Part shown: positions 1 through 28,871 of the stretch, one piece after another | How the letters are laid out: the number at the start of each line of letters is the position of its first letter | Position numbering within the stretch: position 1 is the stretch's first letter | Source: a virus | Virus record (IMG/VR): IMGVR_UViG_3300045988_059318 | Span: 1 to 28,871 of that record | DNA: 28,871 bases | Strand: one strand, 5' to 3' | Made by a program: the position numbers and the translations under genes | Notes under the pieces: model-generated | Told to the model about the DNA's origin: nothing | What the model saw: the letters and a program-made list of their open reading frames with translations, nothing else | Databases searched by the model: none

Positions 1-55
1 GAGGGTGTAAAGCTACTTTACAGAGGGTGTAAAGCTACTTTACAGAGGGTGTAAA
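1..55. repeat. 22-bp tandem repeat GAGGGTGTAAAGCTACTTTACA, 2.5 units. Each unit contains the 17-bp palindrome TGTAAAG-CTA-CTTTACA (iteron/operator-like).
   Basis: Read directly from the sequence. Units lie at 1-22 and 23-44, with a partial unit at 45-55. Bases 1-55 are identical to 28817-28871. Confidence 0.95.
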
Positions 56-75
56 AATATAACACTTTGCAAAAG

Positions 76-104
76 TTGCATATTATGACATTATGTGATA
101 TAGT
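76..104 (+). promoter_or_regulatory. Sigma-70-like promoter, TTGCAT-N17-TATAGT
   Basis: TTGCAT lies at 76-81, followed by a 17-nt spacer and TATAGT at 99-104. The -10 ends 7 nt before ATG 112, implying a leaderless or near-leaderless mRNA. Confidence 0.45.
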
Positions 105-111
105 TAGCGAT

Positions 112-279
112 ATGAAATATTTAAGTGTGACAGAATATGCCGAACGGTACAAGCTCGGCAGAGCTACAGTACGACGTTGGGCGCACAATGGGCAAATTGA
201 ATGTAAGCGAGTTGGTCGGCAATTCCGCATCCCAGAAAATGCATTACCAAGAGTTCGGGGGTATGAGCCAAGTGAGTAG
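112..279 (+). CDS. Excisionase-family (MerR-like HTH) DNA-binding protein
   Basis: MKYLSVTEYAERYKLGRATVRRWAHNGQIECKRVGRQFRIPENAL fits the excisionase-type helix-turn-helix plus wing pattern. ATG 112 is preferred over the track TTG 67. Confidence 0.6.
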   Translation: MKYLSVTEYAERYKLGRATVRRWAHNGQIECKRVGRQFRIPENALPRVRGYEPSE

Positions 280-595
280 GCTGACTGCCGAGGGTGAAAT
301 TGAATGCGCATTGAAAGCGCACATCACCCAGATGCAGGATTATGATCTTGCCCCACTGCAAGAGCAAATAGAGGAATTTCGAAAGCCGAAACGGAAACGT
401 CCACTAACCGCTCAACAGCGTGAGCTTGAACGGGCACGTAAACGCCGCTACTATCAAGCCCACCGTGAGGAACGGTTGCAACATGACCGCGAACAATACG
501 CGCGAATCAAAAAAGAATATCCCAGAAAATACGAGGAACGCTTAGCGCAGATACGCGAATATAAGCGTTCGAAACGATTGGAGCAAAACAAATGA
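263..595 (+). CDS. Hypothetical basic, coiled-coil-like protein
   Basis: ATG 263 follows GGGGGT. The product is Arg/Lys/Glu-rich (KRKRPLTAQQRELERARKRRYY...). Its stop overlaps the next start. I recognise no family. Confidence 0.5.
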   Translation: MSQVSRLTAEGEIECALKAHITQMQDYDLAPLQEQIEEFRKPKRKRPLTAQQRELERARKRRYYQAHREERLQHDREQYARIKKEYPRKYEERLAQIREYKRSKRLEQNK

Positions 596-1023
596 ACGAC
601 CCTATTATGCTAATCGAACACGGACGACTCACAGGTGAGCCTGAATTGAAGACAACGAAGACGGGTAAGCAGATTCTGCAATTCACCGTGGCCGGTAACG
701 GGTCGCACAAGGATAAGCAGACCGGCCAGTATGTGGATGATTGCCAGATTTTCATCCGGTGCACGGAATGGGATGTCAACCGCGCGCAAGCCCTGCAAAA
801 AGTGTTGCACAAGGGCAGTGAGGTACGTTTGGAAACCGCTTTCAACTACAATTGCGTGACCGACCAGAACGGACAGCCACGAGTGTATTTCGATGCTCGA
901 TTCCCGAAGATTACCGTGTACCCGCCCCGTCCGCCGAAGACTCAGCAACAGCAGACGCCGACTAGCCCGTCCAATTTCGACGACTTTGGTCATAGTGACG
1001 CTTGGAGTGAGACAGCATTTTGA
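592..1023 (+). CDS. ssb: Single-stranded DNA-binding protein
   Basis: An OB-fold-like N-terminus (GRLTGEPELKTTKTGKQILQFTVA) is followed by a Pro/Gln-rich linker and an acidic tail (NFDDFGHSDAWSETAF). Confidence 0.8.
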   Translation: MNDPIMLIEHGRLTGEPELKTTKTGKQILQFTVAGNGSHKDKQTGQYVDDCQIFIRCTEWDVNRAQALQKVLHKGSEVRLETAFNYNCVTDQNGQPRVYFDARFPKITVYPPRPPKTQQQQTPTSPSNFDDFGHSDAWSETAF

Positions 1024-1445
1024 AAACCAAAACGTTAACGTTTAACGCGTATGGCATGACTCCCGCGCCCAAGGGTAGTTACCGGTTCGTGCGGGGGCAC
1101 GCCATCCCCATGAGCAAGCGAGAGAAGCCATGGCGTGGTCTAGTGTCTGATAATGCGCGTATTGCAATGACTCGGGAAAAGTTCACACAGTTTGCCAAGG
1201 ACGTTCCCGTGTCGGTGCGTATCACGTTTTTCATGCCGCGCCCCAAAACCGTGAAACGTCATATGCCTACCGTCACGCCGGACGTTGACAAACTGTGCCG
1301 TGCCGTATTGGACGCCTTGACCGATGCGGGAGTGTGGGTGGATGATAGTCAGGTGGTTGACTTGGGAGCAACAAAAATCTACGCGTCCGGTATCCATGTC
1401 GGCGCACATATCACAGTGGAAGGGTTAGCACATGAGGGAGATTAA
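1020..1445 (+). CDS. rusA: RusA-family Holliday junction resolvase
   Basis: PAPKGSYRF near the N-terminus and PDVDKLCRAVLDALTDAGVWVDDSQVV match the RusA catalytic Asp motif. The TTG start overlaps the ssb stop. Confidence 0.8.
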   Translation: MKTKTLTFNAYGMTPAPKGSYRFVRGHAIPMSKREKPWRGLVSDNARIAMTREKFTQFAKDVPVSVRITFFMPRPKTVKRHMPTVTPDVDKLCRAVLDALTDAGVWVDDSQVVDLGATKIYASGIHVGAHITVEGLAHEGD

Positions 1446-1569
1446 GCATAATATCGGTCATATTCTTGGCAACATCGTGGCCATGCTGTTGCTAGTGTCT
1501 TTTACGCTGATGATGATTCTTATCTGCGTACTGTTGTTGAAAACCATTTTAAGCGTGGTGGGCTTATGA
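1432..1569 (+). CDS. Small hydrophobic protein (45 aa), not in the ORF track
   Basis: Translated by hand as MREIKHNIGHILGNIVAMLLLVSFTLMMILICVLLLKTILSVVGL. It fills the gap between rusA and the next gene and overlaps both neighbours. Confidence 0.35.
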   Translation: MREIKHNIGHILGNIVAMLLLVSFTLMMILICVLLLKTILSVVGL

Positions 1570-1721
1570 GCTTGACGTGGAAACAGCTGGAAGCGTTGAG
1601 TATTCCGCATAATTCGACGCCGATTGATTTGAATGACACTGAGATTAAAACCATGATTGTGGAATGCCGTAAGCCGCATAGTGTGCAAATGGAATTGGAG
1701 GACTTCGAATATGGGTGTTAA
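1566..1721 (+). CDS. Small hypothetical protein (51 aa), not in the ORF track
   Basis: Translated by hand as MSLTWKQLEALSIPHNSTPIDLNDTEIKTMIVECRKPHSVQMELEDFEYGC. An ATGA overlap with the upstream ORF suggests coupling. Confidence 0.35.
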   Translation: MSLTWKQLEALSIPHNSTPIDLNDTEIKTMIVECRKPHSVQMELEDFEYGC

Positions 1722-2085
1722 GAAAGGAATGGTTAACAATCCGACAGGCAAGGGTGGTTTCGGCGATCATCCGGAAAACGCGTGTAATGGTAGGTGGAGG
1801 AAAGAAGACTCATACACTTATAGCGTTAATAAGTTTGGCCGCATGACTGATATAGAACTGCAAGAGGTTATCTTGCAGGCGAATGGTGGCGAGCTTACCC
1901 AATTCCAGCAAGCCGCGTTGAAAACCGTCCTTGACATGAAGAAAGATGAAGGTTGGAAGAAGCTTGTAGACACCGTTGATAGGGTTGACGGCAAGGCTTT
2001 GCAACCGGTCGAACAGACGGTTAACGGCTATGTTCCACCAACTATTAATATCGAGTTTGTCAAAGGTGATGAAGATGAAGAATGA
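1711..2085 (+). CDS. Putative terminase small subunit
   Basis: GGAGG lies 9 nt upstream of ATG 1711. The N-terminal NPTGKGGFGDHPEN motif resembles small-terminase N-termini, and the gene sits upstream of terL. The call rests mainly on position. Confidence 0.4.
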   Translation: MGVKKGMVNNPTGKGGFGDHPENACNGRWRKEDSYTYSVNKFGRMTDIELQEVILQANGGELTQFQQAALKTVLDMKKDEGWKKLVDTVDRVDGKALQPVEQTVNGYVPPTINIEFVKGDEDEE

Positions 2086-2347
2086 TTTTTGGACTGTGCG
2101 GGAATGGCTTGAATTTGTCCAGCATCCAGCGGAAGACATGAGTTATGCAACGGTTCGTTTTGGTCGGTTTCTGTGGGATAATTGGCGGCTTACGCGCGGC
2201 TCGAAGACTGTCAGTATGGTGAGACGTAATATCAATGGTGTTCGGTCTGGACTTATGAAAGCTTATCCGAGAGCGCAGAAGGCGTATATACTCCGTCTAT
2301 ACATGATATGGCGTGAGAAAGATTTCAGCCGCCGTTATATCAGCTGA
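2069..2347 (+). CDS. Hypothetical protein
   Basis: An in-operon ORF (MKMKNDFWTVREWLEF...) that overlaps the end of the preceding gene. I recognise no motif. Confidence 0.45.
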   Translation: MKMKNDFWTVREWLEFVQHPAEDMSYATVRFGRFLWDNWRLTRGSKTVSMVRRNINGVRSGLMKAYPRAQKAYILRLYMIWREKDFSRRYIS

Positions 2348-2365
2348 TTTTTACGACACGCTGAG

Positions 2366-2394
2366 TTGCATTATCGTGCAAGACAATGTATATT
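2366..2394 (+). promoter_or_regulatory. Sigma-70-like promoter, TTGCAT-N17-TATATT, upstream of the tRNAs and late genes
   Basis: TTGCAT lies at 2366-2371, followed by a 17-nt spacer and TATATT at 2389-2394. An AT-rich tract follows. Confidence 0.4.
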
Positions 2395-2447
2395 ATTTCT
2401 CGGCAAGAAAAGAAATTGAGCAATCTATCTATATATATAATTTAATT

Positions 2448-2484
2448 CCCGTCTAGTTTTTTCCTTTCATTTGCGCTAGACGGG
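2448..2484 (+). promoter_or_regulatory. Hairpin CCCGTCTAG / CTAGACGGG with a 19-nt T-rich loop, 3 nt before tRNA-Ser
   Basis: The 9-bp perfect arms lie at 2448-2456 and 2476-2484. The reverse complement of the loop contains AATGAAAGGAA, the same string that follows the early-arm GC hairpins. Confidence 0.4.
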
Positions 2485-2487
2485 GCT

Positions 2488-2572
2488 GGAACGTTGCGCG
2501 AGCGGTTTAAGCGGGCACCCTGCTAAGGTGCTAACTGGCAACGGTTCGGGGGTTCGAATCCCTCACGTTCCG
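2488..2572 (+). tRNA. tRNA-Ser(GCU): tRNA-Ser (anticodon GCU), type II with a long variable arm
   Basis: Folded by hand. The acceptor stem is GGAACGT/ACGTTCC and the D stem is 3 bp. The anticodon stem is GCACC/GGTGC with loop CTGCTAA. The variable stem is AACTG/CGGTT with a GCAA loop, and the T arm is GGGGG-TTCGAAT-CCCTC. CCA is not encoded. Confidence 0.85.
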
Positions 2573-2758
2573 CAATCCTAACGTTAACCTAGGATAAGCG
2601 TTAGGCGGTTGAGTACACTACTCTTGCAGTGACTCAGACGAAATATAAAAGGGCGGCTAGCGAGCACGGTCGATAGTGAGGTAACATGTGCTCTCCGGCC
2701 AACGGTTGGCAGTCGATAGGATGGCGGCAGTAATACGCCAATATCCAAGCTAACCAAT

Positions 2759-2830
2759 TTTCCCGTGGTGTAATGGGTAGCACGGCAGTCTTTGGAACTG
2801 CTTGTTTTGGTTCGAGTCCAGACGGGAGAG
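2759..2830 (+). tRNA. tRNA-Gln(UUG): tRNA-Gln (anticodon UUG)
   Basis: Folded by hand. The acceptor stem is TTTCCCG/CGGGAGA (U1-A72, one G.U) and the D stem is GTGT/GCAC. The anticodon stem is GCAGT/ACTGC with loop CTTTGGA. The T arm is TTTGG-TTCGAGT-CCAGA. Confidence 0.85.
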
Positions 2831-2878
2831 CGAGACATTGGATAGAACGGGACGCGGTTATTGGTCGTGTTACCGTCA

Positions 2879-2910
2879 GCCCCTCTACTCGCGCGATTAG
2901 AGGGGCGTTT
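2879..2910 (+). terminator. Stem-loop GCCCCTCTA / TAGAGGGGC followed by a short T run
   Basis: A 9-bp perfect stem (2879-2887 and 2898-2906) with a 10-nt loop is followed by GTTT. The U-tract is weak, so this may be a processing or attenuation site rather than a terminator. Confidence 0.35.
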
Positions 2911-2936
2911 CCATATCAATTACTAGAATACGTGGT

Positions 2937-4214
2937 ATGAAGATTCCAGACGATTACGCTAGCCTTTTCTGGTGGACTCACTCACCCGCCCCGCCAGCCC
3001 GCTATTACGTGTTTGAGGGGGGGCGTAGCTCAGGCAAAACCACTACCATATGCCAGTCGCTAGTATTGCGTGGCGCAGTCAAGCCTATTCGAGTCTTGTG
3101 TGCGCGCGAGTTCCAAAATTCGATCAACGAATCTGTGAAGAAGAGTCTAGAGGACTCTATACGCCTGTTAGACCTTGGCGGGTACAGTATCACAAAAGAC
3201 TCGATAGAGCACGAGAACGGCACCAGTTTCGTGTTCAAGGGCTTGCATAATGACCCCGAAACCACCGTCAAGGGTCTGGAAGGTATCGACGTGTGTTTCA
3301 TCGATGAAGCGCAATTCATCTCGAAGCACTCGCTGGATATTCTTCTGCCGACTATCCGCAAGGAAAACAGTACGATTATTTTCGCCATGAACCCGCTGAC
3401 CCCTAAAGACGAGGTCATGCAACGCTTCGTATGGAATGCCAACGAACAAGTCAAGGCGCGAACCATCCACAAGCACGTCACCTATCGAACAGCGCTCAAG
3501 GCCGGACTACTACCGCGTGAAGTATTGCAACAAGTCCAAGAGGCTAAAGGGTCGCCCGACTTCGCACACATCTGGGAGGGTAAGCCGACCGATAACGTGC
3601 TTAATCGTATTATGTCGTGGCAACAATTGCAGTCAGCTGGAACCAATATCATGCCTGACGGTGGTATAACCTTTGGTGTTGATGTTGCACGATTGGGAGC
3701 CGACCGAACAGCGGTAGCAGTGAATAAGGGCGGCACTATTATCGATTTAGTCAGCTGGAACCACACGCGTTTAACGGACTCAGCACAGACCATTAGACAA
3801 CTGGCAGACCGGTACAATCCTGTCGCTGTTAATATTGATGACTGCGGTGTTGGCGGTGGTCTAACCGACATGCTTATTGCCGATGGGTTGCCCGTCCAGC
3901 CGATTAATTCCGCGTCACGCGCTAAAGACAATACGAAATATCCAAATATCAATAGTGAGATGTGGTTTACTTTCGCGGAAAAACTCACGAACGGTGACAT
4001 ACATTTTATTAACTCATTGCCCGATAAAAACGATTTGTTCGAAGAACTAAGCACGCGTGAATGGAAACTGACCACGAAGAATCAACGTCAGGTGCAAGCG
4101 AAAGCGGATTACAAGGCGGCAAATAATGTTGGCTCGCCTGACCTTGCGGACGCTACACTATTGAGTGTGTACACGCCGGTGAAGTTGACAAGTTGGGATG
4201 TTGAGGTATTATAG
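2937..4214 (+). CDS. terL: Terminase large subunit
   Basis: Walker A is GGRSSGKT and Walker B-like is IDVCFIDEAQ. The C-terminal nuclease region contains FGVDVARLGADRTA and DDCGVGGG. Confidence 0.9.
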   Translation: MKIPDDYASLFWWTHSPAPPARYYVFEGGRSSGKTTTICQSLVLRGAVKPIRVLCAREFQNSINESVKKSLEDSIRLLDLGGYSITKDSIEHENGTSFVFKGLHNDPETTVKGLEGIDVCFIDEAQFISKHSLDILLPTIRKENSTIIFAMNPLTPKDEVMQRFVWNANEQVKARTIHKHVTYRTALKAGLLPREVLQQVQEAKGSPDFAHIWEGKPTDNVLNRIMSWQQLQSAGTNIMPDGGITFGVDVARLGADRTAVAVNKGGTIIDLVSWNHTRLTDSAQTIRQLADRYNPVAVNIDDCGVGGGLTDMLIADGLPVQPINSASRAKDNTKYPNINSEMWFTFAEKLTNGDIHFINSLPDKNDLFEELSTREWKLTTKNQRQVQAKADYKAANNVGSPDLADATLLSVYTPVKLTSWDVEVL

Positions 4215-4222
4215 AGAACGCT

Positions 4223-4250
4223 GGTAAAGCTTTGGTCCTTTTTCTTTACC
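4223..4250 (+). promoter_or_regulatory. Hairpin GGTAAAG / CTTTACC just after terL
   Basis: The 7-bp arms lie at 4223-4229 and 4244-4250. The left arm plus its flank, GTAAAGCT, is identical to the iteron half-site core. Confidence 0.3.
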
Positions 4251-4268
4251 GGCGGTTGGTTGATTGGT

Positions 4269-4297
4269 AAGCCCTCGCTGGGATGGCGGGGGCTTTC
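4269..4297 (+). terminator. Stem-loop AAGCCCTCGC / GCGGGGGCTT followed by TTT
   Basis: A 10-bp stem with one G.U and a 7-nt loop. A perfect TATAAT lies at 4302-4307 with no convincing -35. Confidence 0.3.
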
Positions 4298-4346
4298 CTA
4301 GTATAATGGGAACCGTTATCAATAAGCCTATTGAAAGACGGTAACA

Positions 4347-6491
4347 TTGTCTAAATTCGGATATAAAATCAGAAGTTTCTTCACGCGTCCAACGTCCCCC
4401 GCATTGACTGAAGGGTGGACTAGGGTTAGCGGCAGTGGAACGCAAGTGATTCCACCGTATGACGCTTACGCGCAGATTTTTCCATATTCGAACGCCATTG
4501 CTGGACGTTTCGCAACTATCATTCCTTATGCGGTTGATTCTCAGGGCGAGCGTATCAACCCGGCACCACCGGCGCTTAAAGCATTGTACGCGCCTAATAA
4601 TCAATTTTCTTGCCTTGAATTTCTGAAATTCATCGCCAATAGCATTCTCACCCAGTCGCATCTTGATATACTGATCTGGACGAATCAAGGCGGATATATT
4701 CAGCCGGGCGGCGAGATTACCACGGACAATATCGCTGGTTATACTTTCCTCCCACAAGATAGTAGGCAGTGGGATAGCAGTCATACGACTTGGACGCATC
4801 GCGTCACCATGACCATTAACGGACGTTTGGAGACCCGCACTTTTACCCGGAATGAGACTATCGCGCTCAGCTATTCCGCTCACCCGCTCGACCCGTCGCG
4901 TGGCATAAGTCCCGCGCAGACCATCCGCAAGTGGGCGAACGTTGACGACATGATAGCGGATTACGAGCGTGGCTTCTTCGCCAACGGCGCTGTCCCCGCT
5001 GGCATGATGGGTATTGTGTCCGCTACCGCCGACGATTTCACCCGCACCAAGAATCAGCTTGAGCAGGCGTTCCAAGGCGCCGGACGCAATAACGGCGTGG
5101 TCTATAACATGATTCCGGTTGACCCGCTGTCTGGTAAACCGTCCGATACGGGGAAACTTGTGTGGGTTCCTTTCCAGCAGGCTAATAATTCGCTTGACTT
5201 GTCCAGCCTTAACGATGTGGTAAACAATCGACTTGCAAGCGCTTTGGCCGTGCCGGATATTGTGCGCGGTATCGATAATGGTCAGACCTATGCTAATGCT
5301 GAGCAAGCGGAACGCGCATTCATTGAAAACACGTTGAAACCGTTGTGTATGACGGTGTGGGACAAATTCCAGTTCGAACTTGACCGCATTACCGGCGGAC
5401 TCGGCTACGGCATTAATTTCACTTTGGACATTCCTGCGCAAACGGACGTGCGCAAGGTACAGGCCGACACTCAGGCCGTGCAGGTCGAGACCCTTATCAA
5501 GCTTATCAACGCGGGGGCGAGCGTGGAAACCGCTGTGAAGGCATTGCACTTGCCCGACGAATATAGTGCGCTTGAGTTGGAGCCCACTCCGTCTCTTTTC
5601 ATTAAGCCTGAAGCCCCGCAAGTCTCCCCGCAGATTGTGCCACAGATTCAGGCATCGAAAGATGATGGCGTTAAGACGGAACCGGTGAAACCGGACGTGG
5701 AAGAATCAACCGTAAGCAAGGCAACTAAGCTAGTCCGCAAATACTATCGTAACCTAATTGATCTTAATCTCGCGGCGCACAGTTTCGCTAAGCCAGAAGT
5801 GGACAGTGGGGAGATTCAAGCAGAACTCGTAGACGGCCTTTTCTCCGTCTATGAGCCGGAAATAGTCGCATACGCCAACTCGACAGGCAAGACGATTATT
5901 CAAGCCATGCAGGAATTGGCTAAGACTAATCCGGACATTGCCAAAATTTTGGACGCTTGGACGCCCTCGCAGATTGCCCAACTTGTCGGCTGGGAGACTC
6001 TGCCGGAAACGTTCGAGAAGGCGTACCGGAAGCAGTTGACCAAGACTGTGGCCGCTGTGACGGGTACCGCCAATAAAAGTATCACCAAGATTATCGAGCA
6101 AGGCATCAAGGACAAGCTAGATTATAAGGAACTTGTACATCAATTGTACGGGTTGCTTGACGATGACCGTGCCGAACTCTTGGCCGGGAATGAACTGCGG
6201 AATGCGGAACGCCTAGGAAACCTCTATTCCGCGCAGAATCTCAGCAAGAAAACCGGCGTGACCTTGAAAAAGGTCTGGCACACTAGCGGCCTTGACGCTG
6301 GCAGTGAGCAAAAACCGTGCCCGTTCTGCGAGCATATGAATGGCAAGGTGGTCGGCCTCGCGGAAAGCTTCATGGACGAGGGTGATTCCGTGGATATTGA
6401 CGGTGAAACCTTCACCAATGATTACGTTTCGATGGTTACTGCGGCGGCTCACCCGCGCTGTCGTTGCACGCAGACTTACGAGGTGGCGTGA
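4347..6491 (+). CDS. Portal protein fused to a MuF-like (SPP1 gp7-like) head morphogenesis domain
   Basis: The product is 714 aa and the gene follows terL. The N-terminal ~430 aa are portal-like. The C-terminus carries the MuF signature KVWHTSGLDAGSEQKPCPFCEHMNGKVV ... AAAHPRCRCTQ. The start is TTG. Confidence 0.8.
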   Translation: MSKFGYKIRSFFTRPTSPALTEGWTRVSGSGTQVIPPYDAYAQIFPYSNAIAGRFATIIPYAVDSQGERINPAPPALKALYAPNNQFSCLEFLKFIANSILTQSHLDILIWTNQGGYIQPGGEITTDNIAGYTFLPQDSRQWDSSHTTWTHRVTMTINGRLETRTFTRNETIALSYSAHPLDPSRGISPAQTIRKWANVDDMIADYERGFFANGAVPAGMMGIVSATADDFTRTKNQLEQAFQGAGRNNGVVYNMIPVDPLSGKPSDTGKLVWVPFQQANNSLDLSSLNDVVNNRLASALAVPDIVRGIDNGQTYANAEQAERAFIENTLKPLCMTVWDKFQFELDRITGGLGYGINFTLDIPAQTDVRKVQADTQAVQVETLIKLINAGASVETAVKALHLPDEYSALELEPTPSLFIKPEAPQVSPQIVPQIQASKDDGVKTEPVKPDVEESTVSKATKLVRKYYRNLIDLNLAAHSFAKPEVDSGEIQAELVDGLFSVYEPEIVAYANSTGKTIIQAMQELAKTNPDIAKILDAWTPSQIAQLVGWETLPETFEKAYRKQLTKTVAAVTGTANKSITKIIEQGIKDKLDYKELVHQLYGLLDDDRAELLAGNELRNAERLGNLYSAQNLSKKTGVTLKKVWHTSGLDAGSEQKPCPFCEHMNGKVVGLAESFMDEGDSVDIDGETFTNDYVSMVTAAAHPRCRCTQTYEVA

Positions 6492-6494
6492 AAA

Positions 6495-6632
6495 ATGGAA
6501 ATCAAGTGCAAGAAGTGCGGAAGGTTCCTAGGCGAGACGGAGCATAGTATCCGCCTTATGCTCAAGTGCCCTAACTGCCGTGCCTATCTGCTCTATCACA
6601 TCACCATGCTTAGTGAGAATCATTCTCATTAA
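6495..6632 (+). CDS. Com-like zinc-ribbon mini-protein (45 aa), not in the ORF track
   Basis: Translated by hand as MEIKCKKCGRFLGETEHSIRLMLKCPNCRAYLLYHITMLSENHSH. Two CxxC pairs are spaced as in Mu Com-type zinc ribbons. Confidence 0.55.
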   Translation: MEIKCKKCGRFLGETEHSIRLMLKCPNCRAYLLYHITMLSENHSH

Positions 6633-6697
6633 TAGTGTTAGAATCAGTGTAGAGCAATAAAGCCCCGTAAGGACGCTCAAAACGTAAGGAAATAGGA

Positions 6698-8458
6698 ATG
6701 CAACAGACACTCACATGCGACGCGAACAATGTCAGCAGTGACGGACATACGTTGACGTTCCTTGCCAACTCCGGTACGCGCATGACCAATGGCTACACGG
6801 TAGACCTTGCAACACTGCAAGCCCCCGTGAATGACGGCCAACTCAAGCTCGTAGCCGACCTAGCCGACTCCGACCGACTGACCTTGCCACTACTGCTCGA
6901 CCACATGCCGAGCATCACGGCACAAGTCGGTATCATCGAAAAACTGTGGTTTGATGATACCGGGTTAATGGCTCAGGCTCGACTAAGTGACAATGAGCAA
7001 GGCCGGAACGTACAACAGTTGGCAAGTGAAGGAATGCTAACCAACTCTTTCAGTATCACAATCGACTTCGATTCTGACCCCGACGAAAACGGTGTAATCC
7101 ATAACGCCGAACTCGTTGAGATTAGCGTGGTCTACCGTGGTGCCGATAGTAAGGCGGTTTTCCGTAGTCTAAACAGTATCGAAGGGAAAATAATGGAACT
7201 CAAGAATAATCTCACCAAGGATGAAGCGCAAACCCTGATTGACCAAATCACGGCCGCTATCAATGGTCTGACCGAAAATGACGACGACAACACCGAGCCG
7301 GAAGAGCCGGTGCAGTCCAATGAGGCAGAAAACAGTAAGGAGGGTGACACCGTGGCTAATGGTCGAACCAATATCATTATTAATAGCGCGGGCGGTGCGC
7401 GTCAGTCTCTCGCCAAGGCCAGTGACCCGCTGAAGGACTGGCTGAAGAGTGAGGATGCTACCAAGGCTTACGAGCAGGCGTTGTGGCGTACCGATAATCA
7501 GGGCGTGCAGGGCTTTAAGACTGCTTGGCGTGAGGAACTGGCACGCCACGCCTATGCTGACAATGCTTCTATTGATGAAGCTAGTGTTGGCAAGCTTGTC
7601 CCGACTTCGGTTATTACGGAAATTGAAGACGCTCTCAACAAGGCTAGCGAACTGTGGCCGCTGTATCGCAAGCTTGACGTTGACAGCTTCACCGTTGGCG
7701 CTCAGCTGGCAGGCCTGACCGATGACACTCGCGCCCACGGCTACAAGGTCGCAGACTATGGCACCAGCAAGAAGACTCAGAAGTTCAATCTGGTTGAGCG
7801 CAAGCTTGCCGCAGACTTCGTGGTCAAGTACGCCGTGCTCAACAAGGGTGACATCCGCCGCACCGATAAGCCGGGCGCACTTGTGAAGTATCTGCTGGCC
7901 GAAATGCCGAACTACATTCTGCACGCTATTGACCGCCAGATTATTCTTGGCGGCTACACCGACCTTGATTTCTTCCGCTCCGTGCAGACCGATGCTAAGG
8001 ACACTTCCAGCGAGTTCGCGGGGAAGAATTTCGTTCTGAGCGCGGCCGAGGGTGCTCGTGCTAATCTCGTGCTTGATGTGGTCGGCCTTGCATCCAAGAT
8101 TACCGCCGCCGGTACCAAGGTGCTCGTGCTTAGCCCCGATACCAAGGTGGATATTATCACCGCGGCTGATGGCATTGGCCGTCCGCTCGTTGGCTACGGG
8201 AATGATAATCTCGCCGCCTATCTTGGCGTGGATAAGGTTATCACGCCGGACTGGTGGACTGATGCGGATGATGCTACGACTCGCGCCGTGATTATCGTTC
8301 CTGAAGCCTATGGCGTGGTTGGTGATACGTCTATCAGCGCTTTCACCAATTTCGCGTTGAAGACTAATGAGCAGGAATACCTGAGTGAAATCTTCGCTGG
8401 TGGCGCTCTGACCAAGGTCAAGAGTGCCGGTGTGCTGACACCGAAGGCTAGCGCCTGA
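6698..8458 (+). CDS. Prohead serine protease (S78/HK97-type) - scaffold-like linker - HK97-fold major capsid protein fusion
   Basis: The N-terminus carries LLLDH...GMLTNSFSI...ELVEISVVYRGADSKA (protease His/Ser pattern). An acidic coiled linker follows. The C-terminal ~400 aa are capsid-like. A strong terminator follows the gene. Confidence 0.8.
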   Translation: MQQTLTCDANNVSSDGHTLTFLANSGTRMTNGYTVDLATLQAPVNDGQLKLVADLADSDRLTLPLLLDHMPSITAQVGIIEKLWFDDTGLMAQARLSDNEQGRNVQQLASEGMLTNSFSITIDFDSDPDENGVIHNAELVEISVVYRGADSKAVFRSLNSIEGKIMELKNNLTKDEAQTLIDQITAAINGLTENDDDNTEPEEPVQSNEAENSKEGDTVANGRTNIIINSAGGARQSLAKASDPLKDWLKSEDATKAYEQALWRTDNQGVQGFKTAWREELARHAYADNASIDEASVGKLVPTSVITEIEDALNKASELWPLYRKLDVDSFTVGAQLAGLTDDTRAHGYKVADYGTSKKTQKFNLVERKLAADFVVKYAVLNKGDIRRTDKPGALVKYLLAEMPNYILHAIDRQIILGGYTDLDFFRSVQTDAKDTSSEFAGKNFVLSAAEGARANLVLDVVGLASKITAAGTKVLVLSPDTKVDIITAADGIGRPLVGYGNDNLAAYLGVDKVITPDWWTDADDATTRAVIIVPEAYGVVGDTSISAFTNFALKTNEQEYLSEIFAGGALTKVKSAGVLTPKASA

Positions 8459-8471
8459 CGATAAGTGACGG

Positions 8472-8505
8472 GGGTAGGGTCGTAACCCTACCCATCTCGT
8501 TTTTA
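8472..8505 (+). terminator. Rho-independent terminator after the capsid gene
   Basis: GGGTAGGGT-cgta-ACCCTACCC is followed by ATCTCGTTTTT. Confidence 0.75.
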
Positions 8506-8515
8506 AGGATTAGAT

Positions 8516-8731
8516 ATGACTAATATTTACGCACATCTCGCTGACGGTGACGCTCCGAAAACTCAACATATCACCGAAGTAAGTTTCGTAGATGAAACCG
8601 GTAAACACATTGATATTGGTGCGGTAGCGTTAACAAATCTCCGCAAGCTTACCAAGTTGCAGAGTGACGCGGGACTGGCGAACGTTATCACCACCGTTAA
8701 CAAGATTCTTGATGCAGTCAAGGCCAATTGA
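8516..8731 (+). CDS. Hypothetical small protein (71 aa), possibly a head accessory protein
   Basis: AAGGA lies upstream of the ATG. The gene sits between the capsid and connector genes and is flanked by two terminators. Confidence 0.5.
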   Translation: MTNIYAHLADGDAPKTQHITEVSFVDETGKHIDIGAVALTNLRKLTKLQSDAGLANVITTVNKILDAVKAN

Positions 8732-8746
8732 ACAGGTAAAATAGTA

Positions 8747-8777
8747 GGGGTATCCCAATATGTGGGATACCCCTTTT
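8747..8777 (+). terminator. Rho-independent terminator
   Basis: GGGGTATCCCA-atatg-TGGGATACCCC is followed by TTTT. Confidence 0.7.
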
Positions 8778-8795
8778 CGCATATTTGGAGGAAAA

Positions 8796-9437
8796 ATGTC
8801 TTTTATCCCGATTGAGAATATTGGCGGTGAGAACGCTCGTAAATGGTTGCCAACCATACTGCCCGCATTGCAGAAACTTTTATGTGGCGCAATGGTGTCT
8901 CAAGCTACCGGAGCCAACACAGCCATCGTGAGTGAAGATGGACAAACAATTGTTCTAACCGCATGGTATAGCAGTATCACCAAAGTGACGGTTAACGATA
9001 ATCCAGCCGCATTCACATTCAACCCGACTGTGGGCGACATGGATTACACTACCGGCCAAGTCGAACAAATGTACGGCAACACGCTCACCCTCGAAACCAA
9101 GGCAGAGCCGGGCACTGTAGTAACCGTCGCAGGAACATACGGTTTCGACACCCTCCCGGCTAGTCTGCAATCTGTGTTGTCAGGTATGGCCAGTGCAATG
9201 CAACGACATGCGGACGAAACGGATATAATCACCAGCAAGAGCATCGAAGACGTTAGCGTGTCCTACCAGCGAAACACAGCCACGGACACGCTCACTCAAG
9301 CAATCCAACCATATCTAAGCGTCATTAACATGTGGAGTCTCTGCGAGAAGCCGTTAGGCGTCGGAGGTATCGCAACACCCAACACACTGCCAGTAGTACC
9401 GTATTGGATTGGGGACGGTGATGGTCTTGGATTGTAA
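8796..9437 (+). CDS. Putative head-tail connector/adaptor
   Basis: GGAGG lies 5 nt upstream of ATG 8796. The track start at 8760 lies inside the terminator stem, so it was rejected. Function is assigned by position only. Confidence 0.5.
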   Translation: MSFIPIENIGGENARKWLPTILPALQKLLCGAMVSQATGANTAIVSEDGQTIVLTAWYSSITKVTVNDNPAAFTFNPTVGDMDYTTGQVEQMYGNTLTLETKAEPGTVVTVAGTYGFDTLPASLQSVLSGMASAMQRHADETDIITSKSIEDVSVSYQRNTATDTLTQAIQPYLSVINMWSLCEKPLGVGGIATPNTLPVVPYWIGDGDGLGL

Positions 9438-9786
9438 TCCATTCAAACTTTTTCCCGATCAAGTGGAAACCGTCGAACTGTGGAAGTATGCGAGCAGTGA
9501 ACGAAACAACAAGAAACTAGCCGACGTACACGCGATAATCAAACGTTCAACCAACTCCGACGCGTTCGGAGACTATGGCGTGCGTATCGCCACCCGCCGA
9601 TTCCATTTGCAAGCCGAAGACATACCAGCAGACCTACGCGACCCCGACATGCTATTTGACCTGATAGTCAAAACCAAAAACCGAGCGTTCAAAATCACTC
9701 AAGCAAGCCAAGGTGACGACATGACCACCGGGGAAACACGTTTCATCACAGTCTACGCTCAACCATACGGAAGGAGCACACTATGA
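9421..9786 (+). CDS. Putative head closure / head-tail joining protein
   Basis: Gene order, plus ATG 9421 preceded by GGGGACGG. TTG 9409 is an alternative start. Confidence 0.45.
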   Translation: MVLDCNPFKLFPDQVETVELWKYASSERNNKKLADVHAIIKRSTNSDAFGDYGVRIATRRFHLQAEDIPADLRDPDMLFDLIVKTKNRAFKITQASQGDDMTTGETRFITVYAQPYGRSTL

Positions 9787-10127
9787 GCCTACAAGTCACA
9801 CTCAATAAAGGCGTGTATGAGCAAGGCCGTCAAGCCATGCGCAATGGTCTAGCCCACATGCTCACCGATATCCACAAGGATGCAGTAACCAACGCCCCAA
9901 TCGGCAAAGCACCCGAAGACAAACACCCCGGACTATTGAAAGCTTCAGGACGTTTCAAACTCCAAGGCATGAAAGGCTATGTCACCTTCGGTGGCGGCAG
10001 AGTCCCATACGCCAAACGACGAGAATACGAAAACCATCGACACCCCGGCACAAGACTCTACCTACATCGTGCAGGAGCCAAAGCCCAAGCACACGCGGAC
10101 AACTATTTCCAAAGGATACTCAAATGA
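9783..10127 (+). CDS. HK97 gp10-like tail/neck component
   Basis: Size, position and the pattern ...GLLKASGRF...VTFGGGRVPYAKRREYEN resemble the HK97 gp10 family. Confidence 0.5.
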   Translation: MSLQVTLNKGVYEQGRQAMRNGLAHMLTDIHKDAVTNAPIGKAPEDKHPGLLKASGRFKLQGMKGYVTFGGGRVPYAKRREYENHRHPGTRLYLHRAGAKAQAHADNYFQRILK

Positions 10128-10564
10128 TTGAACTGGCAGTAGCATTAGATCTAGCAGAACACGGCTTCGGTACTTATGGGGAAACCATCTTCGTAAACGA
10201 AAGCCCCATATTAGACACGGGCGCAGTCAGCAGTAAGGATGGCATATGGATAACCTCCACCACAGTGAGCAACGGCAACGGGCATTACACTGACCAACTC
10301 ACCATAAGCACACGCTTCTACGATGTAATCCGACAAGGCGAATACCTCCTAAAACTCATGGAATACATCAACACACAGTTGGTAGACCAATGCACGCTAA
10401 GCTGTCAACCCGAAAGCCCAATAGTCTATGACAAACTCACCATAAGCCCCGCAAGCAGTATAGACTTAGACGCGGTAGACAGTGAAGGCCATTATGTGAG
10501 AAGCATCCACTTCACCATCACCTACCCACTCCCAGATTTAAACGGGGTAAAAGTGATAAACTAG
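10124..10564 (+). CDS. Putative tail terminator / tail completion protein
   Basis: Lies immediately upstream of the major tail protein and is coupled to the preceding gene by an ATGA overlap. Confidence 0.45.
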   Translation: MIELAVALDLAEHGFGTYGETIFVNESPILDTGAVSSKDGIWITSTTVSNGNGHYTDQLTISTRFYDVIRQGEYLLKLMEYINTQLVDQCTLSCQPESPIVYDKLTISPASSIDLDAVDSEGHYVRSIHFTITYPLPDLNGVKVIN

Positions 10565-10611
10565 GAACTAAGCAGAAAACGATAATCATTCTCAATAAGG
10601 AGTAACACAAT

Positions 10612-11190
10612 ATGGCAACCACAGACTACAGTCTCATCGGCAAGAAAACCGTATACATCGGGCAGGAGGAATTCGCCCCCGAGTTGGTCGGCTCAGACGG
10701 TATCACCATCACCCTCACCCCAAACACCGTCGACGTGGAATCACAGGCCGGAACCATTAGTGTTCCTACCGGCACCTATAGCGAGATTAGCGCCACTATT
10801 CCCCTCATCATTCCGAACATGACCGTGCTTGGCCGCATCTTCCCAAGTCTTGCCACCAAGGGCACGGCAGGCACCAAGGTCACTTTCGGCGCGGGCGAAT
10901 GCACGGCCATCACTTCCAGCCCAATCGTTATTCACAACACGTGCGACGCGGACAGCACGAACGACGTGTATATCCCCGCCGCCCTGATTCAGAACGGCGG
11001 CGAGTTCGCCATCGGCTCCACGAGTGACCCGGTAACTATCGAACTGAACGTGACCATGCTCCCGGACGAAAAGGGCTACGTTAACTTCGGATGCTCCGAC
11101 CCCACCAAGCGCACCAAGTATGACCCGTCCACCATGAGCTACAAGGAAGTCACCGACTCCCAGACCACAAACTGGACTAGCGGCGAGTAA
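10612..11190 (+). CDS. Major tail protein
   Basis: A strong AAGGAG RBS precedes it. It is 192 aa, Thr/Gly/Ser-rich, and sits before the chaperone pair and the tape measure. Confidence 0.65.
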   Translation: MATTDYSLIGKKTVYIGQEEFAPELVGSDGITITLTPNTVDVESQAGTISVPTGTYSEISATIPLIIPNMTVLGRIFPSLATKGTAGTKVTFGAGECTAITSSPIVIHNTCDADSTNDVYIPAALIQNGGEFAIGSTSDPVTIELNVTMLPDEKGYVNFGCSDPTKRTKYDPSTMSYKEVTDSQTTNWTSGE

Positions 11191-11198
11191 GGACAAAC

Positions 11199-11567
11199 AT
11201 GATGAGTGAAGAAGCTCCCGGAACCGTTGTCATTGACACGCGCGAACAAACCGAAGCGCACACGTTGAAACTGATTACCAGCGAACACCCCGAAGGCGTT
11301 GTATTCACCGTTAATCCGATGGGCGCGGGCACCTACCTTAAGTTCGCGGATAAGGTCAAGGCGCTGCAAGCATTGCAGCAGCAGGATACCAGCGGCAAGC
11401 AACTGCTGCGCATCCAATCCGACTTGTGCAAGCTGCTCATCCCCCTCGTAACCCCTAACGAGGAGTTCTCAACGTGGATTAGCGACGCAGAACGTAAGTA
11501 TCCTCTCGCCTTCCAAGCGGTGATGCAGCAGATTATGCGCTTCGTTTTCGGCAGAGCCTACTTCTAA
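11199..11567 (+). CDS. Tail assembly chaperone (gpG-like)
   Basis: Position between the major tail protein and the tape measure. The product is acidic. Confidence 0.55.
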   Translation: MMSEEAPGTVVIDTREQTEAHTLKLITSEHPEGVVFTVNPMGAGTYLKFADKVKALQALQQQDTSGKQLLRIQSDLCKLLIPLVTPNEEFSTWISDAERKYPLAFQAVMQQIMRFVFGRAYF

Positions 11568-11584
11568 AAACAGGGGTTTAGTCG

Positions 11585-11929
11585 ATGGCGGTGCATAAGG
11601 TCATTGACGATTTCACGCCGGAGCAACTGGCAAAACTCAAGGCAATCAAGGCTAAGAGTGGGGCTGGGGCTTCGGCGTTTTATCGTGATAACGAGATGCT
11701 ACTGGCTGAGTTCGGCAAATACTACGGGTGGCAGGCCGTATGTGACGTACTGGCCGACAGAGTGACATACGAGACGTTCATAGCCCTACTCAACGCCGGT
11801 CGCGCCATGCGGCTCCGTGAGCGTATCGAGTCCACGCAGGACATGGCCGCCGCAATCGGGGCAACGTTCAGCAAAAAACCGGAACAGTCATTGCGTAAAT
11901 ATCTGAAGGAATTGGAGAAGGGAATTTAA
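11585..11929 (+). CDS. Second tail assembly chaperone-like protein (separate ORF)
   Basis: Lies directly upstream of the tape measure. It is in the -1 frame relative to 11199-11567, but a TAG at 11579-11581 blocks read-through. Confidence 0.5.
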   Translation: MAVHKVIDDFTPEQLAKLKAIKAKSGAGASAFYRDNEMLLAEFGKYYGWQAVCDVLADRVTYETFIALLNAGRAMRLRERIESTQDMAAAIGATFSKKPEQSLRKYLKELEKGI

Positions 11930-14329
11930 ATGGCTCAAGCAGGCGAGATTAGATTCGACGCGATTATAGACACATCTGACTACGACAGTGGTGTTAAGGA
12001 CATCCAAAACGCCACGCGCAAAATCGAGGACAGCGCCGAACAGGCCGACAAGGCAATAGGCGATGTTGGCAAGAACGCGGGTAGTGGTGCGCCTAAAATC
12101 AAGGACGCATTCTCAAAAACGTTCGACGGTATCGGTGAACTGGCGGACGGTTTGGGTGTGAGCCTGCCGGGCAAGCTGGTCAAAATCGCATCCATCGGCG
12201 GCGCATTGGCTGCTGTCGGCGGCGTGTTTAAAACCGGTATCGATACGGCGATTAGCCAGATTGATGTGCAAGGCACTTTGGACGCCCAGTTAGGTAAGGG
12301 TAGTGTGGCCGCTCAAAACGCTGGTAAGGTAGCTGGAGAACTGTACCGGCAAGGTTGGGGTGAGAGTTTGGAAGACGTGGCTAACGTCGCGTCTAACGTC
12401 AGTTCTGTGATTCGTGGCATTGGTGAGGGTGATTTAAACACTGTCACCAAGGCAACGGAAGTGTGGGCGCAAACCTTTGACGCGGACGCGGGCGAGAGCG
12501 TGCGTGGCGTAAAAGTCCTTATGGAAAAATTCGGTTTGAGCGCGCAGGATGCCACCGACCTTATGACCAAAGGTATGCAAAACGGCTTGAACTATACCGA
12601 CGAACTGGGCGACAACCTGTCCGAGTATTCTGGCCGTTGGGCTGAAGCAGGAACCAGCGCACAAGAGTACTTCAGCTTATTGCAGGCCGGTGTGGACTCG
12701 GGAGCCTACCAATTGGACAAGGTGGGAGACTTCCTTAACGAGTTCCTTACCTCTCTGACGGACGGTCGTATTGAGCAGAGTATTGGAGAGTTTTCAAAGG
12801 GCACTCAGGACGTTTTCAACAGCTTCAAGGACGGTAAGGCCACTGCGGAAGACGTGTTAAATGCGGTCATTGGTGAGTTGGGCACCATGACCGATAAAAC
12901 CAAGGAAGCCAGTCTAGCGTCAACGCTTTGGTCTAGTCTTGGCGAGGATAACGCGCTTGGCATGATCGAAGCTCTCGGAAACGTGCCGAACAGTTATGAG
13001 AATATCAAGGGTGCTACAGACGAAGCCGCAGAAAGCACCATGAGCATCGGCCAACAGTGGGAAGCGTTCAAACGCACTATGGCCGGTACACTGGGTGACG
13101 CGTTCACACCATTCGTTAAGGGTTTCTTGGACGGTTTGACCGACATGACGGGGAAGTTTACCGACTTCGTGAACAATACCGATTGGAGTGGGCTAGCCAA
13201 TATTTTGGGGAGTCTTGGCACTTCCATTGGTGGCGTGTTCACCGTGATTGGTAATTCGATTCAACCCGCATTAGATTTGCTTAAAATGTTCTCCGACTGG
13301 TTTAGTGCGAATAGTACGTGGATTGTTTCAACACTTGTTGGTATTGGTGCCGGTTTTGCTGTGTTCAAGACCGCGCAAATCATTAGTAGCGTGGTTGGTT
13401 TTCTTAAGTCGTTTAGTCTTGCGGAGACTGCCGCTACGGTAGCGCAATGGCTGTTTAACGCGGCTATGGCGGCTAATCCGCTGGTGTTGGTTATCACGCT
13501 ATTAGCGGCGCTTGTAGCTGGTTTGGTTTACTTTTTCACGCAGACTGACGCGGGTAAACAAGCATGGCAGGACTTCTGTCAGACCATGCAAGACTTGTGG
13601 CAAAACCTTTGCGACTTCTTCCAAAACATTTGGGATAGTATCACTAAGTTTTTCACCGACGCCGGAACGAATATTACGAACGCGTGGAATGCCGTCACTG
13701 ATTGGTTTAGTGGTATCCCCGGCAGAATCAAGGGTTTCTTCAACGATATTGGCGCATGGTTCGGGAGTAAGTTCCAAGAAGCCAAGGACGCTATTGTGAA
13801 CAGGTTCAATGAGGCAGTGGGCTTCGTCAAGGGTATCCCCGGCAGGATCAGGGATTGTTTCAATGGTGCGGTGAACTGGCTTAATGATGCTGGCGGTAAT
13901 ATCGTTCGAGGCTTATGGAATGGTATCAGTGATATGTTTAACTGGGTGCGTAATAATATTCTCGGCTTCGGTAAGAATATCGTCAAGTGGGCTAAACAGG
14001 CGTTGGGTATCCACTCTCCGTCGCGAGTCATGGCCGAAGAGGTCGGAAAGTATATTCCTTCCGGTATCGAAATGGGTATCAAGGCTAACACTAGTGGTTT
14101 GATGGACTCGTTGGACACGTTGAGCTTGGATATGGTGGACGCTGTTAAGGTGCCGACTACTACTACTGGCTCACTGCCGGTGTTTGATGCTTCTTCGAGT
14201 GGTGTCACGTCCGCATTGCCGTCCACTAATATTGTGATTGAGAAAATGCAGGTGCGTTCTGATAATGATATTCGCCTTATCGCGCAGGAATTGAACCGTT
14301 TGCAACGTCGTGATTTGAAGAGGGTGTGA
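11930..14329 (+). CDS. Tape measure protein
   Basis: The product is 799 aa and Ala/Gly-rich with helical character. It has central hydrophobic segments (WIVSTLVGIGAGFAVF, LVLVITLLAALVAGLVYFF), and its position is canonical. Confidence 0.9.
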   Translation: MAQAGEIRFDAIIDTSDYDSGVKDIQNATRKIEDSAEQADKAIGDVGKNAGSGAPKIKDAFSKTFDGIGELADGLGVSLPGKLVKIASIGGALAAVGGVFKTGIDTAISQIDVQGTLDAQLGKGSVAAQNAGKVAGELYRQGWGESLEDVANVASNVSSVIRGIGEGDLNTVTKATEVWAQTFDADAGESVRGVKVLMEKFGLSAQDATDLMTKGMQNGLNYTDELGDNLSEYSGRWAEAGTSAQEYFSLLQAGVDSGAYQLDKVGDFLNEFLTSLTDGRIEQSIGEFSKGTQDVFNSFKDGKATAEDVLNAVIGELGTMTDKTKEASLASTLWSSLGEDNALGMIEALGNVPNSYENIKGATDEAAESTMSIGQQWEAFKRTMAGTLGDAFTPFVKGFLDGLTDMTGKFTDFVNNTDWSGLANILGSLGTSIGGVFTVIGNSIQPALDLLKMFSDWFSANSTWIVSTLVGIGAGFAVFKTAQIISSVVGFLKSFSLAETAATVAQWLFNAAMAANPLVLVITLLAALVAGLVYFFTQTDAGKQAWQDFCQTMQDLWQNLCDFFQNIWDSITKFFTDAGTNITNAWNAVTDWFSGIPGRIKGFFNDIGAWFGSKFQEAKDAIVNRFNEAVGFVKGIPGRIRDCFNGAVNWLNDAGGNIVRGLWNGISDMFNWVRNNILGFGKNIVKWAKQALGIHSPSRVMAEEVGKYIPSGIEMGIKANTSGLMDSLDTLSLDMVDAVKVPTTTTGSLPVFDASSSGVTSALPSTNIVIEKMQVRSDNDIRLIAQELNRLQRRDLKRV

Positions 14330-15048
14330 AATTGAGAATCATTTTCAATAACACTGATTTGGCTACCGTCCTACCTGACACCGTGCTCTATATCGGTAAC
14401 GTTACTGGCCGTGAGTTCGTCAGCCCGGACGTGACCACGGTAGCGTACAAGGGCGCGCACGGTAGCCGATTCGTAGGCAATCGTTATCCCGCGCGTGATA
14501 TTCAAGTGGAAGTAACCGTTATCGGCTACTGCTTTCAGATGATGCCATCTTACGCGTCTAAGCTTATGAGCGTGCTTGCTACCGACGTGACCGCTAGTCT
14601 GTCTTTCAGTGACCAAGAGGGCACGTATCAGGCTATCGTAAGCGCGATTGACTTGGAAGAGCATGAGACTTACGCGAATGGCACTATCACGTTCACATGT
14701 CCTGACCCGTTCCGTCATGGTGGCATGTATGATATTGATTTCGACACGCTCCCGACTGACACGTTGCACACCAATTACAATGTGGAACCGGTTTTTAATC
14801 TGGTCGTAAACAAGTCCGCCAACAATTTCAGCATTAATGTTAACGGCGACGTGCTCACCTTGGATATGCAAGTCGCTCAAGGTGACGTGATAGTGATCAA
14901 CAGCGAGACACACACTGTCACCGTCAATAACAAGCTCACAGTATTGGAAACGTCCGGCACGTTCCCGAAATTGAAGCAGACTGGGAACGCGATTAGTTTC
15001 TCCCCTGAATGCGTCGGCAATGGTTCGTATACTGCGAGGTGGCTATGA
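14326..15048 (+). CDS. Distal tail protein (Dit)
   Basis: Follows the tape measure with a GTGA overlap. It is 240 aa, the typical size for a siphovirus Dit. Confidence 0.6.
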   Translation: MKLRIIFNNTDLATVLPDTVLYIGNVTGREFVSPDVTTVAYKGAHGSRFVGNRYPARDIQVEVTVIGYCFQMMPSYASKLMSVLATDVTASLSFSDQEGTYQAIVSAIDLEEHETYANGTITFTCPDPFRHGGMYDIDFDTLPTDTLHTNYNVEPVFNLVVNKSANNFSINVNGDVLTLDMQVAQGDVIVINSETHTVTVNNKLTVLETSGTFPKLKQTGNAISFSPECVGNGSYTARWL

Positions 15049-16826
15049 TGCTGGCAGAAGACACTATTACCCTTGTGGGGTTGCAGGGTCATGAACTCCG
15101 CACGCTCAGCCCACGCGCGGAATGGACGTTTGATCAGCGTTCCGACTCGACTAATCAGCTCACCGTCACTGTTGGCACGAATGAAGCAACCGACGTTGTT
15201 GGGGACATGGAACTATTATTCCAGCACCGTCGATTTGTCATTAACGAAGTGAATCGCACGCGCGATAATGAGACGTGTGAGATTGTCGCGGATGAAGCGC
15301 AGGCTGAAATGGCTTCAATCGAGGTTGAGTCATTCCAAGTTGAAAAGGCGAAGTTGAGCGCGGCAGTCACGCAATTGCTTTCCAACACGCTTTGGACGGT
15401 TGGAACGATTGAGGATGACACGCGTACGATTTACGCCGATCTTCAAGGCAAAAAGGTCACGGAATTGTTGACGTGGTTGGCTAATCAGTCTAACCAAGTA
15501 TTGTCTTTCGATTCCGCCCAGCGTAAAGTCTCATTCGTTAAACGGGATATGACACCTTCCGGTGTCGTGTTCAACTATGACGTGAACATGGCGAACATTA
15601 AGAAGACTGAGACGCCGCCGACCTGCACCGTCCTGCACCCTATCGGCGCCAACGGGCTGACTGTGGCAAACGTGAATCATGGCAGTGAATTGGTGGAAGA
15701 TTTCGGCTGGTACACGTCACTCGGCATGAGTGAGAATGAGGCACGTGCTCGATTCACGAAACGGCAGGAATGGCAGGACGAACGTTACACCGTCGTGCAG
15801 AATCTACTAGATGACGCGAGGAAGAAACTCTCCGTGTCCGCCTACCCAACGCTATCTTACGATTTGACAGCTGTTGACGATATCAGCGATTTACGTTTAG
15901 GCCAGCAAGCATATGTTTGGGATAATGTGCTTGACGTGCGCGTGTTGACAACGGTTAGTGTTATCCACACGTCCAGCGTGCACGATGACGATAGTGTGAC
16001 ATTGGATTACGTGCCACCATCGTTCACCATTGCGACCGATGATACTACCGGAGATACGACGTCCACGACGGAGGCTACCGTATTCCAAGCATTCAACGAC
16101 ACGGAATATACGCTAGGTGATACGGCCACACGCGTACTACCCTTGAGCATCAATGTCTACTCGGATACTATGCTTGAGTGTAATCTATGTCTCACTGTTA
16201 AAACCACGACGGCGGGACTGCTCGAAGGATATTTCCTTTTGAACGGTGAAAAGGCTGGGCCGCGTATCATGCAGACATGCGCGGAAGGGTATGTCACTAT
16301 CGGCCTTCCGTTCTTGATCACGAACGTGAGCAGTAACGACCAGACAACGCTTGACTTGTATCTGAAGCATGGTGGTGCTGGTAGTCTCGCTATCAATGAC
16401 GCGCAAATCTATATCAGTGCTAAGGGCGCGTATGGTGGTATCACTAACGAACGTCCTGACAGGCGCGTGGTTGACGCTGTGGAACGTTTTAAACGCGAAT
16501 GGCGTAACGTTGAGGATACGACGTCTATCATGTTCCCGGAACGCAACGACACTACTGTTGCTGAAACTGTGGAACGGTTCAAGACGGAATGGCGTGAAAC
16601 TGAAGACGTTGTTAATCCGATTGTGTGGCTTGAGGATAAGACGCTCACAATCACTAACGCCGAGGATGATACCGTGTTTACGCTTATCCTGCCGGACAAG
16701 AGTCAACATGAAATGCCTGCTGTTGTTGACGGGTCTACCACGTTTGACTTGAGTACGCTTGGTTTGACTGGTTCGACTAAAATTATAGTAAAGGAACTTG
16801 ACGTGAGTGTCACGGTGACGCTTTGA
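15045..16826 (+). CDS. Tail-associated protein (Tal-like) with a C-terminal extension
   Basis: Follows Dit with an ATGA overlap. ATG 15045 is preferred over track start 15009. The C-terminal part contains a 29-aa tandem repeat. Confidence 0.55.
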   Translation: MMLAEDTITLVGLQGHELRTLSPRAEWTFDQRSDSTNQLTVTVGTNEATDVVGDMELLFQHRRFVINEVNRTRDNETCEIVADEAQAEMASIEVESFQVEKAKLSAAVTQLLSNTLWTVGTIEDDTRTIYADLQGKKVTELLTWLANQSNQVLSFDSAQRKVSFVKRDMTPSGVVFNYDVNMANIKKTETPPTCTVLHPIGANGLTVANVNHGSELVEDFGWYTSLGMSENEARARFTKRQEWQDERYTVVQNLLDDARKKLSVSAYPTLSYDLTAVDDISDLRLGQQAYVWDNVLDVRVLTTVSVIHTSSVHDDDSVTLDYVPPSFTIATDDTTGDTTSTTEATVFQAFNDTEYTLGDTATRVLPLSINVYSDTMLECNLCLTVKTTTAGLLEGYFLLNGEKAGPRIMQTCAEGYVTIGLPFLITNVSSNDQTTLDLYLKHGGAGSLAINDAQIYISAKGAYGGITNERPDRRVVDAVERFKREWRNVEDTTSIMFPERNDTTVAETVERFKTEWRETEDVVNPIVWLEDKTLTITNAEDDTVFTLILPDKSQHEMPAVVDGSTTFDLSTLGLTGSTKIIVKELDVSVTVTL

Positions 16827-18040
16827 AAGTGAGAGGAAATATTTTGAACGAGTCAGTGGAACGGTTGAATATCATGCCGCACGTGAAAGGTCACGTGGCC
16901 GTGGATGTGATGGAGGACGAGCGGATTGTAGACCATGCGGAGCATGATAATTATGTTAGCCCGTTCGTCTATAACGCGTTACGCAAGTATGTCAACGCGC
17001 AATTCATGATGTTGCATGATGGAACGAAATTGTATCAGAATGGTTCTGATTTTCCACAGTGTGCGCTTAATAGCGCGTTTATCCTGACCGACTACGCGGG
17101 GCCTGTAAACACTCGGGAACGTGTGATTCACGGCACTCCACTGAGTTACGGCTTTCATCAGTACGTGTCGAATAATGCTAACGAGTGTAGCTTCAACCAA
17201 GACGAATCATATCGCAAGGCGAACTCGTTGCGTTTCGTGTTTGATTTTTCAACCTCGCAAGGGAACGGCACTTTCCAAAGTATTTATAGTGGCCCCTCCA
17301 CGAATAATCCAGCCTATAAGGCTGGATACGAACTTTTGACAGGTTATAATGTTCGTTGGACAGTGACTTACTGTGATGGAAAAATTTATACTCCGGACAC
17401 TGATAGACTTATCGCCTTCACGGTTGATGATTGGATTACACGACTTAACGGTGATACGTGGAATAGTCAAACCGTGCAAGTCCCTAACGCCGGATTAAAC
17501 AACAGGACATCTTTAACCGCGTATAATCATTCCATTTATTGGGCTAACAGGCAGTCTATTTACAGTGCGCCGGTGTCTGACCTGACTGACGTGACAACAC
17601 ATAATATCGGAGATTATTGTCAATCGATTTCTTACTCCGCAATTCGTGACTCGTTTTTCATCCTCTTCCAAAATGAGGTCAGGGAGTATTCGACTTCTTT
17701 TCAGCTTAAGAAAACTTTCACCGGCGATTATGGTTATTATATTTCTGCCATGCCGGAGGAAAACAGTGTCCTGCTCGATAATCGCGTATATGAGGTTGAC
17801 GATAATGCTAACACGTTGAAACCATGCGCACGATGGGAGTCCCTCTCACCGTTTGACTGCATGACGTTCATAGGCGATTTCGCTCTAGCCTATGGCGGCG
17901 AGTACGCGTTTACCGGGCTGTACTTGGGTTCGCAGTATTTCAGTCGTGCCCGACTCGATAAGCCCGTAACCAAAAATAGTAGGCAGACTATGAAAATCAC
18001 GTATGATTTCAACCTGCCCCCGATTGATTGGGAGCATTGA
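16823..18040 (+). CDS. Putative receptor-binding / baseplate protein
   Basis: This is the last structural ORF before the lysis genes. I recognise no motif, and the start is uncertain (TTG 16823 or ATG 16874). Confidence 0.4.
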   Translation: MKVRGNILNESVERLNIMPHVKGHVAVDVMEDERIVDHAEHDNYVSPFVYNALRKYVNAQFMMLHDGTKLYQNGSDFPQCALNSAFILTDYAGPVNTRERVIHGTPLSYGFHQYVSNNANECSFNQDESYRKANSLRFVFDFSTSQGNGTFQSIYSGPSTNNPAYKAGYELLTGYNVRWTVTYCDGKIYTPDTDRLIAFTVDDWITRLNGDTWNSQTVQVPNAGLNNRTSLTAYNHSIYWANRQSIYSAPVSDLTDVTTHNIGDYCQSISYSAIRDSFFILFQNEVREYSTSFQLKKTFTGDYGYYISAMPEENSVLLDNRVYEVDDNANTLKPCARWESLSPFDCMTFIGDFALAYGGEYAFTGLYLGSQYFSRARLDKPVTKNSRQTMKITYDFNLPPIDWEH

Positions 18041-18339
18041 TGGAGACGGCATTATTGTGCGCCATCCTCGGCAGTCAGACGGTGACTATTCTCGTGCAAT
18101 GGGTGTTGAGCAAAATCGATGCGAAACGCAACCCATTACGCGAGGGTGTGAAAGAACTCTTGTTCTGCAAACTGAAACAGTTTGACGAACAACGGGAGCA
18201 TAACGGGTTCGTGCCCATCGCGGACAAGGAAACTGTTGAACGCGTCTACACCGCCTACCATGCTTTAGGTGGTAATGGTGTGGGCACTGAGATAACTAAC
18301 AAGATTCGTACTTGCGCAAGCAGTAGGGAGGGAAAATGA
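18040..18339 (+). CDS. Single-pass membrane protein, putative holin or lysis accessory protein
   Basis: An N-terminal hydrophobic helix (METALLCAILGSQTVTILVQWVL) is followed by a charged region. It lies directly upstream of the endolysin and overlaps it. Confidence 0.45.
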   Translation: METALLCAILGSQTVTILVQWVLSKIDAKRNPLREGVKELLFCKLKQFDEQREHNGFVPIADKETVERVYTAYHALGGNGVGTEITNKIRTCASSREGK

Positions 18340-19574
18340 AACAAAAGCCGAAACATAAGCGGTTTAAGCGGAGCATGGTCAGGCCGGTTACCGGTTTGGC
18401 GTTGAGTGCGACTATTATGCTTTCGCCTAGCGTGGCGTTGGCGAACATGAATGGAGTGGACGTGAGCGGATGGCAACCCGCGAACATCACGCGCACCATT
18501 CCGGCTGATTTCGCTATCGTCAAGGCAACCGAGGGTGTGGACTTCACTAACACTTCGTGGGTTAGCCAGATTACTGGCGCTATCGAAACCGGGAAGATTC
18601 ATGGGTTGTACCATTATGCGAATGGTGGCAGTGCAGGTGCGGAAGCCGACTACTTCGTTAACACGGTAGGCTCTTATGTTGGTCGTTCTATGCTTGTATT
18701 GGATTGGGAGAGTTACCGTAATGTCTCGTGGGGGAATGGTAATTGGGTGCGTCAGTGGGTTAATCGCGTGCATGACCGGACTAGTGTCTGGCCTGTGGTT
18801 TATGTGCAAGCTTCTGCCGTGTGGCAGATTCCGCAGGACGTGCGCCAACATTGCATGCTGTGGAAGGCACAGTATGCGAGCAATGCCGTCACTGGCTATC
18901 AGTCTCAGCCGTGGAATGCTGGCAGTGCAGGTGAGGGTATGTTGCAATACACGTCTCACGGTATGTTGAGTGGCTATAATGGTTTTCTTGACCTTGACTT
19001 GTTCTTCGGGGATAAGACCGCGTGGGGGCGTATTGCCTGTGGTGAGCGTAGTGGGTGTGTGCCTAATTCGTTTGCTAATACTGGCACCACTACCACGGTG
19101 AAGCATGATACGCCGAACACTACGTCTAATGGTGATGTGAATCAGATGGCGAACGACGTTATCGCGGGCAGATACGGTAATGGCGCGACACGCAAGGCTT
19201 TGCTGGGCGGTTATTATGATTCGGTTATGAGGATTGTTAATAATCGTCTTGGATGTGGTACGTCTCAATCGTCTGCGCAATGCGTTTACGTCCAGTCTGG
19301 TGACACGTTGAGTTCGATTGCATCACGCTATGGTGGTAGTTGGACTGAGTGGACGGGCTACCGTTCCGGCAATCCGAACATCATTTATGCGGGTGAGCGT
19401 GTATGCCGTCGAGGGACTAACGTTTCCACCGGTGGAGCACGTCGTTACACTGTCCGGTCTGGTGACACGTTGAGCGGTATCGCGGCGCGATATAAGATTA
19501 ATATGAGTCAGATTAAGGGTTATCGTTCAGGCAATCCTAACGTGATTTATCCGGGCGAAACCTTGTACTGGTGA
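18336..19574 (+). CDS. Endolysin: signal peptide + GH25 muramidase + two LysM domains
   Basis: The N-terminus is MKQKPKHKRFKRSMVRPVTGLALSATIMLSPSVALA. The GH25 motif is GVDVSGWQ...AIVKATEG...GLYHYA. The LysM repeats are YVQSGDTLSSIASRYG... and YTVRSGDTLSGIAARYK... Confidence 0.85.
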   Translation: MKQKPKHKRFKRSMVRPVTGLALSATIMLSPSVALANMNGVDVSGWQPANITRTIPADFAIVKATEGVDFTNTSWVSQITGAIETGKIHGLYHYANGGSAGAEADYFVNTVGSYVGRSMLVLDWESYRNVSWGNGNWVRQWVNRVHDRTSVWPVVYVQASAVWQIPQDVRQHCMLWKAQYASNAVTGYQSQPWNAGSAGEGMLQYTSHGMLSGYNGFLDLDLFFGDKTAWGRIACGERSGCVPNSFANTGTTTTVKHDTPNTTSNGDVNQMANDVIAGRYGNGATRKALLGGYYDSVMRIVNNRLGCGTSQSSAQCVYVQSGDTLSSIASRYGGSWTEWTGYRSGNPNIIYAGERVCRRGTNVSTGGARRYTVRSGDTLSGIAARYKINMSQIKGYRSGNPNVIYPGETLYW

Positions 19575-19586
19575 TTGGAGTAAATT

Positions 19587-19886
19587 ATGGATATTACTCA
19601 GGCTGAGACTATCGCGGTTGCTATCGTCGGTTTGGTTGCTCCCGTGTTCGTGCAGGTTGTTAAACCTGTTCTGCCGGATAACATGACCGCCTTGTTTAGT
19701 CTCGCGGTCAGTGTCGTGCTGGGTATGTTGGCTATCGCGGCTGTGGGCGGGTTCAACCACGGTTATACGTGGAGTGTACTGCTTGTTGCCGTGATTGGTG
19801 TGTCGCAGACGGTTTACACTGTTGTCAATCAGGTGATGGGCGGCAAGCTTGGCAAAATGTTTGTTGACGAAAATACGTTGGCCTAG
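19587..19886 (+). CDS. Holin (multi-pass membrane protein)
   Basis: The product is 99 aa with three hydrophobic segments (IAVAIVGLVAPVFVQVV, LFSLAVSVVLGMLAIAAVGG, VLLVAVIGVSQTVYTVV). It lies next to the endolysin. Confidence 0.65.
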   Translation: MDITQAETIAVAIVGLVAPVFVQVVKPVLPDNMTALFSLAVSVVLGMLAIAAVGGFNHGYTWSVLLVAVIGVSQTVYTVVNQVMGGKLGKMFVDENTLA

Positions 19887-19892
19887 TATAAT
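19864..19892 (+). promoter_or_regulatory. Near-consensus sigma-70 promoter TTGACG-N17-TATAAT inside the last codons of the holin gene
   Basis: TTGACG lies at 19864-19869, followed by an exact 17-nt spacer and TATAAT at 19887-19892. Confidence 0.45.
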
Positions 19893-19896
19893 GTGG

Positions 19897-19984
19897 AGTG
19901 CTGAAAGTTTTGGCGATTGACTTTTAGTGCTGTCATTGATAAGCCGCACGGTTTTCTTTCACCGTGCGGCTTCTCCTTTTTTTT
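19897..19984 (+). ncRNA. Candidate small RNA (~85 nt): 12-bp G.U-containing hairpin plus terminator hairpin
   Basis: It lies downstream of the orphan promoter. Arms 19897-19908 and 19920-19931 pair with three G.U wobbles, which are valid only in the plus-strand RNA. The terminator at 19941-19984 follows. Confidence 0.35.
19941..19984 (+). terminator. Strong terminator at the convergence of the two arms
   Basis: AAGCCGCACGGT-tttctttc-ACCGTGCGGCTT is followed by CTCC and T8. The T-tract exists only for the plus strand. On the minus strand the same hairpin follows the HNH stop without a U-tract. Confidence 0.8.
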
Positions 19985-20324
19985 AAATGTCTTTCAAACC
20001 GTCCCACGTTTGCACTGGGATGCTTTCGGGTCGTGCGAACCCTGAAACGATTAATCCCAGTCGTTCGGCTTCTTTCACGTTCTCGTGTACCCAACCGTGG
20101 CAACCGGTGGTGCCTGACCCGCAGAGGGTTATGAGGTTCGAACTGGAATGCATTCCAGCATAGGGGTGCGAGCGTAAGCGCCGGTGGTGGATGGAGTAGC
20201 CGAAGGGCGTGTATCTTATGTCCCGTCCGCATCTTACGCACCGGTAGTGGTCACGTTCCAACACGAGTTGGCGGGTTTCTTCGGTCGGGTTTTTCTCTTT
20301 TGGTTTGCCTTCTTTCGCTAGCAT
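19983..20324 (-). CDS. HNH endonuclease
   Basis: The HNH/zinc pattern is RDHYRCVRCG...SIHHRRLRS...SNLITLCGSGTTGCHGWVHEN. ATG 20324 forms a TAATG overlap with the upstream gene. Confidence 0.8.
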   Translation of the reverse strand: MLAKEGKPKEKNPTEETRQLVLERDHYRCVRCGRDIRYTPFGYSIHHRRLRSHPYAGMHSSSNLITLCGSGTTGCHGWVHENVKEAERLGLIVSGFARPESIPVQTWDGLKDI

Positions 20325-20530
20325 TATTTCTCCGATTGCTCCACGCAAAATTCTGCTAATTGCGTGAGTGCAAACCCCAGCATGGCGTAGCTGTTCTTGC
20401 TGAGGGTTTCGGCGGTGCCGATCGTGTAGGTTTGTTTTTCCTTATTGGTGGTGTAGCGGAGTTTTTCTTCCACCATTGAGTCGGCTAGTTCAACGCTGAC
20501 ATGCATAATAAATTCTGGCATGTTTTTCAT
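20324..20530 (-). CDS. Hypothetical protein (68 aa)
   Basis: An operon ORF preceded by GGGAGGAAACAAA. It is coupled to both neighbours. Confidence 0.5.
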   Translation of the reverse strand: MKNMPEFIMHVSVELADSMVEEKLRYTTNKEKQTYTIGTAETLSKNSYAMLGFALTQLAEFCVEQSEK

Positions 20531-20688
20531 TTTGTTTCCTCCCTTGGTTGGAATGATGCGACTTGTTCGCCTTCGTCATCAAAAATTGTTGCGACGACTC
20601 CGTTTTCCACTGTTTTTCTTGCCGTGGCCACGGCTTGACTGAATGTGGCGCATACATAATCGACGCCGTTGAATCTTACTACATACAT
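20527..20688 (-). CDS. Hypothetical small protein (53 aa), not in the ORF track
   Basis: Translated by hand as MYVVRFNGVDYVCATFSQAVATARKTVENGVVATIFDDEGEQVASFQPREETK. The start lies 24 nt after GC hairpin A, the same geometry as the other hairpin-preceded genes. Confidence 0.5.
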   Translation of the reverse strand: MYVVRFNGVDYVCATFSQAVATARKTVENGVVATIFDDEGEQVASFQPREETK

Positions 20689-20711
20689 GTTTTATTTCTT
20701 TCATTAGTGGT

Positions 20712-20733
20712 GCCCCGCCCGCAAGGGCGGGGC
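20712..20733 (-). repeat. GC hairpin copy A: GCCCCGCCC-loop-GGGCGGGGC
   Basis: A 9-bp perfect stem with a 4-nt loop (TTGC in the sense orientation, inverted relative to copies B, C and E). It lies 8 nt after the stop of 20742-20978 and 24 nt before ATG 20688. Confidence 0.9.
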
Positions 20734-20741
20734 GGGTGGTG

Positions 20742-20978
20742 TCAGTCGCAGAGTTCTTCAATCTGTGCTTCATATGTGGTGTCATAGCTGGTTTCATGGA
20801 ACTTGTTGACACGCCCGAACGTGAAACCGTATTTGCGTTCACATTTGCGACGTATTGAACGGAGAATGTTCTTTGTTTCCACCGCTTCACTGTGGAACGT
20901 GTAGAAGGCGTCAAGTTTCGGGATGTCGATGGTTTGTTTTCCGTCGAAGTAGCTGATGTTGATTGTTGCGGTGTTCAT
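20742..20978 (-). CDS. Cassette ORF S1 (78 aa), paralog of 25203-25451
   Basis: Driven by leader L1. It shares MNTA.I, Y.FHSEAVE.KN, GFTFGRV and YEAQI/YEAEI with S4. Confidence 0.65.
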   Translation of the reverse strand: MNTATINISYFDGKQTIDIPKLDAFYTFHSEAVETKNILRSIRRKCERKYGFTFGRVNKFHETSYDTTYEAQIEELCD

Positions 20979-21045
20979 TTTGATTTGTCCTTCCTTGTTT
21001 GGTTGATAGTTTTATAATACATCACTATTGAGTGCGACACGCCGA
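20976..21045 (-). promoter_or_regulatory. Conserved leader L1 (promoter-like element, RBS and start codon)
   Basis: In the sense orientation it reads TCGGCGTGTCGCACTCAATAGTGATGTATTATAAAACTATCAACCAAACAAGGAAGGACAAATCAAAATG. It is 70 nt from ATG to motif end, as in L2. Confidence 0.6.
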
Positions 21046-21308
21046 CGTTCGACAAACACACCCCAACACATCGGATACTTCAATGGCACCAACCGGGACA
21101 CGCGATAATCAGCGCCATAACGCACTTCAGCAAGCCGAGCAATAACCGCGTGCGCTCTCTCCCTTGCTTCGGCAACCCGCTTATCATAGCCACGTTTGCG
21201 TTTCTCCCAACCGTTGCTAGTCCTCTCATACACCTCCCATACGACACCGTTTTCCGAATAATGAGACTGCGCACGATAGTCGTAAGCGTCAACGTTCCTA
21301 TATTTCAC
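21012..21308 (-). CDS. Hypothetical protein (98 aa)
   Basis: The start is GTG, preceded by GGGGGA. The 3' end runs through the L1 motif. Confidence 0.5.
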   Translation of the reverse strand: MKYRNVDAYDYRAQSHYSENGVVWEVYERTSNGWEKRKRGYDKRVAEARERAHAVIARLAEVRYGADYRVSRLVPLKYPMCWGVFVERRRVALNSDVL

Positions 21309-21320
21309 CGTATCCCCCTT

Positions 21321-21683
21321 TTAGTACATTTCAGCGATGTGTCGAGTGAACGCGCATACGCTGACTGCAGTCAGATAGCCACGTAATCCCGTCTTCCTAG
21401 CCATGAGAACCCAGACTGGGAAAGTGATGAAGGGTGCGAGACACCAACCGCACACGGCAAGATTCTTCAAGCTTTTCGCCTGTGCCTTTTTTCCTACCGC
21501 CACACAGTGTTTGCGGTTATCGTCCGTGGATTGCGTGAATTGTTCGTAATGGTCGGCTACTTTGTCGCACGCCATTTTCCAGCTTTCACGCATGATTCTT
21601 AATTTCAGTCCGTACCCGTCCGTGAGCTGGGCGCAAGTGTTGAGGTATCCGGCGACTAGTCCGGCCTGTACTGCTTTGTTCAT
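21321..21683 (-). CDS. Hypothetical membrane protein (120 aa)
   Basis: ATG 21683 forms an ATGA overlap with the upstream mini-ORF. There is a C-terminal hydrophobic segment (VCGWCLAPFITFPVWVLMA). Confidence 0.5.
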   Translation of the reverse strand: MNKAVQAGLVAGYLNTCAQLTDGYGLKLRIMRESWKMACDKVADHYEQFTQSTDDNRKHCVAVGKKAQAKSLKNLAVCGWCLAPFITFPVWVLMARKTGLRGYLTAVSVCAFTRHIAEMY

Positions 21684-21826
21684 TTCTTCGCTCCTTTGCG
21701 GTAGGTGTAGAGCGCCGCCAACATGCACGCGACACCGATAATATTAATGAAGTTCATGTTTTCGTTCGCAGATAGCACGATCCCGAAGAGAAAGAGTATT
21801 GTCACGAATCCGTCGTTTTTATTCAT
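21680..21826 (-). CDS. Small membrane protein (48 aa), not in the ORF track
   Basis: Translated by hand as MNKNDGFVTILFLFGIVLSANENMNFINIIGVACMLAALYTYRKGAKK. The start lies 24 nt after GC hairpin B. Confidence 0.45.
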   Translation of the reverse strand: MNKNDGFVTILFLFGIVLSANENMNFINIIGVACMLAALYTYRKGAKK

Positions 21827-21849
21827 TGTAGATTCCTTTCATTGGTGGT

Positions 21850-21871
21850 GCCCCGCCCTTGCGGGCGGGGC
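21850..21871 (-). repeat. GC hairpin copy B
   Basis: GCCCCGCCC-GCAA-GGGCGGGGC in the sense orientation. It lies 18 nt after the stop of S2 and 24 nt before ATG 21826. Confidence 0.9.
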
Positions 21872-21889
21872 GTCGATATTTTGACAAGC

Positions 21890-22114
21890 TTAAAAACCGT
21901 ATGCGCATTCGGCTTCGGAGAGCTCTTCCATGTGCTGTTCAATTCGATGCATCGGGTTAACATTTGAGATTATCAGGTAGTTGTATATTTTAGAAATATT
22001 GCCTGTGGACATTGCCGTGTGCGCGTAGTGTTCCCACAGACTGTTAGCGAGTGGATTATCAACATTGTTGAAATCGACGTGATGTGTAATGTTTTCGAGG
22101 TAAACGTATGACAT
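21890..22114 (-). CDS. Cassette ORF S2 (74 aa)
   Basis: ATG 22114 is placed by leader L2 (AAGGAAGGACAAAACAAAATG). The track start at 22201 would read through the leader. Confidence 0.6.
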   Translation of the reverse strand: MSYVYLENITHHVDFNNVDNPLANSLWEHYAHTAMSTGNISKIYNYLIISNVNPMHRIEQHMEELSEAECAYGF

Positions 22115-22181
22115 TTTGTTTTGTCCTTCCTTGTTTGGTTGATAATTACATAATACACTACTTGCGGACACGACACGCCGA
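22112..22181 (-). promoter_or_regulatory. Conserved leader L2
   Basis: In the sense orientation it reads TCGGCGTGTCGTGTCCGCAAGTAGTGTATTATGTAATTATCAACCAAACAAGGAAGGACAAAACAAAATG. It follows a terminator directly. Confidence 0.6.
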
Positions 22182-22224
22182 AAATAAAAAAAGGGAACCA
22201 ACGAAATTGCTTCGTAGATTCCCT
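22181..22224 (-). terminator. Rho-independent terminator on the minus strand
   Basis: In the sense orientation it reads AGGGAATCTACGAA-gcaa-TTTCGTTGGTTCCCT followed by TTTTTTTATTTT. It lies 4 nt after the stop of 22229-22507 and abuts the L2 motif. Confidence 0.7.
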
Positions 22225-22228
22225 AATC

Positions 22229-22507
22229 TCAACGACTGCAATACGCTAAGCACTGCACCTCAAGCGCATCCACATGGCGATAACACACCCCGTCGAACAC
22301 GAAAAAAGGCGCGCTAGAATACTTGTGAGACTTGCGCAGTGTCCAGTAACGGCTATTCCCCGGCTGAACGACCATGAGTGCAATCATAATGCCCGTTTTC
22401 TTCTTGATTCGCACCACCATTTTTCGTAGTTCGTCAATCAACTCACGGTGTTTACATCCAGCGCAATCGTCGAAGACCGCGTAAATGACACGTCGTGAAA
22501 TGCTCAC
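22229..22507 (-). CDS. Thioredoxin-fold / glutaredoxin-like protein
   Basis: VIYAVFDDCAGCKHRELIDEL (strand-CxxC-helix) and APFFVFDG (cis-Pro strand) are present. The GTG start forms a GTGA overlap. Confidence 0.45.
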   Translation of the reverse strand: MSISRRVIYAVFDDCAGCKHRELIDELRKMVVRIKKKTGIMIALMVVQPGNSRYWTLRKSHKYSSAPFFVFDGVCYRHVDALEVQCLAYCSR

Positions 22508-23391
22508 CAGTCTACACCTCCCAGTTTTTGCAGTTCGTCAATGAGAGTTAACGTCTGCAATTCTTTTGTCTCCTGTGCTTCGATTTCACTTGCAACACTC
22601 CGCCGGTCAACCGCGAACACCTCATGTTGCAAACTGCCATACACCCTATCATCGAACATGGTGAAATACACCGTTTGCAAGTCAGGGTTAACGACAAAAT
22701 ACTGCAACACTTGAGCTTGATACTGTTCGGGGATGAAGTCGAACTCTCGACGCGATTCTAGAATCTCCGGGAAGAGTTTGAGCGCCAACGACTGCAATTC
22801 ATCGCGTTGACTATTCGGAGTTTCCGAATCGTTGAGCATCTGGAATACGCGGAATGGAACAACCGTTTGGAGATGGTATTTCGTGCCCAGGCTTTTCGCT
22901 TCGAACGCGAACGTGGGATTATATTCCAGCCCGTTAATGTCGATTTGCGGCTTGGTGTGAGCGTCAGGACTGACCGCAATACGGTCGTCCACGTCACTTA
23001 CCCACATTCCAGTATCGAATTCCACAATGTCAGTGGGAATGTCAAGTTTCTCGCACGCCATCATGATGTTAGTGTTTTCCAAACGGTGGCCGCGCTCCAT
23101 TGGCGGTTCCCCGTCCGGCTGTTCCGCGATCATGTCGGCAAGAAACTGCCAAAAGTCGAGGTTGACTTTCAACCGTTCGTTATCTCGTTTGGCTTGTTCG
23201 GCTTTCACTCTGTATTCTTCGGCCTTTTCTTCGGTCTTTGCCTTGTCTGCCATGGCTTCGAGCTTGGCTACGTCCTTTTGGGCGTAATGTTCGAGCGCGA
23301 GTGTTCCGGCTTTGGTGCCAGTGATTTTGCCAATTCTGGCGTCTAACCATGCTTGCGTGTCCTGTGTTTGCGAAACGTTTAGGATCTTCAT
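22504..23391 (-). CDS. YqaJ-like (lambda Exo-type, PD-(D/E)XK) recombination exonuclease
   Basis: The N-terminus QTQDTQAWLDARIGKITGTKAGTL plus GHRLEN ... SPDAH ... FEAKS gives the catalytic pattern. Confidence 0.75.
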   Translation of the reverse strand: MKILNVSQTQDTQAWLDARIGKITGTKAGTLALEHYAQKDVAKLEAMADKAKTEEKAEEYRVKAEQAKRDNERLKVNLDFWQFLADMIAEQPDGEPPMERGHRLENTNIMMACEKLDIPTDIVEFDTGMWVSDVDDRIAVSPDAHTKPQIDINGLEYNPTFAFEAKSLGTKYHLQTVVPFRVFQMLNDSETPNSQRDELQSLALKLFPEILESRREFDFIPEQYQAQVLQYFVVNPDLQTVYFTMFDDRVYGSLQHEVFAVDRRSVASEIEAQETKELQTLTLIDELQKLGGVDW

Positions 23392-23392
23392 T

Positions 23393-23800
23393 TTAGTTTT
23401 CCTTCCTTACCGGTAATCCGTCTTCCGTGGTGGCGAGCGTGTATGCTTTCAGCAGTGTGCCCGCTATTTTTTGACGTCGTGCGGGCGGGATGCGTCGGAA
23501 CTTGTTTTCCCAATGCGCGACTTGGCATTGCCGTACACCGTACATTTTCGCCATTTCACGCTGGCTGATGCCGAACGCGTTGCGCAAATATTTCAATAAT
23601 TCGCTATCATCCAAAGAGTCAAGATAAATATTCCGACTGTTGACGGTGCGGAGATTGTTTTCATGGTCGAGTGTGAATAGGTTGCCGGTTTTTGACTGGA
23701 CAAGGTAGGCGTAAACGTCTTCTTTGATTCTGTATGTTCGCTCTCCGGCGACGGTTTTGAATGTGATGGGCATGGCTCCCGGCCATAGTGTGAGTCTCAT
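23393..23800 (-). CDS. XRE-type helix-turn-helix regulator with an unknown N-terminal domain
   Basis: The C-terminal LRNAFGISQREMAKMYGVRQCQVAHWENKFRRIP is a classic HTH_3-like motif. Confidence 0.65.
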   Translation of the reverse strand: MRLTLWPGAMPITFKTVAGERTYRIKEDVYAYLVQSKTGNLFTLDHENNLRTVNSRNIYLDSLDDSELLKYLRNAFGISQREMAKMYGVRQCQVAHWENKFRRIPPARRQKIAGTLLKAYTLATTEDGLPVRKEN

Positions 23801-24075
23801 TTATTCTCTCCCATAGTCTTTTCATCATAGAAGACGTATGCGATTCCGTTGACAATGTTGAATTGCCCTCGCACGATGCTTTGGTAAATTGTCGGTTCGA
23901 CCCCAGCCAAGTAGAGCAAGTCTAGTGCGTCCTCTCTGGAATCTGGATAGATTGCGATTTGCGGCGTGTAGTCTTTTAATTCAATGTCCGGTGAGGCTTC
24001 AGCCACTTCGCCAAGCTGGTCTAGCGTCTCTTTGAGGAACTTGACGTATTGAGCAAGGGTTATTGTATCTTTCAT
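23797..24075 (-). CDS. Hypothetical acidic protein (92 aa)
   Basis: The start lies 23 nt after GC hairpin C, and its stop overlaps the start of the HTH gene. Confidence 0.55.
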   Translation of the reverse strand: MKDTITLAQYVKFLKETLDQLGEVAEASPDIELKDYTPQIAIYPDSREDALDLLYLAGVEPTIYQSIVRGQFNIVNGIAYVFYDEKTMGENK

Positions 24076-24097
24076 TATTGTTCCTTTCGTTAGATGG

Positions 24098-24119
24098 TGC
24101 CCCGCCCTTGCGGGCGGGG
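24098..24119 (-). repeat. GC hairpin copy C
   Basis: GCCCCGCCC-GCAA-GGGCGGGGC in the sense orientation. It lies 12 nt after the S3 stop and 23 nt before ATG 24075. Confidence 0.9.
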
Positions 24120-24131
24120 CTGTGGTTTGGT

Positions 24132-24326
24132 TTAGAGTGCGTGTTCCTTGAGCAGTTCGGTGAACTCGTCGGTGTCTACCTGTTCATAATCGGTGTAGCC
24201 GTTCATGTCGCAGATGGTGCGAAGGTCTTTCGCGGCTCCGTAGGTGTCCCAATTGCCGTCATCCTGTCCGCTGTTTTGGATGTAGTTGACGATGTAGGCT
24301 TCTGCTGTGCTGAGGTTGATTTCCAT
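24132..24326 (-). CDS. Cassette ORF S3 (64 aa), strongly acidic
   Basis: Driven by leader L3. By hand count it has about 14 Asp/Glu against 3 Lys/Arg. Confidence 0.65.
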   Translation of the reverse strand: MEINLSTAEAYIVNYIQNSGQDDGNWDTYGAAKDLRTICDMNGYTDYEQVDTDEFTELLKEHAL

Positions 24327-24390
24327 TTTGTTTGTCCTTTCCTTGGTCGGTAATTACATAATACAATAGTTTTGATCACGACACGCCGGA
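24324..24390 (-). promoter_or_regulatory. Conserved leader L3
   Basis: It is 67 nt from ATG to motif end. By hand alignment, 59 of 67 positions are identical to L4/L5. It contains GTATTAT followed by the palindrome GTAATTAC. Confidence 0.6.
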
Positions 24391-24558
24391 CTAGAAACAA
24401 TCCATGACAACGAAACCCATACCCGCCAAACCAATAAGGATATCAGCCAATGCGAGAAGAATCATATAACTATCCTCACACCACAACGCCACCCCCAAAG
24501 CAACAGCGGACACAATCGTAAGCGCCAAGAAACCGCAGAATATAGCAACCTTTTTCAC
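24391..24558 (-). CDS. Small two-helix membrane protein (55 aa), not in the ORF track
   Basis: The GTG start is preceded by GGGAGG and forms a GTGA overlap with the ERF stop. The product reads MKKVAIFCGFLALTIVSAVALGVALWCEDSYMILLALADILIGLAGMGFVVMDCF. Confidence 0.45.
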   Translation of the reverse strand: MKKVAIFCGFLALTIVSAVALGVALWCEDSYMILLALADILIGLAGMGFVVMDCF

Positions 24559-25148
24559 TTATTGCCTCCCTTACTGATAGCCTGACGGAGAAGCATAACG
24601 TCATGTTCGGTCAAGTCCTGAGGCTTACGCACCTCATGGCCGAACTGCGATGCCAAAGCGTTGACGTAAAACCCTAGATTGGTTCCAGCGGCCTGAGCCA
24701 TGTCGTTAAGATCGTTGACTTCCTGTGCCGTGGCCTTCCGTGGTTGTTGTGGTGCAGAATAGTCGCGCATGGCGGCACCGTCATCGTCCTTGTCGGGGAA
24801 GATACCAAGAGCGGCGTAGAGGGAGTAGCGTCGCGCGTAGGTTACTGCGGAGCCGATTGCCTGCGGGTCGGGCACCACCACGAAGGGGTAGTCCCCCACA
24901 TTCAAGGTTTTTTCAGCGTCGAAAATGATTGTTTCGACCGTGCCGTAGCTCACTTTGTCTCCTACCGCACCCATGCGCACCACCTGCCGGAAGGCTAAAT
25001 CATACTTGGCGAAAATAGGCTTGATGGTCTTGAGAATGGTAGCAAGATTAAGGTACTTGTAGGTGCGTTGCCCGGCGTTGGCTATCAGGTCGGTGACGAA
25101 GTTGGGGACTTCGTTGAGTACTGCCATATATTTTTCTTCGAGTTTCAT
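24555..25148 (-). CDS. erf: ERF-family single-strand annealing protein
   Basis: YKYLNLATILKTIKPIFAKYDLAFRQ ... QAIGSAVTYARRYSLYAALGIFPDKDDDG is the ERF core signature. ATG 25148 is placed by hairpin D geometry. Confidence 0.8.
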   Translation of the reverse strand: MKLEEKYMAVLNEVPNFVTDLIANAGQRTYKYLNLATILKTIKPIFAKYDLAFRQVVRMGAVGDKVSYGTVETIIFDAEKTLNVGDYPFVVVPDPQAIGSAVTYARRYSLYAALGIFPDKDDDGAAMRDYSAPQQPRKATAQEVNDLNDMAQAAGTNLGFYVNALASQFGHEVRKPQDLTEHDVMLLRQAISKGGNK

Positions 25149-25170
25149 TATTGTTCCTTTCATTAATGGT

Positions 25171-25192
25171 GCCCCGCCCTTGCTGGCGGGGC
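25171..25192 (-). repeat. GC hairpin copy D (one mismatch at the loop-closing pair)
   Basis: GCCCCGCC-AGCAAG-GGCGGGGC in the sense orientation. It lies 10 nt after the S4 stop and 23 nt before ATG 25148. Confidence 0.9.
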
Positions 25193-25202
25193 GGGTGGTT
25201 GT

Positions 25203-25451
25203 TTAAAGATATTTTATTTCTGCCTCGTAGACTGCGCACTGGTCTAATCCTTGACGCCATGTGAAATCGTCTACAAGGCAGACTCGACCGAACGTGAAAC
25301 CTTCGTCGCGCTTGAGGATGTTGCGCATGTTTGCCAATTGGTTTTTAATTTCCACTGCTTCGCTGTGGAATTCGTAGACTTCTCCGGTTTCTTTGATTAC
25401 GAGACGTTGTGTGCAGATGCGATGGTTGAGGTAGATGATTGCGGTGTTCAT
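25203..25451 (-). CDS. Cassette ORF S4 (82 aa), paralog of 20742-20978
   Basis: Driven by leader L4. It shares sequence blocks with S1. Confidence 0.65.
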   Translation of the reverse strand: MNTAIIYLNHRICTQRLVIKETGEVYEFHSEAVEIKNQLANMRNILKRDEGFTFGRVCLVDDFTWRQGLDQCAVYEAEIKYL

Positions 25452-25515
25452 TTTCTTTGTCCTTTCCTTGGTCTGTAATTACATAATACATTATTGTTGA
25501 GTGCGACACGCCGGA
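25445..25515 (-). promoter_or_regulatory. Conserved leader L4 (71 bp identical to L5)
   Basis: Bases 25445-25515 equal 27835-27905 base for base. The block includes the motif TCCGGCGTGTCG, GTATTAT, the palindrome TGTAATTACA, the RBS AAGGAAAGGA and ATGAACA. Confidence 0.65.
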
Positions 25516-25934
25516 CGCGGTAGAATCTCGCCCAACCGACTCAACCCCCTAGCGGTCTCAAGACCACGGAACCGTTTAGCGGACTGTGCGGCTTCATCGA
25601 GACTACGCCCACTCAACCGGTTACGCCGATACTCCCAACTCGCATCACCCTCAATGCCAAGCGCGGCCATCTCACGCGTAATGTCGACTTCGGAAGGCTT
25701 ATGGTCACGTTTCCACCTACGCCAAAACGCATTGAGGTCGGCGGGCATGAGATACGGGCGCTTCTTCGCGTATTCCGGGTTTGCGAAAAATTGGCGTATG
25801 GCTTCTTTCGCCACGTCTAATCGCATGTCAGTTGCTAACGCTTCCATCCATGCGGCCACCTGCATATCGGTCACAAGACGATTATCAAAGGCGCTGGCAT
25901 AGGTTAGGAGTGCTTGCACTTGCAACTTGTTCAT
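25491..25934 (-). CDS. Hypothetical protein (147 aa)
   Basis: An operon ORF with an ATGA overlap upstream. The 3' end reads through the L4 motif. I recognise no family. Confidence 0.55.
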   Translation of the reverse strand: MNKLQVQALLTYASAFDNRLVTDMQVAAWMEALATDMRLDVAKEAIRQFFANPEYAKKRPYLMPADLNAFWRRWKRDHKPSEVDITREMAALGIEGDASWEYRRNRLSGRSLDEAAQSAKRFRGLETARGLSRLGEILPRPACRTQQ

Positions 25935-26344
25935 TTCAATTCATCCTTATATTCCACTTGCATTAATTTCACGACTTTCACCATGCCGTCCAAGTCACTT
26001 TTTCTAAGGTATCGCCAGAAGAGACCTTCCGTATAGGTGGTGGCTTGGTGTGCAAGGTCTAACATGTTGTCCATGTAGAGACAGCACTTACCCACTTGCG
26101 TGAGGTTGTGCGCGTCCAATGGTTTGCCATCAATTTGCAGACGGCATTTCTCGTCATTGTCGATAGCCCTCTGTAGATACCATTCTGCTTTCTGCAAGTC
26201 TTCAAGCGGATGTCCCTTGAGTCTATACCGCCACACGTATTTTATTGCGTTGCCTACGCAAAAGCTGTGGTATTGCGCGACTTCGATGCATTCGCAAGGT
26301 TTCGTGTTGTCGGTGTAGTGTGCTGGATGATTAACGTTGTCCAT
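25931..26344 (-). CDS. DUF3310-family phage protein
   Basis: NHPAHYT...CECIEV...GNAIKYVWRYRLKG.PLEDLQKAEWYLQRAI matches the DUF3310 signature as I recall it. Confidence 0.65.
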   Translation of the reverse strand: MDNVNHPAHYTDNTKPCECIEVAQYHSFCVGNAIKYVWRYRLKGHPLEDLQKAEWYLQRAIDNDEKCRLQIDGKPLDAHNLTQVGKCCLYMDNMLDLAHQATTYTEGLFWRYLRKSDLDGMVKVVKLMQVEYKDELK

Positions 26345-26356
26345 GATTGTTTCCTT

Positions 26357-26764
26357 TCAGAATTGCGGTGTGATTGAGTCCAGAAAATCGTCAAGGTAAA
26401 GGATGAAGTCTTCTTGCATTGAATCGTGTGGCTGTGGCTGATAGTCCGCATGTAGCCATTGGATGCCACTGGACATTTTCATCCACTTAATACCGGCAAG
26501 ATACACGAGTATCGTATTGTTGACTTTATCAATCGTCCAGTCTGAGGGAGCCACAACGTCCATCATGTAACTTTTAGATTGGGCTCCGCTTCTCTGTCGG
26601 TTTTCTAAGCCTTTCCATGCTGAGAGCCATACGCGGTAGCGGGCTATTTTGGGGTTGTCTTGTATGGTTAGTGCGGTTTCGAATATTGCCGTGTCTTTTG
26701 TCTTGTCGCACTCAACGACGGAATGCATGTCGTACGGTGGTATATCGTTGAATAGTGTCAGCAT
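26357..26764 (-). CDS. Hypothetical protein (135 aa)
   Basis: The start lies 23 nt after GC hairpin E. I recognise no motif. Confidence 0.55.
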   Translation of the reverse strand: MLTLFNDIPPYDMHSVVECDKTKDTAIFETALTIQDNPKIARYRVWLSAWKGLENRQRSGAQSKSYMMDVVAPSDWTIDKVNNTILVYLAGIKWMKMSSGIQWLHADYQPQPHDSMQEDFILYLDDFLDSITPQF

Positions 26765-26786
26765 TTTATTTTCCTTTCAGTTGGGT

Positions 26787-26808
26787 GCCCCGCCCTTGCG
26801 GGCGGGGC
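26787..26808 (-). repeat. GC hairpin copy E (no cassette ORF upstream)
   Basis: GCCCCGCCC-GCAA-GGGCGGGGC in the sense orientation. It is preceded by about 137 nt with no convincing ORF. Confidence 0.9.
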
Positions 26809-26945
26809 GATAACGTCAGATTGCTTGACGGAAATTGGATATTTCGTCGTTATGGTGCTTTACCGTCTCGACGTATTTCAAGGCTTCCTCGTATCCGGAG
26901 TAAGTAAACTCTGGTGGGGTTAATTAATTGCGTAGTCGCATGACC

Positions 26946-27299
26946 TTAGTCTGCGAGTACCGCTAATATGCTGCTCTCACAGTCCGGTCTTGGTAGTGGC
27001 TGCAATACGCCCATATCCTCATAGTACTGGTTCAATGCTGGCATGCTTGTTTGCATGTCCGGGTTGTCGGAATCGTAGAAGACTGTTGAGCGGAGGTATG
27101 GCGAGTATTTATCATATCGCAAGTGCAGTGGGCAGAAGAATCTCGGCTCATTATCACCGGTGAACAGGCACAGCCATTCTTCTTCGTAGATTATGTTCTC
27201 GACTGCGTCTTCCGTGCTTGACGCCCAGAAGTCGTAGGACATGTGGCAGTCTGGGTAGTCGCATTTTGCCAAGTAGGTTGTTTTCACTCTCATGCTCAT
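26946..27299 (-). CDS. Hypothetical Cys/His-containing protein (117 aa)
   Basis: CDYPDCH ... CPLH is a possible metal-binding motif. There is an ATGA overlap with the upstream gene. Confidence 0.55.
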   Translation of the reverse strand: MSMRVKTTYLAKCDYPDCHMSYDFWASSTEDAVENIIYEEEWLCLFTGDNEPRFFCPLHLRYDKYSPYLRSTVFYDSDNPDMQTSMPALNQYYEDMGVLQPLPRPDCESSILAVLAD

Positions 27300-27520
27300 T
27301 CGACGCTCCTTTCGGCTTCGCGCATGATGTGCCGCATGTCGGCATCGGTCAGCTTAGCTAGTGTCAGGTTGGCACCGGCCAAGTCTACGCCTGTCAGGCC
27401 TGCGCCTGTCAGTTCTGCGCCTCCCATGTCTGCGCCGCGTAGGCATCTGCGCCCGTATTTTTCGAGTATTTCTTCGATGTTGTCGCCTTCGAGTGTGGCT
27501 GTTGGTGTTTTAATTTTCAT
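27296..27520 (-). CDS. Pentapeptide-repeat protein (74 aa)
   Basis: GADMGGAELTGAGLTGVDLAGANLTLAKLTDADM contains consecutive A(D/N)LXX-type pentapeptides. A strong RBS (GAAAGGAAAGGA) precedes the gene. Confidence 0.7.
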   Translation of the reverse strand: MKIKTPTATLEGDNIEEILEKYGRRCLRGADMGGAELTGAGLTGVDLAGANLTLAKLTDADMRHIMREAERSVE

Positions 27521-27548
27521 TATGGTTCCTTTCCTTTCTGTTGATTGT

Positions 27549-27560
27549 GGGGGGGGGGGG
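27549..27560. repeat. Homopolymer G12 (C12 in the sense strand) in the 5' UTR of the pentapeptide-repeat gene
   Basis: Counted directly. It lies 29 nt upstream of ATG 27520. It can pair with GGGGG (sense strand, 27573-27577) to give a variant hairpin where the GC hairpin sits in the other cassettes. Confidence 0.9.
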
Positions 27561-27589
27561 ATTGTGCGGTTGCCCCCGCCGCTATAGTG

Positions 27590-27841
27590 TCACCACGTCT
27601 GCGCGAACTGTTCGACCTGCTCGGCGCTGAAGGTCTTGGCGGGGTCACGGTAGTCTTCGTCGGCTGTGGTGAAGGCGTAGGACGTGTAGTAGGCGTTGCC
27701 TTCGTCGTCGACGGCCTGATCGCGGTCGATGCTCTCCCAGCTGCCGCCTTCCTCTTTGGCTTCGATCGTATAGTCCTCGCTCATCCAGTAGTGGTAGAGG
27801 TCGGCGTAGGTGCTGGTCTTGGTGAATTCGATGCTGTTCAT
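27590..27841 (-). CDS. Cassette ORF S5 (83 aa), strongly acidic
   Basis: Driven by leader L5. It is rich in Asp/Glu/Tyr (EDYTIEAKEEGG, DDEGNAYY, ADEDYRD) with few basic residues. Confidence 0.65.
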   Translation of the reverse strand: MNSIEFTKTSTYADLYHYWMSEDYTIEAKEEGGSWESIDRDQAVDDEGNAYYTSYAFTTADEDYRDPAKTFSAEQVEQFAQTW

Positions 27842-27905
27842 TTTCTTTGTCCTTTCCTTGGTCTGTAATTACATAATACATTATTGTTGAGTGCGACACG
27901 CCGGA
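27835..27905 (-). promoter_or_regulatory. Conserved leader L5 (71 bp identical to L4)
   Basis: See L4. A second copy of the motif CGACACGCCGGA lies at 27941-27952, inside the 3' end of the replisome organizer gene. Confidence 0.65.
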
Positions 27906-27931
27906 AAAAGAAAATGCCCGCCGAAAATAAA

Positions 27932-28696
27932 TCACGGACGCGACACGCCGGACTCAATCTGAAAGCCGAAGAGGTCAGTTTGCGACTGCATCGCTTGAGT
28001 GAGATTCTGCATGTTCCTTTCCGCGTTCGTGACGGGCTTGCGGGCTTGTGGCGGGTCTGGACGGTATTCGTCATTCCATCGTTCGCCGTTAAGCCATGTT
28101 GCGAAATTGGGGATAAACCGGGTTTCCGTGTTGGCGCACTGTGCGGCAAATGCTTGCACCTTGGCCATGAGAAAGGCGCTGTTAATGCCTACTTTTGCTT
28201 TACGCCATGCCTTGTAAGCGGCCATCTTGGCCACATGCTTGGGGTAGATTGTCCACAGTTGTTCGAATGCGTTCGGGTATTCTTCGCGCTTATGTTGCGC
28301 GGGTTCCGTCGGTGCGGGTTCGCGTGTGGGTTCTACCGTGGTAGTCGATTCTGGAGCTTGGTAAAGCGTTTTATCAAGCGTATCAGACTCAGAATGGCGC
28401 TTCACATTGTCTACGTCCATTGTGACGTGATACACATTGCTCGACGCCCCACCATTATCAAGCTTGCGACGTCTTTTGACTATAAGACCCTTATCCTCCA
28501 AGCTTTTAAGAGCTTTGAGTACGGTTGGTTTGCTTAGCAATGATTCGGCGCATAGTGTGGCGAGAGACGGGAAGCATTCGCCGCTATCGTTTGTGTGGTC
28601 GGCTAATACGAGATATACGAGCTTTTCATTAGCAGTCTCGAAGTGCTTCCCTCTGATAACCCAGTGGCGTACTGCCATAAAACCATAATCACTCAT
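27932..28696 (-). CDS. Replisome organizer / replication initiator-like protein (N-terminal winged helix)
   Basis: LVYLVLADHTNDSGECFPSLATLCAESLLSKPTVLKALKSLEDKGLI is typical of the phage replisome-organizer N-terminal wHTH. The C-terminus has YPKHVAKMAAYKAWRKA ... FATWLNGERWNDE. The gene lies next to the iterons. Confidence 0.6.
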   Translation of the reverse strand: MSDYGFMAVRHWVIRGKHFETANEKLVYLVLADHTNDSGECFPSLATLCAESLLSKPTVLKALKSLEDKGLIVKRRRKLDNGGASSNVYHVTMDVDNVKRHSESDTLDKTLYQAPESTTTVEPTREPAPTEPAQHKREEYPNAFEQLWTIYPKHVAKMAAYKAWRKAKVGINSAFLMAKVQAFAAQCANTETRFIPNFATWLNGERWNDEYRPDPPQARKPVTNAERNMQNLTQAMQSQTDLFGFQIESGVSRP

Positions 28697-28703
28697 AGCT
28701 CAC

Positions 28704-28732
28704 ATTGTATGTCAATTACCTTAATCGCGCAA
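28704..28732 (-). promoter_or_regulatory. Sigma-70-like promoter TTGCGC-N17-TACAAT for the early arm
   Basis: In the sense orientation, TTGCGC (28732-28727) is followed by a 17-nt spacer and TACAAT (28709-28704). The -10 ends 7 nt before ATG 28696, which implies a leaderless mRNA. Confidence 0.45.
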
Positions 28733-28766
28733 CTTCTTTGTTTGTTTCTTTTCTTAATTGGTTGTA

Positions 28767-28797
28767 CTTCAATGGTTATTCTTCAATGGTTATTCTT
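28767..28797. repeat. 14-bp tandem repeat CTTCAATGGTTATT, 2.2 copies
   Basis: Read directly. It lies between the early promoter and the 22-bp array. Confidence 0.9.
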
Positions 28798-28798
28798 A

Positions 28799-28871
28799 GT
28801 GTAAAGCTACTTTACAGAGGGTGTAAAGCTACTTTACAGAGGGTGTAAAGCTACTTTACAGAGGGTGTAAA
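28799..28871. repeat. 22-bp palindromic repeat array, continuing into bases 1-55
   Basis: GTGTAAAGCTACTTTACA lies at 28799-28816. Full units follow at 28817-28838 and 28839-28860, with a partial unit at 28861-28871. Confidence 0.95.

Follow-up and report, generated by a model that had tools for sequence, protein, structure and literature searches.

Along the early arm of the genome studied here, a small open reading frame (ORF) repeatedly sits between a conserved leader and a GC hairpin, which raises the question of what these units are and how they are expressed and exchanged. The window, the whole 28,871-nucleotide stretch of DNA analysed, represents the complete genome (~28.9 kb, circularly permuted) of a human-gut siphovirus that infects a Gram-positive host and has not been cultured; its nearest isolates are Bifidobacterium phages. 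The reading we favour, with a probability of roughly 0.7, is that the arm has five early promoters, each with a promoter-proximal dock for accessory genes, that the leader on one side and the hairpin with its ribosome-binding site (RBS) on the other provide portable recombination homology, and that the hairpin, having no U tract, is not a full terminator. The early arm would comprise five consecutive transcription units, each opened by one shared type of leader and each with an accessory gene, referred to here as a cargo, in the first coding position; a typical cassette would run from the small ORFan through a 9-bp GC hairpin 6–18 nt past its stop codon to a new RBS and the first conserved backbone gene. 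The five leaders and five hairpins are co-oriented with the early genes on the minus strand (as are all features given below), and none lies elsewhere in the genome. The initial annotation had described a three-part unit repeated five times on this strand; the repeats are genuine and greatly exceed chance expectation, and four units are complete, but the fifth, in slot 1, is interrupted.

The pattern CGGCGTGTCG-N13-TGTATTAT has exactly five matches (21014–21044, 22150–22180, 24358–24388, 25483–25513 and 27873–27903), all on the minus strand, compared with 0.01 in shuffled sequences. Alignment of the leaders delimits a conserved block of ~62–66 nt reaching up to the ATG; from slot 1 to slot 5 these are La (27842–27903), Lb (25452–25513), Lc (24327–24388), Ld (22115–22180) and Le (20979–21044). 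La is composed of the CGGCGTGTCG box, the 13-nt spacer, TG followed by TATTAT, and GTAATTAC, and its A/C-rich 5′ untranslated region (UTR) carries a GAAAGGA RBS and ends at the ATG. Lb is identical to it, with 100% identity across 71 nt, and Le is a variant with TATTATAAAACTA after the −10-like hexamer. Within the 3′ end of the HTH_36 gene is a sixth CGGCGTGTCG box (27941–27950), which has no −10-like element behind it and is likely to be a vestigial leader.

Over all family copies, identity is 99% in the box and the TGTATTAT block but only ~50% in the 13-nt spacer between them, which is the signature of a candidate bipartite binding site and not of simple homogenisation. From this architecture we infer that the leaders act as promoters, in which an invariant 10-nt box in the −35 region would lie at a fixed 13-nt spacing from a TG-preceded, −10-like TATTAT, followed by an A/C-rich, unstructured 5′UTR (−0.7 kcal/mol) with a strong RBS. 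Ld lies directly after a canonical intrinsic terminator, so a new promoter is needed there. A sigma-70 scan of the window did not call the leaders, owing to their lack of a −35 hexamer, and the promoter and terminator rules of the host may be different. The terminator upstream of Ld (22187–22224; a stem of 13 pairs, interrupted by one internal mismatch, and a U7 run) serves as an internal control for the appearance of terminators in this genome.

The cargos of the window, 64–83 aa long, are S_a (family A, slot 1, 27590–27841; 83 aa, acidic, pI 4.05), S_b (family B, slot 2, 25203–25451; 82 aa), S_c (family C, slot 3, 24132–24326; 64 aa, acidic), S_d (family D, slot 4, 21890–22114; 74 aa) and S_e (family B′, slot 5, 20742–20978; 78 aa). 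They had been called mostly unrelated, which holds except for S_b and S_e, which are paralogues (39% identity, E = 4e-15). Searches with ten cargo families against Pfam and PHROG, and with five against PDB sequences, gave no relative, and two predicted cargo structures, one of them the three-helix fold of S_c (pLDDT 92), had no fold match in the PDB. These results speak neither for nor against the anti-defence role hypothesised at first.

Following the cargos is the hairpin GCCCCGCCC-GCAA-GGGCGGGGC, present in five minus-strand copies with a 9-bp GC stem; a looser pattern has six matches against 1.0 expected. Together with their RBS blocks, the copies are Hx (26787–26808, block 26765–26808, up to the ATG of a 135-aa backbone gene), Hb (25171–25192, one mismatch, block 25149–25192, before the ERF gene), Hc (24099–24120, block 24076–24120, before a 92-aa backbone gene), Hd (21850–21871, block 21827–21871, before a 48-aa backbone gene) and He (20712–20733, loop inverted to TTGC, block 20689–20733, before a 53-aa backbone gene). 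The hairpin starts 8–18 nt after the cargo stop codon, as previously noted, and its distance to the next ATG, given before as 23–24 nt, is 22–23 nt on recounting. The intergenic segments containing it fold at −21 to −29 kcal/mol, with z-scores of −3.6 to −4.6. Across family copies 92% of cells pair, and compensatory changes occur at four pairs, a level reached in 6 of 500 shuffles. The hairpin is not obligatory, as cargos J, K and A have no strong one.

Slot 1 departs from this plan. Its canonical hairpin is Hx, the fifth of the set, and between Hx and the 83-aa ORF lie two extra genes and a 31-codon remnant. The element directly after the ORF (G-run 27573–27580, C12 27549–27560) had been taken for a ‘G12 variant’ of the hairpin, yet it folds no better than shuffles (z = +0.9); it is a linker (GGCGGGGG ... 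C12 ... RBS, 27521–27589) that travels with cargo family A in other genomes. The extra genes encode a 74-aa pentapeptide-repeat protein (PF00805, 27296–27520) and a 117-aa product with no Pfam family (26946–27299). The remnant (26816–26911) consists of the last 31 codons and stop of a family I cargo, shares 93% identity with the intact 109-aa cargo that occupies slot 1 of contig 063342, and is the scar of an earlier slot-1 occupant.

Exchange of these cassettes is seen in a comparison of ~30 related genomes of 24–32 kb, which together hold 142 non-redundant leader-headed units and 127 non-redundant hairpins. In 31 early arms the backbone genes keep one and the same order and the cargo differs, ~13 ORFan families being distributed over the five slots in at least 18 combinations (haplotypes). 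Slot 1 is occupied by G, F, I, A or E′; slot 2 by F, B, D, A, E′, C or none; slot 3 by C or E; slot 4 by E, E′, D, A+F, J or none; and slot 5 by B, B′, H, F, D, K+B or a scar. The earlier proposal of exchangeable cargo slots with conserved flanks is thus borne out: relatives keep the backbone and vary the ORF between leader and hairpin, and the same ORF occurs in different slots, family D for example in slot 2 or slot 5 of other genomes. Relatives also contain empty slots, one of them joined within GAAAGGAA, stacked cargos, and scars, including two deletions from the leader to the cargo 3′ end.

When the same cargo is compared between different slots, identity is ~30% upstream, rises to 99–100% from the box, stays at 90–99% along the ORF and is again ~30% by +20 past the hairpin; different cargos in the same slot give the mirror-image profile. 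These alignments indicate that homology changes partner within the leader and within the hairpin. For the D cassette of the window, the joints are at 22112–22182 (leader) and 21822–21872 (hairpin/RBS), where the slot-4 flanks overlap with the slot-2 cassette of contig 23504_27. The type of loop and the 4 nt downstream of the hairpin go with the slot, the first hairpin base and the stop-to-hairpin gap with the cargo; because 3′ features track the slot and 5′ features the cargo, the right joint lies inside the hairpin. Cargo G, together with hairpin and RBS, also forms the first gene of an unrelated phi29-like podovirus, found in three sources, with 95–97% nucleotide identity over 351–362 nt.

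All slots have just two sequences in common, the left-hand leader and the right-hand hairpin/RBS block. As portable homology, they would allow cassettes to be swapped, deleted, stacked and imported, moving from slot to slot, between related genomes and occasionally into unrelated phages. The recombination genes named by the initial annotation (ERF, YqaJ-like exonuclease, SSB and RusA) are all present. Exchange is probably driven by the phage’s own ERF single-strand annealing protein (PF04404, 24555–25148), a candidate recombinase, and its presumed partner, the YqaJ-like exonuclease (PF09588, 22504–23391), since tens of bases of homology suffice for such systems. The right joint implies crossovers within ~9–22 nt, a short stretch by the standards of classical homologous recombination, and could instead reflect a template switch at the palindrome.

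The units had been pictured as independently expressed and moron-like. Independent expression is doubtful: the 22–23-nt, RBS-containing interval between hairpin and backbone gene holds no promoter-like element, and in empty slots the leader directly heads the backbone gene. With no promoter past the hairpin, the downstream backbone genes would be read from the same leader. Nor are the units classical morons, as the hairpin has no terminator U tract, U making up 18% of the 9 nt after it over 127 copies; this composition makes an mRNA stabiliser or attenuator likelier than a terminator. Judged from its sequence, the hairpin is most likely not a full terminator, and it may mark the 3′ end of the cargo mRNA and protect it, or reduce read-through in part. 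Either role would give the cargo higher expression than the downstream operon.

It is unlikely that the hairpins are true terminators delimiting independent monocistronic morons, with backbone genes dependent on an antiterminator or other factor, as in a lambda N/tL1-like switch with immediate-early cargos. Placement of a hairpin after the first cistron of each unit does resemble pL-N-tL1, and the hosts of the nearest isolates are Actinobacteria, for which U-tract-poor terminators have been proposed, although this is contested. The GC stems alone are highly stable (−21 to −24 kcal/mol), and the polyG/polyC-rich stem-loops of the promoter-early stem-loop (PeSL) elements of T4-type phages terminate experimentally (PMC2839356). 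However, the 9 nt past the stem contain only 1–3 U, whereas operons of the same genome end in a stem and U7, and only 22–23 nt with an RBS and no promoter separate hairpin and backbone gene. Some slot-5 leaders have, moreover, lost the −10 and kept the hairpin, leaving the downstream genes reachable only via two hairpins, and no antiterminator candidate was identified.

Quite unlikely, too, is a hairpin acting mainly as DNA, as a structured recombination site (a replication-stalling or template-switching palindrome, or an attC-like element) that serves selfish cassette mobility with no RNA function. Several properties fit such a site: right-hand joints map within the hairpin, which travelled with cargo G to the unrelated phage; the two stem arms form a perfect palindrome; and loop inversion, typical of DNA-level flips, is seen twice independently (TTGC versus GCAA and GCGT versus ACGC). 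Mismatches among unique variants show no strand asymmetry (9 G-U versus 10 A-C), and with no G-U excess nothing ties selection on the hairpin to sense RNA instead of DNA. Yet neither an integrase nor any other site-specific recombinase turned up in the scanned ORFs, an ordinary leader with no structure forms the left joint, and the G-free sense-strand flanks fit a protected RNA hairpin. Cargo H carries a different, non-homologous GC hairpin at the same position, likewise without a U tract, which suggests that structure itself benefits the cargo, and not only homology.

Ordinary reiterated early promoters and intergenic hairpins, apparently shuffled by assembler mis-joins of close co-occurring phages, are a very improbable source of the pattern, even though the comparison genomes are all short-read or mixed metagenome assemblies, most contigs carry one IMG metagenome id (3300045988) and the 71-nt La/Lb identity suffices to tangle an assembly graph, because the slot–cargo arrangement recurs across independent samples and sources (ENA, Logan and two IMG ids; D in slot 4, as in the window, in four independent samples, and D in slot 2 under two separate IMG metagenome ids), D has its 18-nt gap and usually an A-first hairpin in whichever slot it occupies while the loop tracks the slot, mis-joins cannot produce scars and remnants, and the transfer to the phi29-like phage is present in three sources. 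Individual contigs could be chimeric at the repeats, all genomes being metagenome assemblies.

The closest known system to these docked cassettes is the PeSL cassettes of T4-type myoviruses (Arbiol et al. 2010, PMC2839356; Comeau et al. 2014, PMC4122927), an analogy drawn initially and apt in function (PMC2839356). In both, short repeats comprising an early promoter and a G/C-rich stem-loop surround small ORFans of unknown function and serve as linkers, through which recombination inserts, deletes and replaces genes among relatives; PeSL crossovers map between the −10 and the Shine–Dalgarno sequence, much like the left joint here. A PeSL, however, is a single composite motif between genes, in which a stem-loop directly precedes a sigma-70 promoter that has an AT-rich UP region, so that every ORF is its own transcription unit. 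Here, promoter and hairpin flank the cargo on opposite sides, and an RBS and backbone gene, not a promoter, follow the hairpin. The leader has an invariant G/C-rich box in place of a TTGACA-like −35, and there are only five docks, all at the heads of conserved operons, in a siphovirus of 29 kb with a Gram-positive host. PeSL stem-loops have been shown to terminate, whereas the hairpins here have no U tract.

Morons, reportedly described by Juhala et al. in 2000 in lambdoid and other temperate phages, are similar in being extra genes between backbone genes, present or absent among relatives and bracketed by promoter-like and hairpin elements. The cassettes differ from them in that the ‘promoter’ is the operon’s own and is kept in empty slots, the hairpin is not a factor-independent terminator, base composition does not differ systematically between cargo and backbone, and the same few docks are reused, with cargos moving between them.

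Integron cassettes likewise pair a promoterless ORF and a folded 3′ inverted repeat beside a resident promoter, with expression following from promoter-proximal position. Here, by contrast, no integrase or attI was found, the stem is short and perfect without the bulged bases of attC, each promoter has one or two cassettes and not a long array, and exchange looks homology-driven. Intercistronic stem-loops such as REP in malEFG and the puf operon hairpins set differential mRNA stability within operons. They too are stable hairpins without a U tract, located directly 3′ of the leading cistron in a polycistronic unit; this analogy is positional only, and unlike the hairpins here they are not linked to gene exchange.

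The start-associated sequences (SAS) and extended SAS (ESAS) of cluster K mycobacteriophages (Pope et al. 2011, PMC3203893) share with the elements here a conserved RBS-containing block just before start codons, often with an inverted repeat upstream, restricted to the non-structural arm, in a single orientation and of unknown function. The window does not contain the SAS sequence GGGATAGGAGCCC. ESAS repeats have imperfect 17-bp arms and 4–13-nt spacers and track the downstream gene family, whereas the stem here is a perfect 9 bp whose 5′ side tracks the upstream cargo; no cassette exchange has been described for SAS.

Seven nucleotides before the ATG of the HTH_36 gene is a sigma-70-type promoter-like site (TTGCGC-17 nt-TACAAT, 28704–28732), which was spotted by eye and was not flagged by the sigma-70 scan. 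It contrasts with the leaders, which have no TTGnnn −35, and is conserved in L097.

At the head of each of five early operons is a slot, or dock, in which small ORFan genes are exchanged between a conserved leader and a GC-rich hairpin, an interpretation supported by comparison of related genomes. The phage has two arms. The plus strand encodes SSB, RusA, two tRNAs, TerL, portal, a capsid–protease fusion, tape measure, tail proteins and a GH25+CW_7+LysM endolysin, the domains of which point to a Gram-positive host. The early arm, on the minus strand from 28696 down to about 19980, encodes an HTH_36 protein, DUF3310, ERF, an HTH_3 protein, a YqaJ-like exonuclease, an HNH protein and many ORFans. 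The window is a complete, circularly permuted phage genome, since its bases 1–55 are repeated at 28817–28871 and the same sequence is present as a 28.9-kb scaffold in a human-gut metagenome (ENA ERZ28619439), the sample name of which indicates its human-gut origin.

Heading the five operons are leaders La to Le, described by the pattern CGGCGTGTCG-N13-TGTATTAT, which has exactly five matches in the window, all on the minus strand (0.01 expected). Restricted to the early arm are five hairpins, GCCCCGCCC-GCAA-GGGCGGGGC. The five-fold repeated unit reported in the initial annotation is real, with four complete leader–ORF–hairpin units (ORFs 25203–25451, 24132–24326, 21890–22114 and 20742–20978) and one that is interrupted. 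In the latter, which starts at 27903, an 83-aa ORF is followed by a G-run/C12 linker, a 74-aa pentapeptide-repeat gene, a 117-aa ORF, a cargo remnant and a hairpin (26787–26808). The remnant is the terminal 31 codons of a cargo that another genome carries intact (93% identity). The linker had been taken for a G12 variant of the hairpin, a reading that does not hold, as it folds no better than shuffled sequences (z = +0.9). The enclosed ORFs had been described as mostly unrelated, which is correct except for the 82-aa and 78-aa ORFs, which are paralogous (39% identity).

After the pattern, every aligned leader continues with GTAATTA, then a stretch rich in A and C that contains a GAAAGGA ribosome-binding site, and ends at the ATG; folding indicates an unstructured 5′ untranslated region. 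Over 142 copies the box CGGCGTGTCG and the TGTATTAT block keep a fixed spacing and about 99% conservation, with the intervening 13-nt spacer about 50% identical, a pattern that looks like that of a bipartite recognition site. The leaders, which probably act as early promoters, contain a –10-like TATTAT preceded by TG; their –35 region holds the box, with no TTGnnn hexamer, and they are not called by a sigma-70 promoter scan. Upstream of the HTH_36 gene, in contrast, is a sigma-70-type promoter-like site (TTGCGC-17 nt-TACAAT; 28694–28732, minus strand) that is conserved in relative L097. Because the leaders, unlike this site, lack the –35 hexamer, the box may bind a phage or host factor. Its position is geometrically that of the MotA box in T4 middle promoters. 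Leader Ld lies directly downstream of a canonical terminator (22187–22224) with a 13-pair stem, one internal mismatch and then U7. A sixth box is found inside the 3′ end of the HTH_36 gene (27906–27950, minus strand), followed by a T-rich 45-nt insert and then La. Because the leader begins directly at the first box in three relatives (29647_11, 063342 and 041424), this extra box appears to be a partial leader duplication or a vestigial leader.

A scan of IMG/VR with the leader pattern yielded 54 loci on about 30 contigs of 17–32 kb, and a search with the exonuclease recovered the same 28 genomes (89–98% amino-acid identity). From these, 142 non-redundant leader-headed units were extracted; in every genome a hairpin lies within 250–400 nt after a leader. 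The small ORFs, which we refer to as cargo, sort into about 13 families (A, B, B′, C, D, E, E′, F, G, H, I, J and K). Surrounding them is a backbone with the same genes in the same order in all genomes, composed of the blocks HTH_36, p135-DUF3310-p147, ERF-p55, p92-HTH_3-Exo-p92b, p48-p120-p98 and p53-p68 (p denoting backbone genes by length in amino acids), with the slots between the blocks. Slot 1 holds G (17 cases), F or I (4), A (3) or E′ (1), and its cassette is wholly absent in two genomes. Slot 2 holds F (15), B (5), D (2) or one each of A, C and E′, and in contig 041424 its leader is fused directly to ERF. Slot 3 holds C (27) or E (1). Slot 4 holds E or E′ (23), D (1), J (1) or A followed by F (1), and in 29647_11 its leader is fused directly to p48. 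Slot 5 holds B (13), B′ (9), H (2), D (1) or F (1); K precedes leader-B in two genomes, in one of them behind a leader of its own, and in several genomes a deletion scar fuses the start of the leader to the final codons of B′. At least 18 distinct arrangements of the five slots were counted. With the backbone order constant and the same cargo found in different slots, the prediction of exchangeable slots between fixed flanks is borne out.

Cargo A behaves as though it were a second kind of insert, placed between the leader and an existing cassette. It stacks ahead of another cargo (A+F, A+G) or, in the window, of two extra genes (compare L008 5569–6282 and L052 1269–1986), and a canonical hairpin follows it directly only in 29647_11.

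The limits of the exchanged segment emerge from identity profiles. When the same cargo is compared between different slots, identity is about 30% upstream of the leader, 99–100% from the first base of the box and 90–99% across the ORF and hairpin, falling again to about 30% some 20 nt past the hairpin; when the same slot is compared with different cargo, the profile is reversed. The D cassette of the window illustrates both joints. Its upstream part (22112–22472) matches the slot-4 upstream flank of contig 23504_27, its middle (21822–22182) matches the slot-2 cassette of that contig (91%) and its downstream part (21610–21872) matches the slot-4 downstream flank, and the overlaps among these matches are exactly the leader and the hairpin/RBS. 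At finer scale, the 13-nt leader spacer goes with the slot, as do the tetranucleotide after the stem and the hairpin loop (ACGC in 14 of 21 slot-2 copies regardless of cargo), while the last 20–25 nt of the 5′ untranslated region tend to go with the cargo, as do the first stem base and the stop-to-hairpin distance. Because slot-tracking and cargo-tracking elements divide in this way, the left joint lies between the –10-like element and the ATG, and the right joint inside the hairpin. Empty slots have no hairpin, and in the one studied closely, slot 2 of 041424, the junction falls within the ribosome-binding site GAAAGGAA.

The phage encodes a recombination set of its own, as had been proposed, comprising ERF, a YqaJ-like exonuclease, SSB and RusA. 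Exchange of cassettes is probably driven by the ERF annealing protein and the exonuclease, both encoded in the same arm as the cassettes. No integrase, site-specific recombinase or other recombinase family was detected among the 30 window ORFs scanned.

The folding energy of the hairpins is about –21 to –24 kcal/mol (intergenic segments: z-scores of –3.6 to –4.6), and they are kept as structures: pairing holds in 92% of cells, with compensatory changes at four pairs. Their flanks are nearly free of G. On the 3′ side of each stem is ACC(A/C), then a few bases and (A)ATGAAAGGAA, with the next ATG at 22–23 nt; a conserved ribosome-binding block, AATGAAAGGAA, lies between hairpin and next gene. 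Of the features of an intrinsic terminator, the GC stem is present and the sense-strand U tract is absent, with a U content of 18% in the 9 nt past the stem (127 copies) and 1–3 U after the hairpins of the window, compared with U7 at the canonical terminator of the genome. Downstream of the hairpin there is no promoter, only the ribosome-binding site and the backbone ATG. Because of the low U content and the missing promoter, the hairpin, judged from its sequence, is not a canonical intrinsic terminator. Cargo H carries an unrelated GC hairpin at the same position, and genomes with a decapitated slot-5 leader keep the genes behind that leader. Given these features (the retained structure, G-poor flanks, substitute hairpin of cargo H, scarcity of U, lack of a following promoter and retention of genes behind the decapitated leader), we think it most likely that the hairpin stabilises the 3′ end of the cargo message or blocks its decay, or else acts as a partial attenuator, in the manner of intercistronic hairpins in the malEFG and puf operons.

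The hairpin may also work in DNA, as a crossover hotspot, and the two roles could coexist. Consistent with a DNA-level role are the joints mapped inside the hairpin, the inverted loops found in some copies and the absence of strand bias among mismatches (9 G–U and 10 A–C, with no G–U surplus of the sort looked for as a sign of the sense-strand RNA). The loop of He (20712–20733) is TTGC, the reverse complement of the usual GCAA, and one relative (L044) has GCGT in place of ACGC; such inversions between palindromic arms look like DNA-level flip events. A tRNA-like minihelix followed by ACCA, forming an RNase P site, was considered and is kept as a low-probability lead: A is present at +1 in 94% of copies and C at +2 in 98%, the full ACCA occurs in only 54%, and the cargo-H hairpin is followed by CACA. 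Although repeats of 45–70 nt could in principle mislead assemblers into producing the shuffling as an artefact, four independent samples share the D-in-slot-4 arrangement of the window, down to an identical protein, two IMG metagenome ids include D in slot 2, mis-joins could not have produced the scars or the remnant of cargo I, and the cargo-specific and slot-specific hairpin halves combine consistently. In a search of the window with Rfam 15, only a tRNA elsewhere reached its gathering score; the best match in the cassette region was rnk_pseudo (E = 0.15, 28 bits against a 55-bit cut-off). The post-hairpin block AATGAAAGGAAC (25149–25163, minus strand) contains an ATG that is in frame before ERF (MKGTIMKLEEK...) and out of frame at the other slots, and gene callers may thus add five codons to ERF.

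Outside this siphovirus family, a scan with the hairpin sequence found one other contig only, that of a phi29-like podovirus of 18.4–18.7 kb (IMGVR_UViG_3300045988_005064, L100; also L143 and L144), which one ENA assembly and one Logan assembly also contain. The podovirus encodes a Phi29-type SSB, a protein-primed DNA polymerase, a Phi29 capsid protein and a connector, and has no backbone gene in common with the siphovirus family. Cargo G, here 93% identical in amino acids, is followed by the hairpin and stands first among the genes, at the end of the genome. Homology of 95–97% over 351–362 nt extends from the –10-like region through the 5′ untranslated region, ORF and hairpin up to the GAAAGGA beyond the hairpin. 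The box is absent, and the promoter-like sequence there is TGGTATGAT, an extended –10 form. This comparison shows the cassette to be, by homology, a transferable unit with a hairpin that travels with the cargo, and the box to be a family-specific addition to a –10-based core. The two phages probably have the same host. The podovirus has a GC content of 0.54 over the 10.5 kb read (L143), and its terminal 200 nt consist of T/G-rich short repeats (TTTGTGTGTTTTT-like).

A wider reading joins a shared cassette pool, a hairpin with a dual role and box-marked docks; taken together, we consider this combination rather unlikely. Promoterless cassettes composed of an ORF, a GC hairpin and a ribosome-binding site would form a recombinase-independent, integron-like gene pool, common to unrelated phages co-infecting one gut bacterium, here the siphovirus family and the phi29-like podovirus. 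In DNA, the hairpin would serve as a structured crossover point, for annealing or template switching inside its 5′ arm; in RNA, it would stabilise the captured gene at its 3′ end. The docks would be early promoters of a phage-specific, factor-dependent class, recognisable by the invariant box.

Protein searches with cargo C gave 94 clusters in ENA and Logan assemblies, some with more than 200 members, none of them outside this siphovirus family, and cargos F and B were not found in other phage families in IMG/VR. The cargo families tested against Pfam and PHROGs gave nothing below E = 0.02, and PDB sequence searches with A, B, D, F and G found no relative. Cargo C is predicted to be an acidic three-helix protein (AlphaFold, pLDDT 92) and cargo G a small α/β protein (pLDDT 87.5); neither model has a fold match in the PDB with E below about 0.4, and the G model has none in BFVD below 0.01. 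Cargos A and C are strongly acidic (pI about 4.05), and one of the extra slot-1 genes encodes a pentapeptide-repeat protein, a fold known as a DNA mimic in other proteins. These features fit host-takeover or anti-defence roles. Owing to their first position in each operon and their rapid turnover, the approximately 13 small early proteins are prime candidates for such functions.

The closest known system is the promoter-early stem-loop (PeSL) of T4-type phages, conserved promoter/stem-loop repeats around ORFans at which recombination drives indels and replacements (PMC2839356, PMC4122927). As in that system, the repeats flank ORFans and serve as joints of insertion, deletion and replacement between related phages. 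The analogy drawn in the initial annotation thus stands for function and fails on the defining anatomy: the PeSL is a single intergenic motif, a stem-loop and then a promoter with sigma-70 –35/–10 elements and an AT-rich upstream region, whereas here leader and hairpin bracket the cargo, the ribosome-binding site follows the hairpin and a G/C-rich box replaces the –35 element. PeSL stem-loops also terminate transcription, and PeSL cassettes form circular intermediates; the hairpin here has no U tract. In cluster K mycobacteriophages, the start-associated sequence (SAS) is a 13-bp motif, GGGATAGGAGCCC, located 3–8 bp upstream of start codons (PMC3203893). Its position resembles that of the hairpin/RBS block, but it differs in sequence, as does the extended form (ESAS) in stem form and linkage (PMC3203893); with up to two mismatches the motif has 0 matches, and the different block AATGAAAGGAA is present instead. 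The ESAS inverted repeat is tied to the downstream gene family, whereas here the first stem base and gap follow the upstream cargo, and only loop and tail follow the slot. The resemblance to integrons is a functional analogy only, with no IntI-type integrase among the 30 window ORFs scanned; attC sites are imperfect palindromes with extrahelical bases that recombine as folded single-stranded DNA, whereas the hairpin here is a perfect 9-bp stem with a tetraloop. Exchange joints do fall within it.

A classical moron needs its own terminator and its own promoter. Presence or absence between conserved neighbours in related phages is the one moron-like feature upheld here. Unlike morons, the cassettes have no factor-independent terminator (1–3 U past the stem) and the promoter is not part of the inserted unit, as empty slots (041424 slot 2, 29647_11 slot 4) keep the leader fused to the backbone gene and the phi29-like copy of the cassette has no box. 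Base composition is likewise not distinct (GC 0.42–0.59, mean 0.50, for cargo and 0.45–0.55, mean 0.49, for the backbone).

The principle of such exchange is already known, but this is a clean and well-mapped example, from an unstudied gut phage family and with a documented jump between phage families. With five defined docks, about 13 interchangeable ORFans, joints that can be resolved to a few tens of bases and one cassette also present in an unrelated phage family, the system is an unusually clean natural case of the Susskind–Botstein ‘linker’ model at the level of single genes. It carries PeSL-type cassette shuffling beyond large T4-like myoviruses, whose hosts are Gram-negative, to a small siphovirus of the gut with a Gram-positive host, and its architecture, with the dock at the operon head, differs from the PeSL chains of self-contained units. 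To engineer phages of this group, the leader and hairpin pair could be used directly as homology arms and expression signals.

A megablast search of 50,697 phage records found no nucleotide match to the region. The nearest isolates are the Bifidobacterium asteroides phages BlindBasel1 and BlindUri1, whose TerL is only 53% identical; comparable repeats were not found in BlindBasel1, and the system is therefore not general to that lineage. Among 185,579 species genomes searched for a host, no TerL relative was found, and the leader pattern gave seven single matches in unrelated genomes, about chance level by our estimate (about 17 expected for 18 fixed bases in 596 Gb). As its promoter-like site is only 7 nt before the ATG, the HTH_36 mRNA is suggested to be leaderless, a feature common in Actinobacteria and maybe a hint to the host. 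Just upstream of the large terminase gene are the phage tRNA genes, Ser(GCT) at 2488–2573 and Gln(TTG) at 2759–2831.

Accessory variation extends beyond the five docks. Between p135 and DUF3310, relative 041424 (L052 2418–3575) has a 385-aa ORF that is C5 methylase-like by eye, and L096 (2403–3035) has a weak match to PF00145 (DNA_methylase); L096 also encodes a D12-class N6 methylase near RusA (6959–7687). The window lacks these DNA methyltransferase genes. In L096 (ENA ERZ1761048 contig_8494) the phage, with cargo C, lies on a contig of 59.7 kb in which many genes are split (ERF is 157 aa long and the lysin is divided in two). The 20 kb read showed phage genes on both sides and no host junction, and the contig is most likely a concatemeric, error-rich long-read assembly rather than a prophage.

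The ends of the window lie within an array of 22-nt direct repeats (TTTACACCCTCTGTAAAGTAGC, minus strand; 1–77 and 28768–28871), with about 5–6 copies when the ends are joined. Adjoining it are two tandem 14-nt repeats (GAATAACCATTGAA, 28768–28795). Both sets fall in the control region that separates the divergent SSB-side and HTH_36 genes, and resemble iterons or operators such as those of an origin or an early control region. The 22-nt array is internal in relative L097, which is not permuted.

Follow-up and report, generated by a model that had tools for sequence, protein, structure and literature searches.

Conserved intercistronic stem-loops join exchangeable cassettes to promoter-less core blocks in the early region of a Bifidobacterium-type phage

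Layout of the early region

The window, that is, the whole stretch of 28,871 nucleotides of IMG/VR record IMGVR_UViG_3300045988_059318, belongs to a Bifidobacterium-type phage. All genes of its hairpin region are on the minus strand, and every hairpin fronts a tightly packed, promoter-less block of conserved early genes (Table 1). Four hairpins lie about 250–350 nt 3' of a promoter-like repeat, with a single small ORFan in between, and the fifth (E) follows a rearranged cassette. The 71-nt repeats probably act as promoters, to judge from their AT-rich −10-like box and from the canonical promoters that other clades have in this place; the hairpin follows them at 200–400 nt in 106 of 113 cases. 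No match to the ORFan at 20742–20978 was found in Pfam or PHROG. The U5 ORFan has the hairpin directly 3' in relatives (L022), whereas in the window its 3' neighbours are a C12 run and two additional genes. An earlier note on this DNA had overlooked the promoter-like repeats, the ORFans between repeat and hairpin, the homologues in dozens of related phage contigs and the U-tract terminators elsewhere in the genome, and likewise the cassette shuffling and the mosaic-junction role of the hairpin.

On the minus (sense) strand, the hairpins are five copies of GCCCCGCCC-N4-GGGCGGGGC. A pattern search with at most two mismatches returned exactly these five matches, while 100 dinucleotide shuffles gave none, which confirms the five 9-bp all-G/C hairpins described earlier. 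The positions given at that time were right for four copies, and copy C lies one base off (24099–24120 instead of 24098–24119); the loop assignments, including the inverted loop of A and the mismatch in D, hold on the sense strand. The isolated hairpins have folding energies of −21.5 to −22.4 kcal/mol (−18.4 for hairpin D), and all five are present in both the MFE and the centroid folds of their own 121-nt contexts, where the RBS is predicted to be unpaired. In the window they begin 7–18 nt after the stop codon of the preceding gene.

Counted from the end of the stem up to the ATG, the linker measures 23, 23, 23, 22 and 22 nt in copies A to E, so the start codon does begin at a fixed +23 or +24, as had been claimed. 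It begins with ACC(A/C), followed by a G/U-free A/C-rich stretch and the strong polypurine RBS GAAAGGA. The ACCA reported after every hairpin is present in four copies, and copy E has ACCC. Across all clades, hairpin and RBS are spaced by 7–12 nt.

Table 1. Coordinates of the hairpins, linkers, repeats, genes and terminators in the window
Feature	Position	Strand	Description
Hairpin A	20712..20733	-	9-bp G/C stem; loop UUGC on the sense strand, the inverse of the GCAA in orthologues; block D4 downstream
Hairpin B	21850..21871	-	9-bp stem, loop GCAA; block D3 downstream
Hairpin C	24099..24120	-	9-bp stem, loop GCAA; block D1 downstream
Hairpin D	25171..25192	-	8 bp plus A.G mismatch at loop-closing pair, loop GCAA; ERF block D0 downstream
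Hairpin E	26787..26808	-	9-bp stem, loop GCAA; truncated cassette remnant upstream, block D2 downstream
Linker A	20689..20711	-	ACCACUAAUGAAAGAAAUAAAAC; RBS 20696-20701; ATG 20686-20688
Linker B	21827..21849	-	ACC..GAAAGGA; RBS 21834-21839; ATG 21824-21826
Linker C	24076..24098	-	RBS 24082-24087; ATG 24073-24075
Linker D	25149..25170	-	RBS 25155-25160; ERF ATG 25146-25148
Linker E	26765..26786	-	RBS 26772-26777; ATG 26762-26764
Promoter-like repeat P1	20976..21046	-	71 nt; CGGCGUGUCG box, N14, TGTATTAT, leader, RBS
Promoter-like repeat P2	22112..22182	-	Canonical terminator immediately before
Promoter-like repeat P3	24320..24390	-	71-nt repeat family
Promoter-like repeat P4	25445..25515	-	100% identity to P5 across 71 nt
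Promoter-like repeat P5	27835..27905	-	71-nt repeat family
ORFan, family U2	20742..20978	-	78 aa; paralogue of 25203-25451, 39% aa identity
ORFan, family U6	21890..22114	-	74 aa; cassette gene
ORFan, family U0	24132..24326	-	64 aa, acidic; cassette gene
ORFan, family U2	25203..25451	-	82 aa; cassette gene
ORFan, family U5	27590..27841	-	83 aa, acidic; cassette gene
ORFan-cassette remnant	26809..26945	-	Start-less 3' remnant (..EFTYSGYEEALKYVETVKHHNDEISNFRQAI*), upstream of hairpin E; intact in L010
Intrinsic terminator	22181..22223	-	Canonical, early strand; imperfect 13-bp stem 22193-22223, then U7AU4; z = -4.8
Terminator	19941..19982	+	Canonical, rightward (late) strand; 12-bp stem, then CTCCT8
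Core block D4	19983..20688	-	53-aa, 68-aa, HNH genes; overlapping or tightly packed
Core block D3	21012..21826	-	Three genes
Core block D1	22229..24075	-	92-aa gene, HTH_3 protein, YqaJ-type exonuclease, second 92-aa gene
Core block D0	24391..25148	-	ERF recombinase and 55-aa membrane protein
Core block D2	25491..26764	-	135-aa, DUF3310, 147-aa genes

Hairpin tails, termination and processing

We examined the tails of 119 homologous or analogous RBS-linked hairpins from three clades, with 98 other hairpins of the same loci as the contrast set. In the four positions directly after the stem (+1 to +4), T never exceeds 1%, while C reaches 81% at +2 and 96% at +3. None of the 119 has four or more T within the first 8 nt after the stem, against 34 of the 98 other hairpins. 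The U-tract is absent 3' of all five window copies, as stated before, and terminators with U-runs are used where units truly end. Moreover, read-through is required, because the 22–23-nt linker is too short to hold a promoter for the downstream genes (also an earlier claim that stands), the sole promoter-like repeats sit upstream of ORFans, and hairpin C lies inside a transcription unit whose end, the U7 terminator 22193–22223, is 1.9 kb farther downstream. Intrinsic termination is considered to need at least three U adjoining the stem, and purified mycobacterial RNAP showed no termination at U-less hairpins even with NusA/NusG; the authors of that study suggested RNA stabilisation or the setting of processed 3' ends as the role of these hairpins (PMC3993855). 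The tail composition thus supports the view of the five hairpins as probable read-through elements rather than terminators, in line with the earlier opinion that they are not simple terminators.

Partial termination is a possible alternative, although we find it rather doubtful. A leaky, U-less intrinsic attenuator would stop a fraction of the polymerases, leaving the ORFan in excess over the core block, either constitutively or until a phage antiterminator relieves it later (immediate-early versus delayed-early genes), with lambda N/tR1/tL1 as the model of the latter variant. The order of promoter, short first gene, hairpin and promoter-less genes follows the logic of lambda early operons, 101 of 113 hairpins start 3–18 nt past the stop codon, as a terminator would, and the hybrid after ACC is A/U-rich. 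In addition, the G/C stem-loops of PeSL cassettes were strong terminators in reporters, lowering downstream lacZ expression like rrnB T1 (PMC2839356), and hairpins without poly-U in the phiC31 early region were reported as terminators (Ingham 1995). These two reports lend attenuation some probability. However, it fits poorly with the avoidance of T and with the passage of actinobacterial RNAP through U-less hairpins in vitro; the downstream recombination and replication genes are essential and have no other promoter, and no antiterminator gene was recognised in the phage.

Two further readings concern processing enzymes. An RNase III site, as between T7 early genes, would suit the intercistronic position in a polycistronic early transcript. 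RNase III substrates need about 20 bp of dsRNA, about two helical turns; the present hairpin, with its 9 bp, a tetraloop and no internal loop, falls far short of this, and the predicted folds do not extend the helix into the flanks either. The T7 comparison drawn in the earlier note is therefore not supported, and we regard such a site as highly improbable. We give equally little credence to a tRNA-like minihelix (stem plus ACCA) for RNase P or CCA-related enzymes, or to a solitary mimic of a CRISPR repeat. Stem plus NCCA is found in 49 of 84 window-clade copies and CCCA in clade 2, and the conserved C at +2 and +3 would agree with it, but 21 of the 84 copies have ACCC and 11 have ACAA or ACAC, an Rfam search gave no tRNA-like match, and the tRNA genes of the phage itself do not encode CCA. 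As an exact match, the 22-mer turns up in 45 unrelated bacterial genomes, always as a scattered single copy and never in an array; none of the 45 is Bifidobacterium. The roles listed before (attenuator, U-less terminator, processing site, 5' stabiliser, RBS insulation) are narrowed in this way to two candidates, processing or stability and weak attenuation.

Conservation and shuffling in related phages

The five blocks downstream of the hairpins are invariant across 29 related genomes, while nine ORFan families are shuffled over the five slots. Homology between different cassettes or slots begins and ends at the hairpin, and hairpin variants travel together with the downstream gene. In the window clade, 94% of alignment cells pair in the stem, and compensatory double changes occupy 5 cells against 1.0 ± 0.9 in shuffles (0 of 500 shuffles reach 5). 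The layout recurs in Bifidobacterium-phage clades at greater distance, where the stems are completely different: phages at 30–50% aa identity carry the unrelated stems GGGCGGGAG, GGCGGGGT, TGTGGGCGGG and GTCTCGCGGCC in the equivalent position and retain the A/C linker and GAAAGGA. As judged from these comparisons, structure is conserved, not sequence. The GNRA loop is not essential, being inverted or replaced in orthologues (five independent inversions were seen) and exchanged for unrelated loops of 3–8 nt in other clades. G.U and C.A mismatches number 9 and 10, with no asymmetry between sense and antisense that would speak for RNA selection on the sense strand. Palindrome-templated mutation of the DNA could also produce the compensatory changes and the loop inversions.

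A DNA-level role may be considered in two forms. First, the palindrome could be a purely recombinational or mutational feature that persists through cassette exchange or as a fragile site and has no role in expression. The coincidence of homology breakpoints with the hairpin and the shuffling of ORFans agree with this, as do the extra gene of BlindUri1 with a hairpin on either side, the highly indel-rich regions upstream in clade 2, the repeated loop inversions, which show the DNA palindromes to be dynamic, and the ERF and YqaJ recombination pair of the phage. We nevertheless hold it to be unlikely: the unrelated stems keep the same position, RBS spacing and T/G-free tail, and this constancy points to selection on structure and placement beyond shared homology, while the single-copy hairpins of clade 2 have no intragenomic partner. 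Second, the perfect 22-bp palindrome could be an operator or roadblock, comparable to the stoperators found in Cluster A mycobacteriophages; a dimeric regulator of phage or host origin would bind it and halt elongation into each core block or set its timing. Five near-identical inverted repeats downstream of each promoter and HTH proteins encoded nearby would suit such a site, and start-associated inverted repeats of other actinobacteriophages have been proposed as protein sites (PMC3203893). However, single sites are compensated in both arms while other sites of the genome keep the consensus, and different stems coexist within one genome (BlindUri1, L113), which speaks against one binding protein of fixed sequence specificity. 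The G/C-only stem and variable loops suit stability rather than base-specific contacts, and the spacer varies in length between clades, from 3 to 8 nt. An operator is, if anything, slightly more improbable still.

A proposed role in early transcripts and cassette exchange

On the early (minus) strand, the hairpin forms a conserved stem-loop between cistrons and joins an exchangeable cassette to a promoter-less core block. Our preferred explanation, to which we give somewhat less than even confidence, is that the hairpins punctuate early transcripts and double as recombination junctions; in the transcript they would bar exonucleases or mark a processing position while keeping the RBS accessible. 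Transcription would start at the promoter repeat, about 250–350 nt upstream, and polymerase would read through, since ACC without a U-tract does not weaken the RNA:DNA hybrid. In the RNA, the hairpin of about −22 kcal/mol would be a punctuation mark blocking exonucleases. Actinobacterial RNase E cleaves 5' of C. Endonuclease cuts in the single-stranded A/C-rich flanks, together with the hairpin, would separate the fates of the two segments: the ORFan segment would carry a 3' hairpin, and the core segment would start with the hairpin and/or a ribosome-occupied polypurine RBS. With the local G and C bases all locked in the stem, the RBS would stay unpaired whichever cassette lies upstream. In two clade-2 genomes, a promoter −10 region lies 3' of a homologous hairpin, which there is consequently no 5' element of the downstream mRNA.

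Actinobacterial precedents exist for the proposed RNA stabilisation by hairpin or polypurine. The M. smegmatis katG mRNA is cut from the furA-katG transcript and stabilised by the polypurine GAAAGGAAA 4 nt before the start codon, and a 5' stem-loop followed by the SD protects gyrase mRNA (PMC2358910).

In the DNA, hairpin and promoter, both present as repeats, would supply homology for swapping cassettes among the five slots. The near-identity of the five copies, which is superfluous for a purely thermodynamic role, probably reflects recombinational homogenisation. As recombination junctions, these hairpins are much like those of the PeSL cassettes of T4-like phages. The hairpin cassettes would thus vary a theme of regulatory cassettes already known from phages and would not amount to a new principle.

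The hairpins and the units they head

All genes between about 19980 and 28700 lie on the minus strand, so the sense transcript of this region is the reverse complement. A pattern search for GCCCCGCCC-N4-GGGCGGGGC with at most two mismatches gave exactly five matches in the window, here called hairpins A–E, and no match in 100 dinucleotide-preserving shuffles. The five-copy GC hairpin described in an earlier note on this DNA is thus borne out, with the coordinates of four copies as they had been given and those of hairpin C moved by one base. Read along the sense strand, every copy consists of a stop codon, an A/C-rich spacer of 7–18 nt, a 9-bp all-G/C stem, ACC(A/C), a linker, a ribosome-binding site (RBS) and ATG. 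The tail directly 3' of the stem is ACCA or ACCC, and the RBS is GAAAGGA, or GAAAGAA in copy A. The distance from stem to start codon is 22–23 nt, in agreement with the 23–24 nt of the earlier note, and a linker of this length, mostly occupied by the RBS, rules out a hidden promoter between hairpin and ATG. The predicted folding energy is −21.5 to −22.4 kcal/mol (−18.4 kcal/mol for hairpin D). The hairpins formed in all folds of 121 nt of context, where the helix did not extend into the flanks and the RBS was mostly unpaired.

Hairpins, promoter-like repeats and canonical terminators in the window
Feature	Position	Strand	Basis or description
Hairpin A	20712-20733	minus	pattern search; loop UUGC; 23 nt to ATG
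Hairpin B	21850-21871	minus	pattern search; loop GCAA; 23 nt to ATG
Hairpin C	24099-24120	minus	pattern search; loop GCAA; 23 nt to ATG
Hairpin D	25171-25192	minus	pattern search; loop GCAA with A.G mismatch at the closing pair; 22 nt to ATG
Hairpin E	26787-26808	minus	pattern search; loop GCAA; 22 nt to ATG
71-nt promoter-like repeat P1	20976-21046	minus	repeat search
71-nt promoter-like repeat P2	22112-22182	minus	repeat search
71-nt promoter-like repeat P3	24320-24390	minus	repeat search
71-nt promoter-like repeat P4	25445-25515	minus	repeat search; 100% identical to P5
71-nt promoter-like repeat P5	27835-27905	minus	repeat search
Canonical terminator	19941-19972	+	12-bp stem, then CTCCT8; ends the late strand
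Canonical terminator	22181-22223	minus	imperfect 13-bp stem at 22193-22223; U7AU4 tail; directly upstream of P2

A second repeat, 71 nt long and also present in five copies in the window, contains in sense order a CGGCGTGTCG box, 14 nt, an AT-rich TGTATTAT box with GTAATTA, a short leader, an RBS and ATG. It has no recognisable −35 element; nevertheless we infer that it is a putative promoter, because canonical promoters fill the equivalent place in other clades (TTGACA-17-TATACT in phage BlindBasel1 and TGTGATATAAT in the more distant clade 2). In clade 2, repeated GTCCTA(G/C) motifs (GTCCTAGCGTCCTAGCGTCCTAATTGG..GGGCGTCCTAGGCAGTCCTACTAGGG) at 5010-5100 and 6090-6160 of locus L108 lie just upstream of early promoters and look like operators.

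As a result, the early arm is made of five repeats of one unit: the promoter-like repeat, an ORF of 64–83 aa, the hairpin and a promoter-less block of two to four genes. The genes of a block are tightly packed or overlapping and have no promoter of their own; they encode ERF, YqaJ-type exonuclease, HTH_3, DUF3310 and HNH proteins. For the small ORFs no Pfam or PHROG match was found, and they are referred to here as ORFans. The fifth unit is rearranged, with a run of 12 C and two extra genes 3' of its first ORFan. This homopolymer (27549-27560, sense) follows GCGGCGGGGGCAACCGCACAAU just past the ORFan; its position is taken by a GC hairpin in relatives (L022), and C-runs abut the 5' side of the hairpin in several others (L015, L026 and L028). 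The run could be a hotspot of slippage or of sequencing error. Upstream of hairpin E, positions 26809-26945 (minus) look coding with no start codon (..EFTYSGYEEALKYVETVKHHNDEISNFRQAI*); a relative, L010, has the whole ORFan of which they are the 3' end, and they are therefore taken as a truncated cassette. An extra CCGGCGTGTCG box at 27939-27949 (minus), a candidate binding site for a regulator, lies 47 nt upstream of the P5 box, within the 254-aa HTH_36 gene at its 3' end. Tandem 22-bp repeats (GAGGGTGTAAAGCTACTTTACA), each with the palindrome TGTAAAG-CTA-CTTTACA, occupy both ends of the window (1-77 and 28795-28871). They may be iterons or operators beside the HTH_36/DnaD-like gene (27932-28696). 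The identity of positions 1-55 with 28817-28871 suggests an overlap of circular assembly or a terminal repeat.

Conservation among related phages

The terminase of the window is 53% identical to those of BlindBasel1 and BlindUri1, phages of Bifidobacterium asteroides from the honey-bee gut, and the nearest genomic relatives of its endolysin are in Bifidobacterium genomes. Based on these two proteins, the host is most likely a member of Bifidobacteriaceae, an actinobacterium. The first early gene has a leaderless-type promoter at 28696-28745 (minus; TTGCGC-17-TACAAT, then 7 nt to ATG); this type is typical of actinobacteria and would fit such a host. No near-identical phage was found among GenBank phages by megablast with the 8-kb region, while many contigs of about 30 kb in IMG/VR carry the same hairpin. 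A search guided by the exonuclease protein retrieved 28 loci of the same clade (89–98% aa identity) and 52 of clade 2 (about 48%); phages of other clades share just 30–50% aa identity in the few common early proteins. We found no paper describing such elements in Bifidobacterium phages, nor any on BlindBasel1 or BlindUri1.

The first loci retrieved, together with the window, gave a set of 84 hairpins. Their stems lie 7–11 nt from the RBS and mostly 21–23 nt from the start codon, their flanks are A/C-rich with 5–10% G, and their loops are GCAA in 68 cases, ACGC in eight and of a few other kinds. The hairpin lies 200–400 nt past the promoter-like repeat in 106 of 113 cases, and the first ORF after that repeat ends 3–18 nt before the stem in 101 of the 113. 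Downstream of 116 hairpins from 29 genomes there are five gene families only, which are the blocks, and the positions of these are named slots D0–D4. Upstream, nine ORFan families are spread over the five slots, for example U1 in D3, D0, D2 and D4, U3 in D0 and D2, and U6 in D0, D3 and D4. Both when one ORFan is found in different slots and when one slot holds different ORFans, homology starts or stops at the hairpin itself, which is therefore a mosaic joint. Hairpin variants stay linked to the gene that follows them; the ACGC loop, for instance, is found before ERF regardless of the ORFan upstream.

The clade yields 67 distinct sequences, and Watson-Crick or G.U pairs fill 94% of their pair cells. 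Compensatory double changes occur at three pairs (such as GCCACGCCC/GGGCGTGGC and GCCCCACCC/GGGTGGGGC), above the level of column shuffles and slid controls; the covariation signal is modest since the stem is so conserved. Hairpins of distant phages are stronger evidence that structure is conserved than the covariation within the clade. BlindBasel1 has GGGCGGGAG-AAACAG-CTCCCGCCC followed by ACCATCATGAAAGGAACC..ATG, past a canonical promoter and a 122-aa ORF. BlindUri1 has this hairpin with the loop inverted, plus a different second one, GGCGGGGT-TAACG-ACCCCGCC followed by ACCCACTGAAAGGAACC. In clade 2, TGTGGGCGGG-ACTCGTCA-CCCGCCCACA and then CCCAACCGAAAGGACAAC..ATG precede the exonuclease gene, with one compensated and one loop-inverted variant seen, and some genomes carry a further stem, GTCTCGCGGCC, before ERF. 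The coexistence of different stems in one genome points to a generic structural role and argues against a single sequence-specific binding protein. A DNA operator or roadblock at these sites is accordingly very improbable in our view: a conserved palindrome could serve as one, but single sites that have been compensated and the multiple stems per genome weaken this explanation.

The mismatches comprise nine G.U and ten C.A, most of them inherited events, and have no strand bias. Because of this, and because mutation templated by a palindrome can also yield "compensatory" changes, selection at the RNA level is likely rather than proven. At least five independent inversions of the loop of a perfect palindrome were found in the phage group, at copy A of the window, L027, L152, BlindBasel1 versus BlindUri1 (L033 versus L034) and the terminator at 19941 (window positions 19952-19961). 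The inverted pairs are GCAA/UUGC, ACGC/GCGT, ACTCGTCA/TGACGAGT, AAACAG/TTGTTT and TTTTCTTTCA/TGAAAGAAAA. These inversions are a DNA-level mutational signature of template switching at a hairpin or cruciform. A palindrome of purely recombinational or mutational nature would fit both the breakpoints at the hairpin and the five independent inversions; however, it leaves the conserved placement, the T-free tail and the presence of unrelated stems at the same site unexplained, and we regard it as improbable.

At the gathering threshold, tRNA was the sole Rfam match in the window, and at E ≤ 1 the sole match in the early region (19900-28871) was a sub-threshold rnk leader overlapping hairpin B. A scan of 185,579 species genomes gave the exact 22-mer as 45 scattered single copies in unrelated genomes, and these exact matches include no Bifidobacterium, arrays or prophages. 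By exact matching, the element is therefore not a host REP element, a CRISPR repeat or a common prophage feature. A solitary mimic of a CRISPR repeat (an RNA anti-CRISPR) was also rejected, since the exact-match search gave no identity to a host CRISPR repeat. A look-alike is present in Arthrobacter phage Coral between gp35 and gp34, downstream of the repressor-integrase operon (L172 401-438, NC_048099.1 22346-22383), and reads TAA-CCAACCACCCC-GGCCGGCCC-GCAA-GGGCCGGCC-ACC-N7-AAAGGAG-N8-ATG. It was reached through a BLAST search with a 100-nt query in distant mode that returned only chance-level matches (E about 0.3). The junction suggests that an RBS preceded by a U-less GC hairpin and its ACC tail may be more widespread in actinobacteriophages; as a single case found by similarity, we treat it as a lead only.

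Read-through and a possible role in RNA processing

With nine G/C pairs, the stem has the stability and G/C-richness of intrinsic terminators, and the same phages contain terminators of the canonical type. Two of them are in the window, where late-region hairpins are followed by T-rich tails; in clade 2, AGGCCGGG-CGAGT-CCCGGCCT-T7 precedes a promoter. No block of the early arm other than the one before P2, with its U7AU4 terminator, ends in such a signal. We compared these tails with those of the RBS-linked hairpins of three clades (n = 119), in which T is at most 1% at positions +1 to +4, G is about 0% and C reaches 96% at +3. Four or more T in the first eight bases were found in none of the 119, versus 34 of 98 other hairpins in the same loci. 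Three or more U next to the stem are regarded as needed for intrinsic termination, and hairpins without a U-tract failed to stop purified mycobacterial RNA polymerase, also when NusA and NusG were added; such hairpins have been proposed to stabilise RNA or to define processed 3' ends (PMC3993855). In the window no stem is directly followed by a run of three U. Nor do the hairpins end a transcription unit: the next gene starts 22–23 nt downstream with no promoter, and the unit around hairpin C continues for another 1.9 kb, to the U7 terminator. From the T-free tails beside U-run terminators in the same phages, the internal position of hairpin C and the behaviour of the mycobacterial polymerase, we conclude that the hairpins are designed for read-through, and that the ACC tail looks like an "anti-U-tract". 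The earlier statement that they cannot be simple terminators holds.

Nor are they likely to be terminators for antisense (plus-strand) transcripts, as the tails on that strand are G/T-rich and variable, with no U-tracts. In the gap between the holin gene (+) and the HNH gene (−), at 19864-19982 (+), there is a near-consensus sigma70 promoter (TTGACG-17-TATAAT, 11 of 12 matches) about 45 nt upstream of the terminator at 19941-19972 and its T8. The whole unit is conserved in relatives, in some with the terminator loop inverted, and could produce an sRNA of some 80 nt in antisense orientation to any read-through from the early genes.

A weak attenuator, with or without antitermination, is a credible alternative, though less likely than not. 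The layout mimics the early operons of lambda, and the stem-loops of PeSL (promoter-early stem-loop) cassettes in T4-like phages behaved as strong terminators when placed in reporters (PMC2839356). A promoter follows the homologous hairpin in two genomes of clade 2, so that it serves the upstream unit there. The early region of the Streptomyces phage phiC31 is also reported, in the work of Ingham, Hunter & Smith (1995, NAR 23:370) as cited in PMC3993855 and PMC2602773, to have Rho-independent terminators without poly-U tails. As far as these citations describe it, phiC31 resembles the present phage in being an actinophage whose early region has multiple conserved promoters and stable hairpins without a U-tail, but its hairpins are reported as terminators, whereas here read-through is obligatory for the downstream genes and the RBS spacing is fixed. 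That actinobacteria terminate at U-less hairpins has since been called into question by in vitro work (PMC3993855).

We favour a role of the hairpin in punctuating and processing the early RNA, and rate it close to, though short of, an even chance. A transcript would start at the promoter-like repeat, cross the ORFan and the hairpin, and continue into the core block. The hairpin, at −22 kcal/mol, would act as a barrier to exonucleases, and its single-stranded A/C-rich flanks (CCACCC upstream, ACC downstream) resemble the context favoured by actinobacterial RNase E, an enzyme whose cuts fall 5' of C in single-stranded, C-rich RNA and above all in intergenic regions and 5' UTRs (PMC10641625). 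Cleavage would yield an ORFan mRNA with a protective 3' hairpin, and a core mRNA headed by the hairpin and/or by a polypurine RBS occupied by ribosomes. The constant distance of 7–12 nt to the RBS across clades and the linkage of hairpin variants to the downstream gene fit a role tied to the downstream cistron. The linker contains no G or U and so leaves the RBS without a pairing partner, which fits such a role.

Mycobacteria provide precedents: katG mRNA is cut from furA-katG, and GAAAGGAAA, located four bases ahead of its start codon, stabilises it; in gyrase mRNA, protection comes from a 5' stem-loop with a Shine-Dalgarno (SD) sequence behind it (PMC2358910). The likeness lies in a small co-transcribed upstream gene, an intergenic region without promoter, a polypurine GAAAGGAA(A) just before the start, and a stem-loop with SD protecting the downstream mRNA. 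However, these are host genes and single cases, in which the processing site and the stabilisation were shown by experiment; here both are proposed.

Two other processing sites were considered and rejected. The RNase III sites of T7, with which the earlier note had compared the hairpins, are likewise hairpins between the cistrons of a polycistronic early transcript, which they divide into separate mRNAs that carry 3' hairpins. Their duplexes are irregular, about 20 bp or longer, and contain internal loops; a perfect stem of 9 bp with a tetraloop, which gains no length in the context folds, is too short for this enzyme; the analogy thus fails. A tRNA-like ACCA recognised by RNase P was rejected because NCCA follows just 49 of the 84 stems and the phage's own tRNA genes lack an encoded CCA. 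These two genes, Ser-GCU (2488-2573) and Gln-UUG (2759-2831), both on the plus strand and neither with a 3' CCA, are located in a non-coding region of 600 nt that precedes the terminase gene.

Relation to known cassettes and meaning

The closest known system is the PeSL cassette of T4-like phages, in which a repeated strong-promoter motif and a G/C-rich stem-loop beside the SD occur in the early hyperplastic region. PeSLs flank small ORFans, which are shuffled, inserted and deleted by recombination between the repeats, and their stem-loop was proposed to be a terminator or attenuator (Arbiol et al. 2010, Comeau et al. 2014; PMC2839356, PMC4122927). The G/C stem-loop near the SD and the shuffling of ORFans are common to both systems, the breakpoints among relatives here fall at the hairpin, and the 71-nt repeat would be the counterpart of the PeSL promoter motif. 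Unlike PeSL, where promoter and stem-loop form one composite motif, the two parts are split here, the putative promoter 5' and the hairpin 3' of the ORFan; a composite, PeSL-like form is found only in the clade-2 loci L150 and L157. Moreover, the hairpin heads a promoter-less core block of several genes, T is excluded after its stem, and the genome is a 29-kb one of siphovirus type with a probable actinobacterial host.

Start-associated repeats of actinobacteriophages form a second group for comparison. They include SAS and ESAS in Cluster K (PMC3203893), the SAS GGGAAAGGACCCC in Microbacterium Cluster EF and 18-bp inverted repeats 14–22 bp upstream of starts in Cluster EG (PMC7302621), and 17-bp palindromes in Cluster O (PMC4351075). 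Like the hairpins, they are short conserved (inverted) repeats confined to the non-structural arm, at a short fixed distance upstream of starts and adjoining an unusually conserved polypurine RBS. The Cluster K SAS is an asymmetric 13-bp motif at the RBS, 3–8 bp before starts, in 11–19 copies; here GAAAGGA is conserved but is an ordinary anti-SD match with no GGG...CCC frame, and heads only five blocks. ESAS has imperfect 17-bp inverted-repeat arms whose departures do not support RNA pairing (PMC3203893), whereas the stems described here are perfect, G/C-only and compensated, with their arms paired in nearly all cells. The number of sites also differs, with five per genome here, each tied to a cassette of promoter and ORFan, versus 10–34 scattered sites there.

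Morons, reportedly described by Juhala et al. in 2000, are units of promoter, gene and terminator inserted between phage genes. As in morons, each accessory gene lies in an intergenic position between a promoter of its own and a stem-loop, and related phages differ in which gene is present. Morons, however, have canonical terminators and flanking genes independent of the moron promoter, while here the promoter of the cassette appears to be the sole promoter of the core block. The hairpins are best classed among the regulatory and shuffling cassettes of phages, as a variant of those known.

We tentatively suggest, as a reading less likely than not, that the early arm could be a platform for cassette exchange. 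It would have five fixed slots, with the promoter-like repeat on the left and the GC hairpin on the right, in which promoter-driven ORFans are swapped by the phage's own ERF/exonuclease recombination. The hairpin would be both the recombination joint and an RNA insulator that frees the essential block from the upstream cassette. Such a PeSL-like system, with a dedicated read-through hairpin whose tail counteracts termination, would have evolved independently in small actinobacteriophages.

The hairpin feature itself is real, conserved and functionally constrained. If it is merely a weak attenuator, it is an ordinary regulatory feature. If the exchange platform is true, it would be a concrete case of a small lytic phage that keeps its essential early operons running amid the exchange of accessory genes upstream, and the hairpin and the C-rich tail free of U would together form a natural "read-through insulator". 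This would bear on signals of mRNA processing and stability in Actinobacteria, where U-less hairpins are common and disputed, and might supply a part for the genetic engineering of Bifidobacterium. The five slots further direct attention to nine ORFan families, presumed to be highly expressed, as good candidates for host-takeover or anti-defence genes in the phages of bee-gut Bifidobacterium.

Follow-up and report, generated by a model that had tools for sequence, protein, structure and literature searches.

Does a promoter followed by two small acidic ORFs and a helix-turn-helix (HTH) regulator gene, with a palindrome at the putative transcription start, amount to an anti-CRISPR (acr-aca) operon? 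A preliminary description of one viral stretch of 28,871 nt, which we analysed over its full length and refer to as the window, raised this question by ascribing an acr-aca-like layout to one of the early units. We find that the gene order, the protein sizes and the core-promoter palindrome uphold this likeness, but that most of the features that define such operons are lacking; the acr-aca reading of the unit is thus partly supported.

The window is the complete genome of an uncultured, probably virulent siphovirus of ~29 kb. Its closest cultured kin infect Bifidobacterium, the terminase sharing 53% identity with the one from honeybee Bifidobacterium phages, and Megablast found no match to the early region among cultured phages. 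Neither an integrase nor a CI-like repressor occurs among the genes scanned in the window, and an Rfam scan of the window returned one tRNA and nothing else.

Organization of the early region

Repeat analysis resolves the leftward early region into five near-identical units of one regulatory design. In every unit an L element, made of promoter-like blocks and a short leader with a strong Shine-Dalgarno sequence, precedes a small ORF; a very stable GC hairpin comes next, to which another conserved Shine-Dalgarno sequence belongs, and cargo genes make up the rest. As repeat families, L and the hairpin are each present in five copies in the window. The unit in question, that of L3, runs entirely on the minus strand in the order L3, S3, hairpin C, p92, HTH135, YqaJ exonuclease and p92b:

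24320-24390, minus strand: L3, a 71-nt regulatory element, one of five copies, delimited as a repeat family and by alignment
24379-24388, minus strand: block 1 of L3, CGGCGTGTCG, an invariant block located by pattern search
24358-24365, minus strand: TG+TATTAT of L3, -10-like; TATTAT itself at 24358-24363
24350-24357, minus strand: palindrome GTAATTAC of L3, directly after the TATTAT box
24335-24344, minus strand: Shine-Dalgarno-like AAGGAAAGGA in the short leader ahead of the S3 ATG
24132-24326, minus strand: S3, promoter-proximal ORF of the L3 unit, 64 aa, pI 4.05, net charge -11
24099-24120: hairpin C, arms GCCCCGCCC/GGGCGGGGC; stem of 9 bp, all GC, loop GCAA in the mRNA sense, U tract absent
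23797-24075, minus strand: p92, 92 aa, pI 4.27, net charge -8, translationally coupled to HTH135
23393-23800, minus strand: HTH135, 135 aa, basic, pI 9.8; its start overlaps the p92 stop
22504-23391, minus strand: YqaJ/RecE-like exonuclease, 295 aa (Pfam YqaJ, E 7.7e-6; PHROG RecE-like exonuclease)
22229-22507, minus strand: p92b, final gene of the unit, 92 aa, basic, an orphan; it begins with a GTG that overlaps the stop of the exonuclease gene

L3, the 64-aa S3, hairpin C, the 92-aa protein, the overlap of the p92 stop with the HTH135 start as ATGA, and the 135-aa HTH_3 protein were all found where the preliminary description had placed them. Moreover, an independent ENA gene call on a near-identical contig has the same genes of 64, 92, 135 and 295 aa. 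A single nucleotide separates the HTH135 stop from the exonuclease ATG, and the exonuclease therefore belongs to the transcription unit of HTH135. The remaining units are built as follows:

25445-25515, minus strand: L4, identical to L5 across 71 nt and carrying TGTAATTACA; followed by S4, a hairpin and the ERF gene
25203-25451, minus strand: S4, promoter-proximal ORF of the L4 unit
25170-25193: hairpin of the L4 unit, between S4 and ERF
24555-25163, minus strand: ERF-family single-strand annealing protein, cargo of the L4 unit (Pfam ERF, E 1.6e-16; PHROG Erf-like)
27835-27905, minus strand: L5, carrying TGTAATTACA; followed by S5, a 74-aa pentapeptide-repeat protein, a 117-aa ORF and a hairpin
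27590-27841, minus strand: S5, promoter-proximal ORF of the L5 unit
26785-26809: hairpin of the L5 unit, 3' of the 117-aa ORF
22112-22182, minus strand: L2, with GTAATTAT, seven of the eight palindrome positions; followed by S2 and a hairpin at 21846-21872
20976-21046, minus strand: L1, with AAAACTAT and no palindrome; followed by S1, a hairpin near 20712-20733, small ORFs and an HNH endonuclease

L elements and their palindrome

In L3, a variable spacer of 13 nt separates block 1 from TG+TATTAT. When 88 distinct L elements from relatives are compared, the blocks CGGCGTGTCG and TGTATTATGTAATTA(C/T)C are conserved to at least ~98% and the 13-nt spacer is variable, a pattern that points to selection rather than mere recent duplication. 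A sigma70 consensus promoter scan of the window, which overall stayed at background level, missed the L elements because they have no recognisable -35 box; CGGCGTGTCG occupies the -35 position. Three other promoter-like sites in the genome have the form TTGCAT or TTGCGC, 17 nt, TAnnnT. A putative late promoter is situated at 2366-2394. Judging from its sequence, we infer that L is an early promoter. That L might be a structured RNA or belong to a known RNA family was rejected, as its fold was not significant (z -0.15 to -0.9) and Rfam did not match it.

The palindrome GTAATTAC indeed lies just after TATTAT in L3, L4 and L5, extended to TGTAATTACA in the latter two, is kept at seven of eight positions in L2 and is missing from L1, as had been described. 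It occurs exactly three times in the window against 0.38 expected from a shuffle test, which is the wrong null here, the three copies being parts of one repeated element; conservation among relatives is the stronger evidence. Of the 143 L elements in 29 related genomes, 107 contain GTAATTAC; few have the 10-bp form TGTAATTACA, which was seen in 3 of the 88 distinct L elements. Two palindrome-free classes, comprising 9 AAAACTAT and 17 CGATAATGTA-type elements of the 143, keep block 1 and the -10 box, which makes the palindrome an addition to the core promoter and not something that it requires. A palindrome-free L variant stands behind the rep gene in relatives. In some relatives all slots have GTAATTAC, and a different regulation of the last unit therefore does not hold generally. 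Because GTAATTAC is common to most early units, any repressor bound there would control the whole early region and not one inhibitor operon.

Aca operators sit in the core promoter (PMC9410906, PMC6765145), and the 8-bp palindrome behind the -10-like box is a candidate operator in such a position. Its 4-bp arms are unspaced, in contrast to the spaced half-sites TTCG-N6-CGAA of Aca2 IR1 (PMC6765145).

HTH135 as candidate regulator

As had been predicted, the 135-aa protein has an XRE-type HTH domain in its C-terminal part (residues 69-112, window 23465-23596; Pfam HTH_3, E = 4.8e-7, above the gathering score). Residues 1 to ~65 form a clade-specific N-terminal domain. HTH135 matches PHROGs 8, 7241 and 3, annotated as transcriptional regulator or repressor, and is the sole XRE-type regulator in the genome. 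The best PDB sequence matches, HipB, C.BclI, C.AhdI and P22 C2 (E ~0.02), reflect the generic HTH only, and no solved Aca appeared among the PDB matches up to E of 1 with either the single sequence or a profile. No full-length homologue was found outside the ~30 kb phage clade in 185,579 species genomes, nor in cultured phages by tblastn. Likewise, protein and profile searches for remote homology of S3, p92 and HTH135 returned, for p92 among the matches listed, clade members or generic HTH matches only.

Three HTH135 alleles, A, B and C, occur among the relatives. A and B are ~64% identical and differ at two positions of the recognition helix (VRQCQVAHWE in A, VRQAMVAHWE in B); in clade C the helix reads VHQTAIANWE. 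No covariation of these two alleles with L motifs was seen, phages of both types sharing identical L motifs. The sole hint of covariation comes from allele C, which accompanies GGTATTACC, an odd palindrome of the form GGTA-T-TACC, in the single L element recovered for it; further searches for clade-C DNA added nothing of use.

These data bear on the possibility that the palindrome is no operator. Block 2, TGTATTATGTAATTAC, would then simply represent parts of a strong early promoter, from the -10 box through the discriminator to the start site and 5' end, and its uniformity would reflect selection together with recombination between copies, a reading that we regard as possible though doubtful. 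HTH135 would, with the same doubt attached, act otherwise: as a switch for later genes, as an accessory of ERF and exonuclease, or as a regulator of host genes. The indifference of the L motifs to alleles A and B speaks for this interpretation, as do the shortness of the palindrome with its unspaced arms, the position of HTH135 between p92 and the exonuclease, which is retained at deep divergence, and the fact that recombination among L copies can by itself homogenise sequence. It accounts less well for a palindrome that stays constant next to a varying spacer, for the two L classes that drop the palindrome and still keep block 1 and the -10 box, and for the lone L element of clade C, in which two bases are altered and the palindromic character remains.

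Other sites and other proteins were considered. The 22-bp terminal repeats, with their palindromic core TGTAAAGCTACTTTACA, were rejected as an HTH135 operator, for among relatives the type of this iteron follows the rep254 allele and not the HTH135 allele; a relative with HTH allele B (L080) has the same iterons as allele-A phages. As for rep254 and a 55-aa HTH_17 protein that adjoins a sigma70-like promoter, roles other than L control fit better.

S3, p92 and hairpin C

S3 is predicted to fold into a three-helix bundle (AF2 pLDDT 93), which gave no significant match in the PDB (best E 1.6). For p92, the best AF2 model (pLDDT 87.6) has an alpha-beta-alpha-beta3 fold, the other four models scoring 46-66, and neither the PDB nor BFVD contained a significant match to it. 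Structure prediction had been proposed as a way to look for DNA-mimic charge patterns; in these fold databases the models of the two proteins matched no known Acr or DNA mimic, AcrIE3 turning up among fold matches only at E 5.8. In sequence, S3 and p92 each lack a match in Pfam, PHROG and PDB. The homologues of S3 form 94 clusters, every one on contigs of this phage clade. Those of p92 form 385 clusters; the 120 matches listed all share 78% identity or more with p92, and within this listing the homologues are confined to the same clade.

With dN/dS values of 0.26 for S3 and 0.29-0.33 for p92, both are real coding genes; neighbouring genes have values of 0.07-0.16. Early proteins of this genome are mostly acidic by pI and charge calculation, and the acidity of S3 and p92 is therefore not distinctive. 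On the strength of these sequence comparisons, S3 and p92 are real, fast-evolving, clade-restricted acidic orphans. Their position, size and faster evolution, and these properties only, make them candidates for host takeover or for inhibition of nucleases or defence.

Folded as RNA, hairpin C reaches -23.9 kcal/mol (z = -4.5). On its 3' side lie the second conserved Shine-Dalgarno sequence, GAAAGGA, and then the p92 ATG. Relatives show compensatory stem variants, of which GCCCCACCC/GGGTGGGGC was seen in four cases and GCCCCGCTC/GAGCGGGGC in one. Because both arms change while pairing persists, the hairpin is better explained as a nucleic-acid stem than as a protein site, and a role as protein operator is unlikely.

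Gene exchange and the recombination module

ERF and the exonuclease define a recombination module around S3, p92 and HTH135. The order p92-HTH135-exonuclease-p92b is fixed in 28 of 28 relatives and is also kept in L084, a relative of only ~45% identity. In this phage S3 is swapped for an unrelated 96-aa ORF, and a 93-aa ORF that by eye resembles p92 is retained. This is the one replacement seen in the S3 slot; the direct neighbours of HTH135, p92 and the exonuclease, are invariant.

The setting of p92 between ERF and the exonuclease suggests another function. Possibly together with S3, p92 could be the nuclease inhibitor of the module, an analogue of lambda Gam or P22 Abc2 that shields phage DNA ends from RecBCD or AddAB. 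Besides its location, the small size and acidity of p92 and its co-inheritance with the exonuclease in every relative, L084 included, are consistent with such a role. However, neither in sequence nor in fold does p92 resemble Gam, Abc2 or any other solved protein, and the same holds for S3 with respect to Gam and Abc; the p92 model was confident in one of five AF2 runs, and position is the sole argument. We therefore consider this function unlikely.

Elsewhere, exchange is frequent. In the relatives, S1, S2, S4, S5 and about ten other families of small ORFs shuffle among the other L-to-hairpin slots, with the cargo genes keeping their positions; the exchanged ORFs are bordered by L and the hairpin as constant parts. 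This shuffling shows that L copies recombine.

The explanation that we favour, at no better than an even bet, is that the early region is made of repeated promoter/small-ORF/hairpin cassettes similar to the promoter-early stem-loop (PeSL) arrangement of T4-like phages, and that HTH135 is a general feedback repressor of early promoters. The hairpin may attenuate or process the transcript, with the result that more would be made of the first ORF than of the cargo. HTH135 is encoded in an L unit too and probably would feed back negatively on those L promoters that bear GTAATTAC at about -6 to +2. It would thus be a genome-wide repressor of early genes with a Cro-like role and an Aca-like logic, and not a dedicated anti-CRISPR-associated protein.

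Some properties of the L elements and of HTH135 speak against this explanation. L has no -35 box; the arms of GTAATTAC are unspaced, unlike those of the usual operators for HTH dimers; the recognition helices of alleles A and B differ in phages whose L motifs are the same; and every slot of some relatives has GTAATTAC.

A variant that joins both themes holds that the five or six L units are distributed, exchangeable cassettes for early counter-defence or host takeover, with L and the hairpin as recombination borders and with HTH135 shutting the whole set down through GTAATTAC. In each unit a swappable small orphan protein would stand immediately after a strong promoter common to all units and ahead of a hairpin that insulates it. 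Such a PeSL-like array under Aca-like control in a small Bifidobacterium-type phage appears improbable to us.

Is the L3 unit an acr-aca operon?

Taken literally, the initial proposal means that S3, p92 or both inhibit CRISPR-Cas, restriction-modification or another defence, and that HTH135 represses its own operon at the L3 palindrome. AcaFinder looks for an HTH protein of less than 150 aa in an operon on one strand with gaps below 250 bp and with all proteins below 200 aa (PMC9765179). HTH135, with its 135 aa and its XRE-family HTH domain, has the size and type of such a regulator, and strand and spacing of the genes agree as well, but the 295-aa exonuclease exceeds the permitted protein size (PMC9765179). 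Such operons also contain a homologue of a known or predicted Acr and a regulator from one of the recognised families Aca1-13; here the Pfam, PHROG and PDB searches, and for p92 also BFVD, gave no significant Acr match for S3 or p92, and the PDB sequence search gave no solved Aca for HTH135. The two small acidic proteins are early and promoter-proximal, one of them is coupled to the HTH protein, and the core promoter holds a palindrome. In addition, the evolutionary rate of S3 and p92 is about three times that of the enzymes encoded next to them. Both are orphans, as Acr proteins typically are.

An Aca family is recognised when one aca gene stands beside changing acr genes in unrelated elements. 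HTH135 shows the opposite, being confined to one clade and always having the same neighbours. Furthermore, the operon runs on into the exonuclease gene, promoter and palindrome are common to most early units, acidity is general among the early proteins of this phage, and no similarity to a known Acr, DNA mimic or solved Aca emerged from the sequence and fold searches. A genuine acr-aca or other anti-defence operon is therefore quite unlikely.

Gene order alone is thus insufficient to call an acr-aca locus. We advise caution over calls based on order, because the same order arises here from a general early-operon design combined with a recombination module.

Comparison with known systems

Like known acr-aca operons, the L3 unit has a promoter, small non-conserved proteins and an HTH protein of less than 150 aa on one strand, as well as an inverted repeat within the core promoter (PMC6765145, PMC9410906, PMC9765179). 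A strong early promoter under negative feedback is plausible here. The unit differs from these operons in that an exonuclease gene follows the HTH gene and in that the early region contains several copies of promoter and palindrome. Moreover, HTH135 has an extra N-terminal domain of ~65 aa and represents a clade-restricted family with fixed neighbours, and Acr or Aca homology did not emerge from the searches of the unit.

With the Cro/XRE-type repressors and the controller (C) proteins of restriction-modification systems, HTH135 shares the property of being a small XRE protein made from a unit that it possibly regulates. In contrast to them, it carries an N-terminal domain without known relatives, and here neither a partner repressor nor a lysogeny module accompanies it. 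The recombination modules of lambda (exo-bet-gam) and P22 (erf-abc1-abc2) are similar in that ERF stands beside a YqaJ/RecE-type exonuclease with small acidic proteins in between; in our phage an HTH regulator is inserted, and ERF and the exonuclease belong to separate L units.

Finally, in the PeSL system of T4-like phages, repeated promoter and stem-loop motifs stand next to small orphan ORFs and delimit the sites of their insertion, loss or swapping (PMC2839356, PMC4122927). Stem-loops repeated together with putative early promoters are likewise found here, and the motifs border the points at which ORFs are swapped. The T4-like motif is a single composite of terminator and promoter in a large myovirus, whereas in this ~29 kb siphovirus with kin among Bifidobacterium phages the exchangeable ORF stands between the promoter and the stem-loop. 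The two systems share no motif sequence, and the hairpin of our phage, which lacks a U tract, is joined to a second ribosome-binding site. Should L and the hairpin be portable borders, this phage clade would provide a compact natural system for studying the acquisition and swapping of host-interaction genes by phages of gut Actinobacteria, and the at least ten orphan families that occupy the slots would form a short list for anti-defence and host-takeover functions.

The L3 unit

Every element of the L3 unit was found where the preliminary description had placed it, on the minus strand, and an independent ENA gene call on a near-identical contig agreed with our gene predictions.

Elements of the L3 unit
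24320-24390, minus strand: L3, a promoter-like element
24132-24326, minus strand: S3, the small ORF directly after L3; 64 aa, pI 4.05
24099-24120, minus strand: hairpin C, between S3 and p92; 9 GC pairs, -23.9 kcal/mol, z -4.5
23797-24075, minus strand: p92, a 92-aa orphan; pI 4.27
23393-23800, minus strand: HTH135, 135 aa; residues 69-112 match Pfam HTH_3 (E 4.8e-7)

The p92 and HTH135 genes overlap at an ATGA junction, a single nucleotide separates the HTH135 stop from the ATG of a YqaJ-like exonuclease, and the exonuclease stop is overlapped by a further 92-aa gene, p92b. Since an ERF gene belongs to the neighbouring L4 unit and the exonuclease to the L3 unit, the finding lies within a recombination module. 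The dN/dS values of S3 (0.26) and p92 (about 0.3) show that both are real coding sequences. Judged by its position, the sole argument for such a role, p92 might serve the recombination genes as a Gam-like partner.

Structure prediction, proposed in the preliminary description, yielded folds for S3 and p92, neither resembling a solved structure. S3 was confidently modeled as a three-helix bundle (pLDDT 93; best PDB match E 1.6). The best model of p92, an alpha/beta fold, reached pLDDT 87.6, the other four scoring 46-66, and returned nothing significant from PDB and BFVD. Neither sequence matched Pfam, PHROGs or PDB. Homologues of S3, p92 and HTH135 among the matches listed all fell within the clade (for p92, the best 120 of 385 clusters); outside it, a HMMER search of 1.8 billion representatives matched HTH135 solely across its generic HTH, and the PDB matches of HTH135 up to E 1 included no solved Aca. 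Because most early proteins of the window are acidic, acidity does not distinguish S3 and p92. DNA mimicry is known from pentapeptide-repeat proteins such as Qnr and MfpA, and by fold family a 74-aa pentapeptide-repeat protein in the L5 unit (27296-27520, minus strand; Pfam E 1.6e-8) is a better candidate mimic than S3 or p92.

Cassette shuffling among relatives

The order L, S3, hairpin, p92, HTH135, exonuclease, p92b was unchanged in 28 of 28 relatives, among which ORFs after other L elements change slots or are replaced by unrelated ORFs. First ORFs after L comprise sixteen families; the small-ORF families tested against Pfam and PHROGs all remained orphans. Across window positions 20742-28149 and the related loci L055-L082, S1, S2, S4, S5 and some ten further orphan families vary in slot, with L, hairpin and cargo fixed. 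S1 and S4 are paralogous, having FHSEAVExKN...GFTFGRV in common. The more distant L084, a 2.3-kb Logan contig (SRR3469669, 1-2259; about 45% HTH protein identity), retains the hairpin, p92, HTH, exonuclease and p92b and carries an unrelated acidic 96-aa ORF in the S3 position. These comparisons thus identify the L-to-hairpin ORF as the exchangeable position and p92-HTH-exonuclease-p92b as the stable core.

Hairpin C belongs to a hairpin plus ribosome-binding-site element present five times in the window, the stem of which is preserved by compensatory changes in relatives, including G-C to A-T in L084. The loop after S1 (20712-20733) is reversed, reading TTGC in the mRNA sense versus GCAA in the other four; hence the conserved part appears to be the stem, not the loop.

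The L element

The window contains five copies of a 71-nt element, L3 among them, each followed by a small ORF, a hairpin (directly or after 1-2 more ORFs) and larger cargo genes. In 88 distinct copies from relatives, the blocks CGGCGTGTCG and TGTATTATGTAATTA(C/T)C are essentially invariant, in contrast to the freely variable 13 nt that separate them, a pattern indicating that selection acts at two distinct sites. Although placed at -35, block 1 is unlike a -35 box. Elsewhere in the genome, three promoter-like sites read TTGCAT or TTGCGC, 17 nt, TAnnnT. As an RNA, L gave no significant fold and no Rfam match.

Other promoter-like sites
76-104, plus strand
2366-2394, plus strand
28704-28732, minus strand, before the replication gene

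As the preliminary description stated, L3, L4 and L5 carry the palindrome GTAATTAC. These three are its only occurrences in the window; L2 has GTAATTAT and L1 has AAAACTAT. The 10-bp form exists but is rare (3 of 88 distinct L elements). We classed 143 L-type elements from 29 genomes by what follows the -10 box.

Sequence after the -10 box in L-type elements
GTAATTAC: 107 of 143
GTAATTAT: 10 of 143
AAAACTAT: 9 of 143
L variant with TGTATAAT and a CGATAATGTA-like sequence: 17 of 143

The palindrome can thus go missing with block 1 and the -10 box retained, so that it fits better as an added regulatory site than as part of the core promoter. The L1 unit, HNH gene included, lacks it in the window and 8 relatives. 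A sixth CGGCGTGTCG copy, at 27937-27950, lies 47 nt upstream of L5 with no -10 box after it. Relatives have at this position a full L variant (TGTATAAT, without the palindrome) predicted to drive 3-4 extra genes, a unit apparently removed from the window phage by a deletion between L copies.

Candidate L-binding proteins

HTH135 occurs as alleles A, B and C (about 90% or more, about 64% and about 45% identity to the window copy), with recognition helices VRQCQVAHWE, VRQAMVAHWE and VHQTAIANWE. L motifs are identical in allele-A and allele-B phages, so these alleles show zero covariation with L. The sole L element recovered beside allele C, the next L in L084, has TGTATTATGGTATTACC where TGTATTATGTAATTACC otherwise stands; its 8-bp palindrome is broken and an odd palindrome, GGTA-T-TACC, is present, a single case suggestive of covariation. 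Aca2 IR1 has spaced half-sites, TTCG-N6-CGAA (PMC6765145), whereas GTAATTAC has unspaced 4-bp arms. From sequence, it is reasonable, if tentative, to suppose that HTH135 binds L.

A second small DNA-binding protein, which could be a factor for block 1, is the 55-aa HTH_17 (excisionase/MerR-like) protein at 112-279, plus strand (Pfam E 1.5e-10). Its gene lies just after a sigma70-like promoter, TTGCAT-17-TATAGT at 76-104 (plus strand), and overlaps ORF 137-595 in a different frame.

The 22-bp tandem repeats GAGGGTGTAAAGCTACTTTACA (1-73 and 28795-28871) each hold a good spaced palindrome, TGTAAAG-CTA-CTTTACA, which we considered as an HTH135 site and rejected. Relatives have at least four further 22-bp types in the same terminal place, and repeat type changes with the allele of the neighbouring HTH_36/DnaD-like replication protein, not with that of HTH135; the repeats are therefore probably origin iterons.

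Genome context

At 28,871 bp, the window has the appearance of a complete phage genome. A repeat search found the same 22-bp tandem repeats at both ends, suggesting that the assembly is circularly permuted or terminally redundant.

Gene blocks
About 100-19,900, plus strand: 55-aa HTH_17 protein, SSB, RusA, two tRNAs, terminase, portal, protease-capsid fusion, tape measure, Dit, tail proteins, GH25-CW_7-LysM endolysin
2488-2573 and 2759-2831, plus strand: tRNA Ser(GCT) and tRNA Gln(TTG)
28,696 to about 19,983, minus strand: early genes, namely HTH_36/DnaD-like replication protein, DUF3310, ERF, YqaJ-like exonuclease, HNH endonuclease, many orphans
19983-20321, minus strand: HNH endonuclease, end gene of the leftward block

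Both tRNA genes lie between the promoter-like site TTGCAT-17-TATATT (2366-2394) and the terminase gene. A hairpin at about 19950-19980, flanked by A/T runs, adjoins the HNH gene where the early and late blocks converge and is probably a bidirectional terminator. Among the genes scanned in the window we found neither an integrase nor a CI-like repressor. The large terminase shares 53% identity with those of Bifidobacterium phages BlindBasel1 and BlindUri1; cultured phages gave no nucleotide match, and IMG/VR holds about 28 related contigs of ~30 kb.

Discussion

The preliminary description had read the L3 unit as an acr-aca-like operon. The layout is indeed similar, and negative feedback by HTH135 is plausible. 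However, the operon is not one of short genes, as a 295-aa exonuclease directly follows the HTH gene; the guilt-by-association pattern of acr-aca loci is absent; comparisons with Pfam, PHROG and PDB revealed no homology of L3-unit proteins to Acr or Aca; and promoter and palindrome are common to the early region rather than specific to L3. With few of the defining acr-aca features in evidence, a strict acr-aca reading is improbable; in our interpretation the locus is one transcription unit among those of an early region assembled from cassettes. HTH135 would probably regulate early genes in general by feedback, with S3 and p92 as orphan early proteins, for which an anti-defence role is possible.

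Given its genomic context, the specific acr-aca claim is ordinary. The architecture is a variation on a known theme, with repeated promoter and hairpin borders flanking swappable orphan ORFs, here in a small phage most closely related, among cultured phages, to those of Bifidobacterium. Its shuffled orphan ORFs are a source of candidate host-interaction genes. T4-like phages carry PeSL cassettes (PMC2839356, PMC4122927), which follow the same logic of small ORFs shuffled at conserved borders, although the phage type and the arrangement differ here.

Follow-up and report, generated by a model that had tools for sequence, protein, structure and literature searches.

The window, i.e., the whole 28,871-nt stretch of viral DNA that we analysed (IMGVR_UViG_3300045988_059318:1-28871), contains the early arm of a gut phage, and this arm carries five copies of a predicted promoter-plus-leader unit of ~70 bp (the L element), all on the minus strand. 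The five copies form a 71-nt repeat family, at 20976-21046 (L1), 22112-22182 (L2), 24320-24390 (L3), 25445-25515 (L4) and 27835-27905 (L5). L4 and L5 are 100% identical over their 71 bp, as the original prediction had said from the sequence alone, and ungapped identity to this pair is 86% for L3, 65% for L1 and 63% for L2. L1 and L2 had been proposed as a second subtype, and their geometry bears this out: from the start of the conserved 10-bp box to the ATG there are 66 nt in L1 and L2 vs 62 nt in L3-L5, the leader being 4 nt longer in the first two.

The order of parts given for all five elements was confirmed: the box, 14 nt, GTATTAT, a leader with AAGGAA(A)GGA, and the ATG. In L5, the box is at 27894-27903, TATTAT at 27873-27878 and the ATG at 27839-27841, with a ribosome-binding site in the leader between them. 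The corresponding positions are 25504-25513, 25483-25488 and 25449-25451 in L4; 24379-24388, 24358-24363 and 24324-24326 in L3; 22171-22180, 22150-22155 and 22112-22114 in L2; and 21035-21044, 21014-21019 and 20976-20978 in L1. Two elements run into upstream genes, L4 overlapping the end of the ORF at 25491-25934 and L1 the end of the ORF at 21012-21308.

The predicted L promoter is bipartite. It consists of CGGCGTGTCG, a variable spacer of 14-15 nt, TATTAT preceded by TG, a conserved start region (GTAATTAYC) and a leader, CA-rich and unstructured, in which there is a strong ribosome-binding site. The 10-bp box is asymmetric and lies exactly 15 bp upstream of TATTAT, at about -37 to -28, i.e., in place of a -35 hexamer. 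Exact copies of CGGCGTGTCG occur six times in the window, on the minus strand every time (21035, 22171, 24379, 25504, 27894 and 27941). With one mismatch allowed there are 10 matches, compared with 2.6 ± 1.7 in shuffled sequences, and none of 100 shuffles reaches 10.

The box is read in three frames at the ends of upstream ORFs (...LPRPACRTQQ*, ...ERRRVALNSDVL* and ...IESGVSRP*), just as had been claimed, so its conservation is at the DNA level. At the RNA level, which the claim had also named, the five L RNAs are no more stably folded than shuffled sequences (z +0.30 to +1.51), and an Rfam search gave no match to the L elements, its sole match being below threshold, on the other strand and at a hairpin; an RNA element was rejected on these two results.

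Sites in relatives were found using an HMM that spans only the -10 to the ATG, which gave 90 unique sites in the window and 28 relatives. TATTAT is present at all 90, and each box position is kept in 87-90 of them (1.76-2.0 bits), so the box is as well conserved as the -10. The spacer drifts in sequence and is fixed in length: most of its positions carry 0.4-1.35 bits (A-6, T-4 and T-1 reach ~1.8), at least six spacer types have diverged alongside an invariant box, and there is no length variation among the 90 sites. When GTATTAT alone served as the anchor, the exact box was found in 111 of 162 contexts, and the spacing is kept with other -10 hexamers too (TATAAT, TAATAT, TATCAT, TATACT and TAGAAT). 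Because the spacing is invariant despite spacer divergence, the box and the -10 are, on this comparison of sequences, one functional unit.

Downstream of each L element, on the same strand, is a small ORF which it is predicted to drive. The L5 ORF (27590-27841) encodes an acidic protein of 83 aa from a family found in five slots, the L4 ORF (25203-25451, 82 aa) and the L1 ORF (20742-20978, 78 aa) are paralogs, and the family of the L2 ORF (21890-22114, 74 aa) occupies three different slots among relatives. These four ORFs are variable; the L3 ORF (24132-24326, 64 aa) is in its slot in every relative examined. GC hairpins on the minus strand lie 10 nt past the stop of the L4 ORF (25168-25193, followed by a ribosome-binding site and the Erf gene), 11 nt past that of the L3 ORF (24096-24121), 18 nt past that of the L2 ORF (21847-21872) and 8 nt past that of the L1 ORF (20709-20734, where the loop is inverted to TTGC). 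Another (26784-26809; 9-bp stem, GCAA loop, -23.9 kcal/mol) closes the L5 block, and after it come a conserved ribosome-binding site and then a core gene (MLTLFND...). None of the hairpins has a U tract, so a terminator function is doubtful. The pairing of L elements with GC hairpins that frame shuffled gene cassettes had escaped the original prediction.

Relatives whose fetched locus covers the arm have ~5-8 L elements each. A small ORF follows every one of them, and past the stop of that ORF there is in most cases a hairpin, at a distance of 2-18 nt. Alignment breakpoints concentrate at these features: 179 of 244 are at most 30 nt from an L element or hairpin, and such features make up 13.5% of the arm. 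The 142 first ORFs fall into 13 families, five of which occur in 2-5 different slots. Judged from these alignments, the L elements and hairpins are mosaic junctions among relatives, and the ORF families move between slots.

A sixth motif copy had been reported at 27941-27952, and it is there, on the minus strand (10-bp box 27941-27950), within the final codons of the rep gene and 35 nt upstream of the 12-nt L5 motif. No -10 accompanies the box in this genome. Most relatives have a full promoter at this site (the box, 12 nt and TGTATAAT), which in most of them is predicted to drive an ORF of ~138 aa. Read against these relatives, a deletion reaching to just upstream of L5 has cut the promoter short here, with the loss of its -10 and ORF, and the sixth box is what remains. 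The first reading had listed the copy without recognising it as a deletion-truncated promoter.

As to the class of promoter, the motif in the -35 position had been described as unlike TTGACA, and indeed 0 of 5 L elements pass a sigma-70 scan. Their -10 is of the canonical sigma-70/SigA type (TAnnnT/TATAAT), but there is no TTGACA-like -35 at 16-18 bp, the best register being GTGTCG at 15 bp with 3 of 6 matches, and a canonical sigma-70 promoter is ruled out by this result. Canonical TTGACA/TTGACG promoters are present elsewhere in the same genome. Vegetative promoters of Bifidobacterium breve have the form TTGACA-17-TATAAT (PMC5746004), so the L box is not an ordinary -35.

We also compared the L elements with PafBC hybrid promoters ("sigma adaptation"), which have the form tGTCgg-N10-tANNNT with the box at -28 to -23 (Mueller et al. 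2021, PMC8635444). The likenesses are an actinobacterial setting, a canonical housekeeping -10, the lack of a -35 and an upstream GTC-containing box: the core TGTCG is contained within the L box, and the PafBC box is read by a host factor. However, the L elements have TGTCG(C/T)-N14-TATTAT, and N13 in the podophages described below, so the box is 3-4 bp further upstream, and the conserved CGGCG half of the L box has no PafBC counterpart. There is no conserved TAnnnT at N9-N11 from TGTCG in the L elements. A PafBC/RecA-NDp promoter is excluded by the spacing, which is N14/N13 rather than N10. Two candidates of other kinds were also rejected: a Chi-like or recombination hot-spot motif, given the strict coupling to the -10 (beyond the truncated sixth copy, there is one orphan box only), and integron-like attC cassettes, given the absence of an integrase.

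The box/-10 module is not confined to this phage and its relatives. Several phi29-like podophage lineages carry it, and in these phi29/Av-1-like genomes (~16-18 kb) it lies ~120 nt from both genome ends, reading inward, with an extra orphan box, inverted, in the terminal repeats ~45 nt from the genome end. An unrelated metagenomic contig of 67.7 kb has the module three times. This contig has no DNA match in a plasmid database, and its 847-aa protein resembles LTA-synthase/sulfatase proteins. An endolysin is the sole protein that the window has in common with the podophages and this contig. Two of the closest isolated phages were examined: Bifidobacterium asteroides phage BlindBasel1, whose large terminase is 53% identical, has no such repeat and no box enrichment, and the L-type repeat and box are absent from B. 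dentium phage BD811P1. Nothing among GenBank phages resembled either promoter, and a literature search for the 10-mer returned unrelated primer sequences only. A contig that is a distant structural relative was discarded as a candidate: it has a single pattern match, inside a palindrome, and no repeated promoter.

The module also occurs in bacterial scaffolds of 60-61% GC, as box-N14-(G/A)TATTAT-GTAAATA upstream of orthologous membrane proteins of 95-97 aa. These orthologues are only 45-46% identical, and the scaffold flanks and the spacer have diverged, but the module is conserved. Another sample of the host-like species has CGGCGTGCCG as its chromosomal box, and in two more distant scaffolds the site is absent. 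The AI-2E transporter next to the chromosomal site has named homologues in Bifidobacteriaceae only (41-46% identity), and the Ppx-GppA protein of the host-like scaffolds has no named homologue. These high-GC scaffolds look like the host lineage, with a tie to the phage that is circumstantial; the host itself is probably Gram-positive and actinobacterial. An exact-pattern scan (GTATTAT required) of 185,579 species-representative genomes gave 78 single chance matches (e.g., beside a Haemophilus tRNA gene), no prophage and no multi-copy genome. It follows that any regulon in the host is small, or that the scanned set does not contain the host lineage.

We favour a joint reading of these results, to which we give a probability of roughly 60%: the L elements would be multi-copy promoter-plus-5'UTR cassettes in the leftward replication/recombination arm, with a host-encoded reader of the box, and would also serve as homology arms for ORF cassettes. 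RNA polymerase with the host housekeeping sigma would read the -10, and the box would be read by a sequence-specific host-encoded partner. This partner could be an activator or a "sigma adaptor" working at the -35 position; a special sigma is the less likely candidate. By copying a host promoter class, the phage could have its small, variable and often acidic first genes expressed immediately after infection; the functions of these genes are probably host takeover or anti-defence. The GC hairpin may be an attenuator or RNA-stability element, and read-through past it would allow the syntenic core genes to be expressed. ORF cassettes would be exchanged, duplicated and deleted between related phages with the ~70-bp L elements and the ~50-bp hairpin/ribosome-binding-site blocks as homology arms, plausibly by the phage's own Erf/exonuclease pair. 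This second role would account for both the identity of L4 and L5 and the orphan state of the sixth box.

The nature of the reader is where our conclusion departs from the original prediction, which had suggested a phage or alternative factor rather than plain sigma-70. The departure from plain sigma-70 stands, and an alternative sigma seems unlikely because the -10 is of the housekeeping type. It is also unlikely, in our judgement, that a factor encoded by the phage reads the box, as an activator or by appropriating sigma in the MotA/AsiA manner, which would make the L elements middle promoters, silent until the phage protein is made. T4 middle promoters pair a MotA box with a sigma-70 -10 and depend on MotA/AsiA, the MotA box being read by phage proteins, and the likeness in architecture is real: a box in the -30s replaces the -35, the -10 is one for the host sigma, and there are many copies in the early/middle region. 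The phage also encodes HTH proteins (23393-23800, HTH_3; 67-279, HTH_17) and many ORFs without an assigned function, and a phage factor would fit the absence of a multi-copy genome from the species-representative scan. PHROG and Pfam scans of 20 early ORFs gave no MotA/AsiA-like annotation, many ORFs being unannotated, and apart from the endolysin no protein is common to the box-bearing elements. Against a phage factor, the driven genes look first-expressed (small, variable and acidic). The distribution of the module also speaks against it: podophages use it at both termini and the 67.7-kb element uses it three times with no detectable regulator in common, and in bacterial scaffolds it is kept at an orthologous gene of the chromosome. 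Since no regulator in common with this phage accompanies the module there, a host-encoded reader is favoured.

A little less probable again is that the box is a negative-control operator, used for early shut-off or by an immunity-type repressor, with promoter strength coming from the TG-extended -10 alone. Actinobacterial promoters often need just a -10 or extended -10, the asymmetric box is always co-oriented with transcription, and the inverted orphan box in the podophage terminal repeats suggests a stand-alone DNA-binding site. A precedent would be the "stoperators" of mycobacteriophage L5, repressor sites that temperate phages carry dispersed over the genome without regard to promoters. 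The stoperators, and the start-associated sequences of cluster K, which are sited at the ribosome-binding site, are like the L box short asymmetric motifs that actinophages repeat in a single orientation relative to transcription, some of them directly upstream of start codons. The L box differs in being locked 14-15 bp from the -10 despite spacer turnover, which a repressor site needs less (5 of the 6 boxes in the window are so locked and the sixth is a truncated promoter, leaving the podophage orphan as the other exception), and the phage has no integrase or immunity cassette that we could see. An operator in unrelated elements and at a chromosomal gene would in any case still require a host protein in common. 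We find it very hard to credit that the box has no reader at all and persists only because the L elements, as homology arms, are continually made uniform by recombination and gene conversion. The L elements are clear recombination junctions, and the identity of L4 and L5 fits, but gene conversion would homogenise the spacer also, yet spacer types have diverged around an invariant box, and the box is kept in podophages and at the chromosomal locus where the remaining element differs. We give least credence to the reading in which the element works as RNA within read-through transcripts, whether as a processing site, a riboregulator or a leader structure for translation. The leader, with its ribosome-binding site and CA-rich tract, surely affects translation, and there is no terminator between the L element and upstream genes, so that transcripts from further up probably run through the box as well. 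Against this, the L RNAs fold worse than shuffled controls and match nothing in Rfam, and both the fixed distance between box and -10 and the TAnnnT variants belong to a signal read on DNA.

As cassettes, the L elements resemble the promoter-early stem-loops (PeSL) of T4-type phages, which are multi-copy cassettes of a promoter and a G/C-rich stem-loop (Arbiol et al. 2010, PMC2839356; Comeau et al. 2014, PMC4122927). Both are many short conserved promoter modules, associated with a G/C-rich stem-loop and located upstream of small genes without a known function (non-core ORFs here), with the ribosome-binding site and start codon included. Both are also junctions of modular shuffling (insertion, deletion and replacement) between close relatives. 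PeSL cassettes form mini-circles by recombination between neighbouring modules, and what was lost between box 6 and L5 is a deletion of the sort that such recombination would leave. The differences are that PeSL promoters fit the sigma-70 consensus at both -35 and -10, whereas L elements have a 10-bp box for the -35; that the PeSL stem-loop is in or adjoining this promoter and acts as a terminator, whereas the hairpin here lies past the cassette ORF and, lacking a U tract, is a doubtful terminator; and that the phage here has a ~29-kb siphophage-like genome and a Gram-positive, probably actinobacterial host.

Taken further, and tentatively, CGGCGTGTCG-N14/15-TAnnnT may represent a promoter class, so far undescribed, that belongs to an uncultured, high-GC gut lineage related to Bifidobacteriaceae and is read by a dedicated host sigma adaptor or activator at about -33. 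Mobile elements of at least three unrelated kinds (a siphophage genus, several phi29-like podophage lineages and the 67.7-kb element) would have copied it independently for immediate expression, and in the siphophage it would also be the homology arm of PeSL-like shuffling, the first described outside T4-type phages.

To our knowledge, almost nothing is known about transcription signals in gut Actinomycetota phages. The box could be used as bait for isolating the factor that reads it and as a portable marker tying uncultured phages to a host lineage, and the L element, a predicted strong promoter, would offer genetic tools a ready-made module. That L elements are paired with hairpins suggests that regulatory-cassette shuffling of early accessory genes, so far seen in T4-type myophages, also takes place in small siphophages whose hosts are Gram-positive. 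This would make the small ORFs that lie between a promoter and a hairpin good candidates for anti-defence or host-takeover genes.

The minus strand of the window has a 71-nt sequence family in five copies (L1-L5: 20976-21046, 22112-22182, 24320-24390, 25445-25515 and 27835-27905), of which L4 and L5 are identical over 71 bp. In each of these L elements, a 10-bp box (CGGCGTGTCG) is followed by 14 nt, GTATTAT, a leader with a ribosome-binding site and an ATG, the box-to-ATG distance being 62 nt in L3-L5 and 66 nt in L1-L2. The box occurs exactly six times in the window, always on the minus strand, which far exceeds the shuffle expectation. Three upstream ORFs translate it in three frames, and the sixth box (27941-27952, at the end of the replication initiator gene, rep) is 35 nt upstream of the 12-nt L5 motif. 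The repeat count, L4/L5 identity, three frames and sixth-box position all agree with the original prediction.

The window, which comes from a human-gut metagenome, represents a complete phage genome of ~29 kb assembled as a circle (source contig ENA ERZ28619439 scaffold_1349, 28,900 nt), and in relatives position 28,871 is joined to position 1. Plus-strand genes (~60 to 19,900) include an HTH_17 protein, SSB, RusA and structural genes, along with the large terminase (2937-4214) and an endolysin with GH25, CW_7 and LysM domains (18336-19574). The minus strand holds a replication/recombination arm (28,696 down to ~20,300), where many small ORFs accompany rep (27932-28696), an Erf-type annealing protein (24555-25163), an HTH_3 protein (23393-23800) and a YqaJ/RecE-like exonuclease (22504-23391). 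The nearest isolated phages have Bifidobacterium asteroides as host, and their large terminase is 53% identical. Tandem 22-bp iterons (GGGTGTAAAGCTACTTTACAGA, at least four copies) lie upstream of rep at 28780-28871 and across the junction to position 1; this tract is a probable origin, and the contigs of many relatives break there. Ahead of rep itself stands TTGCGC-17-TACAAT-7-ATG, resembling a promoter of the leaderless type. The L5 block contains a minus-strand gene for a 74-aa pentapeptide-repeat protein (27296-27520), and since such proteins can mimic DNA, it is a candidate anti-restriction or anti-defence protein.

An IMG/VR pattern scan gave a tight family of ~30-kb relatives, and a replication-protein search found 28 relatives at 68-95% identity, with the next-closest proteins at no more than 35%, a gap which indicates a genus-like cluster. 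To avoid circularity, sites were detected using an HMM spanning -10 to ATG only, yielding 90 unique sites. Each box position is kept in 87-90 of these and carries 1.76-2.0 bits, on par with the -10, and the sequence 7-13 nt downstream of TATTAT (GTAATTAYC) is almost invariant. The 14-nt spacer is constant in length, comes in at least six sequence types and mostly carries 0.4-1.35 bits (A-6, T-4 and T-1 are near 1.8), and there is no conservation upstream of the box in the 90 sites. Variant sites have other -10 hexamers at the same spacing. L-element RNA is, if anything, less structured than shuffles, and the L elements have no match in Rfam. A conserved box and -10, a spacer drifting in sequence at fixed length, and unstructured RNA are together the mark of a two-part DNA signal recognised as a whole, i.e., a predicted promoter with a specific box at the -35 position. 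None of the L elements passes a canonical sigma-70 scan.

Vegetative promoters of Bifidobacterium breve have the form TTGACA-17-TATAAT (PMC5746004). The window's plus strand has two near-consensus sigma-70-type promoters. TTGACA-N16-TATTAT (4188-4215) is at the end of the terminase gene, has a hairpin downstream and is conserved in relatives, and TTGACG-17-TATAAT (19864-19892) has a strong U-tract terminator ~50 nt further on (19941-19972). A short transcript could come from either one.

A single small ORF (64-139 aa) lies behind every L element of the window and its relatives, in most cases with a GC hairpin (GCCCCGCCC-GCAA-GGGCGGGGC) 2-18 nt past its stop. Downstream of the hairpin, a conserved CACCAnTAAtGAAAGGAA ribosome-binding site precedes a syntenic core gene, either Erf or one of four others. 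The window has five near-identical hairpins with a 9-bp G/C stem (20709-20734, 21847-21872, 24096-24121, 25168-25193 and 26784-26809), and the loop is a GNRA-type GCAA on the sense strand in four of them and inverted in one. Across the window and its relatives, hairpin stability is -20 to -24 kcal/mol (z about -3.6), and some variants in relatives have compensatory stem changes, e.g., GCCCCACCC/GGGTGGGGC. The late operon ends in a normal U-tract terminator (19941-19972), whereas these early hairpins lack a U tract, so they probably act as attenuators or RNA-stability elements and not as full terminators. The L5 cassette, the only one without a GC hairpin directly after its ORF, has a run of 12 G (27549-27560; 12 C on the sense strand) between that ORF and the next ribosome-binding site, possibly a tract prone to slippage or an assembly hotspot.

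These cassettes are shuffled between genomes. In alignments of the window with the 28 relatives, 179 of 244 breakpoints are no more than 30 nt from an L element or hairpin, features which make up 13.5% of the arm; because the relatives are not independent of one another, the nominal p-value is too strong, yet the clustering is evident. The 142 first ORFs driven by L elements form 13 families, five of which occupy two to five different slots across genomes. The L1 and L4 ORFs (20742-20978 and 25203-25451, both minus strand) are paralogs (..FHSEAVE.KN..GFTFGRV..), placing one cassette family in two slots of the same genome. Most relatives have box-N12-TGTATAAT at the end of rep, and this promoter and its downstream gene (mostly a ~138-aa ORF) are deleted in the window, from the sixth box to just upstream of L5. 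The orphan sixth box is thus a remnant of a deleted promoter/gene unit. The 71-bp L4/L5 identity fits recent recombination between modules, for which the phage's Erf/exonuclease pair would be a plausible catalyst.

The same module occurs outside this cluster. In ~20 contigs of 15.6-18.4 kb, 13 nt separate the box from the GTATTAT downstream of it (TGGTATTAT, a classic extended -10), and the site is found ~120 nt from each genome end, reading inward. The contigs are phi29/Av-1-like podophages that have a protein-primed type B polymerase and collar proteins, and their nearest isolates have B. asteroides, B. dentium and Actinomyces as hosts. Even by phmmer at E < 0.05, they have no protein in common with the window but the endolysin (~40% identity). 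Several podophage lineages have the same box with differing spacers and leaders, and one has two back-to-back boxes for transcription in opposite directions, each box having a -10 of its own at 14-15 bp. By analogy with phi29, the terminal promoters would fire first. The podophage terminal repeats (first ~60 nt; L048, L051, L057, L064 and others) also contain a second, inverted, orphan box beside TTGACA, ~45 nt from the genome end, which suggests that a putative box-binding factor also acts at replication termini. Contig L338 (ERZ1643250 NODE_227, 67.7 kb, 48% GC) has three leftward box-N15-TAnnnT sites (10031, 5435 and 265, with TATACT, TATTAT and TAGAAT), each with a ribosome-binding site and an ORF behind it. 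It encodes an LTA-synthase-like protein, an LPxTG protein and an IS607-type TnpA/TnpB transposase, has no protein in common with either phage group, and is a candidate plasmid, island or large phage.

In bacterial scaffolds with 60-61% GC, box-N14-(G/A)TATTAT-GTAAATA precedes an orthologous gene for a 95-97-aa membrane protein, itself located after an AI-2E transporter and a Fic gene. Three of four sequences match the box at 10/10 positions and none departs from TATTAT or GTAAATA, while spacer and flanks have diverged and the membrane proteins are only 45-46% identical; conservation against such divergence marks the chromosomal module as a phylogenetic footprint. All named homologues of the AI-2E transporter are from Bifidobacteriaceae (41-46% identical), and the scaffolds' Ppx-GppA protein has no named homologue. 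Human-gut scaffolds L324, L369 and L371-L374 (60-64% GC, up to 629 kb, proteins without close named homologues) may represent an uncharacterised actinobacterial lineage and possible host. Near 8265 (minus strand), L372 has TGGCGTGTCG-N15-TAGAAT with a strong GC hairpin within ~20 nt and no called gene, which may be a small RNA or attenuator under the L-type promoter class.

Promoters, a specific box replacing the -35 and DNA-level conservation all stand from the original prediction, but its proposed reader, a phage or alternative factor, does not fit as well. The module's presence in podophages, L338 and bacterial scaffolds points to a host reader. So do the genes that the promoters precede in the two phage groups: they are variable, small and in many cases acidic, as would be expected of takeover or anti-defence genes expressed first. 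A large host regulon is argued against by an exact-pattern search of 185,579 species-representative genomes, which found no multi-copy genome, by one sample of the host-like species reading CGGCGTGCCG at the box, and by the site's absence from two more distant scaffolds. The evidence favours a host-side over a phage-encoded reader, and we infer a host-encoded protein with a small regulon. The closest mechanistic precedent is PafBC 'sigma adaptation', where a canonical -10 is paired with a factor-specific box and no -35, and the L box includes TGTCG, the PafBC core. The consensus for PafBC promoters is, however, tGTCgg-N10-tANNNT (PMC8635444), and spacing of N14 (N13 in podophages) puts the L elements outside PafBC promoters as defined.

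PeSLs of T4-type phages are conserved early promoter plus stem-loop modules which mediate modular shuffling of small genes with unknown function (PMC2839356), and by analogy the L-element cassettes are functionally the same phenomenon. They differ in having a non-canonical promoter, in the hairpin following the ORF instead of sitting inside the promoter, and in the type of phage. L elements are a variant of hybrid 'box plus -10' promoters and of PeSL-like regulatory cassettes, both of them already known, and do not form a new category.
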